A DNA stretch of 63,179 nucleotides, filler included. It is 5 parts of 5 records of this genome, joined end to end, with 100 filler letters (N's around TTAATTAATTAA, not from the genome) between each part and the next. Parts side by side here need not be neighbours in the genome. Positions count along the whole stretch, not along the records: positions 1 to 20,283 come from SRR31147125_882; 4 more parts are not named here. The stretch is one strand, 5' to 3'. Below the pieces are notes generated by a model. The model searched no databases. It was not told the DNA's origin and saw only the letters and a list, made by a program, of their open reading frames with translations. The translations under genes and the position numbers were made by a program. Positions within the stretch are counted from its first letter, which is position 1. The number at the start of each line of letters is the position of its first letter. Of this stretch, positions 1 through 63,179 are shown piece after piece.

Positions 1-20
1 TTTTGGTTGTTTTCTATCAT
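1..20 (-). CDS. 5' end of a gene truncated by the window edge, probably the terminase small subunit
   Basis: ATG at 20 (MIENNQ...) preceded by AAGGAAGTGAGTG. The product is inferred only from its position downstream of the HNH gene and cos-like region. Confidence 0.35.
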
Positions 21-146
21 TTTCACTCACTTCCTTGACATTTCGTACTTTGTCACTTTTTTCGCTCTGGATATTTTTGAAAATATTTTTTTTGATTTTT
101 TTCTTGCGCAGTGAAAGTTGTCTAGGCTGTGGGCTGTGGGACAACC

Positions 147-836
147 CTATATATTAGAATTAGATGGGGGGGTATACGTATCAAACCATTTATTGATGTA
201 ACTCATCCATTCGTCATAATATTCATGCCTTAAATCTTTCACATTGTTTAATCTTTCAATACATTCTTCTCTTGTTGTCTCCATCATGATGACTTCATCG
301 ACATTCAATCGATTAATTAAACTATCACGTTCCCAAGAAGATGCTAATGTAGCAACAATGAATGCTCTCTTCCATTTACCGTATCTTTTCTCAATGTTGT
401 CATAAAGTGTCTTACGCAATTCAAAGAGATTGTATTTAATAGCATCAGCTTTACGATAAGGATCATTGAATGTGATTGCTTCTTGTAACTTATCAAGATC
501 TACAACGATGTCATTGTTGTGTTTTACTGATTTAACAAATGAGGTCTTACCAGATAAAGGTGGTCCAAACACTAAGATAACTTCTTGGTCCTTAACAAAT
601 CTTCCATGCTCTTCGTTATGACACTGATGACAAACAACTTCAACGTTATCTTCACTTAATGTCTTTGTTGGGTTATTATAGTCATCTTCACGTAAGTAAT
701 TGATATGATGCACTTCAAGCTTCGATGTATCAGTAAATACAGTTCCACATCTATTACATATACCACCATTCTTATCGATGATATACTTCCTAAACTTACG
801 CCATTGGCTTGATGTATAGAATCTATTACCAGGCAT
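147..836 (-). CDS. Phage HNH endonuclease fused to a P-loop (AAA/kinase-like) domain, packaging-associated
   Basis: CNRC...LEVHH...CHQCHNEEH HNH motif, then GPPLSGKT Walker A. Typical position in cos phages. Confidence 0.85.
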   Translation of the reverse strand: MPGNRFYTSSQWRKFRKYIIDKNGGICNRCGTVFTDTSKLEVHHINYLREDDYNNPTKTLSEDNVEVVCHQCHNEEHGRFVKDQEVILVFGPPLSGKTSFVKSVKHNNDIVVDLDKLQEAITFNDPYRKADAIKYNLFELRKTLYDNIEKRYGKWKRAFIVATLASSWERDSLINRLNVDEVIMMETTREECIERLNNVKDLRHEYYDEWMSYINKWFDTYTPPSNSNI

Positions 837-1336
837 TATTCAAATTCACTCATTTGTCTTTTAAGTCTCAATGATTCTTTTTCCATCTTTAATCGTTGCT
901 CCTTAAGACTATGTTCAGCTGGATTATCCACCCAACGTTCCTTCTTAGGACCATCTTTAGTGAATTGTTTTAATATCTTGAATGCACTATCAGCATTAGG
1001 AGCAACCTTCTTAGTTGTCTTTTTGATCTGAACTAATACTGGTTGATTTCCTTCTTCATTTCTAACAATCTCTACAACTTCAGCATCCTTAAGCGTGTAT
1101 CCTCTAGCATCTTTTAAGATAATGTTAATCATTTCTGGAACGATTGCTTCATTACGTTTTATCTTTGCTTCAGACAATATCACATTCAATATGCCACGCT
1201 CACGTTTGTATTTATACCAAGTAGTTCTAGATACACCAAGACGTTTATATATTAAATTTTCTTTGACGCCTTCTTCGGCCCATTTTTTGATACTGTCGAG
1301 ATTTCTTTCAATATCTCGCCATTTATCGACTGCCAT
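836..1336 (-). CDS. Phage HTH protein (terminase-small-like/late operon first gene)
   Basis: N-terminal HTH IYKRLGVSRTTWYKYK; ARGY...KKVAPN motif seen in phage TerS-like proteins. Confidence 0.6.
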   Translation of the reverse strand: MAVDKWRDIERNLDSIKKWAEEGVKENLIYKRLGVSRTTWYKYKRERGILNVILSEAKIKRNEAIVPEMINIILKDARGYTLKDAEVVEIVRNEEGNQPVLVQIKKTTKKVAPNADSAFKILKQFTKDGPKKERWVDNPAEHSLKEQRLKMEKESLRLKRQMSEFE

Positions 1337-1435
1337 TTCTTCACCTAATTTCGTGCGATGAGTTCGCGTGTCTCATATAATAAAAAGGATGATTCCATTT
1401 TAATATCATGAAAAACAACCTCTCATTAATGTTTA

Positions 1436-1548
1436 TACACATACATTTTTCACATGGACTATGCTTGCGAAATAGTGGCTTTTTACAACCTTACCAGGGC
1501 GACGGAAGGAGTGATAGTCCATGTAAGAAACGCATCTGCACTTCTACA
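1436..1548 (-). ncRNA. Candidate structured phage RNA (27-bp stem closing a 51-nt loop)
   Basis: Arms 1540-1514 and 1462-1436 pair at 25/27 positions, including 4 G-U pairs that exist only on the minus strand. A sigma70-like promoter lies just upstream. Confidence 0.55.
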
Positions 1549-1554
1549 CCCTTA

Positions 1555-1583
1555 AATTTATTAAATAAAATAGTACGCGTCAA
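1555..1583 (-). promoter_or_regulatory. Sigma70-like promoter TTGACG-N17-TAAATT
   Basis: -35 at 1583-1578 and -10 at 1560-1555 with 17-bp spacing, in an intergenic region. Confidence 0.5.
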
Positions 1584-1666
1584 TGCAGTTTTGACCTATT
1601 GTCTACTTAGTGGAAATCTATTACGTAGTAATAAGATACAAAAAAAGAGCTTTTCAGCTCTTTTAT

Positions 1667-2800
1667 TTATGCATTTATGAATTCATCTTTATGCTCATCT
1701 ACAAACTTTTTAACTACATTAGTAATATTTTCATCAGTTTTATTCTTTTTTGTTCTGCATTGTACCAATTCACCATTTTTAATCTCAATAGTGAAGTATG
1801 GATCATCGACATGAGTTTTGTCTCTTAAGAATAATATAGTCGATTTATTATCAATGATTTGTTGAGCATAATGATTTAACATTGATTTTCCTAAACAATG
1901 TTGTAATATGTTGCTTTCATGCTGCATCTCTTTAATTGATTTTGGAGAAAATAAGATATATTTACCGATTTCATATTTAAGTCTTTGTTTGTTTTTGAGT
2001 TTAGAGTCTATGTTAGCCAATTTTAATCTCTTTTTTCTTTCTTCTTTTTCTAATCTTTCTCTATTAATTAAATCAATGTAGAATTGATAAGATCTATTTC
2101 TATTTAGGTGACTTTTGATTTTCTTTAACTCTTCTTTATTCATCAATTTACCTTCAATGAGCAATCCTGATGCAAGTTTAGTTGCTCCAATCTTTAATAA
2201 CAATTCATATTGATATATTTTTTCCTTGGTGGCATTTAGTAAATGAAAGTAGTTTACCTTATCGAATTTATTGATTGGTAAATATTTATACTGAGGCATA
2301 GACTTTATAAGTTTGATTGTTTTTGGATGTTGTAATCTTTGTTCATGTGAATAAAACATATTATAACCCGTATTATACATGCTCATGTATCTAACTTCTT
2401 CAGCTGGCATCATAATGTTTATATTCTTGAAAAGTCCTAATGCATATGCATATTGTTCTTGATTAATTGTATTAAAAAATAATATCCTTTGAATTTGTGC
2501 ACCTTTGATAATATCGCTATCCCATGTGTAATACATTCTCCATTCAAATAGCATAATGTAATCTCCCCATTTTTTTAAATATGTAAATCTGTTATCTTTT
2601 TTGTATTTTATGTTTTTTCTCATAAACTCTATATATGGGAATTTTCTCACAAGATAGCTATTCGCTTTTTTGTTTAATTCGAAATTGTCATAAAATCTCA
2701 TATCAGCATCTACTAAATCACGTTTGTAAAAATGAGGTCTTTGTTTATACCGTTCATCAAATTTCTTTGCAACTGCTGGCGGTAAAAAATCATAATACAT
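1667..2800 (-). CDS. PcfJ-like domain protein
   Basis: C-terminal PKSIKEMQHESNILQHCLG...ILFLR...PYFTIE...VQCR signature; follows a PcfK-like gene. Confidence 0.85.
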   Translation of the reverse strand: MYYDFLPPAVAKKFDERYKQRPHFYKRDLVDADMRFYDNFELNKKANSYLVRKFPYIEFMRKNIKYKKDNRFTYLKKWGDYIMLFEWRMYYTWDSDIIKGAQIQRILFFNTINQEQYAYALGLFKNINIMMPAEEVRYMSMYNTGYNMFYSHEQRLQHPKTIKLIKSMPQYKYLPINKFDKVNYFHLLNATKEKIYQYELLLKIGATKLASGLLIEGKLMNKEELKKIKSHLNRNRSYQFYIDLINRERLEKEERKKRLKLANIDSKLKNKQRLKYEIGKYILFSPKSIKEMQHESNILQHCLGKSMLNHYAQQIIDNKSTILFLRDKTHVDDPYFTIEIKNGELVQCRTKKNKTDENITNVVKKFVDEHKDEFINA

Positions 2801-3212
2801 TAATCATCCACTCCTAAATCAAATATTGAAATTAATTTATCTGATTGTTTTTCTTCCACCTTTTCTTTTTTGACTTTTTTAGTATTTGTTGAGGTTTCAT
2901 TGCTATTTCTAACAACTGCTCTTGCTGGTTCAGTACCTACTTCTTCATCAAGATTTTTCTTATCTTCAATAAAATAGTGAATTGCCCAGTTATACACTTC
3001 TTCATCTGAAACTGCAGTTGCACCACCTATTTGTATTTTTGATGCTTTTTTTAAAATAAAGTTACACATGTCATTAATTGATTTTGTTTCATCAAGAATT
3101 CTTTTTTGAAGATGCTCATCAGTTAATGATTCTTTCAACACATAATCAACTATTGGATTTGACCAATGTTTATCATTAATTTTTTTAATTTAGTTTCTAC
3201 TTGATTGTTCAT
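2800..3212 (-). CDS. PcfK-like (AcrIIA9-family-like) protein; probable true start 3212 with a frameshift in an A-run near 3180
   Basis: KSINDMCNFI...AVSDEEVYNWAIHYF...ISIFD motif. RBS+ATG at 3212 is out of frame by one base at an A7 run. Confidence 0.75.
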
Positions 3213-3528
3213 CGAAGTTCACCTTTTCCTTTGCTCTGTATTTATATATTTTCAATTCTAGTAATGCTGCTTTAACAGTTTCCCATTTGACATGATATCT
3301 GTTTGCTATTTTGTTAATTGACCAATTATAGTCGCAATATAATTGCTTTAATTTGTTTTTTGATATTTTAGTAAATATCTTATTCGGTTTTTTTATATGG
3401 TATTCTTTGATGTTTCTAGAAATAGTTTTTTCTGTAACTCCATGTAAGTCTGCCATTTGTTTCATTGTTAAACCGTTTTGATACTGTATTTCAAGAGTTT
3501 TCTTGTGTAACATGATTTTATTGCTCAT
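3190..3528 (-). CDS. Tandem HTH DNA-binding protein
   Basis: Two HTH-like repeats (TMKQMADLHGVTEKTISR; SINKIANRYHVKWETV). Confidence 0.7.
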   Translation of the reverse strand: MSNKIMLHKKTLEIQYQNGLTMKQMADLHGVTEKTISRNIKEYHIKKPNKIFTKISKNKLKQLYCDYNWSINKIANRYHVKWETVKAALLELKIYKYRAKEKVNFDEQSSRN

Positions 3529-4354
3529 CTAGCTCCACCTCATCAGATAACTCATATATTCTTGATATAAGTCTTTCAATATTTCTTAATTCACCTTTAT
3601 TCTTAGCTGTTTCATTGTAATAATCCTGAAGATGATTAATTGAGTAATTACTTGTAAATATTGTAAGTTTCTTGTTTGCCAATCGACTGTTTAAGATTGG
3701 TAATAGGATTTCATCTCTAAACCATGAGGATCTAAATTCAGAACCAATGTCATCAATAACAAGAATATCAGCTGTAGTTAAATCTTTAATACGTTGTTCG
3801 TTGTTATCGAAATCTTTAGCTTGTCTAGCAAAACTAGAAGTGAATAGTATAATTCCAGTTTTACCTTTGTCAGCAAATTCATTGATTATTGCATTTGCTA
3901 AATATGTTTTTCCTATTTGATAAAGATCAGAATGAATATATAACCCTCTAGTTTCTTTACCATCTAAGACGTCTTTAATCATAGCTTTAGCAAATAATAA
4001 AGATTTGCTACGTTTATCTGTTGTATCCCAAAATTTAGATAATGATGCTTTTAAATCCCAAATGTCATCACCTACACTTTTAAAAGCAGCAATTCTTTTA
4101 TCAAGTTTAATTTTGTCTTTTGTAGGTATGTAAGATATCGACCATCCAATTTCGGTTTTGTTAAGTTTAACAGTGTATCCATCAAAATCTTTATTTCTCA
4201 TATTTAGATAATTCACAGCTATCATAACATCCGACATATTTTTAGTATTTACATCTGAAGTCTCTTCATCTTCTAATGCTTTTTTAATCAAGTTCTTCAC
4301 TGACTCTTTGTCTTCTTGGTATGTATTTTTTAGATGATTTCTTAAGTTCTCCAT
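3518..4354 (-). CDS. DnaC/DnaI-like helicase loader ATPase
   Basis: GLYI..IGKTYLANAI Walker A variant, ILVIDDIGSE Walker B, TIFTSN, RLISRI. Confidence 0.85.
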   Translation of the reverse strand: MENLRNHLKNTYQEDKESVKNLIKKALEDEETSDVNTKNMSDVMIAVNYLNMRNKDFDGYTVKLNKTEIGWSISYIPTKDKIKLDKRIAAFKSVGDDIWDLKASLSKFWDTTDKRSKSLLFAKAMIKDVLDGKETRGLYIHSDLYQIGKTYLANAIINEFADKGKTGIILFTSSFARQAKDFDNNEQRIKDLTTADILVIDDIGSEFRSSWFRDEILLPILNSRLANKKLTIFTSNYSINHLQDYYNETAKNKGELRNIERLISRIYELSDEVELDEQ

Positions 4355-5057
4355 TGTTACCCTCCTTGTTATTTGAATGACTTTCCCATGTGATAATCTT
4401 TTGTTTCCAATTTTTTACTTGCTTCCCATTAGAATCAACCCAACCAGCTACATTAAAGTAATCAAAGAACTTTTTAGGATCTACACTATTTTTTCTTTGT
4501 TTACAATACTCTTCAACATCTTTTAATGTTGGTGGCACAAATTTCTTTTTAGATGATTTATTAGATGATTTAGAGGTGATTTCTTCTGTATTATCTTCTT
4601 TATTAACTTTACTTAACTTATCTTTACTTAACTTATATTGTGTAAACCGTTGGTCTACCAACTGTCTACCATCATCATTTTGTTGTACTTCCTCGCTAAA
4701 CAAATCGTATGGTATTTCTTTTAATTTATAAGCTTTGTTTTCTTTTAAATCAAGCATTGCAAGTTCATTTTGATATACTGTTGGTTTGTATCTATCATTT
4801 CTAATATAGTTATGCATTCGCCAATGTTTAATAACTATAACTCCATTTTCAAACACAATAATATATTTTTTCGCTATTAATAGATCCATATCATTTTTTG
4901 ATGCACCAACTATTCTCATTACTGAAAATGGGTTTTTTACAAATCCGTCATCATCACCGTCCATATTCAATTGAAAATATAATTCTCGTGTTGATGTTGG
5001 CATATTGAGAAAACTATCGCTTCTCACTATTTGATCGTTAAACATTCTTCTTGCCAT
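4284..5057 (-). CDS. Phage replication initiator (replisome organizer)
   Basis: MARRMF...SDSFLNMP...LYF..DDDGF N-terminus; FVPPTL..V..YC...KNWKQ C-terminal domain. Confidence 0.85.
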   Translation of the reverse strand: MARRMFNDQIVRSDSFLNMPTSTRELYFQLNMDGDDDGFVKNPFSVMRIVGASKNDMDLLIAKKYIIVFENGVIVIKHWRMHNYIRNDRYKPTVYQNELAMLDLKENKAYKLKEIPYDLFSEEVQQNDDGRQLVDQRFTQYKLSKDKLSKVNKEDNTEEITSKSSNKSSKKKFVPPTLKDVEEYCKQRKNSVDPKKFFDYFNVAGWVDSNGKQVKNWKQKIITWESHSNNKEGNNGELKKSSKKYIPRRQRVSEELD

Positions 5058-5278
5058 TATTCATCACCTTCCAATTCTTTTTTTGTTAGTTTTTTATGAC
5101 AACTGCGACAGTATGCTGTTTTTTGTTCTTCTCGATAGCTTATGCTATCGTACATATCACCGTTAATACCACTGTCTTCGTCATAAGAACCATCACCGTT
5201 ATAATGCGTACTAATTTTCCCATAAACAGGCGTGTATTTATAATACCCATCGGTGTTTCCACATTTAGTGCATTTCAT
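5057..5278 (-). CDS. Small zinc-ribbon phage protein
   Basis: CTKC...CRSC; translationally coupled. Confidence 0.65.
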   Translation of the reverse strand: MKCTKCGNTDGYYKYTPVYGKISTHYNGDGSYDEDSGINGDMYDSISYREEQKTAYCRSCHKKLTKKELEGDE

Positions 5279-5510
5279 GAGTTTCTATCTCCTTATATTT
5301 TTCGTAATCTTCAATGAATTCTACTTCATCTATGCTATACCATATTTTTATTCTTGTGTTGTGATAATAGTCATAAGGCTCATGTTTATGAAATCTTGCG
5401 TTATTCATATCACGCATATATGCATGGCAATCTTTTTTAGTTTTGAATAGTTTTTCCTCAACAGTACCTTCACTATTAAACGCACCGCTCGTAATCATAT
5501 ACATTTTCAT
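5265..5510 (-). CDS. Hypothetical phage protein
   Basis: Coupled ORF in the operon with an RBS. Confidence 0.6.
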   Translation of the reverse strand: MKMYMITSGAFNSEGTVEEKLFKTKKDCHAYMRDMNNARFHKHEPYDYYHNTRIKIWYSIDEVEFIEDYEKYKEIETHEMH

Positions 5511-6181
5511 TCTTTAGCCCCCTTTAATCTTATTTTTTTATCTTTAATTTCAAAAATAGAAGATGCAGTGTTTCTCATTACACTGATAAAACTTCCTTTG
5601 TTTGAATAATGTTTGAGTATTTCAGGATATAAAGTATCAATTAAATCCTCAATTAAACATTCATTGTTTGGCATTACACTTAAAATATCTTTTGTCCTAT
5701 TGATAATGATTTGCCTTTCTGTTAATGTTTCTCCTGTTTTTGCTCCAGCTGTTTTTTGTTTATTAAAACTTTTGCAAGCTCTATTAAATACTTCAAAGAC
5801 ATTTCTTACATGATTTTGTCCTCTTTCAAAAACATCAATTTTATGATTTTGTGTAGAAGTATTGCAAATCATTAGACCAATGTCTTTTCCTGTATAGCTT
5901 AGAAGATCTAATTTTTCATGATCGCTATGAGATAGTCCTTTAAATCCGTTATCTTTTGGAAAAGCAATATACACTTTTGCATCAGGATAATAATACTTAT
6001 TCTTTAAAGCTTGTAGTATAACTTTTACATTAAAATTCAATTTCATTTCAATGAGGACAACTTCACCTGTTTTTCTGTTTATACCAACAACATCAATATC
6101 ATTAACTTCTTGATATACTTCATAGCCCTTTTCTTCAAGATATTTTTTAATAGGTAAGAATAACTCTGTTTCTTTATTCAT
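5507..6181 (-). CDS. PD-(D/E)XK-like protein (DUF2161-like)
   Basis: ETELFLPIKKYLEEKGYEV..EV..IDVVG...IEMKLNFN..VILQA pattern. Confidence 0.7.
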   Translation of the reverse strand: MNKETELFLPIKKYLEEKGYEVYQEVNDIDVVGINRKTGEVVLIEMKLNFNVKVILQALKNKYYYPDAKVYIAFPKDNGFKGLSHSDHEKLDLLSYTGKDIGLMICNTSTQNHKIDVFERGQNHVRNVFEVFNRACKSFNKQKTAGAKTGETLTERQIIINRTKDILSVMPNNECLIEDLIDTLYPEILKHYSNKGSFISVMRNTASSIFEIKDKKIRLKGAKE

Positions 6182-7061
6182 TCCCTTTACTCCAATCTAA
6201 TTTTTGCCCACAAAAAGGACAATATTTGATTTCTACAACTTTGTTAGCTAAACAAGTATCTAATAACTTAACTTCTTTTGTTATAGTTTGTTTACATTTC
6301 GGACATTCATAATCAACAAATCCACTAATTTCAATTGTATGTGAATACAATTCAGGTTTCATAGGCTTTTGAATTATGTTGGACTCACAATATTTAATAA
6401 ACTTTGATAAATCATCAGATAGATTCATACCTTTGACATCGCGAGATAGGTTTGATTTTTCAAATAAATATATTTCAGCTTCTTTTGCTTTAATCAATAG
6501 ATCGTTTTTATCTGATACTGTCTCTTTATTCATTTTTTCCTCGTTCTGGACCATTATTTTGTCTTCAAGTTTTTTTATTTGCTCATCTTTTTCTAAGGTG
6601 GATGATTTTAAAAGAGTTAACTCCCCCTTCAATTTAGCTATCTTATCTTTTAATAATTCATTTTCCGCAGATAATTTATTTAATTTATGGTTTGCAGTAC
6701 TGAGTTTAGAATTTTTGACTTCTTCACGTTCTTTTAACTCAATTATTTTAGGAGGAAGTTTTTCTAATTCATGTATATATATAAGTAACTCTTTTCTTTT
6801 TGGAAGACCTTTGACTGTTAAATTTAATTTAACTTTTACTTGAGTAATTCCATTTAGCCAATCACCAGTTGCATCTCTTGCTGTTATTTCGATTTTTAGA
6901 CATCTTTTTAAAAGCAAATACCGATAGTTTTTGCAAATTTCAAGTTCCTTGTTTTTTAGTATAATATCTGTTATATATATGTCTTTTTCGTTGTAAACAC
7001 TGGCTTCTATTATTTGAGCATCAATTTTTTTTAATGTTTGAAATACTGTTTCTTTTAGCAT
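6174..7061 (-). CDS. Coiled-coil protein with C-terminal zinc ribbon
   Basis: Heptad-rich middle; CPKC...YCPFCGQKLDW. Confidence 0.7.
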   Translation of the reverse strand: MLKETVFQTLKKIDAQIIEASVYNEKDIYITDIILKNKELEICKNYRYLLLKRCLKIEITARDATGDWLNGITQVKVKLNLTVKGLPKRKELLIYIHELEKLPPKIIELKEREEVKNSKLSTANHKLNKLSAENELLKDKIAKLKGELTLLKSSTLEKDEQIKKLEDKIMVQNEEKMNKETVSDKNDLLIKAKEAEIYLFEKSNLSRDVKGMNLSDDLSKFIKYCESNIIQKPMKPELYSHTIEISGFVDYECPKCKQTITKEVKLLDTCLANKVVEIKYCPFCGQKLDWSKGNE

Positions 7062-7078
7062 AAAATTTTACCTCTTTC

Positions 7079-7384
7079 CTAAACTCTAATTTCAACTTCG
7101 TGTTTGATGAAATCAGATTTTAAAGTATCTATACCTACTCCAAGGAAACTACCATCAAGAAGATTTCTTAATGCAATTTCATGGTCAATGATTAACCAAT
7201 TATCATCAATGAAAAAAAGTTCCCCTTTTTCAATTGTTCTGTATTTATCAGTACTAAATCCATCATCATCTACTAGAGTGACAGTAAATGTCTCTTTGTT
7301 TTCATACAATATTGTTTTTCTAACATCTGGTAACATGCTACTTTTTATATCTGAAATTTGTTGTTGATCTATTTCTAAAACCAT
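7079..7384 (-). CDS. Hypothetical phage protein
   Basis: ORF with GAGG RBS. Confidence 0.65.
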   Translation of the reverse strand: MVLEIDQQQISDIKSSMLPDVRKTILYENKETFTVTLVDDDGFSTDKYRTIEKGELFFIDDNWLIIDHEIALRNLLDGSFLGVGIDTLKSDFIKHEVEIRV

Positions 7385-7414
7385 TTTTAATACCTCTTTC
7401 CTTTGCTCTGGATT

Positions 7415-7554
7415 AATCTTACATAACTACTACAACTGTAAGATTTTTCTTTTGTATTTAACATACTGACTTGATCGCTTAATAACCACTTCAAGTCCTT
7501 TTTAATTAAATTGTGATGATTAAAAAACTTTACCGTAACCGTATTTGTCGTAAA
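7415..7554. repeat. Three-subsite res/dif-like element, copy 1
   Basis: ATCTTACATAA-CTACTAC-AACTGTAAGAT (7416-7444), GACTTGA..TCAAGTC (7468-7497) and TTTACCG..CGTAAA (7529-7554); homologous to 10809-10948. Confidence 0.7.
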
Positions 7555-7558
7555 ACTG

Positions 7559-8302
7559 TCACTTATTTACGAGTGTTTTATTCAATATTAGATCAGGAAA
7601 CTTACTTGCGTAATCTTTGATATATCTTGATTCAATTTCGTTTAATTTCGTTAAATCATGTACAACTTCTAGTATTTCAAACTTATAATTTTCAATATCA
7701 TTAACTGGAAATCTCTCACTTTTTAAATGTTGCCCCCATCTGAAAATTGGAAGTGAATTTGTTTGTCCAATGTACATTTCTCCTGACTTCTTTTTAGTTA
7801 TTTTATAAATGCAACCCCAATCGTAAGAACCTCTGTCTATGTATTCATTAGGATTTATTCCATCATGAAGTTTCAAGTATTCGTTATAAAGCTTTCCATG
7901 ATGTTTTTTTCTACATTCAATACAGCAATAATCATAAGTCCTATATCTATCTATATCTCTATGTTTAACTTCAACAATATCTCTAGGTCTATATCTTTGT
8001 TGATATATAAACTTTTTACCACACCACTCACATGTAGTTTCATGAACTTGATTTTTTTTAAAGTCATTTTTATTTGTTGATTTGGTAACAACAACACAAT
8101 ATATGTCACCATCAACCATGCTTTTAGTTCTTCGGAATTTTATGGACTCTCCATACATTTCCTTAATTGTTTCTTTGAACATCTCATATGAATCAATTAC
8201 GATGGTATTTTGTTCAATTAAAGTTCTTGGTTGAGACAATCCCCAAACAGTTTCTTCAATGGAACCACCCACTTCATATATTCTATATTCACAATAAATC
8301 AT
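7559..8302 (-). CDS. Zn-binding protein with C-terminal GIY-YIG nuclease domain
   Basis: CEWC...YCCIEC; GCIYKIT...MYIGQT...RW.QH...E...LN. Confidence 0.75.
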   Translation of the reverse strand: MIYCEYRIYEVGGSIEETVWGLSQPRTLIEQNTIVIDSYEMFKETIKEMYGESIKFRRTKSMVDGDIYCVVVTKSTNKNDFKKNQVHETTCEWCGKKFIYQQRYRPRDIVEVKHRDIDRYRTYDYCCIECRKKHHGKLYNEYLKLHDGINPNEYIDRGSYDWGCIYKITKKKSGEMYIGQTNSLPIFRWGQHLKSERFPVNDIENYKFEILEVVHDLTKLNEIESRYIKDYASKFPDLILNKTLVNK

Positions 8303-8763
8303 CAGTCTGTTCTTATGCCTAGAATTAAGATAAATATTCCCTTTACTACATCTTCATAAATTAAAAGCAAATCCTTGATTTTTAATTTACTTTTAATGTG
8401 CCATTCATTGAATTTTAACCCGAATGATGCAAATGCATTATCAACCTTCTTCTTATCGAATTTTGCGCCATCAATTAAATATCCAGGAATACTTTGTAAA
8501 TCACTGTCTAGTTCTATATTTTCAACTTCTTTAAGGTCCTCATTCTTTGGGATAATTTTTGCAGTATTTGGGTAACTGCCTTCGTATAATTTACCAGTCA
8601 TTAAGTTGACAAGAATAGGATCTTTAACTGTCACTTGATTTTTCTCTATTAACAATACATATGAATCAGTGAATATGATCTCATCATTGATATAAGCTAC
8701 ACATTGAAGTATAGGTCTTTTACTTTGCTTTCTTGCAAATCTTTTAACTACTTCTAATTTCAT
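8302..8763 (-). CDS. Hypothetical phage protein (weak resemblance to a beta-clamp middle domain)
   Basis: RPILQCV...FTDSY...GSYPNTAKIIP resembles DnaN domain II motifs. Confidence 0.55.
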   Translation of the reverse strand: MKLEVVKRFARKQSKRPILQCVAYINDEIIFTDSYVLLIEKNQVTVKDPILVNLMTGKLYEGSYPNTAKIIPKNEDLKEVENIELDSDLQSIPGYLIDGAKFDKKKVDNAFASFGLKFNEWHIKSKLKIKDLLLIYEDVVKGIFILILGIRTD

Positions 8764-8789
8764 TTTTAATTCCTTCCTTTGCTCTGGAT

Positions 8790-8993
8790 TTATTTAAAAC
8801 TCGAATCAATACGTTTTAACATTAGAAATACACAAATAAGTGACAATACAATTGCAATCCCAATTACAATCAATAAAATAAATGCAATATTAAACAATCC
8901 TGTGATAGCAGCTATGACACTCAAATAAAATGCACCAATTGATACTAAGAATAGTATCCAAAAGAAAATTAATAACCAATCTAATTTTTTCAT
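8790..8993 (-). CDS. Small two-TM membrane protein
   Basis: Two long hydrophobic segments. Confidence 0.65.
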   Translation of the reverse strand: MKKLDWLLIFFWILFLVSIGAFYLSVIAAITGLFNIAFILLIVIGIAIVLSLICVFLMLKRIDSSFK

Positions 8994-9394
8994 TTACCTT
9001 TCCTTTCATCCGATAATTGTTTTAAAACATGTACAATATCAGAATTACACCAATAATCAAACATTGTTGAATCAGCTCTAAATTCTTTATATGTGTAGCC
9101 AGAATACTTAATTAAGCTTAAATATTGATCTTTGTAATTTGTTACAGTCACAATATAAGTTTTAGCGTTATTCAACCTATAAAAATGGAATTTTAAATAC
9201 TTTTTGTTGATTTCTCTAACCTTTTTTAATTGATGGATAAAAACTATCGAATTTGCTTTATACAGTTGTTTAGTTTTTACTGACATGTACTGGCCAAGTT
9301 CTTTATGTATTAGAATAACTACGTCATTAAATGTTTTTGAGCTGTTAGTATTATGTATTGTAGCTTCGAATAAACTTCCTACTTCTTTAATCAT
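8990..9394 (-). CDS. Hypothetical phage protein
   Basis: Operonic ORF with RBS. Confidence 0.65.
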   Translation of the reverse strand: MIKEVGSLFEATIHNTNSSKTFNDVVILIHKELGQYMSVKTKQLYKANSIVFIHQLKKVREINKKYLKFHFYRLNNAKTYIVTVTNYKDQYLSLIKYSGYTYKEFRADSTMFDYWCNSDIVHVLKQLSDERKGK

Positions 9395-9405
9395 GATTAT
9401 ATTCC

Positions 9406-9960
9406 TTAGTATGTTTCAATTATTCTAGGTTCTCCTAGATAATCACAAACTAAATCACTAAAGAATTTCAATGCCATTCCTGATCTATAAACTCTATGAT
9501 CTTTCACAATTTCTTTATTCCCAAATCCATAAATAACTGTTACTGAATCACTTATAGAAAGCCAATTTTTTTCAATAGCGAAAGATCCTAATTTATTTTC
9601 CATTTCTTCTTGAATTTCTTCATCAGATATACTGTTTATGAAATCATCAGCATTTTCTAGTTTCACACTTAATGATGAAGATTGGTAGTTTAACGAATGG
9701 CTTCCTTCATTATAAATAAGTGAAAACCAAATACTATCAAAAGTGTTCAAATCAATTTTTTCAATGAACTCATAATCACTTACTTCAATAAAATCTTTGG
9801 TCTTATCACTAAAATCAATAAAATCTAATAATATAGATGGTTCATCATCGCTACTTGAAATTGAATCCATACCCATTCGAATAATTGCATCATGCTTTTC
9901 TGCTATATCTTGAAGTTTTTTTAAAGTCTTCATGTGACTTGAGTTAAATGTAATATTCAT
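9406..9960 (-). CDS. Acidic hypothetical phage protein
   Basis: Operonic ORF with GAGGTG RBS. Confidence 0.65.
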   Translation of the reverse strand: MNITFNSSHMKTLKKLQDIAEKHDAIIRMGMDSISSSDDEPSILLDFIDFSDKTKDFIEVSDYEFIEKIDLNTFDSIWFSLIYNEGSHSLNYQSSSLSVKLENADDFINSISDEEIQEEMENKLGSFAIEKNWLSISDSVTVIYGFGNKEIVKDHRVYRSGMALKFFSDLVCDYLGEPRIIETY

Positions 9961-10139
9961 GACTTCACCTCTTCAAAATAGTCCCAAAAAATACTTTTTA
10001 TGAAAACCCCAATTTCTGAACCACAAATCATACCGACTTGATCTTCTTTATCGTTGACTGCTACGATCTCAGCTATTCTTCCTGATGAGAGTTCTCTCAC
10101 TTTCATCCCTTTAACAATTTTCTTTTGATTTTCATCCAT
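9957..10139 (-). CDS. Small hypothetical phage protein
   Basis: ORF after the repeated RBS motif. Confidence 0.6.
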   Translation of the reverse strand: MDENQKKIVKGMKVRELSSGRIAEIVAVNDKEDQVGMICGSEIGVFIKSIFWDYFEEVKS

Positions 10140-10178
10140 GTGATTACTTCCTTCCTTTGCTCTGGATTTTTTTATTTT

Positions 10179-10790
10179 TTAATCGTTTGCTTCACATTGA
10201 AGTTCATATTCAAACTGATTTGTATAATTAAACACACCAAATCTATAATATTTTTTCCCTTTTTCATAGATTGGAAAGTCTAGGTTATAACCTTTTGCTG
10301 AAACATAACCTTCAATAAATGCTTGACATTCGTCTAAACTTCCTACTTCTTCAGCAATTATTACTTGCTTAAAATCTTCTAATGGGATTGTTTTATCACC
10401 ACCTGTAGCAATGTCTTTAGCTATCATAACGTAGTAAGTATTTAATTTTTCCTGGCATTGACTACATAAATCTTCTTCTACCCAATAACATCCACCTTTG
10501 CAGCTGTGAAGATCATCACAACCACAAACTCTACATGTTTGCTTATAATGTTTCATTTCTTCACCTTGTTTAATGATTCCCATAATAGTATCTGCATAAG
10601 GCTCATCAAGATTAACAACAATATATGAAGGGTTTGGTTCTTTACCATTAGATTTTCTAATCTTTGCAACTGCATCGAATGCAATACCTAGATGTGATTG
10701 ATTCATAAAATCTAATTTTTTGACATCTTCACGTTTCATAACCATATGTGTGTTCGGCTTTTCTTCAAATTTATATTTAGTTTTTTCCAT
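10179..10790 (-). CDS. Hypothetical phage protein with Cys-rich zinc finger
   Basis: CRVCGC...CKGGCYWVEEDLCSQC; AAGGAGG RBS. Confidence 0.7.
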   Translation of the reverse strand: MEKTKYKFEEKPNTHMVMKREDVKKLDFMNQSHLGIAFDAVAKIRKSNGKEPNPSYIVVNLDEPYADTIMGIIKQGEEMKHYKQTCRVCGCDDLHSCKGGCYWVEEDLCSQCQEKLNTYYVMIAKDIATGGDKTIPLEDFKQVIIAEEVGSLDECQAFIEGYVSAKGYNLDFPIYEKGKKYYRFGVFNYTNQFEYELQCEAND

Positions 10791-10808
10791 GTGATTTCCT
10801 CCTTGAAT

Positions 10809-10948
10809 AAATCTTACATAATCACTGAAACTGTAAGATTTTTATATTTTTTTGATACATTGACTTTTCCGCTTATTAAGGCTTTCAAGTGTTAATTCAT
10901 TTGATTATTATTGTTAAAAAACTTTACCGTGACATGTTTTCTCGTAAA
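10809..10948. repeat. Three-subsite res/dif-like element, copy 2
   Basis: ATCTTACATAA-TCACTGA-AACTGTAAGAT (10811-10839), GACTT..TCAAGT (10862-10890) and TTTACCG..CGTAAA (10923-10948). Confidence 0.7.
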
Positions 10949-11016
10949 TTACGTTAATTGATGCTATATTGTAAATAAAAACATGGGGAGTTAATTATGT
11001 TTTTTTCTGTTCAAAT

Positions 11017-11457
11017 TCAGTCAGTAATGTAACCTGTATTTGTATAATCCCAATGATAAACTGTAGATATACTGCTTTCATCACTAATTGTAGGAATAAT
11101 GACCTCAGGTTTGTATGTAATCTGATATCGATATTCTGACACATATGCAGCTTCCAGTTGCTCTACGATATAGGTGACATTATCGCTTAAACCTAAATAA
11201 TGTTTAAGATACTGATTATCTCCAGTTTTCACTGTTACTTCTACTTGATCGTCTTCAATATCCGCTGATATTGATGCATAGCCAATAATTTCTAATAAGT
11301 AATCATCAGTGATAGAATTGTAAAAAACAACTCTCCTATAGATTCTGAAATTATCAGCTTCTTTACTTAAATTACTTGATACAACATCTGCATCCTGACA
11401 ACTAACAAGTGCTAAAGATAGCACCAATAAAAATATAATACTAAATAATTTTTTCAT
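11017..11457 (-). CDS. Phage lipoprotein
   Basis: Start at MKKLFSII after AAGGAG; lipobox LVSC; ADVVSSNLSKEADNF conserved phage motif. Confidence 0.8.
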   Translation of the reverse strand: MKKLFSIIFLLVLSLALVSCQDADVVSSNLSKEADNFRIYRRVVFYNSITDDYLLEIIGYASISADIEDDQVEVTVKTGDNQYLKHYLGLSDNVTYIVEQLEAAYVSEYRYQITYKPEVIIPTISDESSISTVYHWDYTNTGYITD

Positions 11458-11470
11458 TTTTTGTTTCTCC

Positions 11471-11671
11471 TTATAATTTTTTATTGCAATCTTTACAAAT
11501 AATAACTTCATAATTTTGACTGATAAAATGTCTTCTAGATTGATAACTTTCAATCAGAGGCATTTTTTTATGACATATACTACATCTAACATATTTCTTT
11601 TTGTTTGCTTTTATTAGATGTTTATTTTGTTTTCTTTTCAATTTGTAATATCTCTGGTAGATTTCTACCAT
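11471..11671 (-). CDS. Small basic zinc-finger protein
   Basis: CSIC...CKDC. Confidence 0.55.
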   Translation of the reverse strand: MVEIYQRYYKLKRKQNKHLIKANKKKYVRCSICHKKMPLIESYQSRRHFISQNYEVIICKDCNKKL

Positions 11672-11867
11672 CTATTCCCATATCATCAACATGTTTTTTA
11701 GCATCAAGCGCTAGTCTTCCAACATTAATGATTTGATTAGATACTCTTACAACTGCATTAGATCGTTGAATTTCTTCTTTTAATTCATCACCTTTAAGAT
11801 CTTCATCATTTAATCTTTCTAGCTGTTCAAAAAGGTGATTATTTAAATCTGTTATCTTATTTTTCAC
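11622..11867 (-). CDS. Conserved phage protein
   Basis: MKNKITDLNNHLFEQLERL motif, commonly paired with HNH genes. Confidence 0.8.
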   Translation of the reverse strand: MKNKITDLNNHLFEQLERLNDEDLKGDELKEEIQRSNAVVRVSNQIINVGRLALDAKKHVDDMGIDGRNLPEILQIEKKTK

Positions 11868-12488
11868 TCTTTTTTCTCCTTGATCTGGCTTCTATAATCT
11901 TAGCGACTAACAAGCCTGTTTCAGTTAATTCTTTATCTTTACTTAATAAGTTGTTTTTATTCAAAATTGCAAGTTCTCTTCTCGTAATTAATTCAAGATT
12001 ATCAATGCTACAATTTTGACGATTACCATCTTTAAATATAAGCACATGTGTTTTAGAATCATATGGTCCATTGACGTCCTCCCAGATGATACGATGCTTT
12101 TGTTTCCATTTGTTTGGATCAGCAATCTTGATATAAACATACCCATTGGTTTTCATTATTTCAGTACCTACAGGTAAATATTGATGTGGTCTATTTCCTT
12201 TTTTAAACCAACCCTTTTCACTACCAGGAGCACACCAACCTTTTTACCTTTGTTGTGAGATACATGACCCTTTTTAAACTCTGTAGATTTACTGAAACGC
12301 ATACCTTTTTTGAAAGTTGCATCAATTCCGCTTTTAATCCCATATCGATATCTACAATATTGAATTTGGTTTTCAGTAAATGTAGTATCAAAATGTTCAT
12401 TGAATAGCTTAGTTATCTCATCATTAAAACGGTGATGTGATATTTCTTTTAGATATTCAATCATCTCAGGAGTATACAATTTTTTCAT
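11857..12488 (-). CDS. HNH endonuclease (HNH_3 type), split by an apparent frameshift
   Basis: N-part with FKKG repeats (12168-12488); C-part NGYVYIKI..WKQKHRIIWE..FKDGNRQNCSIDNL (11857-12156). Confidence 0.75.
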
Positions 12489-13135
12489 TTATGGACTCCT
12501 CCAAGGTAAACACCAGCTCTTTCTTTCTCAGCATCATTGATATCCCACATGACATATAGTTGTGTAATATAAATATCGTCATGATTATACATTTTCATTA
12601 ATGTAGCCCAATTACCACCATTTTTAATATACTGAAAGCCAAATGTCTTTCTTAAACTATGTAATCCAAATCTAGTTGAAATACCTACTTCATTTGCAGC
12701 TTTAGATACAATAGAGTGAGCTTGTTGACGTGTAATAGGATTAACATATTTTTTTCCACCTTGTTTTTTCTTTTGACCAAGAAACAAATAATCATATTTT
12801 GTAAGGTGATTTCTTTCTACATATGATTTTATGTCATTATGCAATTCTTTGTTTAATCTAAAGTTTTGCATTTTACCAGTTTTGCTTTCTTTTATATGGA
12901 CATACCCTTTGATAAGATCAGACACTCTAAGTTGTAATAAATCTCCTGCCCTAAATGCTGTATTCAAACCAATCAAACATAACATCCAATTTCTATCAGC
13001 TTGATAAATCTTGACTGGAGTTTCAGCAAGCTCTCTTTTCTTTAGAAAATAAATCATCATACGTTCAATGTCTTTAGGATCTTTTAAAGGATGCGTTTGT
13101 TTTTGCCCTCCAAAAGATTTTATTCTTCTAGCCAT
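12485..13135 (-). CDS. Short tyrosine recombinase (catalytic domain only)
   Basis: R (AFRAGDLL), K (ESKTGK), HSLR, NH and Y (TQLY) catalytic set; no N-terminal arm-binding domain. Confidence 0.9.
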   Translation of the reverse strand: MARRIKSFGGQKQTHPLKDPKDIERMMIYFLKKRELAETPVKIYQADRNWMLCLIGLNTAFRAGDLLQLRVSDLIKGYVHIKESKTGKMQNFRLNKELHNDIKSYVERNHLTKYDYLFLGQKKKQGGKKYVNPITRQQAHSIVSKAANEVGISTRFGLHSLRKTFGFQYIKNGGNWATLMKMYNHDDIYITQLYVMWDINDAEKERAGVYLGGVHK

Positions 13136-13191
13136 AAATACCTCCTTATTTAAGTTTTAAATTGTTTTTACTATCAATTCGATTAATTACC

Positions 13192-13476
13192 CTATATTTT
13201 ATTTTTCTTTAGAAAACGAATGATTTCAGTTTGTTTAACAGGTAATCTATCTAGTTCCAAATCTGATACATAATAAATATCTTTATCATGATGGATTTTG
13301 TTAGCTTTAAAGTATCCTATAAATCTCCAGCCACTTGATGTCCATATATCTAGTTTCACAAAAGGTGTCTTATTCAATACTGAAATTCTAAATGGATTTT
13401 GATCTCTAACTATTTCCCAATTATTAGGATTTGATACATATAGTTTTCTATCATTATCGTTTTTTAATGTTTTCAA
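13192..13476 (-). CDS. Hypothetical phage protein
   Basis: Coupled ORF. Confidence 0.6.
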   Translation of the reverse strand: MKTLKNDNDRKLYVSNPNNWEIVRDQNPFRISVLNKTPFVKLDIWTSSGWRFIGYFKANKIHHDKDIYYVSDLELDRLPVKQTEIIRFLKKNKI

Positions 13477-13940
13477 AATGGAACACCTTCCGATTCTTCA
13501 ATTCTTTTGACTTGCTCATCAAATAGATACATAAATGATTGAGGAACTTTTAGTCCGATGTCACTAAGCTTTACAGGATTTTTAAGACATCTAAAATCAT
13601 TCACTTTAATGAATCTAGCGTCTTTGTTATGACTAACATCTCTTAATACTTTGATTGATATTGCTGATTCTTCGACTAACTGTAACAGTGTTTTTGATAC
13701 AACTCTTTGATTGATCGCTTCTTTTTTTACAATTTGTGGATCATGCGTCATCGTAAATACAGCAGCAATATAACCTGAATAAGGATGTTTTTTCTTTTTA
13801 GTGACATGTAAGAAAATCTTTGCTGGTAATTTTAACTTTTTAAAATCGTAAGAACGTATCTCATGTTTCTTTACCCCTGAATTCATTAAATCGTAATATT
13901 CTGGATGAATAGGTAATACTAGTGCGTTATATTTATTCAT
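13473..13940 (-). CDS. ASCH/PUA-like domain protein
   Basis: LPIHPEYYDLMNSGVKKHEIRS...PQSFMY. Confidence 0.75.
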   Translation of the reverse strand: MNKYNALVLPIHPEYYDLMNSGVKKHEIRSYDFKKLKLPAKIFLHVTKKKKHPYSGYIAAVFTMTHDPQIVKKEAINQRVVSKTLLQLVEESAISIKVLRDVSHNKDARFIKVNDFRCLKNPVKLSDIGLKVPQSFMYLFDEQVKRIEESEGVPF

Positions 13941-14010
13941 TATTTGTCCTTTCCAGCATTTTCAAGTATAATATGAGGTGCAGCTTTCCTTTGCTCTGGA
14001 TTTGTTGCAA

Positions 14011-14469
14011 TTAAAGGTACATCAGGTCGCACTGATTGTGCCTTTTCTTTTGCTTTTGTCTTTCCTCATAGAACTTTTTAAAATATGCATAATCTTCAAT
14101 AATCTTGTTTTGTACAATGAACTGCTTAACTTTATACAAAAACCAATCATTCATATTTTTATAACCAGCACGTCTAAAGTTTTTTTGGTTTAACACCTTT
14201 TTAAACTTCTTAGGTAGTTTAATGTGTACATGATAACTACTAAAATCTTTTCTAATTCTTCTTTTCTTGTCATGTAGATCTAATTCAATTTCATCAAATA
14301 GATCATATCTACTAACCTTTAAGACTTCTTCAATTCTTAGTAATTTATCTCTTGTTGGAAGAGCCATTCCATTTTCAATATAAGAAATAAGTGGTTCAGG
14401 CATTGATATTGCCATTGCAAGATCACTTTGTCTGTATCCTCTTCTACGTCTAATTTTTTTAAGCCACAT
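14011..14469 (-). CDS. XRE-family HTH regulator
   Basis: LKKIRRRRGYRQSDLA...ISYIENG. Confidence 0.85.
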   Translation of the reverse strand: MWLKKIRRRRGYRQSDLAMAISMPEPLISYIENGMALPTRDKLLRIEEVLKVSRYDLFDEIELDLHDKKRRIRKDFSSYHVHIKLPKKFKKVLNQKNFRRAGYKNMNDWFLYKVKQFIVQNKIIEDYAYFKKFYEERQKQKKRHNQCDLMYL

Positions 14470-14818
14470 TTTCGGATCCCTCGTTTAACCATCGCGTTTG
14501 CGATTCATAAGAATGATAGTCAATACCTTTTTCCTCACACCATTTTTTATAACTAGGTATACTGACTTCTCTAAACTTGTTTCTTAATCGATTAGCATAT
14601 TGACTGATTTCTCCATCGGCTAATCCCATTTTTGAGAGTTTGAAACAAAATGCTGAAATGATATTGTTTTTCTCTCTTCTCAACATGTCAGTGATTTCTT
14701 CTGACTCTTTTAAAATTCCTAAAAATAAAATAGCCTCTACAATTTGCTTATTTGCATCATCGAAGAGACTATTGATTTTACTTTGTGCTAGTCGCATTTG
14801 CACATTGTTTTTTTTCAT
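14459..14818 (-). CDS. Hypothetical phage protein
   Basis: Start MKKNNVQ after GGAAGGAG. Confidence 0.6.
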   Translation of the reverse strand: MKKNNVQMRLAQSKINSLFDDANKQIVEAILFLGILKESEEITDMLRREKNNIISAFCFKLSKMGLADGEISQYANRLRNKFREVSIPSYKKWCEEKGIDYHSYESQTRWLNEGSENVA

Positions 14819-14930
14819 TAGTTTTCTCCTTCCGATTTTCCTTTGCCCTGGAATTGGATAATTTAGTTTTTTGGTCCCAATCAATTGCTCGCTGAACGAT
14901 ACTGATTGATTTTAATTTGTTAAATAGCAT
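14778..14930 (-). CDS. 50-aa ORF absent from the ORF track (MLFNKLKSISIVQRAIDW...)
   Basis: AAGGAG RBS within the repeated motif; fills the gap after cro. Confidence 0.45.
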   Translation of the reverse strand: MLFNKLKSISIVQRAIDWDQKTKLSNSRAKENRKEKTNEKKQCANATSTK

Positions 14931-14963
14931 CGATAATATTCTCCTTTGCTCTGGTAAATGAAT

Positions 14964-15167
14964 TTATCTTCTAGTTTCAAACAAGTACTTTAAATCATTG
15001 TTTTCACCAATAGATGCTGATATTTTTGTTGCTTCTTCAATTGTGATCTGAGATTTTCCAGTGAGTTTAGAAGATACAGTTTGAATGTGGATTCCTAAAA
15101 TACTAGCTAACTTTTTTCTTGTGATTCCACGTCTTTTTAATTCAGCTTCAAGATTTGGATAATACAT
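14964..15167 (-). CDS. Cro-like HTH repressor
   Basis: MYYPNLEAELKRRGITRKKLA; divergent from the CI-like gene. Confidence 0.85.
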   Translation of the reverse strand: MYYPNLEAELKRRGITRKKLASILGIHIQTVSSKLTGKSQITIEEATKISASIGENNDLKYLFETRR

Positions 15168-15186
15168 TTTTGCCCTCCTTATGTTT

Positions 15187-15240
15187 ACGTATCTACGTAT
15201 ATTTTAACTATATTGTAAACGTATCTACGTATATTGTCAA
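15187..15240 (-). promoter_or_regulatory. Lytic promoter TTGACA-N17-TACAAT with two operator repeats
   Basis: -35 at 15240-15235 and -10 at 15217-15212; ACGTATCTACGTATATT at 15187-15203 and 15219-15235. Confidence 0.75.
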
Positions 15241-15353
15241 GGGATTTTCTTACTTTTTATGCATATTCGTATATTTTTTATGCAATTATATATATAATTC
15301 GTTGTATTTATAAGTTTTATTTGGTAAAATCACACTATAAGGAAGTGATTAAT

Positions 15354-15674
15354 ATGACTACTGAACAAAAATTAAAGAATTATATATTAGATAATTATAG
15401 AAGTGTAATGAATTTTTCTGAAAAAAGCGGAATTGCATACACAACAATCATTAGTATTCTTAATAAAAGTATCTCTCGGGCAAGTGTAACTACTGTTATT
15501 CAGATATGCGATGCACTTGAAATCAACATAGATGAATTAGTTAAAGGTGAAATTGTTCCGATTAATAAATCAAATGATAATCAATATATTATTAAGGATA
15601 TATTTAACGATTTAAGTTTAGAACAACAAAATGATTTAATTAAGTATGCAAAATACTTAAAAAATAATAAATAA
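15354..15674 (+). CDS. CI-like XRE repressor
   Basis: MTTEQKLK...FSEKSGIAYTTI...ICDALEI; divergent from cro. Confidence 0.85.
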   Translation: MTTEQKLKNYILDNYRSVMNFSEKSGIAYTTIISILNKSISRASVTTVIQICDALEINIDELVKGEIVPINKSNDNQYIIKDIFNDLSLEQQNDLIKYAKYLKNNK

Positions 15675-16448
15675 TTGGGGTGTATGATGAAAACTAAATT
15701 TAATGCTTTAACAGAAAACCAGAAAGTTTTATTTATTTTAGGATCTTTCTTTTTGATGTTTCTTTTTGCAGTACTTTTTAATGAAGAATCAGAAAGTGTT
15801 TTTAACACAGTATCTGCATTTCTTATGTTAGGTTTCTTAATCTTAGGTGTCGTACTCATTTCTTGGAAACATGAGTATAAAAAATTACAAGAAAAACTAG
15901 AGTTGGAACAAAGACAGCAAGAAAAAATAAAAAAACAGCAAGCGATTGCTGCTGCTAAAGAAAAGAAATTGTCAGAGTATATTGAAAAGAATCCAATAGA
16001 TTATCATGAGTCTTTAGTAATCGTTGTTCCTGGTGTTGACATTGATGATAAGTTTGATGAAATAGATGTTTTAATTGTTAGAGATGGTGAGATTGTAGTT
16101 GATGAGTATCTATATTTTGAAAAAATTGATGAAGCTGCATACTTTTGGGATACAATAGATAAGCATGTTTCTGATAACTCAGTATTAATTACTTTTAAAG
16201 CTGGAGATGAATTAACATTACTAAGTCCATTAAAAAAGAAAGCCGATAAATTCCCTAAAAAATACTTCAGCATCTTATATAATATAAATGAATATTTACC
16301 AGATATTAATGCTAATAGTTACAATGACTTACTATCTAAGTTTAATATACCTGAAGAGTTTAAAGTTAAAATAGTGTATTATGAAATGCTAAAGGAGTTA
16401 GTGTCAAGAGGAATTGATATAGACCAAAATAAAAGAAATATAAAATAA
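15675..16448 (+). CDS. Membrane protein in lysogeny module (possible superinfection exclusion)
   Basis: Two N-terminal TM helices plus coiled coil; lies between CI and the integrase. Confidence 0.65.
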   Translation: MGCMMKTKFNALTENQKVLFILGSFFLMFLFAVLFNEESESVFNTVSAFLMLGFLILGVVLISWKHEYKKLQEKLELEQRQQEKIKKQQAIAAAKEKKLSEYIEKNPIDYHESLVIVVPGVDIDDKFDEIDVLIVRDGEIVVDEYLYFEKIDEAAYFWDTIDKHVSDNSVLITFKAGDELTLLSPLKKKADKFPKKYFSILYNINEYLPDINANSYNDLLSKFNIPEEFKVKIVYYEMLKELVSRGIDIDQNKRNIK

Positions 16449-16457
16449 TGGAGGTTT

Positions 16458-17886
16458 TTGATGAATAAAGCAGTTATTTATGCTAGGTATTCATCTTCTT
16501 CTCAAAACGAGCAATCTATAGAAACTCAAATTGATATTTGCAAAAATTACGCTAAGGAAAATGACATACTTATTGTTGATTATTATATAGATAAAGGAAT
16601 GACTGGGACAAATGCTAATCGTCCTGGTTTCCAGAAAATGATTATGGATTCATATACTAGTAAATTCAATTATTTAATAGTATATAAGTTTGATCGTTTC
16701 GCAAGAGATGAATATGATGATATTTATTATGAAAAAATCCTAAATGACAACGGTGTTAGTAGATTGTCAGCAACTGAGCCTACACCTAAGGATGAATTTT
16801 CAAGTAAATTGATAAAAGCTATTACAAGATTAAATAATGAAAACTATTCACGTGTATTGTCAGAGCGTGTCAATGCTGGTCTTTCTAAAAATGTAGAGAG
16901 AGGACTAATGGTTGGTGGATCTGTGACATGGGGATATAAAATGATAAATAAAAGATATGTTATAGATGATGAAACTGCTCAATACGTTAAATCCATCTTT
17001 GACTGGTATTACTCAGGATTAACTGGAAAAGAAATAGCAAATAAGTTAAATTTAAGTGGTGTGAGAAATGCTAAAGGAAAAAATTCAGTTTCAGCACATA
17101 TTTAAAATACTGAGAAATAAACGCTATATTGGAATATTCACCTATAGAGGAATTGAACACAAAGATTATTTACCTTCTATCGTTTCTAAAGATATATTCT
17201 ATAAAGTCCAAGATAAATTATCTAAATCTAGAAATTTCCAACGTAATCGATCAACTAAGACAAAATATAGTTTAACTGGTAAACTTTTTTGTGGAGAGTG
17301 CGGTCATGCTATGTCAGGATATTCTGGGACAGGACGTCATGGAAAAAAATTTCATTACTATCGATGCAGAAACCCAAAATGTAGTAAGTCAAATGAAAAG
17401 AAAAAAGAACTTGAATCCTTGATATTCGATAAAACATCTGAAGAAATAATTCATAGCAACAAACTTGATGGTTGGATTGAAGACTCTATTAAAGCTTATA
17501 ATAGTCAATTTGCAACACTAGAGACACTATTAAAAAATATTCAAAAAGAATTATTAAAGATTAAAAGAGAAATTGACAATGTAATGACAGCTATTAAGAT
17601 GGGTATTATTACAGATTCAACAAAAATAGAATTGGAATATCTAGAAGGTAAAAAGAGAGAGCTCGAGTTAGAATATATAAAAAAAGAGGCTATTAAACCT
17701 CAGGCACCAAATCCACAACTCATAAAAAACTGGTTTCTTCACTTCAACACTATCGATCCAACACAGGAAGAAATCAACGATGTATTTGATGTGTTAATTA
17801 GCAAAATCATAAAATCAAATGATACAATAGAAATATATTTCCAAATAGGAAATCACCATGTGGAGGTAGATCTCCCGCTGGTGTAG
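16458..17886 (+). CDS. Large serine integrase, split by an apparent frameshift near 17080-17092
   Basis: YARYSS..Q..SIE.Q, DRFAR resolvase domain; recombinase domain; LFCGECG...YYRC zinc ribbon; coiled coil. Confidence 0.9.
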
Positions 17887-17938
17887 GGGTTAGTTTAGAG
17901 TTACCACAAGCCCACCACAAGGGAATTAAAACTAACCC
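17887..17938. other. Candidate att site of the serine integrase
   Basis: 52-bp segment bounded by GGGTTAGTTT/AAACTAACCC inverted repeats immediately after the integrase stop. Confidence 0.6.
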
Positions 17939-17982
17939 ATATATAAAAATAATTCCGAATTATATAGTGTTAGTATTCTACG

Positions 17983-18008
17983 AAAAAAGCCTTAATTTAG
18001 GTTTTTTT
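17983..18008 (+). terminator. Probable intrinsic terminator
   Basis: AAAAAAGCCT..AGGTTTTTTT hairpin plus T-run. Confidence 0.45.
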
Positions 18009-18017
18009 ATTTTTCCA

Positions 18018-18080
18018 TTGACATTTAATAACATATTTGTTATATTTTAGATGACTTAATAACATATTTGTTATATTTTA
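18018..18080 (+). promoter_or_regulatory. TA promoter TTGACA-N17-TATATT with two palindromic operators
   Basis: 25-bp direct repeat at 18025-18049 and 18056-18080, each containing ATAACA-N4-TGTTAT. Confidence 0.75.
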
Positions 18081-18100
18081 TTAGAAAGGAGCGTATCACC

Positions 18101-18454
18101 TTGTATAAGATAATTGCATATCCAGAGAATGATACCGCTCTAATCAATGATTTAATTACAGAAGTGGAGGCATCTGGAAAACAGTCTAATTATGATAACT
18201 TAAGAAAGTATATCGATAAACTTTCTGAATTGGGATTAAATAAAATGAACACTGATTTTAAATCAGAATCGTTCAAAAAAATTGATAAGAATTTGTATGA
18301 GTTAAGGCCAAACAATTTACGAATTTTCTTCACTGTTAAAGATGAAGTATATTATCTGTTAAATGGATTTATTAAGGAAACTAGAAAAACACCTAAAAAA
18401 GAGATAAAAAAAGCTAAATATTACCTAAAATTTATACATGAAAACTTAGAATAG
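18101..18454 (+). CDS. RelE/HigB (Gp49-like) toxin
   Basis: KKIDKNLYELRPNNLRIFF...LLNGFIKETRKTPKKEI; TTG start after AAAGGAG. Confidence 0.85.
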   Translation: MYKIIAYPENDTALINDLITEVEASGKQSNYDNLRKYIDKLSELGLNKMNTDFKSESFKKIDKNLYELRPNNLRIFFTVKDEVYYLLNGFIKETRKTPKKEIKKAKYYLKFIHENLE

Positions 18455-18464
18455 AGGACTATAT

Positions 18465-18911
18465 ATGAAAAATAATGATATTTTTGACTTATTTGAAAAG
18501 CGTGAAAAAGAAAGTGAAACGCTAAAAAAATGGGGTGACTTATATCGTTCTGAAAAAGAAATAATTGAAGCAATTATTACTTCTAGAAACGAAAAGGGGT
18601 TAAGTCAGAAACAAGTAGCATTATTAACTGATTTGCAACAATCTGCAATTGCTAGAATTGAAAACGGAGCAAATTCACCACAATTAAATACACTTTTAAA
18701 AATTACTGAAGCTTTGGAATTGAAAATTAAAATTTACGATCCACACATACAAAAAATTGAAACCATTGACATTAATAAGTATGATGAGTTACTTGATTTT
18801 GTAAATTTAGAATTTGAGGAATATGCAAATAAATTAAGTCAAACAAATGGAAAGGAGGAAACAAATATCTATGAATATAACACAAACAAATCTCCATGCT
18901 ACTCGAATTGA
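18465..18911 (+). CDS. HigA-like XRE antitoxin with C-terminal extension (putative ChAD)
   Basis: GLSQKQVA...QSAIARIENG..PQLNTLLKI HTH followed by a ~55-aa tail. Confidence 0.85.
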   Translation: MKNNDIFDLFEKREKESETLKKWGDLYRSEKEIIEAIITSRNEKGLSQKQVALLTDLQQSAIARIENGANSPQLNTLLKITEALELKIKIYDPHIQKIETIDINKYDELLDFVNLEFEEYANKLSQTNGKEETNIYEYNTNKSPCYSN

Positions 18912-19275
18912 GTTACATGAAAATAAATTAGATAATAAGAACTATAAAATTAACCCAGAATACTTTAAGGAAATTATTAAATTAGAAAATAATAATTACA
19001 TTGTTAAATTATTTGTTAAAATCATAAATACTGAGAAAAATCCATTCCCACTAAATATAGAAATTGATTTTGTTTCCAAATTTATCTTATCTGAAATCAA
19101 AGAAAATGAAACTATTGAAACTTTCTTAGGTACAACTGCAATTCAGATGATGTTTCCTTATGTGAGATCAGCTATAACTAATGTAGTTACTTCAGCTCTA
19201 CTTCCACCATTAGTACTTCCTATAATTGATGTTAGATCAATAAAAAACTTGAATGAAGGGCCTGTAAATAAATAA
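18871..19275 (+). CDS. SecB-like chaperone
   Basis: NPFPLNIEI...AIQMMFPYVRSAITNVVTSALLPPLVLPIIDV SecB signature. Confidence 0.85.
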   Translation: MNITQTNLHATRIELHENKLDNKNYKINPEYFKEIIKLENNNYIVKLFVKIINTEKNPFPLNIEIDFVSKFILSEIKENETIETFLGTTAIQMMFPYVRSAITNVVTSALLPPLVLPIIDVRSIKNLNEGPVNK

Positions 19276-20283
19276 AAGCCCATAAACAAAAATTGGATCT
19301 CATTAGAGACCCAATTTTTTGGTATAATTGTAGTATGACCAATACACAATTAAATCATACATATTTTAACGCAAAACAATTAAAATTACCACTATCTTTA
19401 GACATTTTAATACCATTTGATAGTGAAGTGAGAACATTTGACGAAGTATTTTCAAAATTGGAGGTAAAAAAATACTTAAAAACCGAAAAAGATCCAAGAG
19501 GAAGAATCGGATATGATAAAGTCAACATGTTAAAATTGATATTGTTTTGTCAGATGGAAAAAATTCAAAGTTTAAGAGCGATGGCAAAAGCAGCTAGACA
19601 TGATATAAGAATCATGTGGCTTACAGATGAACTTAAACCAAGTCATCAAACGATTAAAGATTTTATGGATAGATATTTAGTAGATGTATCAAAGACATCT
19701 TCTATGAACTTTCAAAATATCTTATTAATAAAGAAAATATCAATACTGATATCATCTATATAGATGGAACAAAAATAGAATCAAGTGCGAACAAATATAC
19801 ATTTGTATGGAAAAAATCAATCATCAAGTTTAGAGATAAACTCTATAAGAAAATAACAAGAACACTTAAAACACTTAATGATCGTTATCAATTAGAAGGC
19901 ATCTACTTTCCAATTGATGAAAGCTATGAGCTATCATATTTAGAACGTATCAAGAGATTTTTAGAAAAAGAGATTCATAAACATTCCGTTAAATTTGTTT
20001 ATGGTAAAGGAAGACGAAAAACAGTATTACAAAGAGATCATGAACACATTGATACGTATATAGAGAAATTAAAACAATACACCAAAGACTTAGAGATTAT
20101 GGGTCATGATAGAAACTCATATGCAAAAACAGATATAGACGCTACATTTATGCATATGAAAGAAGATCATATGAGAAATAGTCAATTAAAACCAGGCTAT
20201 AACATCCAAATCGGTGTATCAGATGAATATATATGTCATTTAGATATATTTAGTGAACGCAGTGATTATAAAACACTAATTCC
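19276..20283 (+). mobile_element. IS1182-family insertion sequence (left part; transposase from 19335, frameshifted, truncated by contig end)
   Basis: QLKLPL, GRIGYD...MLKLILF, IYIDGTKIES.ANKYTFVW, RNSYAKTDIDATFMHMKEDHMRNSQLKPGYNIQI. Confidence 0.85.
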
Positions 20284-20383
20284 NNNNNNNNNNNNNNNNN
20301 NNNNNNNNNNNNNNNNNNNNNNNNNNNTTAATTAATTAANNNNNNNNNNNNNNNNNNNNNNNNNNNNNNNNNNNNNNNNNNNN
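20284..20383. other. Artificial contig linker
   Basis: N-run/TTAATTAATTAA (stops in all frames)/N-run. Confidence 0.98.
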
Positions 20384-20764
20384 TAGGTAGCCACCTTCAG
20401 AGTCTGTCCCTATCTGAAGTGTATTGCGGAGCTCAGGAGTATTATCCCAGCTGCGTAGCTGGTTCCAGAACGCCTTTTTGTATGCTGCAGATGCTCGACC
20501 ATTCTTTTCATTCGCTTTGGTATTATCAGGTCTGCTGGTAAGTGGGGCGCTTACCTGGGCATTGAGCTCACGCTCGAAAGCATCAAGGCGCTCCTGACGC
20601 TCGATCTCTTTCCCCAGATCTACGATCTCCTGTTCCATGCGCTCATAGGTAGTGGTATCTTCTGCACTCAGCAGCCCATTATCAGATCGTCTCTCATCAA
20701 GAAAAGCCTTGGCTTTCTCCCATGTGGCAGCGCGTTTGGCTCGCAATTCATGTACTTTATTCAT
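20384..20764 (-). CDS. HK97-like major capsid protein (N-terminal part)
   Basis: Delta-domain coiled coil and LQIGTDSEGGYL motif; follows the Clp protease. Confidence 0.9.
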
Positions 20765-20775
20765 CTTGTATGCTC

Positions 20776-21504
20776 CTATTGTGGTTTGATTAGACTCAGC
20801 CGCTTCTCGAGTGCTGAGATCTCTGTTCCGGTTGGCTTTTCTGTTTTTCCAGAATTCTTCGGTCGATATTTGTCGGTGATTTTATTTACCAGAGTGGTTT
20901 GTGCAGTCTTGGCAGAAAATGCATATGCTTCACCAGGTGCCAGTTTCTTTACATCTTCAAGAACCTCATCAGCGAATCCCAACTCAATGGCTTTGTTTGC
21001 ATTCATCCAGGTTTCACTATCCATAAGGTGAGCAAGTTTAATGCGTGAAAGATTGGTCTTTATCTCATAAGCATTGATGATGCTCTCCTTCACTTCATCC
21101 AGCATTGAGATAGCTTTCTGCATATCTTCATGATCTCCGTAGGCGATGGTCATCGGGTTGTGAATCATCATGAGCGCTGTAGGTGCCATAAGCACCTTGG
21201 TTCCTGCCATGGCAATTACAGATGCAGCACTGGCAGCAATCCCATCGATCTTCACGGTGATGTGATCGCTATAATCCATGAGCATGGAATAGATACGACT
21301 GGCAGCAATACAATCCCCTCCTGGGGAATTGATCCAGATGATCACTTCTCCGCTGTCAGAAAACAGCTCGTCCGCAAACATCTGTGGGGTAACATCATCA
21401 TCGAACCAGCTCTCCTCAGCGATCGTCCCGTAAAGCTCAAGGACTCGTGGTTCTGCTTCGTCTTTGTTCTGAGCTCTCCAACGCCAAAATTTATTTTTAT
21501 TCAT
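20776..21504 (-). CDS. ClpP-like prohead protease
   Basis: INSPGGD, IDGIAASAAS, MMIHNP, ETWM. Confidence 0.92.
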   Translation of the reverse strand: MNKNKFWRWRAQNKDEAEPRVLELYGTIAEESWFDDDVTPQMFADELFSDSGEVIIWINSPGGDCIAASRIYSMLMDYSDHITVKIDGIAASAASVIAMAGTKVLMAPTALMMIHNPMTIAYGDHEDMQKAISMLDEVKESIINAYEIKTNLSRIKLAHLMDSETWMNANKAIELGFADEVLEDVKKLAPGEAYAFSAKTAQTTLVNKITDKYRPKNSGKTEKPTGTEISALEKRLSLIKPQ

Positions 21505-22749
21505 CGGATTCTTCCTCCTGTTGTGTTGTTTCTTCCTGCTTTATGTAGGCTCTACCAGCCTGGTTTAAGGGAAGCATGTTCCCATTTACGAGATAGAGGT
21601 CCCCACCATCTTCTGGTTTTATCCGGTCCATATCCTCGAGGCTTCTGATGTCATTGGCACTCATCCAGCCGTTCTGTCGAGCAGTGGCATAACCTGACAT
21701 CCTGCTCTGGTAATCTCCGCGAAGCAGTCCTTCAACGTTGAAGCGAAAAAAGTATTTTTGTTTATCCTCAACTCCAAGCAATGCACGTGAGAGCGATTGC
21801 TCCCAACGGATCACCCAGGGGTCGAGGGTGTATTTGACAAACTCCAGTGACTGCTGTTCGATATTTGAAAAGGAAGATTTCTCCAAATCCCCGACCATGT
21901 GAGGCGGGATACGAAAGATACGCGCAATTTCATTTATCTGGAACTTTCTTGTTTCCAAAAACTGAGCCTGCTCTGGTGTTATGGAGATAGGGAGTATTTC
22001 ATTCCCTCTTCTAGAACTGCAACCTTTCCTGCATTGGCAGTTCCCCCAAACTGACCCTGCCAGGTCTCTTTTACTCGTCCCGGATCTTTAATGGTCCCAG
22101 GGTGTTCAAGCACACCGCTGGGAGCTGCTCCATTGGCAAAGAACTTCGCGCCAAACTCCTCACAGGCTATCGCCATGCCGATGGCATTCTTGGCCATCGC
22201 AATCGGTGAATACCCGACCAAACCATCAAACCCGAGTCCAGGGATATGGAGAATATCTGTTGGATCAAGGTTTACTGATGTGCCTCCATCGGTGGTGTAC
22301 TGGTAATAGAGTCTTCCTGATGTATCACGATCAACCTGCATGCGGTTTGGCATGAGCGGATAGAGGGAGATCACATCTCCTCTTCCGTTACGGATGATCT
22401 GGGCATAGGCGTTTCCCCACAACAGCAGATGGGTCATGAGCGTCTCGCGGAAGATGAAGCTGGTCATCTCAACATTCGGTTCATCATGCAGCAGACCATA
22501 CAATCGATGATCGGTTGCCTTTTCCTTATTACTCCCTTCACCATATCGATAGAGGTGTAGGGGCAAGCCTGCAATCGCTTCAGCGAGGATACGCACACAG
22601 GCATAGACGGCTGTCATTTGCATGGCAGAGCGTTCATTGACCGCTTTCCCGGAAGTTGAGCCCCCGAATAGAAAACTGTATGAGGACCCGGAGGTCCGGT
22701 TCTTCGGTCGCTCCCGTGCCCGGGGGAATCTGTTTTTAAAGAGTTTCAA
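21497..22749 (-). CDS. HK97-family portal protein (frameshift near 21980-21995)
   Basis: AVYACVRILAE, LLWGNAY, ETRKFQINEIARIFRIPPHMVG. Confidence 0.9.
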
Positions 22750-22770
22750 TGTATGTGCTCCGATGATTGT

Positions 22771-24371
22771 TTAGATAAAAAGCAGTCCGCGGTCGTCATA
22801 AACCGAGGCACTTGCATCATTCCCGCACCTGATTGCACGGTCTAGTGCCATGATGGTAGCCACAGCCCCATCGATCTTTTCAGTCGATTTTTCCTTATCC
22901 GGTTTGATGTTCCCGGCAGGATCAGTGCGGATAAAAATGTTATCCATCATCCACCGTAGGACCGGATGACCTCCGTGGATGAGTTCTCTTCCCAATACGA
23001 GTTTCATCAATTCTTTGGTCGGTGGGCTCATATCCTTAAACCCCTGCCCGAAGGGAACCACAGTAAATCCCATACCTTCAAGATTCTGTACCATCTGGAC
23101 AGCACCCCAACGGTCAAAAGCGATCTCACGAATGTTAAATCTTTTCCCGAGTTCTTCTATAAACTTCTCGATGAATCCGTAATGGACCACATTGCCTTCA
23201 GTCGTTTCTATTAACCCTTCCCGCTCCCATACATCGTAGGGAACATGATCTCGTCTGACTCGCAAAGTTATGGTCTCTTCTGGAATCCAGAAGTAGGGCA
23301 GCACTGAAAACTGCTCATCTCCATTTGCAGGAGGAAAGACCAGCACAAAGGCGGTGATATCTGTGGAGGAGGATAAATCCAGACCTCCATAGCACACCCG
23401 CCCTTCAAGTGCATCAAGATCAATGTGGGTATTACAGAGATCCCATTTCTCCATGGGCATCCAACGTATCGCTTGCTTTACCCATTGATTTAAGCGCAGT
23501 TGCCGAAAGACATTCTCTTCTCCAGGATTATCCCTCGCACTCTCACAGGCAGCTTTCACTTTATCGATGCCTATTGTTTCCCCAAGAGATGGATTGGCTT
23601 TCTTCCAGACCTTGGGACTTGTCCAATCCTCATGCTCTTCTGATCCGTAAATCACCGGGTAAAAGGTTGCATCATGTTTTCTTTTTCTATGATATCGAGT
23701 GCTTTCTGATGCTGTTCATAACAGATTGAATGCGTGTCAGTGCCTGCTGTGGTAATGAGGAAGAATAGCGGCTGGGTCCTCGCATCTCCTGACCCCTTGG
23801 TCATCACATCAAAGAGCTTTCTATTCGGCTGGGTATGCAGCTCATCAAAGACCACTCCGTGGATATTAAACCCGTGCTTGGAGTAAGCTTCTGCTGATAA
23901 TACCTGATAGAAGCTATTAGTCGGCAGGTACACAATACGCTTTGTTGCAGTAAGAATCTTCACCCGGCGATTTAATGCCGGACACATTCTCACCATGTCT
24001 GCTGCTACTTCAAATACAATGGATGCCTGCTGTCGATCAGCAGCACATCCGTATACTTCTGCCCGTTCTTCAAAATCTCCACAGGTTAACAGCAGTGCTA
24101 CAGCCGCTGCCAACTCTGATTTCCCGTTCTTCTTCGGGATTTCAATATAGGCAGTGTTAAACTGCCGGTACCCATCAGGTTTCACAATCCCAAAAAGATC
24201 GCGGATGATCTGCTCCTGCCAATCCATTAACAGAAATGGCTTGCCTGACCAGATGCCTTTGGTGTGACAGAGACACTCGATGAAGTCCACGGCAAAATCT
24301 GCTTTCACTTTGTCATAGGCTGATGTTTTGGACGCAAACCGGGTAGGGGTATATTTTTTAAGTTTTCGCAT
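22771..24371 (-). CDS. Terminase large subunit (frameshift near 23680)
   Basis: IPKKNGKSEL Walker A, VVFDELH Walker B, GGLDLSS, KIDGAVA. Confidence 0.92.
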
Positions 24372-24441
24372 ATTTTTATAATCAATTGATGCCCAGAGGG
24401 GCTTTTTAATGAGTAGTTATTACTGGCATGTGATTATTTGG

Positions 24442-24666
24442 TTAGTGAAAAAATTTCCTGATTATATCGACTCCGGGAACTATCCCGAGCGTGCTACCGG
24501 TTTTCCAGGCTACATGAATGGTCCCGATATCATCGATATGAAGGACTTTGCCGATGGTTCCTGCCGGGGGAGCCTGCACATCATCCATGTGTACCAGCTC
24601 AACAATCGATCCTGCAGGGTAGGTGCTCCGTAAGTTTTTCAGTCGTTGCTTATGGTTGTCTTTCAT
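24442..24666 (-). CDS. DUF4314-like phage protein
   Basis: YPAGSIVELVHMDD..APPAGT.G...DDIGTIHV.W..GSTL. Confidence 0.75.
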   Translation of the reverse strand: MKDNHKQRLKNLRSTYPAGSIVELVHMDDVQAPPAGTIGKVLHIDDIGTIHVAWKTGSTLGIVPGVDIIRKFFH

Positions 24667-24718
24667 ATCTTTTCCTCTCCTGACAGTAACGCTCAATAAA
24701 AAAGATATATCAAGTCGG

Positions 24719-25969
24719 TTACCCGGCATCTGCTTCAAGGATTTCTGAAATTATTTCATCATAGTGATAAGTGAGACCGTCACGCTGAACAGTTATGTTT
24801 TCACTGGATCCAACCATTTCTTTGAATCGTTTAATAATCACATCACAAAATTTTTCATCAAGCTCAATGGTGCAGCAGGAGCGATCTGTCTGTTCACAGG
24901 CAATGAGGGTACTACCGCTTCCTCCAAAGGGATCCAGGATAAGGGTGTTGCTCATGGAAGAGTTCATGATCGGGTAGGATAGGAGTACCACAGGTTTCAT
25001 CGTCGGGTGATCGGTATTTTTCTTCGGTTTATCGAACTCCCAGATCGTTGATTCCTTTCGACCCGTGTACCATTGGTGTTTCCCCTTCTTCTTCCATCCA
25101 AAGAGCACCGGCTCATGCTGCCATTGATATGGAGAGCGTCCCAGAACCAGCGATTGTTTTTTCCAGATACAGGTGCCTGAGAGATAGAAGCCTGCTTCAC
25201 TAAATGCCTTACGGAAGTTCAGTCCTTCGGTATCTGCATGGAAGATATAAATGGAAGCGTCGGTTGCCATGTGCTCATGTGTGTTTTGAAAAGCTGAAAG
25301 TAAAAACTGGTAAAAGGCGCTACCTTCCATATTGTCGTTTTTGATCTTCCCGGCTTGAGCCTCATAATTTACGTTATAGGGAGGATCAGTTACCACGAGA
25401 TTTGCTTTTCTGTTTCCCATCAGGAGTGCGAAGCTTTCAGGGTTTGTACTATCCCCGCACACCAGGCGGTGTCTACCAAGAGTCCAGAGGTCTCCATTCT
25501 TGGAGATCGCAGGTTTTTGCAGTTCACCCTCCACATCAAACTCATCTTCATGGAGTCCATCGGCAATCTGATCTTTAAACAGATCATCGATCTCTGCAGG
25601 ATCGAAGCCGGTAAGTGAGATATCGAAATCCTCTCCCTGCAGATCAGCGATGAGAAGGGCTAATTTTTCCTTGTCCCAATCACCACTGATTTTATTCAAT
25701 GCAATATTTAAAGCTTTCTCTTTCTCAATGGAGAGCTCTACAATGACACAATCCAGTTCTGTTTGCCCTAAATCTTTAAGCACTTTCAATCTCTGGTGTC
25801 CACCGATAACACAGCCTGTGGCTTCATTCCAGATAACAGGTTCGACATACCCGAACTGTTTGATTGAGCGCATGAGTTTCTTATATTCAGCATCCTCCGG
25901 TCCCAGATCTTTCCTCGGGTTATAATCTGCTGGTAGGAGTTCATCAATATGTTTCTTTTCAATTAGCAT
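24719..25969 (-). CDS. ParB-like domain + N4/N6 DNA methyltransferase
   Basis: PADYNPR N-terminus; TDPPY; HPTMKPV; ILDPFGGSGST. Confidence 0.92.
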   Translation of the reverse strand: MLIEKKHIDELLPADYNPRKDLGPEDAEYKKLMRSIKQFGYVEPVIWNEATGCVIGGHQRLKVLKDLGQTELDCVIVELSIEKEKALNIALNKISGDWDKEKLALLIADLQGEDFDISLTGFDPAEIDDLFKDQIADGLHEDEFDVEGELQKPAISKNGDLWTLGRHRLVCGDSTNPESFALLMGNRKANLVVTDPPYNVNYEAQAGKIKNDNMEGSAFYQFLLSAFQNTHEHMATDASIYIFHADTEGLNFRKAFSEAGFYLSGTCIWKKQSLVLGRSPYQWQHEPVLFGWKKKGKHQWYTGRKESTIWEFDKPKKNTDHPTMKPVVLLSYPIMNSSMSNTLILDPFGGSGSTLIACEQTDRSCCTIELDEKFCDVIIKRFKEMVGSSENITVQRDGLTYHYDEIISEILEADAG

Positions 25970-27122
25970 GTTTCAATAATCCTTTTAATGTATTCAAGTA
26001 CTGTTCATTGACGATTTCCCATGGGAAGTTTCCATTTCCCATATGTCCATAGCAGGAAGTTTGGCTATAGATGGGATAACGTAAACCAAGCTCTTCAATG
26101 ATAGCTCCCGGCTTGAGATTGAATATGCGTAAAATAACTTTGCCCAGTTCCTCATCTCTGATCTTTCCTGTGGAAAAGGTATTTACATTCACTGCCACCG
26201 GTGTTGCTTTACCAATCGCATAGGAGATTGAGACTTCACATCTGGTTGCCAGACCTGCAATAACGATATGCTTGGCAATAAACCGTGCCATGTAGGCAGC
26301 AGAACGATCGACCTTGGTAGGATCCTTTCCGCTGAAAGCACCCCCACCATGCAGCGCCAACCCGCCATAAGTATCGACCATGATCTTACGACCGGTTAAT
26401 CCGGTATCAGCAGCAGGACCGCCTTCAATAAATCGTCCTGATGGGTTGATGTGGATCTGCGTTTCTTTATCAAATGGGAAGTCAGAAAGTGAAGGGTAGA
26501 GAACGTAGTTACTGATTTCTGCTTTTAATAGAGCAAGATCCTTATCCTGATCATGCTGAACTGAAACTATGATAGCTGCTACTCGTTTTGGCACTCCCTC
26601 TTCATATTCCACGGTCACCTGAGCCTTCCCATCGCTCTTGATTCCCCTGATTACCCCTTGCTTTCGCATGGTGTCCAGCTGTTTACAGATTTTATGGGAG
26701 AGCTCCAGGGGTAGGGGAATGTAGCGCTCACTTTCATCCGTTGCATAACCGTACACAGTTCCCTGATCCCCGGCTCCCAGTTCATTTGTATTATTCTTTG
26801 TATCCCTGACCTCCAGAGCAGTATCTACGCCAGAGGCGATATCAGGACTCTGCTCATGGAGGAATACACTGATCTCATATTCAGCAGGATCATATCCTGA
26901 TTCCCTTAATGCAGCACAGACGGTTTCATCAAAATTGATCTGCTGATTACAGGTAATCTCTCCAGCTACTATGATCTTCCCCTTGGTCGCCATGACTTCA
27001 CAGGCAACCCGTGAAAACGGATCAAAAGTTAGACAGGCATCAAGGATTGAGTCTGCAATATAGTCACAGAGCTTATCGGGATGTCCCTGACAGACACTCT
27101 CAGAAGTGAGGTAGTTTTTCAT
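25959..27122 (-). CDS. metK: S-adenosylmethionine synthetase (phage-borne)
   Basis: SESV..GHPDK, GAGDQG, DGKAQV, GGGAFSGKDPTKVDRS. Confidence 0.95.
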   Translation of the reverse strand: MKNYLTSESVCQGHPDKLCDYIADSILDACLTFDPFSRVACEVMATKGKIIVAGEITCNQQINFDETVCAALRESGYDPAEYEISVFLHEQSPDIASGVDTALEVRDTKNNTNELGAGDQGTVYGYATDESERYIPLPLELSHKICKQLDTMRKQGVIRGIKSDGKAQVTVEYEEGVPKRVAAIIVSVQHDQDKDLALLKAEISNYVLYPSLSDFPFDKETQIHINPSGRFIEGGPAADTGLTGRKIMVDTYGGLALHGGGAFSGKDPTKVDRSAAYMARFIAKHIVIAGLATRCEVSISYAIGKATPVAVNVNTFSTGKIRDEELGKVILRIFNLKPGAIIEELGLRYPIYSQTSCYGHMGNGNFPWEIVNEQYLNTLKGLLKHAN

Positions 27123-27163
27123 GTTTGAATTCCTTTGAATTGTTTGAAAAAATTTATGAAATG

Positions 27164-27700
27164 TTATGTTCTACGTGCTTTCAGTAGTCGCTCCATGAGA
27201 TCGTCCTGAGGTCCTGCTCCCTGAAATTCAGATGCGCAGTTTTCCTTTACCACCTGAAAGATTTGGTACCAGCACTGATTGACCTGCTTCATGTATTCTC
27301 TGCTCATTGTCACATACGGAGATGATATTGCGGCCCCTGTGGTAGGGTGCTTTGCAAGGAATCCATATTCACTAATCGCTGTTTCACACTGAATCCAACG
27401 AGCAACAGCCATTGAATACTGCTGAATGATCTGAGGACTCACTAACTCGTTACACCCTCTATCTTTAATCCAGTTCCATGTCTCTGTATACACTTCCTCG
27501 GCACTGAAGTCCTGACCATTCTTCTGATCAGCTTTCATGTACTCTTTCACTGGCGGCATTGAAGCACCTTCAAGATCCGGAGTTCCTGGCAGGTCCACCA
27601 CGATGGCATGTTTTCCATTATTGATTTTATCTAAAAGTGACTTGGGTTTTCTCCCTGCACCTACACGTGCTCCACCACGGTTGGTTCCATCCTTTGCCAT
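27164..27700 (-). CDS. Terminase small subunit (P27-like)
   Basis: MAKDGTNRGGARVGAGRK; KHPTTG..I.SPYV. Confidence 0.85.
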   Translation of the reverse strand: MAKDGTNRGGARVGAGRKPKSLLDKINNGKHAIVVDLPGTPDLEGASMPPVKEYMKADQKNGQDFSAEEVYTETWNWIKDRGCNELVSPQIIQQYSMAVARWIQCETAISEYGFLAKHPTTGAAISSPYVTMSREYMKQVNQCWYQIFQVVKENCASEFQGAGPQDDLMERLLKARRT

Positions 27701-27820
27701 CTACTTACCACCTAATAAATTACGGGGTTAATCCCCCCTTTGAATAGGAACTTTTGTGCGTAAAGGGGGCCGCACGCAGTAACTCTATATACTGTAGAGA
27801 TTTACTAACCCCCTCCAGCG

Positions 27821-28255
27821 TTAATAGGTATAAACTTTCTTATTGTTCTTCCACCGGTCTCCACGGTTTGCATGCAGTTTTGCATGGCAAGTAGTACAAA
27901 GTGACATGAGGTTTTCCTCATCATTACTCCCACCTTCACCCAGTGGTTTTTTGTGGTGTACGACAGCTGCTTGTATCATTCTTCCCTCGCGCCTGCAGAA
28001 TTCACAGTAGGGATTATCATCTAGGAACTTTCTTCTTATTTTTCTCCACGCATGGTTATAGCGTTTATTTGTCTCAGGGTTCCGTTCGTAACGATTGTAG
28101 TGTGAATCAGTAAGCCTCTTATGCTCTTCACAATAACGATCATGGGTGAGTTTTGGACAGCCCGGATAGGAGCAGGGTCTCTTTGGTTTGTAGGGCAAGA
28201 TCATCTCCTTTTGGGCATAAAAAGAGCCCAGGTGGGGGGGCCTGGACTCACTCAT
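27821..28255 (-). CDS. Packaging HNH endonuclease (true start probably at PYKPKRP)
   Basis: PCSYPGCP..YCEEH; CEFC..VHHKKPL..GG..NLMSLC..CH. Confidence 0.85.
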   Translation of the reverse strand: MSESRPPHLGSFYAQKEMILPYKPKRPCSYPGCPKLTHDRYCEEHKRLTDSHYNRYERNPETNKRYNHAWRKIRRKFLDDNPYCEFCRREGRMIQAAVVHHKKPLGEGGSNDEENLMSLCTTCHAKLHANRGDRWKNNKKVYTY

Positions 28256-28487
28256 TACTCATGAAACGTATAACTATTGCTCAGTATTATCATAATAAAA
28301 AACCCAACTGATAGCAACTATTTTTTGAAATTTTCTGATATGTAACAGTAATCCAACCTGATGATTGTCTCCCACTGATGTTTATAATCTCCCATGTACA
28401 GTAGCTCTGTGGGAGAATAGGATTTCATGTGAGAATCTTCAAGGCCAAAGAATCCTAAGAAATTTCTCTTCGACTTCATTCATTATT

Positions 28488-28556
28488 CGTCTCTGATTGT
28501 ACAATAACGGAAATGTCTAACTGTTTGCAACTGTTATTTTCTGACATTTTAACGTT
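28488..28556 (-). repeat. Duplicated 69-bp late-promoter-like sequence, downstream copy
   Basis: Ungapped match to 29222-29290 including 25 identical bp TGTTATTTTCTGACATTTTAACGTT. Confidence 0.75.
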
Positions 28557-28571
28557 TAGATTAGGAGATTT

Positions 28572-29060
28572 CTATTCAGTTACTCTTTTCTGCTGTTTTG
28601 CAAAATACATCTTTCCTAATTCGGGGTCATTCATTGATAGGAATAAATCACTCTCATAGAGCAGCTTAAAGTTTGTAGCTGTGTTGTCTTGCATGACAAC
28701 TAATACCCATGAAGGTGAGATTGAATCGCAAGACCAGAGAAATTCTTGTTGCTCCTCATTCACAATGTCGTTGGTGAGGTATTTTTCGGAAAAAGTACCC
28801 ATAGCATTCGATCGAAAGGAGAAAGTAAATTCAGCCGACAAATCAGAAGGTAGGTCTTCATCTACGTTGCTAAAGTTCTTGTTAGAATAAACCCAAGTTC
28901 CCACAAATTTTTCTTCTGGATTTTGTGACTGTGATACTGGAGTGTCGGTGTCATCGGTTGTAGTTGATGAATACATAATATCAGTAGCTAACGTTTCACA
29001 AGAAGTAAGCATAACAACTAAAAGTGAAAGGATTAGCATCCGGATTAAGACCTTTTTCAT
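28572..29060 (-). CDS. Lipoprotein moron
   Basis: MKKVLI start after GGAGG; lipobox LTSC; FVGTWVY beta-barrel-like start. Confidence 0.75.
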   Translation of the reverse strand: MKKVLIRMLILSLLVVMLTSCETLATDIMYSSTTTDDTDTPVSQSQNPEEKFVGTWVYSNKNFSNVDEDLPSDLSAEFTFSFRSNAMGTFSEKYLTNDIVNEEQQEFLWSCDSISPSWVLVVMQDNTATNFKLLYESDLFLSMNDPELGKMYFAKQQKRVTE

Positions 29061-29221
29061 TTCTACCTCCAGTAATAATAAATATACCACACTCACTATG
29101 AGGCTGCAATATTAACGCATTCATGCGTCTTTCTCCAAGTGGATGCGTATAGGTTTTTTTCGGTGAGAATTTATTTGGGTATAATAAAACCCAGGAGGTT
29201 CACCTGTGTTTATTGGTTACA

Positions 29222-29290
29222 CGTTTCTGATGGTACAATAGTATAATAGGCCAACTGTTCACAAGTGTTATTTTCTGACATTTTAACGTT
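29222..29290 (-). repeat. Duplicated 69-bp late-promoter-like sequence, upstream copy
   Basis: Directly after the activator stop codon; contains TATACT -10 on the minus strand. Confidence 0.75.
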
Positions 29291-29699
29291 ATGAAGAGGG
29301 AACTTTTACCAGCGACAAAGCTCTCCGATGCAGGTGGTAGATATAATCCTGGCTGTATCCAAGCTGTGTGGCAATCTGCTCCCAGCTAAGGAATGTAAGG
29401 TAGCGCATTTCAAGGATCGTTTCACACTCCATGCTGTTAATCCGTTTGATGGCAACAGTAATCTCCTGCTTCAGCTGTATCATCTGTGTGATATCTCTGC
29501 TGACCTCAGCTTCCAAGGCCACCATCCGTGTCACTGCTTCTTCTAGTGCAGAACGTTGTGATGTTGTTCGCTGTGGTACATCAGAGATCCGGTGATTCAG
29601 ATATGTAGCATGGTTTCTCAACCATTCAAGCTGGCGTTCTTTAGTCTGTATGCGTTTATCAAGGTAAAATGCTTGAGAAAGATATTCTTTTTTTGTCAT
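29289..29699 (-). CDS. RinA/ArpU-like (DUF1492) late transcriptional activator
   Basis: MTKKEYLSQAF...ILEMRYL..SWEQIA..LGYS...LHRRAL sigma-region-4-like HTH. Confidence 0.8.
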   Translation of the reverse strand: MTKKEYLSQAFYLDKRIQTKERQLEWLRNHATYLNHRISDVPQRTTSQRSALEEAVTRMVALEAEVSRDITQMIQLKQEITVAIKRINSMECETILEMRYLTFLSWEQIATQLGYSQDYIYHLHRRALSLVKVPSS

Positions 29700-29917
29700 G
29701 AAAGGCTCTCCTGTAGTTGTATGTCAGTAAAATTGGGATTGATCTCGCAAAGGAAGTCAAACCAGTCAGTTGTAAAGAACTCCTCAACTTCCTCTTTTGT
29801 CTCCAATGCATGCCGGTAGTCTGGATTTGTGGCTAGTAAGTGAACAGCTTTCTTCCAGTCTTTGACCGCACGTTCTACAATTGCTGCTGCAAGGTTTTTT
29901 GTTACTTGTTCACTCAC
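29696..29917 (-). CDS. Conserved phage hypothetical protein
   Basis: NLAAAIVERAVKDW...EFF..DWF motif. Confidence 0.7.
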   Translation of the reverse strand: MSEQVTKNLAAAIVERAVKDWKKAVHLLATNPDYRHALETKEEVEEFFTTDWFDFLCEINPNFTDIQLQESLS

Positions 29918-31113
29918 TATTTTCTTTCCTCCAGTTCTGCTTTCACAGCTTCAATTAATGCATCTTGAGTTTTCGCTTTTCCCGAAAGTACTTTCATCAC
30001 ATACTCATCAATGGTGCCAGAGGTAATAATATGCTGGACCACTACAGTCTCTGATTGCTGTCCCTGTCTCCAGAGCCTGGCATTAGTTTGCTGGTAAAGC
30101 TCCAGACTCCAAGTGAGGGAGAACCAGATGAGAGAGTTTCCACCATGCTGCAGGTTCAGTCCATGTCCGGCAGATGCTGGGTGTATCAAGCCGACTGGTA
30201 CTTCTCCTGCATTCCATCTCTCCATACTTTCCTGTGAGCTTAGTGTAGAGAAGGGACTTTCAGTTTCTTCAATCGTTCAGAGATTCTCTGCAGATCATGT
30301 TTGTACCAGTAGGCTACCAGTACCGGATGACCGTTTGCTGCTTCCAGTAAATCCTCCAATGCATCAAGCTTATGATCATGGAGAATTACACTCTGCTCTT
30401 CATCGCTGTAAATCGATCCATTGGCCGCTTGGAGGAGTTTGCCTGAAAGACTGGCAGCATTGGCTGCAGTTATCCTCTCATCCTTTAGCCTCAATACCAT
30501 ATTTGCTTTCAAGCCCTTATACTTCAGGCTCTCTGCTGTAGTCAAAGAGACCTGATACTCGGTACTGATAAGCTCCGGCATCCTGATATGATCCTGGGCT
30601 TTCATTGAGATGGTAATATCTTCAATTGCGGTATAGATCTTCTTTTCAGCCCCGGGAGCGGGCTTATAGCTGTAGATAATCTGTCCATTACGTTTATCTG
30701 GAAGGAAGAAGTTGTTTCTGAAAGCAGTGATGAATCTGCCAAGACGTTCTCCCATATCGAGGAGCTTGAACTGTGCAAAAAGGTCCATCAGTCCATTGCT
30801 GGCAGGGGTTCCGGTAAGCCCAATAATCCTTTTTACAAAGGGGCGTTTTCTCATCAATGCCTTGAAGCGTTTTGATTTATGGTTCTTAAAGGAGGAAAGC
30901 TCATCAACAACCACCATGTCATAGTCGAAGGGAACTCTGCTTTCCTCAATGAGCCACTTCACGTTCTCGCGGTTGATGATATACAGATCAGCTTTTTGCT
31001 TAAGAGCTGACAAGCGCTCAGTATAACTTCCCACTACCACTGATGCTATCAGCATCTCAAGATGATCCCATTTGGTGATCTCAGCAGGCCAGGTGTCTCT
31101 GGCTACTCGTAGA
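29917..31113 (-). CDS. SNF2-family phage helicase (5' truncated, frameshift near 30240)
   Basis: VVVDELSSFK, GLTGTP, HPASAGHGLNLQ, QTNARLWRQGQ. Confidence 0.88.
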
Positions 31114-31213
31114 NNNNNNNNNNNNNNNNNNNNNNNNNNNNNNNNNNNNNNNNNNNNTTAATTAATTAANNNNNNNNNNNNNNNNNNNNNNNNNNNNNNN
31201 NNNNNNNNNNNNN
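31114..31213. other. Artificial contig linker
   Basis: N-run/TTAATTAATTAA/N-run. Confidence 0.98.
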
Positions 31214-31221
31214 AGCATTTT

Positions 31222-32398
31222 TTATTCAAATTCTACCCAGGCAGAGTTTTTCTGAGAACTCTCTACGCACTTCTCAATAAACTCAACACCCTTTGCTCCA
31301 GCAAGCGGTGTTGGAAAATCAAGCTCCTCCTCTGTTGGAGTGCCACCTGCTTTAACAGTATTCACAGCCTTGATAAAGGTCGAATATAGATTTGCAAAAG
31401 CTTCAAAATAACCTTCTGGATGACCACATGGAATACGTACGTAGGATTCCGGATGAGCATAATATGGATCACGCCCACGAGAAATAATCTTCTTCTCTTC
31501 ACCTTTTTTAGAGACTTTTAGATAGTTCGGATCTTCCTGCCTCCAGCTGATCGCACCCTCTGTACCGTACACAGCAAAGTTGAGATCATTATCATGCCCC
31601 CATGCAATCTGCGAAGACCAATACATCCCTTTAGCCCCCCTTATAATTCACCATCACTGTCGCATTATCGTCCAGTTTTCGCCCATCAACCATTATATCC
31701 AGACGTGCTGCCACTGCCTCAATCTCCAGTCCGGTAACATAGGAAATCATATTCTCGATATGACTGCCGATATCTCCGACACAACAGGAAATACCACTGA
31801 CCTCCGGATCTGTACGCCAAACAGCCTGCTTGTTTGCCGGATCAGCTTCTGCCAGCTCAGCCAACCAGTCCTGCGGATACTCAGCTTTCACATAACGAAT
31901 CTCACCGATCTCACCGGCAGCAATCATGGCTTTCGCCTGTTTTACCGCAGGATAACCAGTATAAGTATAGGTAACCGCAAAGAGCAGATTCTTACTATTT
32001 GCCAGTTCAGAAAGCTCAATAGCTTCGTCATAACTTGTGGTCAGAGGTTTATCACAAACCACATGAATCCCAGCATTGAGAAATGCTTTGGCAATAGCAA
32101 AATGCGAACTATTTGGAGTAACAATAGAGACAAAGTCGATACCATCTTCTCTGGCAGCTTCCGCTTCAGCCATCTTCTGGTAGTCTTCATAGAGCCTCTC
32201 TTCACCAAGAAAAAGTCCTTTTCCTGTCTCAAGTGTCTTCTCATAAGATTGTGAAAAAGCCCCTGCAACCAGCTCCGCCTTACCGTCAAGACCAATAGCC
32301 TTACGATGCACCTCACCGATAAAAGCTCCTACTCCCCCGCCTACCATTCCATAGCGGACAATCCCTGTACCATCCTCACCCCTACTCGCCGTTACCAT
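31222..32398 (-). CDS. Gfo/Idh/MocA-family oxidoreductase (frameshift near 31630-31640)
   Basis: GMVGGG.GAFIG.VHR, IVTPN, CDKP, GDIGSH, GHPEGYFEAFAN. Confidence 0.88.
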
Positions 32399-32838
32399 CC
32401 TCGAACTCCTTTTGCAAGCATGTTACGATACCACAAACCATAACTAGTCAAAAACAATACCAACATCAATATGTACTACATAATTACTTTCAGTCTATCA
32501 CATTCCATTTTATTAGGCAAATTAATATTTTACCAGACCCAGTAATACCCTTGCTCAAATTACAGTAACTGCAGTCAAGACCAAGAAATAAAAATTTTAT
32601 TGAGTAAACAGATTTTATGGCAAGTGTTGAAATAAACCACCAATTAACCATATTTCCCAGATTAACCATATTTTTTTTATAACAAACTTATTAATGATAT
32701 TTTTTCCTTGCAAAAAACTTTCAGAAGCAGTAACTTTAATTTTACAGGATAATTTTCTGTATTATTCATACGACACGACTGCTATATTATTAAAAGCCTA
32801 ATCCCGTATTACAGTATTTACTCGCAAAGAAAGTATAT

Positions 32839-33906
32839 ATGGACTTTGACAAAGATATATATCTACAGCCGATATCAGCAGAAAATCCTTGTGGTGAAAA
32901 TCTTGAATACGACCCTGCCTTTACCGAAATCGAAACAGAGATTGCCGGCAAAGAAGAGCATGTAATGGGTGAGGAAGTCATAGAAGCAGAAGAAGCAGAC
33001 TGGAAGCTGATAGAAAAAAATTGCACCGAACTGCTGCAGCGCACCAAGGATCTGCGCATCTTTATCTACCTGACAACTGCCTGGACAAACAACCACGGAC
33101 TGGCCGGTCTGGTCAACGGGCTGGAAATAATCAAAGATCTTATCAGCAACTACTGGAACTCATTCTACCCCCAGCTCGACCCTGATGATGATAACGACCC
33201 GATGGAGAGGATGAATATCTACAGCTGGCTCTCACCTGCTAAGGGGGTATTTGACGACCAGCTCAAACTTCCAGAGAAAATCCGAGAGACTGTTATCTGC
33301 GCCTCAAAAGTAATCGGTAAAGCAACTGTCAAGGATCTGCTGGTTATTGCAGGTGAATATAACCTCCCTGAAGAAGCGGAGCAGCCTGAAGCCGGGCTAG
33401 TCTCCTCCCTCTTTCAGGATGTTGGAGCAGAAGCTATACTCCCGCAACTGGAAGCTATGACAGCAGCCAGCACCTTGTTCAAAGAGATAGACAACAATGT
33501 GACAGAACTGGTCGGAGCAGGCAATGCGCCCAATGTGGATGTACTCCTGAACTTACTCGCAAGCTCTCAGCGTATTCTGGAAAAACGCTATACAGAATTA
33601 AAAGGTGAAGATATCGCAGAGGTAGAAGGTGCTGTAGAAGTCATCGGAGAGACAGCAGGCTCAGTTCCTCAGGCGGGTCATGGCCTGAGTGGTGAGATAC
33701 GCAGCCGCAAAGAAGTACGTCAGGCTATCAATAAGATTATCCGTTACTTTGAAACAAATGAACCGAACAGTCCTATACCTTTCTTTATGCGTCGCTGTGA
33801 CAAACTGCTGGATATGGATTTTTACGAAATCATTGCCGAACTTGCACCTGATTCCTACGACAGAATACTGACTATCGCAGGTTCAAAAGATGAAGAAAAC
33901 GCCTGA
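32839..33906 (+). CDS. tssA: Type VI secretion protein TssA (ImpA_N domain)
   Basis: PISAENPCGENLEYD, TKDLR, IRSR..I..YF..NEP.SP. Confidence 0.9.
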   Translation: MDFDKDIYLQPISAENPCGENLEYDPAFTEIETEIAGKEEHVMGEEVIEAEEADWKLIEKNCTELLQRTKDLRIFIYLTTAWTNNHGLAGLVNGLEIIKDLISNYWNSFYPQLDPDDDNDPMERMNIYSWLSPAKGVFDDQLKLPEKIRETVICASKVIGKATVKDLLVIAGEYNLPEEAEQPEAGLVSSLFQDVGAEAILPQLEAMTAASTLFKEIDNNVTELVGAGNAPNVDVLLNLLASSQRILEKRYTELKGEDIAEVEGAVEVIGETAGSVPQAGHGLSGEIRSRKEVRQAINKIIRYFETNEPNSPIPFFMRRCDKLLDMDFYEIIAELAPDSYDRILTIAGSKDEENA

Positions 33907-34089
33907 AACAAAGGTCAACATAGTTAGTAATCAATACGATTTATCAGGTTGAAGCACTTATACGAGAAGTCTGAAAATGATTTCTTATCAGTATTTACTA
34001 AATTTGACTGTAACTGTTGTGATAAAATAACCACAACAACAAGCTATAAAGCAATCATTCAAGCTCTTAATATCATAAAGGGGAAAACA

Positions 34090-34632
34090 ATGGCAGACAG
34101 TGGACAGAAATTTATAGGCAGAAACAGAGCACCAAGAGTTCAGATTGAATATGATCTTGAACTGTACGGGGCTGAAAAAAAAGTCAACCTTCCTTTTGTT
34201 ATGGGGGTAATGGGGGATTTTTCCGGTAAGAATTCTACAGAACTTGAATCTGTCAATGACAGAAAATTTCTGGAAATTGATGTTGACAATTTTGATGAAC
34301 GACTAAAAAGCGCCAGACCAAGAGTGGCCTTTGCAGTACCGAACACCCTGACTGGAGAAGGCAAGATTGCAGTAGACCTGACCTTTGAAAGTATGGATGA
34401 CTTCTCTCCGGCAGCCGTTGTACGTAAGACAGAAGGCTTGCGCCAGCTGATGGAAACCCGTGAACAGCTAAGTAATCTACTCTCATATATGGATGGTAAA
34501 GCAGGTGCGGAAGAACTGATTGCAAAAGCACTGGCTGACCCTACTCTACTACAGGCACTTGCTTCTGAAAAAGCGGCGGCCAGTGACGAAGAGGAAGCAG
34601 ACGAAGGTGCTGCTGAAGAAGCTGGCGAATAA
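34090..34632 (+). CDS. tssB: T6SS contractile sheath small subunit
   Basis: QKFIGRNRAPRVQIEYD...LPFVMGVMGDFSG. Confidence 0.95.
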   Translation: MADSGQKFIGRNRAPRVQIEYDLELYGAEKKVNLPFVMGVMGDFSGKNSTELESVNDRKFLEIDVDNFDERLKSARPRVAFAVPNTLTGEGKIAVDLTFESMDDFSPAAVVRKTEGLRQLMETREQLSNLLSYMDGKAGAEELIAKALADPTLLQALASEKAAASDEEEADEGAAEEAGE

Positions 34633-34701
34633 GAATATTCTCGCCATATTATACTAAATAAATATTTAAAACTAAAATAGCTTTAAGCTGGAGGATATAT
34701 A

Positions 34702-36195
34702 ATGACAGCAGATGCTGAAAATCCTGAAGTACAAGAACAGGAAGCCCAGACAATGGAGCGGGATGACTTTGCCAACCTGCTCGGTAAAGAATTCAAACCA
34801 AAGACAGATGATGCTAAATCAGCAGTTGAAGTAGCTGTGGGGACACTTGCTGAGGAAGCACTCAAAAACGCCAATCTTATCTCTGATGATGTTATCAGCA
34901 GTATAGAAGCAATAATTGCACAAATCGATAAATCCCTGTCTAAACAGGTTGATCAGATTATACATTACAAAGATTTTCAGGAACTTGAAGGTACCTGGAG
35001 GGGATTGCATCATCTAGTAAATAATACTGAGACAGATGAATACCTTAAAATTAGAGTACTCAATATTTCTAAAAAAGAAATCTCTAAAAACCTCAAGAAA
35101 TACAAGGGTACTGCATGGGATCAGAGTCCTATCTTTAAAAAGATATATGAAGAAGAGTATGGTACTCCGGGTGGAGAACCTTACGGCTGCCTAATCGGCG
35201 ACTACTACTTCAACCAGACCCCACCTGATGTTGAGCTTATGGGAAATATCTCTAAAATTGCTGCTGCTGCCCACGCACCATTTATCGGAGCAGCATCACC
35301 CGAAATGTTCAATATGGACAGCTGGCAGGAGCTTGCCAACCCGAGAGATCTCACCAAGATCTTCGGTACTCCTGAATACGCATCACTGCGCAGCTTCAGA
35401 GAGAGTGACGACAGCCGCTACTTTACTCTTGCTATGCCACGTGTTCTCTCCCGCCTTCCATATGGTGAAAAGACACTTCCTGTTGAAGAATTCGCTTATG
35501 AGGAAGATACAGAAAATGCTACTCATAAAGATTATACCTGGATGAATGCAGCCTATACTATGGGTGTAAATATCAATCGAGCATTCAAGCTCTATGGCTG
35601 GTGCTCATGTATCAGAGGGGTGGAAAGCGGCGGTATGGTTGAAGGGCTTCCTGTACACACCTTCCCGACAGACGATGGCGGTGTGGACATGAAATGTCCT
35701 ACAGAAATCGCTATTACCGACAGACGTGAGGCAGAATTATCAAAGAATGGCTTCCTTCCACTCTGTCACTGGAAGAATACTGACTACGCTGTATTTATCG
35801 GCGCACAGACTATGAACAAACCTGCAGAATATGATGACCCTGATGCTACTGCCAACGCAGCACTATCAGCACGTCTGCCATATATCTTTGCAACTTGCCG
35901 TTTTGCTCATTATTTGAAGTGTATGGTGCGTGATAAAATTGGCACATTCAAAGAACGTGCTGATATGGAGGCATACCTCGGCAACTGGATCAACCAATAT
36001 GTCACCTCCGATCCTACTGCATCTGACGAGACCAAAGCCCGTTACCCGCTTTCTCAAGCAGAAGTAGTTGTGGAAAATGTTGAAGGTGCACCGGGTTATT
36101 ACAATGCTCGTTTCTACATGCGCCCACACTTCCAGCTTGAAGGTCTGACTGCATCACTCCGTCTGGTAACCAAGCTACCGAGTGAAAAAGGTTAA
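34702..36195 (+). CDS. tssC: T6SS contractile sheath large subunit
   Basis: FQELEGTWRGL, EEYGTPGGEPYG, RPHFQLEGL. Confidence 0.96.
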   Translation: MTADAENPEVQEQEAQTMERDDFANLLGKEFKPKTDDAKSAVEVAVGTLAEEALKNANLISDDVISSIEAIIAQIDKSLSKQVDQIIHYKDFQELEGTWRGLHHLVNNTETDEYLKIRVLNISKKEISKNLKKYKGTAWDQSPIFKKIYEEEYGTPGGEPYGCLIGDYYFNQTPPDVELMGNISKIAAAAHAPFIGAASPEMFNMDSWQELANPRDLTKIFGTPEYASLRSFRESDDSRYFTLAMPRVLSRLPYGEKTLPVEEFAYEEDTENATHKDYTWMNAAYTMGVNINRAFKLYGWCSCIRGVESGGMVEGLPVHTFPTDDGGVDMKCPTEIAITDRREAELSKNGFLPLCHWKNTDYAVFIGAQTMNKPAEYDDPDATANAALSARLPYIFATCRFAHYLKCMVRDKIGTFKERADMEAYLGNWINQYVTSDPTASDETKARYPLSQAEVVVENVEGAPGYYNARFYMRPHFQLEGLTASLRLVTKLPSEKG

Positions 36196-36274
36196 ACGAT
36201 AAGTGCAAAAACAACTTTTCGTGATACAAAATTATTATTAATTGCTAATTGCAGCACAGCACATTTATCACTAT

Positions 36275-36318
36275 TTTCTACTGCCTGTTATATCATCCTC
36301 CCTCACAGGCAGTAGAAA
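36275..36318. terminator. Hairpin after tssC
   Basis: 14-bp perfect inverted repeat TTTCTACTGCCTGT/ACAGGCAGTAGAAA. Confidence 0.55.
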
Positions 36319-36495
36319 TAAATAATATCTTTTTTCATTAAAAAAATATAAATAACGAAACGATTATTTCCTTCAGGCATCTCAAGGGTATAAGAGAGAA
36401 AAAAACAGAAGAAAAAAAGATAACAGCAAAGATATAACAATAAGTCTATTCAATATCATCAGATTATCAGGTTACTTTTTGCAAAGGAGAAAATC

Positions 36496-37101
36496 ATGGC
36501 TAACAATAATTTTTTAGGTAACACACCATTGCTGGACGAACTGGCAGGACACGCACAGTCACTCGCTTCCAACCTAATGGAAGCAAACAGCAATCTCATG
36601 CAGGTTAATGAAAGCACCGCCTTTGAAGCCTACATCAAATTCTCAGAAGATGATCTCAAAGGTGAATGTACAGACAAGGCTCACAAGGACTGGATCAGTG
36701 TCTACGGTCTAGACACACTTGCAACCCTTCCAGTTGGTCGTTCCCGCAGTTCCGGCAGTGTCAACACCACAGAAAGAGTAAACTTTGAAAGCATCAAATT
36801 TACTAAAGGCATTGACGCTTCCACTTGTAACTTGATTGCATTCTGCGCAGCAGCAAAGACCAGCGATGCAACTATTCAGATCTGCCACTCATCAGAAGGC
36901 AAACAGGTTAAATTTGTAGAAATCAAATTGACAAAAGCACATGTCTCCTCAGTAAGTATTATTGTTTCAGATGACGAAGCAAGTATCCCGATGGAGCTCG
37001 TCTCTCTCAATTATTCTGAAATAACTATGGAAACATTTGACGACAAGGGCTCAAGCACAGCTAAATTCGGCTGGAACCTTCAGGAAAACAGATCCAAATA
37101 A
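36496..37101 (+). CDS. hcp: Hcp tube protein with N-terminal extension
   Basis: AFEAYIKF...KGECTDKAHKDWI...FTK.ID.ST...E.VSLNYS...FGWNLQEN. Confidence 0.85.
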   Translation: MANNNFLGNTPLLDELAGHAQSLASNLMEANSNLMQVNESTAFEAYIKFSEDDLKGECTDKAHKDWISVYGLDTLATLPVGRSRSSGSVNTTERVNFESIKFTKGIDASTCNLIAFCAAAKTSDATIQICHSSEGKQVKFVEIKLTKAHVSSVSIIVSDDEASIPMELVSLNYSEITMETFDDKGSSTAKFGWNLQENRSK

Positions 37102-37170
37102 TCTGAACTGAAAATTAATGCTTGTTTTCCATTTTTCTTACAATAATAATATTTAATAAAGGAGATTATC

Positions 37171-37704
37171 ATGTCATTCGATGGTTTCATAAAATTCCCA
37201 CTAGGAATCAAAGGTTCTTCAACAGAAAAAGATCATGGCGGCAGCGACGGCTGGAGCGGACTTCTCGGCTTTGACTTCGGCGTCGACCTCCCAACTTTGC
37301 GTCAGGCTAAATCAGGCGGAACTACAACAGCAGAACGTGCAAACTTTAAAGACCTTACAGTTACTAAAGAAGTAGACTGCGCCTCACCAAAACTTCTTGA
37401 CGCTCTTGCAAGTGGTGCTATCTTTGAAACAGTACAGATCGACCTCTGCCGTCCTATAGCAAAGGCACTCGGAAGCGCTGTATTCAGCCCATATCTGATT
37501 GTTACTCTATCTCAGGCATACCTGACCAAAGTAGACTCTTTCTGTTCATCAACTTATGCACTACCTATGGAAGCTCTCTGTTTCAACTACGGCAAGATCA
37601 AAGTACAGTACTACTCCTATGATCTTACAACCGGTGTTGTCGGCTCACTCAAACCAGAAGTTGAATGGGATTGCTCAACCAACAGAGGCAGCAAGAAAAG
37701 CTAA
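37171..37704 (+). CDS. hcp: Second, divergent Hcp tube protein
   Basis: MSFDGFIKF..IKGSST..DH...DLTVTKEVDCASPKL...FNYGKI...WD. Confidence 0.85.
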   Translation: MSFDGFIKFPLGIKGSSTEKDHGGSDGWSGLLGFDFGVDLPTLRQAKSGGTTTAERANFKDLTVTKEVDCASPKLLDALASGAIFETVQIDLCRPIAKALGSAVFSPYLIVTLSQAYLTKVDSFCSSTYALPMEALCFNYGKIKVQYYSYDLTTGVVGSLKPEVEWDCSTNRGSKKS

Positions 37705-37714
37705 TTAACACCTT

Positions 37715-37875
37715 AAGGGAGCCTCTATTAAGCGTTTTTGATGAATTTGCATTCTATTGTGTTATGTCACAACTACTAGATATAGGTAATATGGAGAATA
37801 TTTACTGCATCTAGTAATAGTAACAGCAAGAGATAAACGAACAAATACTGCTTGTCCATTAATAGAGATTCCCTT
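37715..37875. mobile_element. MITE-like element
   Basis: Terminal inverted repeats AAGGGAGCCTCTATTAA / TTAATAGAGATTCCCTT (15/17); no long ORF. Confidence 0.4.
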
Positions 37876-37886
37876 GACAGATATGC

Positions 37887-37923
37887 AGACTTTGCCACCT
37901 CAAAGCAGGTGGCAAAGTCTTTC
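37887..37923 (+). terminator. Intrinsic terminator after the hcp genes
   Basis: AGACTTTGCCACCT..AGGTGGCAAAGTCT hairpin followed by T-rich sequence. Confidence 0.7.
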
Positions 37924-38099
37924 TTATACTATCAGAAACAGCAACAGATAAAAGAATATTAAAAGTATGCAGAGCGGTAGCTTTTTTAATGCAAAAAATT
38001 TCAAAACAGACTACAATATAAGTGTAATTTAATATTAATAACCAATCGATCTATTGAGCAGAATCATAAAGAGATAATAACCGGCATGCAGGAGAGAAT

Positions 38100-38925
38100 A
38101 TGAACGCAGAAGAACTAATCAGAGCAGGTAAGGTTACTGAAGCACTGACAGCACTCAAGAAGCAGGTAAGTAAGAAACCGGCTGACAAAAAACTTAGAGT
38201 ATTTCTCTATCAGCTCTTCTGTATAACAGGTGACTGGGAAAGAGCGATGACCCAGCTCAATGTATGTGCGGATATGAACGCACTCGATATGGCAGATATC
38301 CAGGTTACTGCAATACTGCTGCAGATAGAAAACTTCCGTGAAAAGATCTTCTCTGGTGAAAAGACGCCACTTATATTCGGTGAGCCACAGGAATGGATCA
38401 GCAAGCTAGTGCAGGCACTCAGTTATTACAACAGTAAAGATTATACTGCGGCAGCCGAACTGAGAGCGGCAGCATATGACGCTGCTCCGACAATCAACGG
38501 CAACATCGACAATGAGCTCTTTGAGTGGATTGCTGATGGCGATTCAAGGCCTTGGACCATGTATTGAAATGATTATCGAAGGTAAGTACTACTGGGCTCC
38601 ATTGAGTTCATTTGCCAGCATCGACTTTGAGCCGACAGTCGAGCTCAAGGATCTTGTCTGGGCTCCGGCAACTTTCAGCTTTACCAATGGCGGACACATC
38701 TGCGGCTTTATCCCTGCACGCTATCCTGATACTACTGATAAAGATGATGAAGCGCTCATGATGTCCCGCAAAACAGAGTGGAATGAAGCAGGAGAAGACG
38801 GCTGGACTGGGCTTGGGCAGAAGATGCTGGTAACAGATAGAGCCGAATACTCACTCCTGACTACCAAGCGAATTGCTTTTGATGTTACAATAACTCCTGA
38901 AGAGACTCCTTCTGCTGAAAAATAA
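38100..38925 (+). CDS. tagJ: TagJ/ImpE T6SS accessory protein (frameshift near 38550)
   Basis: KPADKKLRVFLYQL.C..GDWERA..QL; FEWIADGDSR-LGP; YYWAP; IPARYP; GLGQK. Confidence 0.85.
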
Positions 38926-38937
38926 AAGGTTGAAGCT

Positions 38938-39450
38938 ATGGCTAATGCAGATGACAAAAAACTGGTATTGCCGTGTCTGCTGGACAGGCTGACAGATAAC
39001 AACCCTGACACCCAGCTGGAAGAACGAAAAAACAAGACTCAGACTGTCAGGGAATATCGGCAATCAGTGTTACGTGATATATCATGGCTCCTGAACTCTG
39101 TCTGCAAGTTATCTGAGCATGAGCGTGAGGAATACCCTGAAGTTGCGACCTCGGTTATCAACTACGGCACAGAGAGTGTTACAGGTCAAATTGCCGACTC
39201 AAAAAGCCAAGCAGTAATTCGTAACTCTATCCTTACGACCCTACATATGTTTGAGCCTCGTCTCGACCCTGATACACTCGAGGTAAGAATTGTTGCTGAT
39301 AAGCAGGCGAGTAAAGGCGGTAGCCATATTAGGGAAGCAGAGATACATTTTGAAATACACGGCACTCTGACAGCTCTGCTTATCCCGGAAGAATTGTTTA
39401 TCAGAACAGAGCTTGATTTAGAAGAAATGCGCTTCAACGTCTACAGTTAA
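38938..39450 (+). CDS. tssE: T6SS baseplate TssE (gp25-like)
   Basis: PCLLDRLTD...RDISWLLN...SVINYG...FEPRL. Confidence 0.9.
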   Translation: MANADDKKLVLPCLLDRLTDNNPDTQLEERKNKTQTVREYRQSVLRDISWLLNSVCKLSEHEREEYPEVATSVINYGTESVTGQIADSKSQAVIRNSILTTLHMFEPRLDPDTLEVRIVADKQASKGGSHIREAEIHFEIHGTLTALLIPEELFIRTELDLEEMRFNVYS

Positions 39451-39483
39451 GATTATTAATGAAATAGAAACTAAATATTCAAT

Positions 39484-40905
39484 ATGGATGACAAACTTTT
39501 AAAATACTATAATCAGGAACTACGTTATCTGCGGGAACTCGGAGGTGAGTTCGCCCGTGAATACCCAAAGGTTGCCGGACGACTTGGGCTGGATTCTTAT
39601 AACTGTTCCGACCCGTTTGTCGAACGACTGCTGGAAGGTTTCTCCTTCATGAGCGCCCGGGTGAATTATCAGATAGATGCCTCTATTCCACGTGTGGCAG
39701 AATCAATTCTTTCTGTAGTCTACCCTGACAGTCTCACTCAGACTCCCGCCATGTTTATTGCTGATTTCACTCCTGACATGCAGGAAGGGTCACTTGTCAA
39801 TGGCTATACAATTCCTGCAGGTACTGTACTCAAGTCAAATATCGGTAAGGATGAAGTCACCCCCTGTAAATTCACTACCACGGCTGACACGACCCTCTAC
39901 CCCTTGCAGATAACGTCGGCAAATTATCAGAGCAGAGGACTCGGCGAAACAGGCATCAATATAGATATGAAAAATACCAAAGCGATGCTCCGCCTGACTC
40001 TGAGCAGTGCTGGTGAATTCGAAATTGCTGAAATAGAACTCGATAACCTCAGATTTTTTCTTAGAGGCTCTGAAGGTCTACCGATGCTCCTCTTCGAATT
40101 ACTACTCAGCAAGTGCAGCAGTATATGGATGAAGGGTTCTGCAAAAGGACAGGAGTGGCAGAGAGTCACCGACAGCAGCATAACCCCGGCAGGGCTGGAA
40201 AAAGAGGAAGCGCTTTTTCCTGTTTCGTCATATGCTATGCAGAGCTATAGGATGCTACGGGAATATTTCAGCTTTTACCAGAAATTTATGTTTATCAATA
40301 TTTCAAATCTCAAAAAATATCTCAAACGTACAGCAGGAGATGAAGTCGAGCTTGCCTTCCTTTTTGAAACAAATTTCACCGAACTTGAAAAAAATGTCAG
40401 TGACAATAATTTTTCTCTCTATGCCACTCCTACTATCAATCTATTCAGGCATCGCTGTGATATGCTGGTGCTGGAGGATACCAAAACCGAGTATCAGGTA
40501 ATACCTGATAGAACCAGAGCAATTGATTATGAGATTTATGACATTACCAAAGTCACAGGTTTTGACAGTTCAATGAGCAACAAAAAAGAATTCAGAGCGT
40601 TTTATGCCAGTGCAGATGATGCAGACTCGGAGAGTAGCGAGGCTTATTATACTGTTCACCGGAAAGACCGCATACTTACAGATATGGAAAATATCTATGG
40701 TAAGAGCAGCAGCTATATCGGTAGCGATACTTACCTTTCCTTTGTAGATGCTGAAAGAGAAAACTATTTTACAGATACGCACTTCGTCTCACTTGAAGCG
40801 CTCTGCTCAAACAGAGGATTACCGATACAGATGTCACGTAGCTTCAATCTTGCGGGATTCAGTCTGGAAGAAGGGATGCCTGTCAAAAACATCACTTGCA
40901 TTCAT
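39484..40905 (+). CDS. tssF: T6SS baseplate TssF (3' truncated)
   Basis: YYNQELRYLRELG.EFA..YPKVA.RL...DPFVERLLEGF. Confidence 0.92.
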
Positions 40906-41005
40906 NNNNNNNNNNNNNNNNNNNNNNNNNNNNNNNNNNNNNNNNNNNNTTAATTAATTAANNNNNNNNNNNNNNNNNNNNNNNNNNNNNNNNNNNNNNN
41001 NNNNN
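40906..41005. other. Artificial contig linker
   Basis: N-run/TTAATTAATTAA/N-run. Confidence 0.98.
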
Positions 41006-41201
41006 AAAAAGCAAACTCTATTCGATTGGCGGAGGAACGTATGCTAGAGCATTTAACAATTGTGTATGCTTTGGAGCAGTTTATCCAGATGAAAAGTTGA
41101 CTGTTCATATGCCAAATGAAAGAGCAAAAAAAAGTAATATTGTTTTGAATACGACAATGTATTCGCTTGCAATATATAAACTAACTAAGTGAGGTAAAAC
41201 G

Positions 41202-42863
41202 ATGAAAAAATTTAACAAAGCTTTATGCGTTGTGCTTTCTCTAATACTTGCTTTAAGCATGTTTGTTGCATGTGGATCAAGTGAAGAGAGTGCTACTGTG
41301 CAAGAAGCAGAAACAAGTGAAGAAACACCAACAGTAGTAGAAGAAACTGTTCTAAATACTACATGTACTACTACACCAGAATATTTGGACACAGCACGTG
41401 GTTCAGGGGAAAATGATCATATGATATTTGTAAATACATATGAAACGCTAGTTGTTCCAAGCGAAGTAGATGGCAGTGCAGAAGCATTTTTGGCTACTGA
41501 GTGGTCAAACTCTGAAGATTCATTGACATGGACATTTAAACTACGTGAAGATGTAACATTTAGCGATGGTTCACCGCTTACAGCATCAGACGTAAAGTAT
41601 AGTATGGACAGATTGATTGCAATTGGCGAAGGTCACTCAAATATCTTTAGTGGTGTTGTTAGCGAAGTAAATGTTATTGATGACTACACTGTTGATTTTG
41701 TTTTAACTAAAGCGTTTGGACCTTTTGTAAATGCACTTACTGTTTTGTACATCATTAATGAAGATGTTGCACTAGAAAACACATTAAGCGAAGGGTCTTA
41801 TGGAGAAAATGGAGATTATGCAACAGGATATTTGTTGGATAACGCAGCTGGATCTGGTCCTTATGTAGTAGAAGATTTCTTGGTTCATGAATCTATTACT
41901 TTGGCTAAAAACGAAAACTACTGGGGTGAAATTAGTGAAGACGCACCTGATAAAGTTCACACTATTGAGCTAATCGAAGCTGCTTCAACAAAAATGTTAT
42001 TAACAAATGGCGAAGTGGATATGGTTCATGGTCGTCAAGAAAACACAACTTTAGTTGCTCTAACAGAAAATGAAAATATTGAATATGCAGACACTTATGA
42101 AATGGGTCTAAACTATTTTATGATAAATACTAAAGTAGCTCCAACAGATGATATTAATATAAGAAAAGCAATTTCATATGCTACTGATCGTACAACAATG
42201 AGTGCTGTATATGGTGATGCACCAGTTACAGAAGGTTTAGTACCTTTCTCATTATGGGGTTATTCAGATAATATCACAAAATATGACTATGACCTTGATG
42301 CTGCAAAAGAGGCGATTGCTGAATCTGCTTATGCAGATACTTTGGCGGACTATCCAATTACTATTCACTCAATCGAAGGTAATGGAGATACAAACAAGCT
42401 AGTTATGCTTCTTGCTGAATCTCTACAATCACTAGGATTCGCTGTGCAAATTGAAGAAGTGCCTTGGGTATTATTTTCAAATAACGCTGCATCAATTGAG
42501 ACAAGCCCAAATATTACAAACTTGTTTGCAAGCGCTGCATATCCAGAAGCTGGATCATTGCTTGAGCTAAAATATGCTTCTTATACTCAAGGTGGTTGGA
42601 ACCAAAATGAGTGGTTGGGTGATGAAAACTTCGATGCTATGATTACTGAGGCGTTGGAAATCAGCGACCCAGATGCACGTTTAGCTAAATATGAAGAAAT
42701 TCAACAATATTTAACAGAAGAAGTTGTTCCGTCCGTGAGTCCTTTTATGAGTGTTGTAAAACCAATTTTCAACACTGATAGTTTCAGCTCACCTATGACA
42801 GAAGGAAACATTCATCCTTCATTACAACATAACTTCTATTATGCAGATTATTCAATGAAATAA
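41202..42863 (+). CDS. ABC transporter substrate-binding lipoprotein, family 5 (peptide/nickel)
   Basis: Lipobox FVAC; WTFKLREDVTFSDGSPLTASDVKYS; GSGPY. Confidence 0.92.
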   Translation: MKKFNKALCVVLSLILALSMFVACGSSEESATVQEAETSEETPTVVEETVLNTTCTTTPEYLDTARGSGENDHMIFVNTYETLVVPSEVDGSAEAFLATEWSNSEDSLTWTFKLREDVTFSDGSPLTASDVKYSMDRLIAIGEGHSNIFSGVVSEVNVIDDYTVDFVLTKAFGPFVNALTVLYIINEDVALENTLSEGSYGENGDYATGYLLDNAAGSGPYVVEDFLVHESITLAKNENYWGEISEDAPDKVHTIELIEAASTKMLLTNGEVDMVHGRQENTTLVALTENENIEYADTYEMGLNYFMINTKVAPTDDINIRKAISYATDRTTMSAVYGDAPVTEGLVPFSLWGYSDNITKYDYDLDAAKEAIAESAYADTLADYPITIHSIEGNGDTNKLVMLLAESLQSLGFAVQIEEVPWVLFSNNAASIETSPNITNLFASAAYPEAGSLLELKYASYTQGGWNQNEWLGDENFDAMITEALEISDPDARLAKYEEIQQYLTEEVVPSVSPFMSVVKPIFNTDSFSSPMTEGNIHPSLQHNFYYADYSMK

Positions 42864-42898
42864 ATTTGATGTAAACTGTAAAGGTTATATACATATTG

Positions 42899-42926
42899 AA
42901 CTAGGGCGTGAATTGACGCCCTAGTT
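42899..42926 (+). terminator. Stem-loop after the SBP gene
   Basis: AACTAGGGCGT..ACGCCCTAGTT. Confidence 0.65.
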
Positions 42927-43018
42927 ATTAATAAAGCAAACATCAGAGTGTTAACAAAATCAAATAGATATCATTTGATTTTGTGAGCACTCTGTCAAAA
43001 ATATTGAGTGAGGATAAA

Positions 43019-44041
43019 ATGAAAAATATAAGTTTAAGTATATTAAAAAGATTAGCACACATGATATTTTTACTACTGTTGCTATCGTTGATTGTTTTTT
43101 CATTTATTCGTATGATACCAGGAGATCCTGTTAGAGCATCTATGGGGGCAATGACATCAGACGAAACTATTGAAAGAATGAGAAGTGAACTGAATTTTGA
43201 TAAGCCAGTAGTTGTACAATGGGCGTTTTGGGTAAAAGGAATAATTACTGAACGAGATTTTGGTCAGTCGCTATATACAAAGCATGCTGTTGCGCAGGAT
43301 CTTGCACTATATCTTCCAAGAAGCATAGAACTTGCAGCCTATTCTGCTCTGTTGATATTGGTTTTAGGGGTGTTGTTTGGCACGATTTCAGCCGTTTTTA
43401 AGAATACTTGGATAGATAATGTCATAAGGTTTTTTTCATACCTTGGTGTTGTTACACCACCATATGCGTTTGCAATTATGTTTTTATTGATATTTTCTTA
43501 TGGGCTTGGATGGTTCCCGATTGGAGGAACACCTACAATCGATGACTCGATTACGAGAACAGGGATTATGGGTTTGGATGCGCTTTTGGCCGGAGATTTT
43601 GCATTATATGGTGAAGTTGTGAGGAGTTTATTTTTACCATGTCTTAGTTTGTCTATTGCAAGCGTTGCATATCAAACCAGAATACATCGTTCTGCTATGG
43701 TGGAGAACATAAATGCAGAATATATTGCTTTTGCAGAAGTTGCTGGTGTCAGCAAAGGAAGGCTTGTAGCAAAGCATCTAATGAAACCTTCTTTTATTCC
43801 AACATTTACGGTATATGGGTTACAAGTTGCATCTTTGCTTGGTAATGCATTTATTATTGAACTTATCTATCGTTATAATGGATTTTCACAATATAGTTTA
43901 AATGTAATCTTAAACAAAGACCCTTATGGAATTGTTGCAGTTACTTTGGTTTTTGGTATAGTTTTTGCTATTGCAAATATGGTAATAGACTTTGGTGTTT
44001 CTTTGTTAGATCCAAGAATCCGTTTAAAAGGAGGCAATTAG
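43019..44041 (+). CDS. ABC permease (DppB/OppB-like)
   Basis: IPGDP, DFGQS, EAA-like loop, LLDPRI. Confidence 0.9.
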   Translation: MKNISLSILKRLAHMIFLLLLLSLIVFSFIRMIPGDPVRASMGAMTSDETIERMRSELNFDKPVVVQWAFWVKGIITERDFGQSLYTKHAVAQDLALYLPRSIELAAYSALLILVLGVLFGTISAVFKNTWIDNVIRFFSYLGVVTPPYAFAIMFLLIFSYGLGWFPIGGTPTIDDSITRTGIMGLDALLAGDFALYGEVVRSLFLPCLSLSIASVAYQTRIHRSAMVENINAEYIAFAEVAGVSKGRLVAKHLMKPSFIPTFTVYGLQVASLLGNAFIIELIYRYNGFSQYSLNVILNKDPYGIVAVTLVFGIVFAIANMVIDFGVSLLDPRIRLKGGN

Positions 44042-44042
44042 T

Positions 44043-44918
44043 ATGAGTAATACAAAAAACAAGCCAAGGCTAGAGAACTTTAGGAAAAGTTGGTATAAAT
44101 TCTCTAGAAATCCGATGTCAATATTAGGTTTAGTGCTCGTAATTGCTGTAATATTGATAACTGTTTTTGCAAAATCGCTTGCTCCTTATCCAGATGCGGA
44201 TGGGTTAACCACAGACATGATGAATGCTTTTAAGGCACCATCGAGTGAGCACTTAGCAGGAACTGATGAGTATGGTAGAGATGTTTTTAGTAGAATACTT
44301 ATTGGTCTTAGACCATCTATGAGTATTGGGTTAATGGTTCTTACTATAGCTGTTCCGTTTGGCGTTTTGCTGGGATTAATCGCAGGCTTTTTTAAAGGTA
44401 TGTTTATTGACACTTTTATTATGAGGTTTACAGAGCTTTTTATGGCAGTACCTCCGTTAATCTTGGCTATGGTAGTATGTACTATGTTTATAAATAACTA
44501 TACATACGCTGCATTAGGTATAGCTATTGCTTGGTGGCCTTGGTATACTCGTTTAACATATAACCTTGTTGTATCACTTACTAATGAGCTTTTTATTGTT
44601 TATACAGAGCTTACTGGAGTTAATGTGTGGAGAGTTTTAATAAGTGAAATTCTGCCAAATACAACTTCGTCAATTATCACAAAGATGAGCCTTGATATGG
44701 GTAGTATTATAATTGTTGCTTCAAGTATGAGCTTTGTTGGTTTAGGTGTACAACCTCCAACACCATCTCTTGGTTCGATGGTTTCTGAAGGTATTCCATA
44801 TCTTCCAGAGTTTTGGTGGCTTACTGTAATGCCAGCACTTATGGTCGTGATTATTGTTATGGGTTTTAACCTTTTGGGTGATGGTTTAAATGATGTATTT
44901 AATGTGGAGGATAAGTAA
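44043..44918 (+). CDS. ABC permease (DppC/OppC-like)
   Basis: GTDEYGRDVFSR, GLGVQPPTPSLG, FNLLGDGL. Confidence 0.9.
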   Translation: MSNTKNKPRLENFRKSWYKFSRNPMSILGLVLVIAVILITVFAKSLAPYPDADGLTTDMMNAFKAPSSEHLAGTDEYGRDVFSRILIGLRPSMSIGLMVLTIAVPFGVLLGLIAGFFKGMFIDTFIMRFTELFMAVPPLILAMVVCTMFINNYTYAALGIAIAWWPWYTRLTYNLVVSLTNELFIVYTELTGVNVWRVLISEILPNTTSSIITKMSLDMGSIIIVASSMSFVGLGVQPPTPSLGSMVSEGIPYLPEFWWLTVMPALMVVIIVMGFNLLGDGLNDVFNVEDK

Positions 44919-45893
44919 ATGGCTGGAAATTACGCATTAGAGATAAATAATTTATCAGTATCTTTTAAGGTTTATGAAGGAAAACTTGATATAATATCTG
45001 ATTTATCGTTATATGTAAAACAAGGTGAGCGAGTAGGAATAATAGGAGAAGCTGGGTGTGGAAAAACAACTGTTTTAAAAGCAACAACTTCTGTTTTAAG
45101 AATGCCACCTGCGATAATAAAAAAAGATGATATTCTTGTATGTGGTACCAGTATTAATGGTCGTAAGGGTATTAAGAATCAAAGAAAAAATATTTCAATG
45201 ATATTCCAAGATCCGTCTACATCGTTGAATCCTACTTTAAAAATAAAAACGCAGATGAAAGATATACTAAAGAGTCAGTTTCCAAAGTATTCTAAGTCGA
45301 AATATGAAAATATGATGTTAGAAGCATTAAGGATGGTATCTATGCCTGCTCCAGAGCGTGTTTTAGGGAGTTATCCTATACAGCTATCAGGTGGTATGCG
45401 GCAAAGGGTCTGTATAGCGATGGCGCTTATGAAAGATACTTCTTTAATAATAGCAGATGAACCAACAACTGCTTTGGATGTTACGATAGAAGAACAAATA
45501 TTAGACTTGCTTAATAATATGGTATCTGAGCAAAAAAAGTCATTAATATTAGTAAGCCATGCACTTGGTGCTGTAAAAAAGATTACTGATAGAGTGTATG
45601 TAATGTATGCAGGTAATATTATTGAGACGGGTGATACAATGGATGTTTTTGAAAATCCAAAACATCCATATACAATAGGGTTACTTGCAGCTACACCTAG
45701 ACTTACTGGAGAAGGGATTTCTGATGGGATTGCTGGTGACATACCAAGTTATCTTAACCCTCCAAAGGGATGTAGGTTTTCTGATAGATGTTCTTTTGCA
45801 AAAGATATTTGCATGCAGACTTCACCACAGTTAAAAGAAGATGAGGATAAACCATCGCATTTGTGCGCATGTCATTTTCCACAAGGAGTTTAA
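44919..45893 (+). CDS. ABC ATPase (DppD/OppD-like)
   Basis: GEAGCGKT, LSGGMRQR, ADEPTTALD, HPYT, GCRF..RC. Confidence 0.92.
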   Translation: MAGNYALEINNLSVSFKVYEGKLDIISDLSLYVKQGERVGIIGEAGCGKTTVLKATTSVLRMPPAIIKKDDILVCGTSINGRKGIKNQRKNISMIFQDPSTSLNPTLKIKTQMKDILKSQFPKYSKSKYENMMLEALRMVSMPAPERVLGSYPIQLSGGMRQRVCIAMALMKDTSLIIADEPTTALDVTIEEQILDLLNNMVSEQKKSLILVSHALGAVKKITDRVYVMYAGNIIETGDTMDVFENPKHPYTIGLLAATPRLTGEGISDGIAGDIPSYLNPPKGCRFSDRCSFAKDICMQTSPQLKEDEDKPSHLCACHFPQGV

Positions 45894-45897
45894 CAAT

Positions 45898-46872
45898 ATG
45901 AGCGAAAAAAACATGATTGAAGTAAAAAACCTAAACAAAGTGTTTAAGACACAATTTGGAGATTTGGTTGCGGTTGATAACGTTAGTTTTAATATAAAAA
46001 AAGGTGAGATTTTTGGGTTGGTTGGAGAGTCTGGTTCTGGGAAATCTACAATTGGATCCATGATATCTGGGATATATCCACCTACATCTGGAAATATAAC
46101 TTTCCGTGATGATAATGGGAGTCATGATATTAATATTAGCAGTAAATATAGAAATAAAGGTCTAAAGAGACAGATACAAATGGTTTTTCAGGATCCAGGT
46201 GGATCGCTTAATCCGAGAAAGACTATTAAACACATAATATCTGTTCCTATTGAGCTTTATCAGGGGAAAAAATTAAGCAATAATGAACGTGATGAAAAAA
46301 TAAAAGAAATATTGCAAAGTGTTGAGATTCCTGAGAGCTATTTAGATAAATATCCGAAAACTATTGGTGGTGGAGAAAAGCAGCTAGTATGTGTTGCAAG
46401 GGCACTTGCAGTTAATCCAGATTTTATAGTTTTGGATGAGCCAACATCTGCACTTGATGTTTCCATCCAAGCAAAAATAACTAATAAACTTATAGAACTT
46501 CAAAAGGAGTATGATTTATCATATCTGTTTATAACACATAATTTATGCTTGGTTCGTAATATATGTCATCGCTTAGCTGTTATGTATCTTGGGAATATTG
46601 TGGAATATGGTGACACAAAGGACTTTTTTGAAAATCCGCAGCATCCGTATACAAAAATGCTGTTATCGTCAATTCCTGTATTAAGTAAAGAAGAAGAGGA
46701 ATTTATTCCGGAAAAGATAAAATCTATTGGGGAAATACCAAGTCCGCTTAATAAGCCAAAAGGTTGTCCTTTTCATCCTAGATGCCCGTTTAAGATAGAT
46801 ATATGTACTGAAAAAGTACCAGAGATGAAAGAGGTATCGGAAGGTCATTTTGCAAGTTGCCATTGTATATAA
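45898..46872 (+). CDS. ABC ATPase (DppF/OppF-like)
   Basis: GESGSGKS, DEPTSALD, HPYT, GCPFHPRC. Confidence 0.92.
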   Translation: MSEKNMIEVKNLNKVFKTQFGDLVAVDNVSFNIKKGEIFGLVGESGSGKSTIGSMISGIYPPTSGNITFRDDNGSHDINISSKYRNKGLKRQIQMVFQDPGGSLNPRKTIKHIISVPIELYQGKKLSNNERDEKIKEILQSVEIPESYLDKYPKTIGGGEKQLVCVARALAVNPDFIVLDEPTSALDVSIQAKITNKLIELQKEYDLSYLFITHNLCLVRNICHRLAVMYLGNIVEYGDTKDFFENPQHPYTKMLLSSIPVLSKEEEEFIPEKIKSIGEIPSPLNKPKGCPFHPRCPFKIDICTEKVPEMKEVSEGHFASCHCI

Positions 46873-46951
46873 TAAGATATTTTATATGAATTATAATAAA
46901 GATGTTTGTTTATGTTATTAATGTTAGTAAGTTTATTAAAGGAGATAACGA

Positions 46952-47290
46952 TTGAATAAAAAAGACAGTTTTTTTCTGTATGATCTAAAGGTTGAAGTTA
47001 TAAAAAGTGATAAGCCGATGGTGTGTAAACATAAAGTTGGAGATTATTTTTTAGTTATTGGGGAGGATATTGTTTTTCCGCAGACTAATAGATTTTCGAT
47101 GTACTCGCTTAGTGCATTATTGCCGTTACTACCTGCTAAACAAAGGGAGTTGCATAAAAATGATTGGATGTTAAGTGATTGTGTGATTGCATGCCCTGAC
47201 CCTAATTGCGGTGGGCAATTTAAGATAACAAGAATAGAAAAAAGAGAATTTAGCCACTCTGAATGCACTGTGGTTGAAATAGCAAAATGA
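46952..47290 (+). CDS. TIGR04076-like Cys-containing protein
   Basis: LYDLKVEV...C.H..GDYF...FSMYSL.ALLPLLPAKQR...DWM..ACPDPNCG. Confidence 0.75.
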   Translation: MNKKDSFFLYDLKVEVIKSDKPMVCKHKVGDYFLVIGEDIVFPQTNRFSMYSLSALLPLLPAKQRELHKNDWMLSDCVIACPDPNCGGQFKITRIEKREFSHSECTVVEIAK

Positions 47291-47302
47291 GAAGAGAGAT
47301 AG

Positions 47303-48358
47303 ATGAGCGTAGAAAGATATAGTATTACAAAAGATTATAGTATAAGCAGGGTAATTAATGGTTGTTGGCAACTTTCAGAAGGACATAGTCTTGGAAAGCC
47401 TTTGGATTATAAAGATATTATGTGTGCTTTTACAGAGCTTGTAGAGTGTGGTTTTACAACTTTTGATTGTGCTGATATTTATACTGGAGCAGAGGACTTT
47501 TTAGGAGAGTTTGTAAACGAGCTTAAAACGCATAGTACTCTAAGTCCACAAGATATACAAATCCATACGAAGTATGTTCCAGACATTAGTATGTTGAAAA
47601 ATCTTACATTTAAAGATACGGAAAAAATTATTGATAGAAGTCTTAAAAAATTGAACAGAGATGTTTTGGATATTGTTCAATTTCATTGGTGGGATTATGA
47701 TGTTGAAGGTTGCGAAAAAACTGCTCTGGATTTAAACAAATTAAAGAAAAAAGGCAAGATTAGAAATATTGCTGTTACTAATTTTGATGAAGAAAACCTT
47801 TCTAAAATTCTTGATGCTGGCGTTAAGGTTGTTTCCTGTCAAAGTCAGTACTCGGTTTTGGATAGACGAACAGAAAAAGGGTTTAATGATTTTTGTGTAA
47901 AGAATAATATTGCGCAAATTTGTTACGGTACAATTGCAGGTGGGCTCGTGAGTGAAAAATTCATGGGTATAGAAAGACCAGACAAGCCAGATAACAGATC
48001 TCAAGTTAAATATATGCAAATTATTGATGAAGCTTTTAGTTGGGGTGGATTTCAAAGCTTGTTAAAACTATTAAATGGGATTGCAATTAAATATGATGTT
48101 TCAATAGCAAATATAGCTTCTAAGTATATATTGTCAAAAGAAGTTGTTGGAGCTGTTATTATTGGAACAAGAAGCAGCAGACATGTACAAGCAAATAAAA
48201 AAATATTTAGCTTTAATTTAGAAGCTTGTGACATTACAAAGATAGATGAATTTTTAATGAAATGTCCAATATTAGAGGGAAAACCGTTTGAATTAGAAAG
48301 AACCGATGGTTCGATATTTAGAAAAATTATGAAAATGAATTTAAACAGAGAAGATTAA
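47303..48358 (+). CDS. Aldo/keto reductase
   Basis: GCWQL, FDCADIY, HTKYVPD, LDIVQFHWWD. Confidence 0.9.
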   Translation: MSVERYSITKDYSISRVINGCWQLSEGHSLGKPLDYKDIMCAFTELVECGFTTFDCADIYTGAEDFLGEFVNELKTHSTLSPQDIQIHTKYVPDISMLKNLTFKDTEKIIDRSLKKLNRDVLDIVQFHWWDYDVEGCEKTALDLNKLKKKGKIRNIAVTNFDEENLSKILDAGVKVVSCQSQYSVLDRRTEKGFNDFCVKNNIAQICYGTIAGGLVSEKFMGIERPDKPDNRSQVKYMQIIDEAFSWGGFQSLLKLLNGIAIKYDVSIANIASKYILSKEVVGAVIIGTRSSRHVQANKKIFSFNLEACDITKIDEFLMKCPILEGKPFELERTDGSIFRKIMKMNLNRED

Positions 48359-48588
48359 AGAATCATGTATCCAATCAAATAGAACTCGTTAGATTATTAA
48401 TCAAAGGTTTGTATTTAGTTGATAGAAAAGAAAGATTATTACATAGTAAACACGAGATTTTTCTTGCTAAATGGCGAAATATTTTTTACAATAGTAAAGC
48501 AAGAATGTTATTGAGTGAGCGGTTTCTATATAGAATCTATTTTTTTTGTGTACATAAACAGGTTGTCGTTCATGGGAGCGCGAGTAAG

Positions 48589-49253
48589 ATGAGAATTAGG
48601 CAAATTTTTAAAATGCTAAAGAGGCAATATCAGAAATATCCTAATCTTAAAATAGAGGATATGTTAAAAATGATATACCAAAGTGAATTTGGACCTGGAC
48701 ATTTTATTACAGATACTGATGCATGTCTAGAGATGCTTAAGAAAGAAGTTGAAATCTGTAGAAAACAAGAGACAGGTGAGTTTATTGAATTTATCGGCAA
48801 TGGATTTGGCAGGGTACATTTAGGGTTACTAGATGAATATGGTCTTAGTATTGAAACTATATTCAAAATGTTCCTATTATCTGCTGAGAAATCATACAGC
48901 AATACAGTTGTTTTTCGTAGCAAGTTGAGATGTTTTGAATTAATGTGTGGATTGCGAATACTTCCATTTAATAAAAAAGATGTTCATAGAAAGCTAATTG
49001 GCTATAAGTGTAGTGGATATACAGCTCTGCATCATACAGATGAATTTAAGAGGGAATACTCTCCAGCATATCGTGTAATCAGCAGAGAGTTATGTGATCT
49101 GATGCCCTTGCTTTGTAATATTGACGGTTTGCTTTTAAAGAAAAACAGAGTAATCGTTGCAATCGATGGTCACTGTGCAGCGGGAAAGACAACACTGACA
49201 GATATTTTATCAAAGATATATGATTGTAATGTGTTTCATATGGACAGCTTTTT
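48589..49253 (+). CDS. Uridine kinase-like protein with N-terminal domain (3' truncated)
   Basis: YQSEFGPGH, HH...Y.PAYRV, AIDGHCAAGKTT, FHMDSF. Confidence 0.7.
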
Positions 49254-49353
49254 NNNNNNNNNNNNNNNNNNNNNNNNNNNNNNNNNNNNNNNNNNNNTTA
49301 ATTAATTAANNNNNNNNNNNNNNNNNNNNNNNNNNNNNNNNNNNNNNNNNNNN
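49254..49353. other. Artificial contig linker
   Basis: N-run/TTAATTAATTAA/N-run. Confidence 0.98.
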
Positions 49354-49357
49354 TTTT

Positions 49358-50563
49358 TTATTTAAAAGGAGTTCTTTCTAAAGGCATAGTCATACATCTT
49401 GGTCCACCTCTACCACGTGATAATTCACTTGATGGGATACGGATAACTTTGATGCCATGTTCTTCTAATTTTTTATTGGTTAAATCATTTCTTTCATAGG
49501 CGACAACAACACCTGGTTTAATAGCAAATACATTTGCCCCATCATTCCATTGTTCACGGTCTGCAGACAGAAGATTGTTACCACCACAAGCGATCATTTT
49601 GACATCAATCAGTAGATTTTCACTCAAACACTTTTTAAGTGTTTTTTTATTTTCTTTGATTCTTAAGCCATTTTTTGTCTTAAATAGCTCATAAATGCTT
49701 AATTCTTTTAAAAAATCAGGATGAATTAAGAATTTATCTTTATCAAGTTGAGTTAACACGGTATCGAGATGCATAAATGTTCTTTTCTTTGGTAAAAGCA
49801 CAGCAAGAACCATGGTTATATCACTTGTTTCAAACAGGTTTTTAGCTAACTTTTCAATGGCTTCAGGTTCAGTGCGTTCACTCATACCAACAAGCAGCAA
49901 TTGGTTGTTAATATTAAGAATATCTCCACCCTCGAGTGCATATGATTCACTGCGATCATAACTTACTTTCAAGTGTTTGAAACGAGGATGATACATGTGA
50001 ATATATTTTGCATATAATGATTCACGCTTTCTTGCTTTTTTAAACATTGCATGAATACTGATGGTTTGATGAATCACTGTAAAAGGATCTCTAGTGAAGT
50101 ATAAATTAGGCATTGGATCAGTGATAAATGGGTAGTTACGGATATAATCTTTTAAGCGGGTTTTATGATAAGGTTTTAGGTCGTTTTTAAGGATACCTGC
50201 TATCGTTTTTTCTACCATTTGCATCGTTGATAAACTATATAAGTATTTTTTTACTTTTTTTCTTAAATTTTGATTATAAATCATGGATTCATCTAAGAAA
50301 TCTAAAATAAAATCTGATTTAATTTCTTCATTTGATAAAGCTTCAGCAACTAAGTCTACTAGCTTAATAACTTCGATACCTTCATCTCTTAAAGTTTGCT
50401 GGAAAATTTGGTGTTCTTCCTTTGCTTTCTTTAACCAAGGAATATCATCAAATAACAAATCATCTAACCAATCAGGGGTTAAATGTAATAATTCATTCCC
50501 TGGTTCATGTACACAAACAGTTTTTAACTCACCTATTTCTGAATCTACATTTAATCTTGACAT
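49358..50563 (-). CDS. arcA: Arginine deiminase
   Basis: SEIGEL, LLFDD, PMPNLYFTRD, EGGD, MHLDT, ELSRGRGGPRCMTMP. Confidence 0.95.
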   Translation of the reverse strand: MSRLNVDSEIGELKTVCVHEPGNELLHLTPDWLDDLLFDDIPWLKKAKEEHQIFQQTLRDEGIEVIKLVDLVAEALSNEEIKSDFILDFLDESMIYNQNLRKKVKKYLYSLSTMQMVEKTIAGILKNDLKPYHKTRLKDYIRNYPFITDPMPNLYFTRDPFTVIHQTISIHAMFKKARKRESLYAKYIHMYHPRFKHLKVSYDRSESYALEGGDILNINNQLLLVGMSERTEPEAIEKLAKNLFETSDITMVLAVLLPKKRTFMHLDTVLTQLDKDKFLIHPDFLKELSIYELFKTKNGLRIKENKKTLKKCLSENLLIDVKMIACGGNNLLSADREQWNDGANVFAIKPGVVVAYERNDLTNKKLEEHGIKVIRIPSSELSRGRGGPRCMTMPLERTPFK

Positions 50564-50698
50564 AATTAATCCTCCAATAATCATATTATAACATAGCTAA
50601 AACAAGTAAAAAACGATTATAGTTTATTAAAGTTTTTGGTTTTTCTATAAAAAGATGTATAATAATAATTCCCACACATAATATTGGAGATGATATAA

Positions 50699-51196
50699 AT
50701 GGTAAAAACAATCGATAAAAGTGAACATTATCAAATTATTATTGATAGATTTTTAAAACGTGGTGTGAAATTAGAAGATATTGCAGAAATTACTTATGAC
50801 TTACAAAAAAAGTATATTCCAAATTTAACGTTAGCGTTGTGTTTAGAACATGTGAATAAAGTCATGATGAAACGTGAAGTACAACATGCTGCGCTCACTG
50901 GATTAGAACTTGATCGTTTAGCAGAAGAAAAATTATTAGAAGAACCTTTATTATCAATGCTATTAAAAGATTATAGTTTATATGGCATTGATGAAATTAT
51001 GGCATTATCAATCGTTAATGTATATGGTTCAATTGGATTTACAAATTTTGGATTTGTAGATAAAATGAAATACGGTATTATTAAAAAGTTAGATGAAGCA
51101 GGTAAAAAACCTGATACATGCTATACATTTATTGATGACATCGTAGGTGCAATTGCAGCAGCTGCAGCTTCATCACTAGCACATAGATTTGCATAA
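50699..51196 (+). CDS. Phosphatidylglycerophosphatase A-like (YutG family)
   Basis: KREVQHA.LTG, YGIDE, YGSIGFTNFG, FIDDIVGAIAAAA. Confidence 0.85.
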   Translation: MVKTIDKSEHYQIIIDRFLKRGVKLEDIAEITYDLQKKYIPNLTLALCLEHVNKVMMKREVQHAALTGLELDRLAEEKLLEEPLLSMLLKDYSLYGIDEIMALSIVNVYGSIGFTNFGFVDKMKYGIIKKLDEAGKKPDTCYTFIDDIVGAIAAAAASSLAHRFA

Positions 51197-51246
51197 TTAT
51201 AGATTTCTCATGCTTATATATGATAATTTATAGGTGAGGTGGAATC

Positions 51247-51675
51247 ATGGATAAAAAATCGTTAAAGAAGAAATTAACACCCATTCAATATCATGTTACA
51301 CAAGAAAATGGGACTGAAAGACCGTATCAAAATGAATATTGGGATCATCATGGTGAAGGTATTTATGTTGATATTGTTTCAGGAGAACCCTTATTTTCGA
51401 GTTTAGACAAGTTTGATAGTCATTGTGGATGGCCTAGTTTTGCAAAACCATTAGAGAAGGTTAAAACAAATCTTGACACGAGTCACAACATGCATCGTAC
51501 TGAAGTTCGTAGTGAAGAATCAGATAGTCATTTAGGTCACTTGTTTTCAGATGGACCCATTGAGTTAGGTGGTTATCGTTATTGTATTAATTCAGCAGCA
51601 CTGAGATTTATACCAAAAGAAGAACTTGAAAAAGAAGGATATGAAGCGTATCTTACATTATTCGATCAAACATAA
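51247..51675 (+). CDS. msrB: Methionine-R-sulfoxide reductase
   Basis: GTERP, CGWPSF, HLGHLF.DGP, RYCINS. Confidence 0.95.
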
Positions 51676-51779
51676 AATGCTAGTAATCTAGCATTTTTTT
51701 GTAATCAATTTGTAAATCAATGACAAAACTTTAACATATTCATGATATACTTATTTTAAATCATGGGTAAGGGAGTTAA

Positions 51780-53396
51780 GTGATGAAATTAAATTATAAA
51801 AAAACAATCTATATTGGTCTAGCATTCTTTATTATTACAATTTTTTGGCAAACATATGATAATATTATTGCCAAAATAATGATTGACAAATTTGGGTTAA
51901 ACCAAACAACCTCAGGTATTGTTATGGCGCTTGATAATGTCTTAGCGTTATTTATGTTACCTTTGTTTGGCGCGTTATCAGATAAAAGAAATGCGAAAAA
52001 GGGTAGACGAACACCATTTATTGTATTTGGGACGGTTGCTGCAGCTTTTCTATTTATGTCATTATCATTTATGGATCACATTCAAACAACAAGAATTGAG
52101 CAAGACACACAAATTATTGCTTTATATGAAGCAAATCAAGAAGTTAGTGATGAGACAAGAAAATCTGAGAGTTATTGGTATACAGTGTTAAACACCATGG
52201 ATAGTGAAAGACTTCAAAAGTTAAACACTGGAGTGATTAGTCAAGAACGATATGATCATTTTATTGACGATACGTATAACGAAATTAATGATATATTAGA
52301 AGCCAATGAATCATCGACATTATCAGTAGGAGATTTGGCTTATTTGTCTGATTATTATCAAACATATTTATCAACACTAGCATGGGAAGAAACGGTATCT
52401 GATCCACTGAATTTTATTGTGTTTGTCGTGATGCTATTACTCACACTTATTGCGATGTCAACATTTAGATCCCCAGCTGTTAGTCTTATGCCAGATGTAA
52501 CAATTAAACCACTTCGCAGTAAAGCCAATGCGATTATTAATCTCATGGGTGCTGCAGCAGGAACAACTGCACTGATACTTTTAACAGTACTGCAGTTGTC
52601 GGGTAAATCATATGTACACTATACATCTGCATTTGTTAGTGTCGGATTAATTATGCTTGTGGTTTTAGTTGTATTCTTATTTAAAGTTAAAGAACCAAAA
52701 TTAGTTGAAGAAAAAATAGCTTTAGAAAAATCACTCGATTTAGAAGAAGATGAAGTTGAAGAAGATATGAGTCAACTACCAAGAGACAAAAAGATTTCTT
52801 TAATATTGATTCTATCATCTGTATTTTTATGGTTTATGGGTTATAATGCTGTTATTTCAAAAGTGTCTGATTATGTACCTCATATTTTACAACTGCCATC
52901 GTTTACACTACCATTATTAGTGGCAAACGTCACAGCCATTATTGCATTTATACCAATTGGGATTATATCTACAAAAATTGGTCGTAAGAAAGCAATACTT
53001 ATAGGTATTGTCTTACTTACTGTTTGCTTTGGTTCAGCTTCATTTGTTAATGAAGAAACCGGATGGGTTATGTACATCATTTTTGGATTAACGGGTATTG
53101 CTTGGGCAACGATCAATGTAAATTCATATCCAATGGTCGTAGAACTTGCTAAAGGTTCAAATGTTGGTAAATATACAGGATACTATTATGCATTTTCTAT
53201 GGCAGCACAAATATTAACACCTATATTATCAGGTATATTTATGGATTATGTATTTAATACTAGACTTGTATTATTCCCTTATGCAGCTGTATTTGTTGCC
53301 TTTAGTTTCATCACGATGATGTTTACAAAACATGGTGATGCAATTCATATAGAAGAAAAAGGATTACTTGAAAGTTTTGATGTTGATATGGATTAA
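51780..53396 (+). CDS. MFS sugar transporter (MalT/GPH-like) with large loop insertion
   Basis: GALSD...GRRTPF, RSPAVSLMPD, GKYTGYYY. Confidence 0.85.
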   Translation: MMKLNYKKTIYIGLAFFIITIFWQTYDNIIAKIMIDKFGLNQTTSGIVMALDNVLALFMLPLFGALSDKRNAKKGRRTPFIVFGTVAAAFLFMSLSFMDHIQTTRIEQDTQIIALYEANQEVSDETRKSESYWYTVLNTMDSERLQKLNTGVISQERYDHFIDDTYNEINDILEANESSTLSVGDLAYLSDYYQTYLSTLAWEETVSDPLNFIVFVVMLLLTLIAMSTFRSPAVSLMPDVTIKPLRSKANAIINLMGAAAGTTALILLTVLQLSGKSYVHYTSAFVSVGLIMLVVLVVFLFKVKEPKLVEEKIALEKSLDLEEDEVEEDMSQLPRDKKISLILILSSVFLWFMGYNAVISKVSDYVPHILQLPSFTLPLLVANVTAIIAFIPIGIISTKIGRKKAILIGIVLLTVCFGSASFVNEETGWVMYIIFGLTGIAWATINVNSYPMVVELAKGSNVGKYTGYYYAFSMAAQILTPILSGIFMDYVFNTRLVLFPYAAVFVAFSFITMMFTKHGDAIHIEEKGLLESFDVDMD

Positions 53397-53402
53397 AAAA
53401 AT

Positions 53403-53430
53403 AAGCTCATTTCTTAGATGAAATGAGCTT
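53403..53430. terminator. Bidirectional terminator
   Basis: AAGCTCATTTC..GAAATGAGCTT between convergent genes. Confidence 0.75.
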
Positions 53431-53435
53431 TTCTT

Positions 53436-54170
53436 TTATTCAGGTTTAAAATATTCGAACACGATATTATCATAATGATTCTTAACGAAATTAAATGTTT
53501 TTTGATCTCTTGCGACATAACTAATAATTGTTTTGCCTTGTTTTTTTGCTTTATCTAAATGCTTATTTGGCATATATTTAACATTGTAACTGATAAAATC
53601 AGGTTTCGTATAAACATTAAAAAATAAACGTCCTAATAAGGCACCAACAAAAGGATTCACTGGTTCATTTTTATGATATTTTGTTGCAATTTGTCCTCGA
53701 ATCACTTCGGGTGCATGTTGCCTAAACCATTTAACGACTTTGGGATGAAATGAAAAAATCGCATATTGTCCTTGATATGTTTTTAAACGATGATAAACAA
53801 GTTCACAAAATTTTTCAATTTCACCAAAAGGTTTAATCTCTATCAATAATGGAACGCGACCATCGACGTACTCAAGTAACTCATTAAATGTTGGGATATG
53901 CTCATTGGTATTGTTTAATTTTAAAGATTTAATGTCATCATAAGTCACTGAAGAAACATCTTTATCTAGTCCAGTCATTCTTTTTAAAAGATGATCGTGA
54001 AAAACAATGATTGATTCGTCTTTTAGCATATTTAAATCAAGTTCTATACCATAACCTTGGGAGAGCGCATTTTTAAATGCTAGCATAGAATTTTCTGGAA
54101 TGCTTAAATCTTTTGTGTGTAATCCTCGGTGTGCTAATTTGGTATTTTTTAGCCATAATAAGTCTTTCAT
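53436..54170 (-). CDS. Glycerophosphodiester phosphodiesterase family protein
   Basis: AHRGLH, PENSM.AF, IELD, VFHD, LIEIK. Confidence 0.9.
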   Translation of the reverse strand: MKDLLWLKNTKLAHRGLHTKDLSIPENSMLAFKNALSQGYGIELDLNMLKDESIIVFHDHLLKRMTGLDKDVSSVTYDDIKSLKLNNTNEHIPTFNELLEYVDGRVPLLIEIKPFGEIEKFCELVYHRLKTYQGQYAIFSFHPKVVKWFRQHAPEVIRGQIATKYHKNEPVNPFVGALLGRLFFNVYTKPDFISYNVKYMPNKHLDKAKKQGKTIISYVARDQKTFNFVKNHYDNIVFEYFKPE

Positions 54171-54332
54171 GATTTCTCCTATTTAGTTCTTAAAATCATT
54201 AAGCCAATTTATTGTAAATTCAAGATAAGTACGATGTTATTATAGCACAATTAAAATCAAGCTAAAATACAATTGTTGTTTTCATAAAAAATATAACAAA
54301 TTATTTACATGAACCACTTTTGCAAGTAATAA

Positions 54333-54346
54333 TGAAAACGTTTCCG
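54333..54346 (+). promoter_or_regulatory. LacI-family (MalR/CcpA-like) operator
   Basis: TGAAAACGTTTCCG upstream of TATAAT at the start of the amylase operon. Confidence 0.55.
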
Positions 54347-54398
54347 CATTTCGCAATATGGTATAATTACAACACAAGTAGAGAAAGAGGTACGCGAT

Positions 54399-54845
54399 AT
54401 GGTTCCGTCATTTGAAAAACGTGTAAGAGCATTTGCAATAGATACATCAGGAGTGACTCTATTAATGATTTTATCCATTCCTTTTGGGATGGATATAGCA
54501 CAATTTATCATTATTGGTGCAGTTATATTATTTTATTTCCTCCCGTATTTTTTCATCAAAGGACAAACCTTTGGCAAACGTATTCAAAAAATTAAAATTG
54601 TAACCTTAGATGACAAGGATGTAGCAATATGGAAAATATTACTTCGAGAAGCTTTTAAACTCGGACTTTCAGTTTTAACATTTGGTATATATTTAGTTGT
54701 CGCATTTTTCTTTATGAGTGATAAAACTAGTCGTACAATTCATGATTATATATTTAAAACAAAAATGATAGATTTAAAACCAGAAAGATATAGTAACAAT
54801 GTTTTACAAACGACTGAATCGCTGAAGCGAAGAGGCATAAAATAA
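54399..54845 (+). CDS. RDD family membrane protein
   Basis: KRVRAFAID, GQTFGK, RTIHD. Confidence 0.85.
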   Translation: MVPSFEKRVRAFAIDTSGVTLLMILSIPFGMDIAQFIIIGAVILFYFLPYFFIKGQTFGKRIQKIKIVTLDDKDVAIWKILLREAFKLGLSVLTFGIYLVVAFFFMSDKTSRTIHDYIFKTKMIDLKPERYSNNVLQTTESLKRRGIK

Positions 54846-56380
54846 TGAAAAAAATTCAACTAACACTTATCATTTTATTATTTACTTTTTTGCTTGCATC
54901 ATGCAAAACTTCCGATGAAGTAGATGTCATGCAACAAATGAAAGAATCAAATGAAAAAAATGATGTTTATTATGAAATATTTGTAAGATCTTTTGCAGAT
55001 AGTGATAATGACGGCATTGGTGATTTAAACGGTATTACAGAAAACCTAGATTATCTCGATGATTTAGGTGTGACAGCTTTATGGTTAATGCCAATCAACG
55101 AAGGACCAAGTTATCATGGGTATAGCATTACAGATTATTATGATATTGAATCTGATTATGGGACAATGGATGATTTTCAAAATCTCATTGACAAAGCTGC
55201 TGAAAAAGATATAAAGATTATGATTGATTTAGTCATTAATCATACATCGGATCAACATCCATGGTATATCGATGCACAATATGATGAAGCATCTCCATAT
55301 CGAGATTATTATACATGGACTGGTCCATCAACTGCTTTTTCAAGTTTTGTGGGTGGTATGGTAGATTTAAACTTATCAAGTGATGCAGTTGTTGAAGAAA
55401 TTCGTGATATGGTAGATTTTTACATGGCTATGGGTGTTACCGGATTTCGATTAGATGCTGCCAAACATTTCTTTGATAAAGCCGAAAACGGTGGAACATC
55501 AGTTGATAACATCGTTTTTATTGCAGAATTAAATGCATATATGAAATCGATTAACGAAGATAGTTTCTTAGTTTCAGAAGTTTATGAACCATCAGTTGAT
55601 TTATATGCAAATTATTTCCAATCAAGTGACTCGGCATTTAACTTTTATGCTTCAGATAAAATCGTAGAAGCTGTATCTGGTTCTAGTATCAGTCGATTAG
55701 CAAGTAGAATTCAAAACACTTATGAAGATTTTTATGAGTACAATGCAGATTTTATTGATACATCATTTTTAAGAAATCATGATCAAGACCGCTTTGCATC
55801 AGTCATATCACAAGACTATTTAGATGCTAAATTAAAACTAGGCGCACGTATCTTACTAACATTACCTGGTTCCCCTATTATTTATTATGGTGAGGAGATT
55901 GGTATGAAAGGGATACGTTATGAAGCATTAAACATTGAAGGATATGATGCAGATATATATGATGAATATCGTCGTTCACCACTATTGTGGGGAAATAGTG
56001 ATATTGAGACAACATGGCTTCCTGATATTGGATTAAATGATGAGACTGAAGATATTGCAACGCAACAAGATGATATGAATTCTGTTTGGAGAGCCTATCA
56101 AGAAATCATTGAGATTAGAAAAGCACATCCTGCACTCATGTATGGTAATACATTTGAACTATTTAAAGGTAATAATAATAAAATACAAGGATATGTTAGA
56201 TATTATACATATGAAGATTCATATAGCGAAGCAGTGCTGGTGATACATAATTTATCAGCGAATGCCTATGAAATGACAGATATTGATTACGAAGAAATCA
56301 TTATGGGTTCTCTAAATATGGCAGGATATGATACACTTATATTAAAGATAAATCCTGATAGTATTGGAGACTACATTTAA
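54845..56380 (+). CDS. GH13 alpha-amylase lipoprotein
   Basis: Lipobox LASC; YEIFVRSFADSD.DGIGDL, DLVINH, GFRLDAAKH, NHDQDR. Confidence 0.92.
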   Translation: MKKIQLTLIILLFTFLLASCKTSDEVDVMQQMKESNEKNDVYYEIFVRSFADSDNDGIGDLNGITENLDYLDDLGVTALWLMPINEGPSYHGYSITDYYDIESDYGTMDDFQNLIDKAAEKDIKIMIDLVINHTSDQHPWYIDAQYDEASPYRDYYTWTGPSTAFSSFVGGMVDLNLSSDAVVEEIRDMVDFYMAMGVTGFRLDAAKHFFDKAENGGTSVDNIVFIAELNAYMKSINEDSFLVSEVYEPSVDLYANYFQSSDSAFNFYASDKIVEAVSGSSISRLASRIQNTYEDFYEYNADFIDTSFLRNHDQDRFASVISQDYLDAKLKLGARILLTLPGSPIIYYGEEIGMKGIRYEALNIEGYDADIYDEYRRSPLLWGNSDIETTWLPDIGLNDETEDIATQQDDMNSVWRAYQEIIEIRKAHPALMYGNTFELFKGNNNKIQGYVRYYTYEDSYSEAVLVIHNLSANAYEMTDIDYEEIIMGSLNMAGYDTLILKINPDSIGDYI

Positions 56381-57195
56381 TGTTTATTGTAAATTATTTT
56401 AGGTATGGTTTTGATTTTCCAAATATATTGGCAAGAAGAAGAGAACCGTTCATTAAAGTATTCATATTTTTTATACTCATGGTGATGGTCAGTAATGTTC
56501 CTCATATTTATAAAATTGTCGATGAAGAAGGATGGACGATTTCGTTTATTGAAGAATCATTTAAACAAGAGACGCCTGTTTATGGTACATTTGATCTACC
56601 AGATGGCATATCTATTCATTATTATGGACTACAAGTACCAAACGATGATGAATATGTGCTTTATACAGAAGATTACATGATTGTCATTAATGCCCAATCA
56701 TCCTCATATGATACAACTTATGAGCAAGTTCTGCTTTATACAGATGAGATTAAATATATTAATACAGATGATGAAACGCTTACCGGAAGTTACCGTGGTT
56801 TTAGTGAAACATTTGATTTTGATTCTGTGATGCTAGATGTTGATAATTGGCAAAATAATATGTATAGATTTGCAGAAAGTATCGAAGCTGGCTTTAGTAA
56901 GTATGTGATATTTTATGCGATATTTACCTACACCAGTGTACAAATTTTATCAACTGCAATATTACTTGTTGCATTAAGTTTAATCTTAAGATTATTTAAA
57001 TTTGGATATACGCATTATATGACATACTTTGAAGGATTAAAAATGTTAGTATTCACACTTCCTGTGCCTGTTCTTATTGGCTTTATTGTAGGATTTTTCA
57101 TTGATCCTTTAACCCCGTTTATTGTACAATTTGGTATTGGTTTAATTACAATGTTTGTGATGCTAAAATTTGCAAAATTACATTTCACTGCGTAA
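56380..57195 (+). CDS. Membrane protein, MalA/DUF1189-like
   Basis: One N-terminal and three C-terminal TMs, in a maltodextrin operon. Confidence 0.6.
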   Translation: MFIVNYFRYGFDFPNILARRREPFIKVFIFFILMVMVSNVPHIYKIVDEEGWTISFIEESFKQETPVYGTFDLPDGISIHYYGLQVPNDDEYVLYTEDYMIVINAQSSSYDTTYEQVLLYTDEIKYINTDDETLTGSYRGFSETFDFDSVMLDVDNWQNNMYRFAESIEAGFSKYVIFYAIFTYTSVQILSTAILLVALSLILRLFKFGYTHYMTYFEGLKMLVFTLPVPVLIGFIVGFFIDPLTPFIVQFGIGLITMFVMLKFAKLHFTA

Positions 57196-57210
57196 CTGAA
57201 TATAGATATA

Positions 57211-57276
57211 AGTAGAGCATACGTGCTCTACTTTTTTTATTTTAAAAAAAACACTTCAATCGAAATTGAAGTGTTT
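57211..57276. terminator. Pair of terminators between convergent genes
   Basis: AGTAGAGCA..TGCTCTACT+T run; AAACACTTCAAT..ATTGAAGTGTTT preceded by an A run. Confidence 0.75.
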
Positions 57277-57282
57277 AATAAA

Positions 57283-60060
57283 TTAAATTGTTTTGTTTTT
57301 CTTTATAAGTATAAATGAAACAATACCAGTAATTGCAACAACACCTACACCAATTGAAACAAATAATAATACATTATTTGATTCACCCTCGTCATCTGGG
57401 ATATCAAGTGGTTCACTTAATATATCAGTTGTAAGCACCATGGTTGTATAACTAGGTACATAAATCTCATTCGAAACAGATTCGATACCTTCAAGGTTTA
57501 CTAAGTAATGATCACTAAGTACTTCATAAGTTATATCACCAAGATCAATGGATGAGAACCCATCTGGGTGATCACTGACATGAATGACAACAACATCTGC
57601 ACGATCGCCTTTAATCAAATATGCAATGGTGTAGTCATCAGTTTCAAAGAATGTTAAATTCTCTTCGATATCAACAGCTTCTGCGTATCTAAAGTTTTCA
57701 TAGATGCTTCTGAGTTTAATCATGTTTTTATAATACTCAAATGTTTCATAATAATCAATTTTTCTTGACCAATCTAATTGATTAACTTCATCACCAGATT
57801 CATAAGAGTTTTCATCATTTCCTTTTGTTCTAAGGAATTCAACACCAGCATGTAAGAATGGTATACCTTGTGAGGTTAATACAATGGCATTTGCTTCTTG
57901 TTGAAGATAAGGTATTTGAGATCTTGATACACCAGAAAGTTTAAGTTTATCGTATAATGTATGATTATCATGTGCTGATACATAATTGACGATTTTTTCA
58001 GGATCTAAATGCCAAGCATCAACATCAACATCATCAAAATCTAATCCCCCTGTAATACCATATTGCGTCATATTTTTAAAACTATTCATATCTGTGCCTT
58101 CGTTACTTTGAAGCCAACCGCCTTCGCTCTCATTAAATACTGAACCTTTTATACCATCACGTGTGACATCGCTAAATGCACCCACTGTGTTTAAATCATC
58201 AATGTTATCTTTACCGGCTCTTTGATCAAGACTAAGTGGAGAATCTCCACCCATCCAAGGTTCACCATATAAAACAATCGTTGGATCAATTTCATCAAGT
58301 GCAGCTCTAATTTGATTCATTGTTTCTACATCATGTAATTCCATAAGGTCAAATCTAAAACCTGATAAATTGTATTCTGTCGCTAGAAATACAGTAGAAT
58401 CAACCATGAATTTTCTCATCATTGGTCGTTCTGATGCCGTTTCATTACCTGTTCCGGATCCGTTTGAAAATGAACCATCATCATTTAATCTGTGATAATA
58501 TCCTGGAAGAATCTGATTGAAATTAGAATCTCCAGATAAACCAGTATGATTATAGACAACATCCATAATGACACGAATATCACGATCATGGAATGCTTGT
58601 ACAGCTGTTTTAAATTCTGTAATACGTGTACTACCATCATATGGATTTGTTGAATAACTACCTTCTAAAGTATTAAAATGAAGTGGCATGTAACCCCAGT
58701 TGAATGCATCATAGGATGCTTCATCCAATCTAGTTTCATCAACAACACCAAAATCAAATATTGGAAGAAGTTGAACAGCATTTACACCAAGTTCTTCGAT
58801 ATGATCGAGTCCTGTAGAGACGGTCATACCATCTTCAGTATAGGTTGTTCCCGATTCACTTAAACCTAAGAAAGTTGCACGATAATCTTCGTTACCTGTC
58901 CAAGTTTCATGTGTTGTTAAATCTCTGACATGTAATTCATAAACCGTATAATCTGTCATGTTTAAGATAGTGTTTGGACGATAATCCTCTACCCAATTAA
59001 TCGGATCAGTTTCATCAAAGTCTACAATCATGCCACGTGTACCATTAACACCAGTAGAATATGCATATGGATCAACAACTTCATATGTGGTGCCATCGTT
59101 TGTCACATCAAATGTATAATACTTAGATGCTAAATCTCCTGAAATGATAGCTTCCCATGCTCCATTTTCTATTTGTTCTAATGAAACTGTTTGTGTCGGT
59201 GTGTCTGCTGTTTCTATATAATTACCATCGTTATCATAGTTAGCATGATTTCTATCATAAATATTAACAGCAACACTTTCAGATAATGGTGCCCATAATC
59301 TAAATATTGTTTGATTTTCTTCGTATATAGCACCTAACTCACCTGTGTAAGTAAATGCATCAGTAAATGCATCTGTGTCATATATTTTTTCTTTTGAAAT
59401 ACTCATTGTTCGAGTGACATCACTAAACGTGACTTCAACAGTATATGATTTTGCAATATCAATACCGGTAACAGGTATCGTAAATGATGTTGATTGTGGT
59501 GTATCATTTGCGATGATACTACCAGATTCGTATACTTTATAATTCGTTGCTGCCTTAGTTAAAACAACATCAATATTGAGTGTTTCATCAAAAGAAGCTT
59601 GTAAGATACGATTTCGCTTATCAGGGATATGATTTGTTAAATCATCATTTGATATACCGATGTTTTCATCTTTTTCTACAAGATATGCATGAATTTTGTT
59701 ATCGATAACTTCTGCATTTTCTAAATCTATATAACGATCAACAGAAGATTCTCTTGCACCACCCCATGCACCTTGTTTAATGATGATACCAACGGTTGTC
59801 GCATCATCTAAATTATTGGATGCGTCAAGTGCAACTTCGACATATGCGCCCCAATCATCTGTTTGAGTAAAGTCATGTTCACCAGCAGCAACATCACTTG
59901 CACCTTTTTCATTCCATAAATATGCATTCCAATTTGTATAGTCTTCATCATAACGATAATAGTGTACGACTAAAGTGGATGCATTAACTTCTGCATGAAT
60001 TGTCATAGCAGAAATAGATATAGTAAATAATGTTAATAATATAAATATAATTTTTTTCAT
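57283..60060 (-). CDS. pulA: Type I pullulanase (CBM41-CBM48-GH13), membrane-anchored
   Basis: VHYYRYD CBM41, FRLWAP, YELHVRD, FNWGY.P, DVVYNH, GFRFDLM, GEPW, HDN; C-terminal TM. Confidence 0.92.
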   Translation of the reverse strand: MKKIIFILLTLFTISISAMTIHAEVNASTLVVHYYRYDEDYTNWNAYLWNEKGASDVAAGEHDFTQTDDWGAYVEVALDASNNLDDATTVGIIIKQGAWGGARESSVDRYIDLENAEVIDNKIHAYLVEKDENIGISNDDLTNHIPDKRNRILQASFDETLNIDVVLTKAATNYKVYESGSIIANDTPQSTSFTIPVTGIDIAKSYTVEVTFSDVTRTMSISKEKIYDTDAFTDAFTYTGELGAIYEENQTIFRLWAPLSESVAVNIYDRNHANYDNDGNYIETADTPTQTVSLEQIENGAWEAIISGDLASKYYTFDVTNDGTTYEVVDPYAYSTGVNGTRGMIVDFDETDPINWVEDYRPNTILNMTDYTVYELHVRDLTTHETWTGNEDYRATFLGLSESGTTYTEDGMTVSTGLDHIEELGVNAVQLLPIFDFGVVDETRLDEASYDAFNWGYMPLHFNTLEGSYSTNPYDGSTRITEFKTAVQAFHDRDIRVIMDVVYNHTGLSGDSNFNQILPGYYHRLNDDGSFSNGSGTGNETASERPMMRKFMVDSTVFLATEYNLSGFRFDLMELHDVETMNQIRAALDEIDPTIVLYGEPWMGGDSPLSLDQRAGKDNIDDLNTVGAFSDVTRDGIKGSVFNESEGGWLQSNEGTDMNSFKNMTQYGITGGLDFDDVDVDAWHLDPEKIVNYVSAHDNHTLYDKLKLSGVSRSQIPYLQQEANAIVLTSQGIPFLHAGVEFLRTKGNDENSYESGDEVNQLDWSRKIDYYETFEYYKNMIKLRSIYENFRYAEAVDIEENLTFFETDDYTIAYLIKGDRADVVVIHVSDHPDGFSSIDLGDITYEVLSDHYLVNLEGIESVSNEIYVPSYTTMVLTTDILSEPLDIPDDEGESNNVLLFVSIGVGVVAITGIVSFILIKKNKTI

Positions 60061-60105
60061 AAGTCTCCTCCTACATGACAAAATATATCATATATGATAA
60101 AAAAA

Positions 60106-60164
60106 TGATAGCGATTACAAGATGGTATCGGTTGCATAACGTTTTTATACATAAAGCGGTTACA
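60106..60164. promoter_or_regulatory. Cluster of cre/LacI-type operators in the divergent promoter region
   Basis: TGATAGCGATTACA (60106), TGGTATCGGTTGCA (60123), ATAAAGCGGTTACA (60151). Confidence 0.55.
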
Positions 60165-60229
60165 TTTTATGATATACTCTAGGTGTAAAAGACGAAAGTC
60201 AATACGAAAATCTTTATAGGAGGAAAAAA

Positions 60230-61786
60230 ATGAAGAAAAGTTTAAGTGTATTTTTCTTAGCAGTGATGACGCTAATTATTGGATTTAGTGTAAATGCTGC
60301 TGGAGTAGGTACATCAGATCTAATTGTTCACTATCATGCTTGGGATAACGATTATACAAATCTAGGTTCTCATGCTTGGGGTGATACTGCTGCACCACAA
60401 GAAACACCTGATGGTACAGATGATTTTGGTGTTTATTTTGAATATTTAGATATTGCAATAGGTACAGAAGTTGGTTTTATTGCAGTTGATTGGGCTGGAG
60501 GAGCACAAGACTGGGATAATAAACATACAGGTGATGTATTTATTGACCCTTCAGTATTAGTTGAAGGTGAAACAGTGCATGTTTATGTATTTGAAGGTGC
60601 AAGTAGTGGAAGTGGAACAGATAGTCCACAATACTTAGTTGCTAAACATGATGAATACAATATGATTCTTACATATTTTGATCCATCAGGTTCATATGAA
60701 GAAACATTAGGTGTTCATGCATGGAATGGTTGGACTGGATATCAATCACTTAATGATGATGGCGATTGGGATAATTTAACCATTGCAGCATCTTGGGGTA
60801 GTCCTGATCAAGTATTTATGCAAGTAGGCGTTGCATCAGATGGTACAGCTGTTATGGGCGCAATGTTAACAACTGCTACAGCACCAACTGCAGAAGCTAC
60901 ACCGGGTTTATTGATTTATGCTGGAAAAAATGAAAATAAAAAAACTGGTGATGTTAATGCATATCCTGCATTAGGAGATGCCCCTATACTAGGTGAGGCT
61001 GCTGCAACGTATGTGGTTTCTAAAGGTGATGGCTATGAAGTTGGAGATAATGTATTTGCTAATGACCCAGAATCATTCTTTACTGAAGCATTTAGTTTTA
61101 GATTAGTATCATTTAGTTTAGATGAAATGTCTGGAACTTATGCAGCAAATCCAAATTCAGTGATTGTTAAATTAAGTACAACAATTGCAAACCCATATGC
61201 TGAAGCTGAAACTGAAACTGAAATGGAAGCAGCAATTGCAGAAGTTGAAGGTTGGTTTACTTTAGTAGAAGTAACAGCAGTTGATGAATCAAATGAACCA
61301 ACAGCTTATGGCGATGAAGTAGCCATTGAACGTGTTGACTTTGCACTATCAAATACAACACTTCAAGAATTCGTATTAGTTTTATCAGATGCAAATGCGC
61401 TTGATAATACATTAATGTATGAAATTCAATTTGATTTAGGTTTAGAAACAGATGCTAATAAAGCTGCATCATTAATGGTAAATATGGATACACAAGCACC
61501 TACAATTTCATTTACATCTCCATCTTCAATTATTGGTCAAGAACCAGCAGATAGAGTGATTGAAATTGAATTAGGTAGTGACTGGAATCAATCATGGTTC
61601 CCACGTTACGAAGCAAGTGATAATCGCGATGGTGTCTTAACATCATTTGTATATGTTCCATCAGGTGATTATTCAACATTAAACACTGGTGAACTTGGTG
61701 ATTACACAATTATGCTTGAAGTATCTGATGACTGGGGAAATGTAACTCAAATGACATTCATTTTCCGAGTTGTAGAAGGAGAGTGA
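60230..61786 (+). CDS. Secreted non-catalytic carbohydrate-binding protein (CBM41-like repeats + Ig-like C-terminus)
   Basis: Signal peptide; IVHYH...LGSHAW..GTDDFG and LGVHAW repeats; DTQAPTI...ASDNRDG...VSDDWGN. Confidence 0.65.
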   Translation: MKKSLSVFFLAVMTLIIGFSVNAAGVGTSDLIVHYHAWDNDYTNLGSHAWGDTAAPQETPDGTDDFGVYFEYLDIAIGTEVGFIAVDWAGGAQDWDNKHTGDVFIDPSVLVEGETVHVYVFEGASSGSGTDSPQYLVAKHDEYNMILTYFDPSGSYEETLGVHAWNGWTGYQSLNDDGDWDNLTIAASWGSPDQVFMQVGVASDGTAVMGAMLTTATAPTAEATPGLLIYAGKNENKKTGDVNAYPALGDAPILGEAAATYVVSKGDGYEVGDNVFANDPESFFTEAFSFRLVSFSLDEMSGTYAANPNSVIVKLSTTIANPYAEAETETEMEAAIAEVEGWFTLVEVTAVDESNEPTAYGDEVAIERVDFALSNTTLQEFVLVLSDANALDNTLMYEIQFDLGLETDANKAASLMVNMDTQAPTISFTSPSSIIGQEPADRVIEIELGSDWNQSWFPRYEASDNRDGVLTSFVYVPSGDYSTLNTGELGDYTIMLEVSDDWGNVTQMTFIFRVVEGE

Positions 61787-61791
61787 CAGTT

Positions 61792-63126
61792 ATGAAAAGA
61801 ATACTTAGTATACTATTAGTATTAGTAGCTGGCGTTGTATTGGTATCTTGTGATAAAGATGGTGAAGTTGAAGTTGGCGGCGTTGTGATTGACTTTTCTC
61901 AGTCACTAGTTCAAAAAACTGAAATTACTGTTTGGATTGATGATGAAGATGGCGAATATATGGAAGCAATCATTGATGCGTTCAATGAAGAATATCCTAA
62001 TATCGTTGTTAATCACACACACATGGGATCAGTTGATGCTCGTGAAAGATTAAAAACTTTTGGTCCATCTGGTAATGGTGCGGATGTATTCCAATTCCCA
62101 CATGACCACTTAGCAGCTGCATATTCAGAAGGTTTATTATATGCACTACCTAGTGATACACAAGCATTAATTGCGGAAAGAGCACATCCAATGGGTGTTG
62201 AAATTGCAACAATTAATGAAGATGGTACAGATAAATTATATGGTGTTCCAATGTCATTAGAAGCATTAACACTATACTATAATAAAGCATTAGTAACTGA
62301 AGTTCCTGATACTTTAGAAGAAATCTTAACAGAAGGTGCAACATGGAATGCTGCAACAGTTGCAAGCACTCATGAAGGATCAACAGATGAAAGAACAAAT
62401 GCTGAAGCTGGTTATTATTATTTAACAACTTCTTCACATTGGTCAGATTCATATTTTGATCAATTTATCTTCTCTGCATTTGGATTTAGACCATTTGGTG
62501 CAAATGGTGATGATCCATCAGCAGTAGGATTTAACTCACAAGCAATGATTGATGCATTAACGTTTATGCATGATGATCTAAAACCAGTCGTAACTGGTGG
62601 TAATGATAATAGAGAAGGACAAGGTTCAAGTTTTGAACAAGGAAACATCCCTTATATCGTAACAGGTCCTTGGAGTAATGAAGCATACACAGAAGCATTA
62701 GGTGATGATTTAGGTATTTCAACACTTCCTTCAGTTAATGGTGTTGCAGGTGCTCCATTTGCAGGTGCTATTATGGCTGCTGTTTATAAATATGCAGAAA
62801 ATCCTAGTGATGCTATTAAATTTGTTGAATTCTTAAATTCAGATATCGCAATGGAAATTCAATATGAATATAAGACAAAACTTCCAGCACTTAAAACTGA
62901 ATTATTAGATGGTATTGAAGGTGTTAGTGATGATGAATTCTTATTAACAACTGCAGAACAAATTAATGATGCTGTACCAATGCCAACAATTGCAGAAGTA
63001 CAATATTATTGGGGTCCAGCAGAAACAATGATTGACAATATTTGGATTAGTAATCTTGATATTGCACAAGCTGTTATTGATGCTGAAGATTCATATCAAG
63101 CATTAAAAACATTAGGCAATAGCTAA
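61792..63126 (+). CDS. Maltose/maltodextrin ABC substrate-binding lipoprotein
   Basis: Lipobox LVSC; GPSGNGADVF.FPHD, LYYNK, TGPW, PMPTI.E...YW. Confidence 0.88.
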   Translation: MKRILSILLVLVAGVVLVSCDKDGEVEVGGVVIDFSQSLVQKTEITVWIDDEDGEYMEAIIDAFNEEYPNIVVNHTHMGSVDARERLKTFGPSGNGADVFQFPHDHLAAAYSEGLLYALPSDTQALIAERAHPMGVEIATINEDGTDKLYGVPMSLEALTLYYNKALVTEVPDTLEEILTEGATWNAATVASTHEGSTDERTNAEAGYYYLTTSSHWSDSYFDQFIFSAFGFRPFGANGDDPSAVGFNSQAMIDALTFMHDDLKPVVTGGNDNREGQGSSFEQGNIPYIVTGPWSNEAYTEALGDDLGISTLPSVNGVAGAPFAGAIMAAVYKYAENPSDAIKFVEFLNSDIAMEIQYEYKTKLPALKTELLDGIEGVSDDEFLLTTAEQINDAVPMPTIAEVQYYWGPAETMIDNIWISNLDIAQAVIDAEDSYQALKTLGNS

Positions 63127-63150
63127 TTTTAAACAAAATGGATATTTGAA

Positions 63151-63172
63151 GGTGGCAACACTCGTTGCCACC
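63151..63172 (+). terminator. Stem-loop after the SBP gene
   Basis: GGTGGCAAC..GTTGCCACC. Confidence 0.6.
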
Positions 63173-63179
63173 CTCATTT

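What the first reader, a model, noticed from the sequence alone, without database searches (positions are those of the whole stretch)
1436..1583. Candidate phage sRNA whose loop is antisense to a motif repeated at many phage ribosome-binding sites
Seen: a TTGACG-N17-TAAATT promoter (minus strand) precedes a 27-bp stem (1540-1514 with 1462-1436). It pairs at 25/27 positions, with 4 G-U wobbles that only work on the minus strand. The 51-nt loop begins CACUCCUUCCGUCGCCCUGGUAA, whose complement (plus 1494-1510, CCAGGGCGACGGAAGGA) matches the mRNA-sense motif CCAGAGCAAAGGAAGGA at 14/17 positions. That motif precedes the start codons of several early/middle genes. Inference: one RNA made at the early/late boundary could occlude the RBS of many early genes at once, or guide a protein to them. 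I do not recognise this as a described family. The 5' AGGGUG could also pair with the loop CGCCCU, giving an alternative fold or pseudoknot.
Basis: partly seen in the sequence, partly recalled or inferred. Interest (0 to 1): 0.85.

Follow-up and report, generated by a model that had tools for sequence, protein, structure and literature searches.

The report
Prophage leader RNA mirroring ribosome-site tag
A small group of Acholeplasma-family prophages starts its late operon with a conserved hairpin RNA whose loop is the mirror image of a private tag on the ribosome-binding sites of the phage's own early genes, so it probably switches those genes off by base pairing, though no transcript has been seen.

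Summary
On the minus strand a promoter-like site (1583-1555) follows the early-operon terminator and precedes a stem of 21 Watson-Crick + 4 G-U pairs in 27 positions; it folds better than shuffles only on that strand (z -3.57 vs -0.09). No Rfam family or tRNA matches. The same leader occurs in four other prophages of Acholeplasmataceae genomes (G001, G172, G167, and the diverged G061), with compensatory stem changes, and in G061 a wholly different stem sequence. The core motif CCAGAGCAAAGGA has 7 copies (up to 1 mismatch), all sense-strand, all in the early region. The loop holds its only inverted copy. In four phages the loop's best non-self match is the ribosome-binding site of one orthologous 119-aa early gene (9+7 bp here, -30.2 kcal/mol), and one loop/target position changes together. 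No expression data exist. Closest analogues are P1/P7 c4 RNA, late-leader StxS RNA, and the start-associated sequences of Cluster K mycobacteriophages. I rate it a new variant of a known kind.

The parts
1643..1664 (-). Terminator-like hairpin plus T-run that ends the early operon, just after the PcfJ-like gene 2800..1667
   Evidence: Scan. The equivalent is found in L001 and is visible in G061.
1611..1631 (-). Conserved box TTACTACGTAATAGATTTCCA upstream of the -35. It is a near-palindrome around TACGTA and a possible regulator site.
   Evidence: Invariant block in alignment A1. With up to 2 mismatches it occurs only in G001, G167 and G172 among 172 family genomes. G061 has CATTACGTAGTAATG at the same place. 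Its function is inferred.
1555..1583 (-). Promoter-like site TTGACG-N17-TAAATT. The -35 block AAAACTGCATTGAC is invariant in 4 leaders.
   Evidence: In the relatives the -10 is TAATTT, which the scan does not call. Activity is not shown.
1435..1541 (-). Long hairpin: stem 1541-1514 with 1462-1435, loop 1513-1463 (51 nt)
   Evidence: Covariance model R1 scores 106 bits on minus and 29 bits on plus.
1494..1511 (-). Antisense seed in the 5' half of the loop: CUCCUUCCG (complement of plus 1503-1511) and GCCCUGG (complement of plus 1494-1500), separated by UC
   Evidence: GUCGCCCU is predicted open (P unpaired 0.89-0.99). CCUUCC is held in a 6-bp mini-helix with GGUAAGG.
1375..1425 (-). Second, weaker hairpin followed by a U-rich run: a possible attenuator or weak terminator before the first late gene
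   Evidence: Consensus fold. Single folds give z -1.1 to -1.95. The G061 equivalent gives z -2.58. The terminator scan does not call it: inconclusive.
14816..14851 (-). Best predicted target: translation-initiation region of the 119-aa gene, CCAGGGC (14851-14845) ... CGGAAGGAG (14834-14826) ... AUG (14818-14816)
14459..14818 (-). 119-aa early gene ('orf119'), just downstream of the cro-like gene 15167..14964, function unknown
   Evidence: No Pfam or PHROG family. Only 3 homologues in the 5.8-billion-protein search. AF2 model is all-helical, pLDDT 88.9, with no PDB match at E<=0.001.
14942..14954 (-). Core motif copy CCAGAGCAAAGGA, 11 nt before a 50-aa ORF start
13983..13999 (-). Motif copy, 46 nt before the start of the 155-aa gene 13940..13473
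10149..10165 (-). Motif copy forming the ribosome-binding site of the 60-aa gene 10139..9957
   Evidence: duplex -21.4
8771..8787 (-). Motif copy forming the ribosome-binding site of the 153-aa gene 8763..8302. Its G061 homologue carries the tag too.
   Evidence: duplex -21.1
7395..7411 (-). Motif copy forming the ribosome-binding site of the 101-aa gene 7384..7079
   Evidence: duplex -17.9
3227..3239 (-). One-mismatch motif copy (ACAGAGCAAAGGA) with no ORF of 45 aa or more starting within 80 nt
836..1336 (-). First gene of the late (packaging) operon, terminase-small-subunit-like, 166 aa. An HNH+AAA gene follows at 836..147.
   Evidence: PHROG 309; Pfam HNH and AAA_33

Best explanation
The element is a structured RNA made at the head of the prophage's late (packaging) operon. 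After the early-operon terminator, a promoter-like site starts a transcript whose first ~110 nt form a 26-28-bp hairpin. The 5' half of its loop is antisense to a start-associated tag (CCAGAGCAAAGGAAGGA) carried by several of the phage's own early genes. The RNA may stay the 5' leader of the late mRNA, be released by cleavage in the long stem, or end at the weak second hairpin. In any of these forms I propose that the loop pairs in trans with those ribosome-binding sites. In this phage the main site is the 119-aa gene next to cro, with 7 bp on CCAGGGC and 9 bp covering the whole Shine-Dalgarno CGGAAGGAG. Pairing would start at the open GUCGCCCU stretch and then open the small CCUUCC/GGUAAGG helix. 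Alternatively it gives a second layer of immunity if the promoter is active in the lysogen. Shown: the sequence, the strand-specific fold, conservation, complementarity, and one concerted loop/target change. Inferred: transcription, the 3' end, pairing in the cell, and the sign of the effect.
For: (1) RNA structure. The fold is strand-specific. In 3 distinct sequences 93.3% of cells pair, against 33-47% when partners are slid, and 2 pairs change on both sides. G061 keeps a 28-bp hairpin at the same place with a different stem sequence: -31.6 kcal/mol, z -4.42, against -21.4 and z -2.15 on the other strand.
(2) The module (terminator, box, -35, hairpin) is conserved while flanking genes are swapped. 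G172 has the G001 hairpin but the G167-type first late gene.
(3) The tag is phage-private and one-way. Seven copies of CCAGAGCAAAGGA (up to 1 mismatch) are all on the sense strand within 3239-14954, with 0 in the host part. Relatives have 5-6 sense copies each. The only inverted copy is the loop.
(4) Whole-genome rarity. CCAGAGCAN{1,4}GGAAGG occurs twice in G001 and twice in G172 (1.7 Mb each): the loop, plus one sense copy at an early ribosome-binding site of the same prophage. GGAAGGAG occurs twice in the 63-kb window: the loop complement and the orf119 Shine-Dalgarno.
(5) In 4 of 4 close phages the top non-self duplex of the loop, over both strands of 35-63 kb, is the orf119 start region: -30.2, -29.7, -31.0, -25.4 against backgrounds of about -10 +/- 4.
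(6) Concerted change. The target has CCAGGGC with loop GCCCUGG in the window, and CCAGAGC with GCUCUGG in the other 3. Cognate pairs beat non-cognate ones by 4-9 kcal/mol for window versus G001/G172.
(7) The two arms are 2-3 nt apart in the loop but 8-11 nt apart in the target. Base pairing tolerates this; a protein site would not (inference).
(8) Shuffled loops reach -30.2 in 2 of 1000. The sum of the best four sites is reached in 4 of 1000. After opening costs the net energy is -20.4 kcal/mol.
(9) In G061 the 12-nt apical loop is the exact complement of AAAGGAUGGAAA at an early gene's start region. That 12-mer occurs 3 times in the 2.2-Mb genome.
Against: No transcript, 5' end or 3' end has been seen.
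The -10 element is weak (TAAATT/TAATTT), and the scan does not call the promoter in L001.
Only 4 distinct hairpin sequences exist, so the covariation statistics are thin. The shuffle control is reached in 38-120 of 500.
The clean trans-compensatory event is a single position.
A second apparent one (C:G in the window, A:U in G001/G172) failed as a prediction in G167, where the target has C and the loop has A.
In G167 the cognate loop (-25.4) is no better than the G001 loop (-25.5).
In G061 the orf119-like start region is not the best site (-13.9, rank about 82 of 5326), so the target is not constant across the family.
Unrelated GC-rich host segments reach -27.6 in the window scan.
The anti-Shine-Dalgarno arm is mostly paired within the loop (P unpaired 0.10-0.27).
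Any pyrimidine-rich CUCCUUCC will match strong Shine-Dalgarno sequences.
The other tagged sites in the window (-21 to -18) barely exceed the best host start region (-19.8).
Confidence: 0.55

Rival explanations
1. The hairpin is a purely cis-acting late-operon leader. It could be an RNase III processing or stabilising site, or part of an attenuator/antitermination device acting with the second hairpin and U-run. The loop's likeness to the tag would then follow from its anti-Shine-Dalgarno-like composition.
For: It lies between the promoter and the first late gene in all 5 phages. A 26-28-bp stem is long enough for RNase III (general knowledge). A second hairpin with a U-rich tail is kept at the same place. 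The loop resembles the 3' end of 16S rRNA (recalled sequence, not tested here).
Against: It does not explain the CCAGRGC arm, which is not Shine-Dalgarno-like yet is conserved and changes together with the target. It does not explain the genome-wide rarity of the joint pattern. A cis role would not exclude a trans role.
Confidence: 0.2
2. The tag and its inverted copy are sites for a protein, or are conserved linker sequences at which gene cassettes recombine. The hairpin merely happens to carry one copy.
For: Contigs of two public runs show cassette gains and losses whose joints fall at the tag copy 7395-7411: 7078>7411, 6491>7393 and 7391>7787, which is 3 of 13 joints listed. The tag precedes different genes in different phages.
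Against: All other copies are one-way and sit at ribosome-binding sites, which points to a role in mRNA. The arm spacing differs (2-3 nt versus 8-11 nt) between loop and best target. A DNA-level site gives no reason for a flanking stem that relies on G-U pairs on one strand.
Confidence: 0.12
3. The complementarity is a coincidence. The hairpin is real, but loop and tag are unrelated.
For: The sample is small (4 distinct sequences). Purine-rich ribosome-binding sites and a pyrimidine-rich loop match easily. The targets were chosen after the scans (post hoc).
Against: Shuffled loops reach the observed energy in 2 of 1000. The joint pattern is unique in whole genomes. The relation recurs in G061 with a diverged hairpin.
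Confidence: 0.08

Closest known systems
c4 antisense RNA of phages P1 and P7 (and, recalled, P4 CI RNA and N15 CA RNA)
   Same: It is a phage-encoded structured RNA whose loop sequences are complementary to sites around the ribosome-binding site of one of the phage's own regulatory-region genes. It blocks translation, and its sequence specificity differs between related phages. Passages on c4 read in PMC12197685 and PMC8546580. The two-site a'/b' pairing and RNase P processing are recalled.
   Different: No sequence or structure likeness: no Rfam hit of any kind, even at E<=10. By recall, c4 lies in the same operon just upstream of its target. Here the RNA sits about 13 kb away at the head of the late operon, and the target tag is multi-copy. 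The host is a wall-less Firmicute relative, not an enterobacterium.
StxS / lambda 6S RNA: short transcripts from the late promoter pR' ended at tR'
   Same: The RNA is born at the late promoter, upstream of the late genes, and is possibly ended by a leader terminator. StxS acts in trans as a regulator. I saw only the title of Sy et al. 2020 in the reference list of PMC12197685; the rest is recalled.
   Different: By recall, StxS acts on host mRNAs. Here the predicted targets are the phage's own early genes. The leader terminator is weak and unproven.
Start-Associated Sequences (SAS) of Cluster K mycobacteriophages
   Same: SAS is an asymmetric 13-bp repeat a few nt before start codons. It is confined to the non-structural half, in one orientation, near-absent from the host, and linked to genes of different families. 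Four of those phages carry a single copy in the opposite orientation not tied to a gene start. The authors leave open whether an RNA or a protein reads it (passages of PMC3203893).
   Different: The sequence and host are different. No partner RNA has been described for SAS. Here the single inverted copy sits in the loop of a conserved hairpin RNA, which offers a candidate reader.
T4 RegA and RegB (protein-based shut-off of early mRNAs at their ribosome-binding sites)
   Same: Both are temporal shut-off of a set of early messages through a signal at the ribosome-binding site (recalled).
   Different: RegA and RegB are proteins. Here the proposed effector is an RNA.

Membership tests
Rfam C4 family (c4/CI/CA phage antisense RNAs) | Match to the family's covariance model | tested here: not met
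   cmscan of the whole window at gathering scores gave 0 matches. cmscan of 1300-1700 at E<=10 gave 12 weak matches, none to C4 and all far below gathering.
Rfam C4 family (c4/CI/CA phage antisense RNAs) | Loop sequences complementary to the ribosome-binding region of one of the phage's own genes | tested here: met
   9+7 bp with the orf119 start region. It is the top non-self hit in 4 of 4 close phages.
Rfam C4 family (c4/CI/CA phage antisense RNAs) | Processed from a longer transcript into a stable small RNA (RNase P; recalled) | not testable with these tools
   No RNA data. The two RNA runs laid gave 0 reads on the stretch, which is no test.
Terminator-ended independent sRNA gene | Own promoter | tested here: inconclusive
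   The promoter-like site is called in the window but not in L001. The -35 block is invariant in 4 leaders.
Terminator-ended independent sRNA gene | Intrinsic terminator directly after the structured part | tested here: inconclusive
   A second hairpin with a U-rich tail is conserved in position. The terminator scan does not call it. Z-scores are -1.1 to -2.6.
Start-associated sequences (as defined for Cluster K phages) | Asymmetric repeat within a few nt of start codons, in one orientation | tested here: met
   7 of 7 copies are on the sense strand. Five of the 7 lie 11-20 nt before a start.
Start-associated sequences (as defined for Cluster K phages) | Confined to the non-structural part and absent from the host | tested here: met
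   All 7 lie in 3239-14954, and there are 0 at up to 1 mismatch in the remaining ~48 kb. Only about 1.3 kb of the late region is in the window. A shorter CCAGAGC(A/G)AAAAA variant lies between late genes.
Start-associated sequences (as defined for Cluster K phages) | Sequence GGGATAGGAGCCC | tested here: not met
   The tag here is CCAGAGCAAAGGA(AGGA): the same kind of element, not the same family.

The most novel reading that the evidence does not exclude
The tag and the loop form a phage-wide translational address system. One RNA, made when the late promoter fires, reads a private tag on the ribosome-binding sites of a chosen set of the phage's genes. The set would include early genes and possibly one late gene, whose start region matches the loop by 12 bp in G167. 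The RNA would thereby time their translation. The single reverse-oriented copy of the start-associated sequence in Cluster K mycobacteriophages, and similar unchecked notes from other windows of this scan, would then be the same device invented repeatedly: a general RNA route to temporal control in phages.
Probability: 0.3. Interest if true: 0.85.

Novelty: new variant of a known kind. Interest (0 to 1): 0.72.

Why it matters
Antisense control of a phage's own early genes is textbook for P1, P7, P4 and P22. I found nothing on such an RNA for phages of Mollicutes or their relatives: 'Acholeplasma' + 'prophage' + 'small RNA' gave 8 papers, none relevant by title or abstract. A six-term search on phage-encoded antisense control of early genes gave 1 listed paper, on Pseudomonas phages.

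Two points go beyond the known cases. The RNA is the leader of the late operon, so it would tie early-gene shut-off directly to late transcription. Its target is a repeated, phage-private tag at ribosome-binding sites. Such tags (SAS) have been known since 2011 without a known reader (PMC3203893). This locus offers a concrete candidate reader and a simple test by compensatory mutation. It also gives a first handle on a 119-aa early protein with almost no relatives.

Tried and rejected
- Known RNA families: Rfam and tRNA/tmRNA searches found nothing.
- Phage GenBank records: megablast of 1-3000 and blastn of the intergenic region found no match.
- Viral contigs: one protein scan and two DNA patterns found nothing.
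- Metagenome contigs: the first pattern gave 0 hits. The second gave 7 stretches, and 0 of 7 match model R1, so they are chance hits.
- Model R1 on 151 genomes sampled from the order found only G001 and G167, plus a 24.5-bit hit in G102 with many non-standard pairs, which I rejected.
- Peptide reading of the hairpin: the sense ATG gives 29, 10 and 28 aa in different frames. The antisense strand gives ATG-TAA (window, G167) or 13 aa (G001). No ORF is conserved (read from the sequences).
- RNAcofold cannot model loop-target kissing: it opened the stem (ddG -3.8). I replaced it with duplex energy plus opening energies.
- orf119 function: no Pfam or PHROG family. Foldseek against PDB gave nothing at E<=0.001; the weak helical matches (syntaxin, ribosomal protein bS20) are not meaningful.
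- More distant phages found through the terminase-small-like protein (6 of 400 genomes sampled from the class). G179 has a short palindromic leader hairpin with no strand asymmetry (-21.3 vs -22.5), no tag and no clear target. G453 and G390 have no leader hairpin. The device is therefore confined to a subgroup.
- MAFFT could not place the G061 3' arm, so G061 is not in the pair counts.
- Expression: no RNA holder is listed for the stretch. Two RNA runs of the same species label gave 0 reads, which is no test.
- The contig lay listed only the best-supported differences (942 not shown). I could therefore not read a further hairpin variant from it.
- A script with 200 shuffles over all windows timed out and was redone on 26 start regions.

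Full report
**Setting.** The window is AT-rich (35% G+C). Its left ~17 kb is a prophage read on the minus strand.
- Gene order on the minus strand: a cro-like HTH gene (15167..14964), a 13-kb early operon, and a PcfK-like and a PcfJ-like gene (3141..2800, 2800..1667).
- Next comes a 330-nt gap (1666-1337).
- Then follow a terminase-small-like gene (1336..836) and an HNH+AAA gene (836..147).
- A repressor-like gene and a serine recombinase lie on the other strand at 15234-17886.
- No whole genome is held for the window.

- A terminator-like hairpin (1664-1643) ends the early operon. TTGACG-N17-TAAATT follows at 1583-1555.
- The stem 1540-1514/1462-1436 has 21 Watson-Crick and 4 G-U pairs in 27 positions on the minus-strand RNA, but 5 mismatches on the plus strand.
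- The 123-nt minus-strand stretch folds at -37.0 kcal/mol, z -3.57, with 0 of 200 shuffles as good. A 201-nt plus-strand stretch has z -0.09.
- Rfam and ARAGORN find nothing.

**Relatives.**
- Nothing was found in phage GenBank records, in viral contigs or in metagenome contigs. Seven chance pattern hits all failed the covariance model.
- The first late protein led to an Acholeplasmataceae MAG.
- A blastn search of 172 genomes of that family found the leader in 3: G001, G172 and G167. The upstream box pattern found the same 3 of 172.
- A covariance model (R1) found no further convincing member in 151 genomes sampled from the order.
- A profile of the 119-aa early protein found 4 of 307 genomes of the order. 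The fourth is the distant G061.
- The G061 prophage is syntenic from the cro-like gene to the HNH+AAA gene.
- G167's contig is circular: it has a 127-nt terminal overlap, so it is a complete ~34.5-kb phage genome.

**The leader is a conserved module**.
- The terminator, the box TTACTACGTAATAG(A/G)TTTCCA, the block AAAACTGCATTGAC and the hairpin are kept (alignment A1).
- The first late gene differs between G001 (window type) and G172/G167, and the break lies about 40 nt before the start codon.
- The inner 10 bp of the stem are invariant.
- The outer stem varies with the structure kept. 93.3% of cells pair, against 33-47% when the partners are slid. Two pairs change on both sides (C-G/U-G/U-A and G-U/C-G) and 5 change on one side only. 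With three sequences the shuffle control is weak: it is reached in 38-120 of 500.
- G061 adds stronger evidence. At the same place, after its own terminator, box (CATTACGTAGTAATG) and TTGACACGT...TAATTT, lies a 28-bp hairpin with a different stem sequence. It folds at -31.6 kcal/mol, z -4.42, against -21.4 and z -2.15 on the other strand.
- No ORF is conserved in the hairpin on either strand (sequences).

**The tag.**
- The 13-nt core CCAGAGCAAAGGA has 5 exact and 2 one-mismatch copies. All are on the sense strand between 3239 and 14954, and none lies in the host part.
- Five of the 7 lie 11-20 nt before a start codon, so the tag supplies or adjoins the Shine-Dalgarno.
- G001, G172, G167 and G061 carry 5-6 sense copies each, before partly different genes.
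- One tagged gene is shared. The 153-aa gene at 8763..8302 and its 37%-identical G061 homologue are both tagged.
- In each phage the only inverted copy is the hairpin loop.
- This is the pattern described for the start-associated sequences of Cluster K mycobacteriophages, including their single reverse-oriented copy. No reader is known for those (PMC3203893, passages).

**Loop versus tag.**
- The loops read CUCCUUCC-GUC-GCCCUGG (window), CUCCUUCC-UAA-UGCUCUGG (G001, G172) and CUCCUUCC-AA-UGCUCUGG (G167).
- In G061 the homologous stretch is UCCAUCCUUUGCACUG. That is 14 of 16 to the exact antisense of the tag.
- The relatives thus match the tag better than the window's own loop does.
- CCAGAGCAN{1,4}GGAAGG occurs twice in each of the 1.7-Mb genomes G001 and G172. 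One copy is the loop; the other is a sense copy at an early ribosome-binding site of the same prophage.

**A preferred target.**
- RNAduplex scans used the 27-nt 5' part of the loop against every 60-nt window on both strands.
- The top non-self hit was the same orthologous site in 4 of 4 close phages: the start region of a 119-120-aa gene just after the cro-like gene.
- Energies: window -30.2 (8334 windows, mean -10.8, sd 4.2), G001 -29.7, G172 -31.0 and G167 -25.4.
- The pairing has two parts. In the window GCCCUGG pairs with CCAGGGC and CUCCUUCCG pairs with CGGAAGGAG. The second helix covers the whole Shine-Dalgarno.
- GGAAGGAG occurs only twice in the 63-kb window: in the loop complement and at this Shine-Dalgarno.
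- The window-specific C in the loop faces a window-specific G in this target. The other three phages have U facing A.
- Cognate pairs are better than window/G001-type cross pairs by 4-9 kcal/mol.
- Shuffled loops reach -30.2 on the 26 early start regions in 2 of 1000.
- With opening costs of 4.75 kcal/mol (loop) and 5.02 kcal/mol (target) the net energy is -20.4 kcal/mol.
- GUCGCCCU is predicted open, so it is a plausible nucleation site. CCUUCC is held in a 6-bp helix with GGUAAGG.

**Results against the simple story.**
- A second apparent co-variation is the base before GGAAGG: C with loop G in the window, A with loop U in G001/G172. It led me to predict U in G167. G167 has C, which is a mismatch.
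- In G167 the cognate loop is no better than the G001 loop (-25.4 vs -25.5).
- In G061 the orf119-like site is not the best (-13.9). The best sites are the tagged 155-aa gene (-18.1; background -6.4, sd 2.8) and a 146-aa early gene. The start region of the latter holds the exact 12-nt complement of the apical loop. That 12-mer occurs 3 times in the 2.2-Mb genome: in the loop, at this site and once elsewhere.
- In the window the other tagged sites (-21.4, -21.1, -17.9) hardly exceed the best of 48 crude host start regions (-19.8). Unrelated GC-rich host DNA reaches -27.6.
- The principle (loop against tagged start regions) is therefore conserved, while the preferred gene is not.
- 'Many genes at once' is unproven for this phage.

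**3' end.**
- A second hairpin with a U-rich tail lies about 25 nt after the first in all five phages.
- It is weak (z -1.1 to -2.6) and the terminator scan does not call it.
- The RNA may be a short transcript in the manner of lambda 6S or StxS, a leader fragment released by cleavage of the long stem, or simply the 5' end of the late mRNA.

**The target protein.**
- It has no Pfam or PHROG family.
- It has 3 homologues among 5.8 billion clustered proteins.
- The AF2 model is confident and all-helical (pLDDT 88.9), with no PDB match at E<=0.001.
- Its distribution matches that of the RNA: 4 of 307 genomes of the order.

**Expression.** No RNA run is listed as holding the stretch. Two RNA runs that were laid gave no reads, which is no test.

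**Cassette variation.** Contigs of two further runs hold 2-6% diverged variants. They show gene-cassette gains and losses with joints at the tag copy 7395-7411. The tag may therefore also serve as a recombination linker.

**Limits of the family.** The terminase-small-like protein was found in 6 of 400 genomes sampled from the class. G179 has only a short palindromic leader hairpin with no tag and no clear target. G453 and G390 have no leader hairpin.

**Comparison with known systems.**
- It works most like the c4 RNA of P1/P7 (passages of PMC12197685 and PMC8546580), but it is not a member of that Rfam family.
- Its position recalls StxS and lambda 6S RNA. I saw only the title in a reference list; the details are recalled.
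- The tag matches the definition of start-associated sequences.
- Searches for such an RNA in Acholeplasma phages, or for phage antisense RNAs aimed at early Shine-Dalgarno sites, found nothing pertinent.
- Earlier unchecked notes of this scan describe like arrangements in unrelated phages. I treat these as leads only.

**Verdict.** The hairpin is a real, conserved and undescribed phage RNA element. A trans-antisense role on tagged early ribosome-binding sites is the best-supported reading, at about 0.55, and it needs transcript mapping and compensatory-mutation tests.

Noticed in passing
G167:C16 (loci L043, L044, L002): The 34,647-nt contig has a 127-nt direct overlap of its two ends. It is therefore a circular, apparently complete ~34.5-kb phage genome in that MAG, carrying the same leader RNA, tag and orf119.
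   Followed up: partly
G167:C16 about 25325 (minus); G001:C1 about 181570; G172:C1 about 780770: The start region of an orthologous late gene (126-138 aa, after a gene ending ..PKAAA) also matches the loop. G167 has AUUGGAAGGAGU, 12 bp to ACUCCUUCCAAU. G001 has UAGGAAGGAGU. G172 has UAG-A-GAAGGAGC. The flanking bases follow each phage's loop. The window does not reach this gene.
   Followed up: partly
window 7078-7411, 6491-7393, 7391-7787, 7555-8304: Contigs of two public runs join these points. Related phages thus lack or swap single genes (for example 7384..7079 and 8302..7559), and three of the joints lie at the tag copy 7395-7411.
   Followed up: no
window 1-146 (minus) and L001 about 4250-4310: A shorter variant, CCAGAGC(G/A)AAAAA, followed by GTCAAGGAAGTGAG, lies between the HNH+AAA gene and the next late gene in both phages. 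The first half of the tag is therefore not strictly confined to early genes.
   Followed up: no
window 16458-17886 (plus): The serine recombinase is read as two overlapping ORFs (16458..17105 and 17068..17886), which suggests a frameshift or a sequencing error in the integrase. A tyrosine-recombinase-like gene also lies inside the early operon at 13135..12485.
   Followed up: no
window about 20290-20380: A run of N (translated as X) interrupts two converging ORFs just beyond the prophage. It is a masked or unassembled stretch.
   Followed up: no
window about 37200-37290 and about 27900-27975: These are locally G+C-rich segments in an otherwise 35% G+C window. They gave the strongest unrelated duplex scores with the loop.
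   Followed up: no
window 13983-13950 (minus); G001, G172, G167, G061 equivalents: The tag copy before the 155-aa gene is followed by a further conserved stretch, AAAACTGCACCT..TATTATACTTGAA, in all five phages. This is longer than any other tag context.
   Followed up: no
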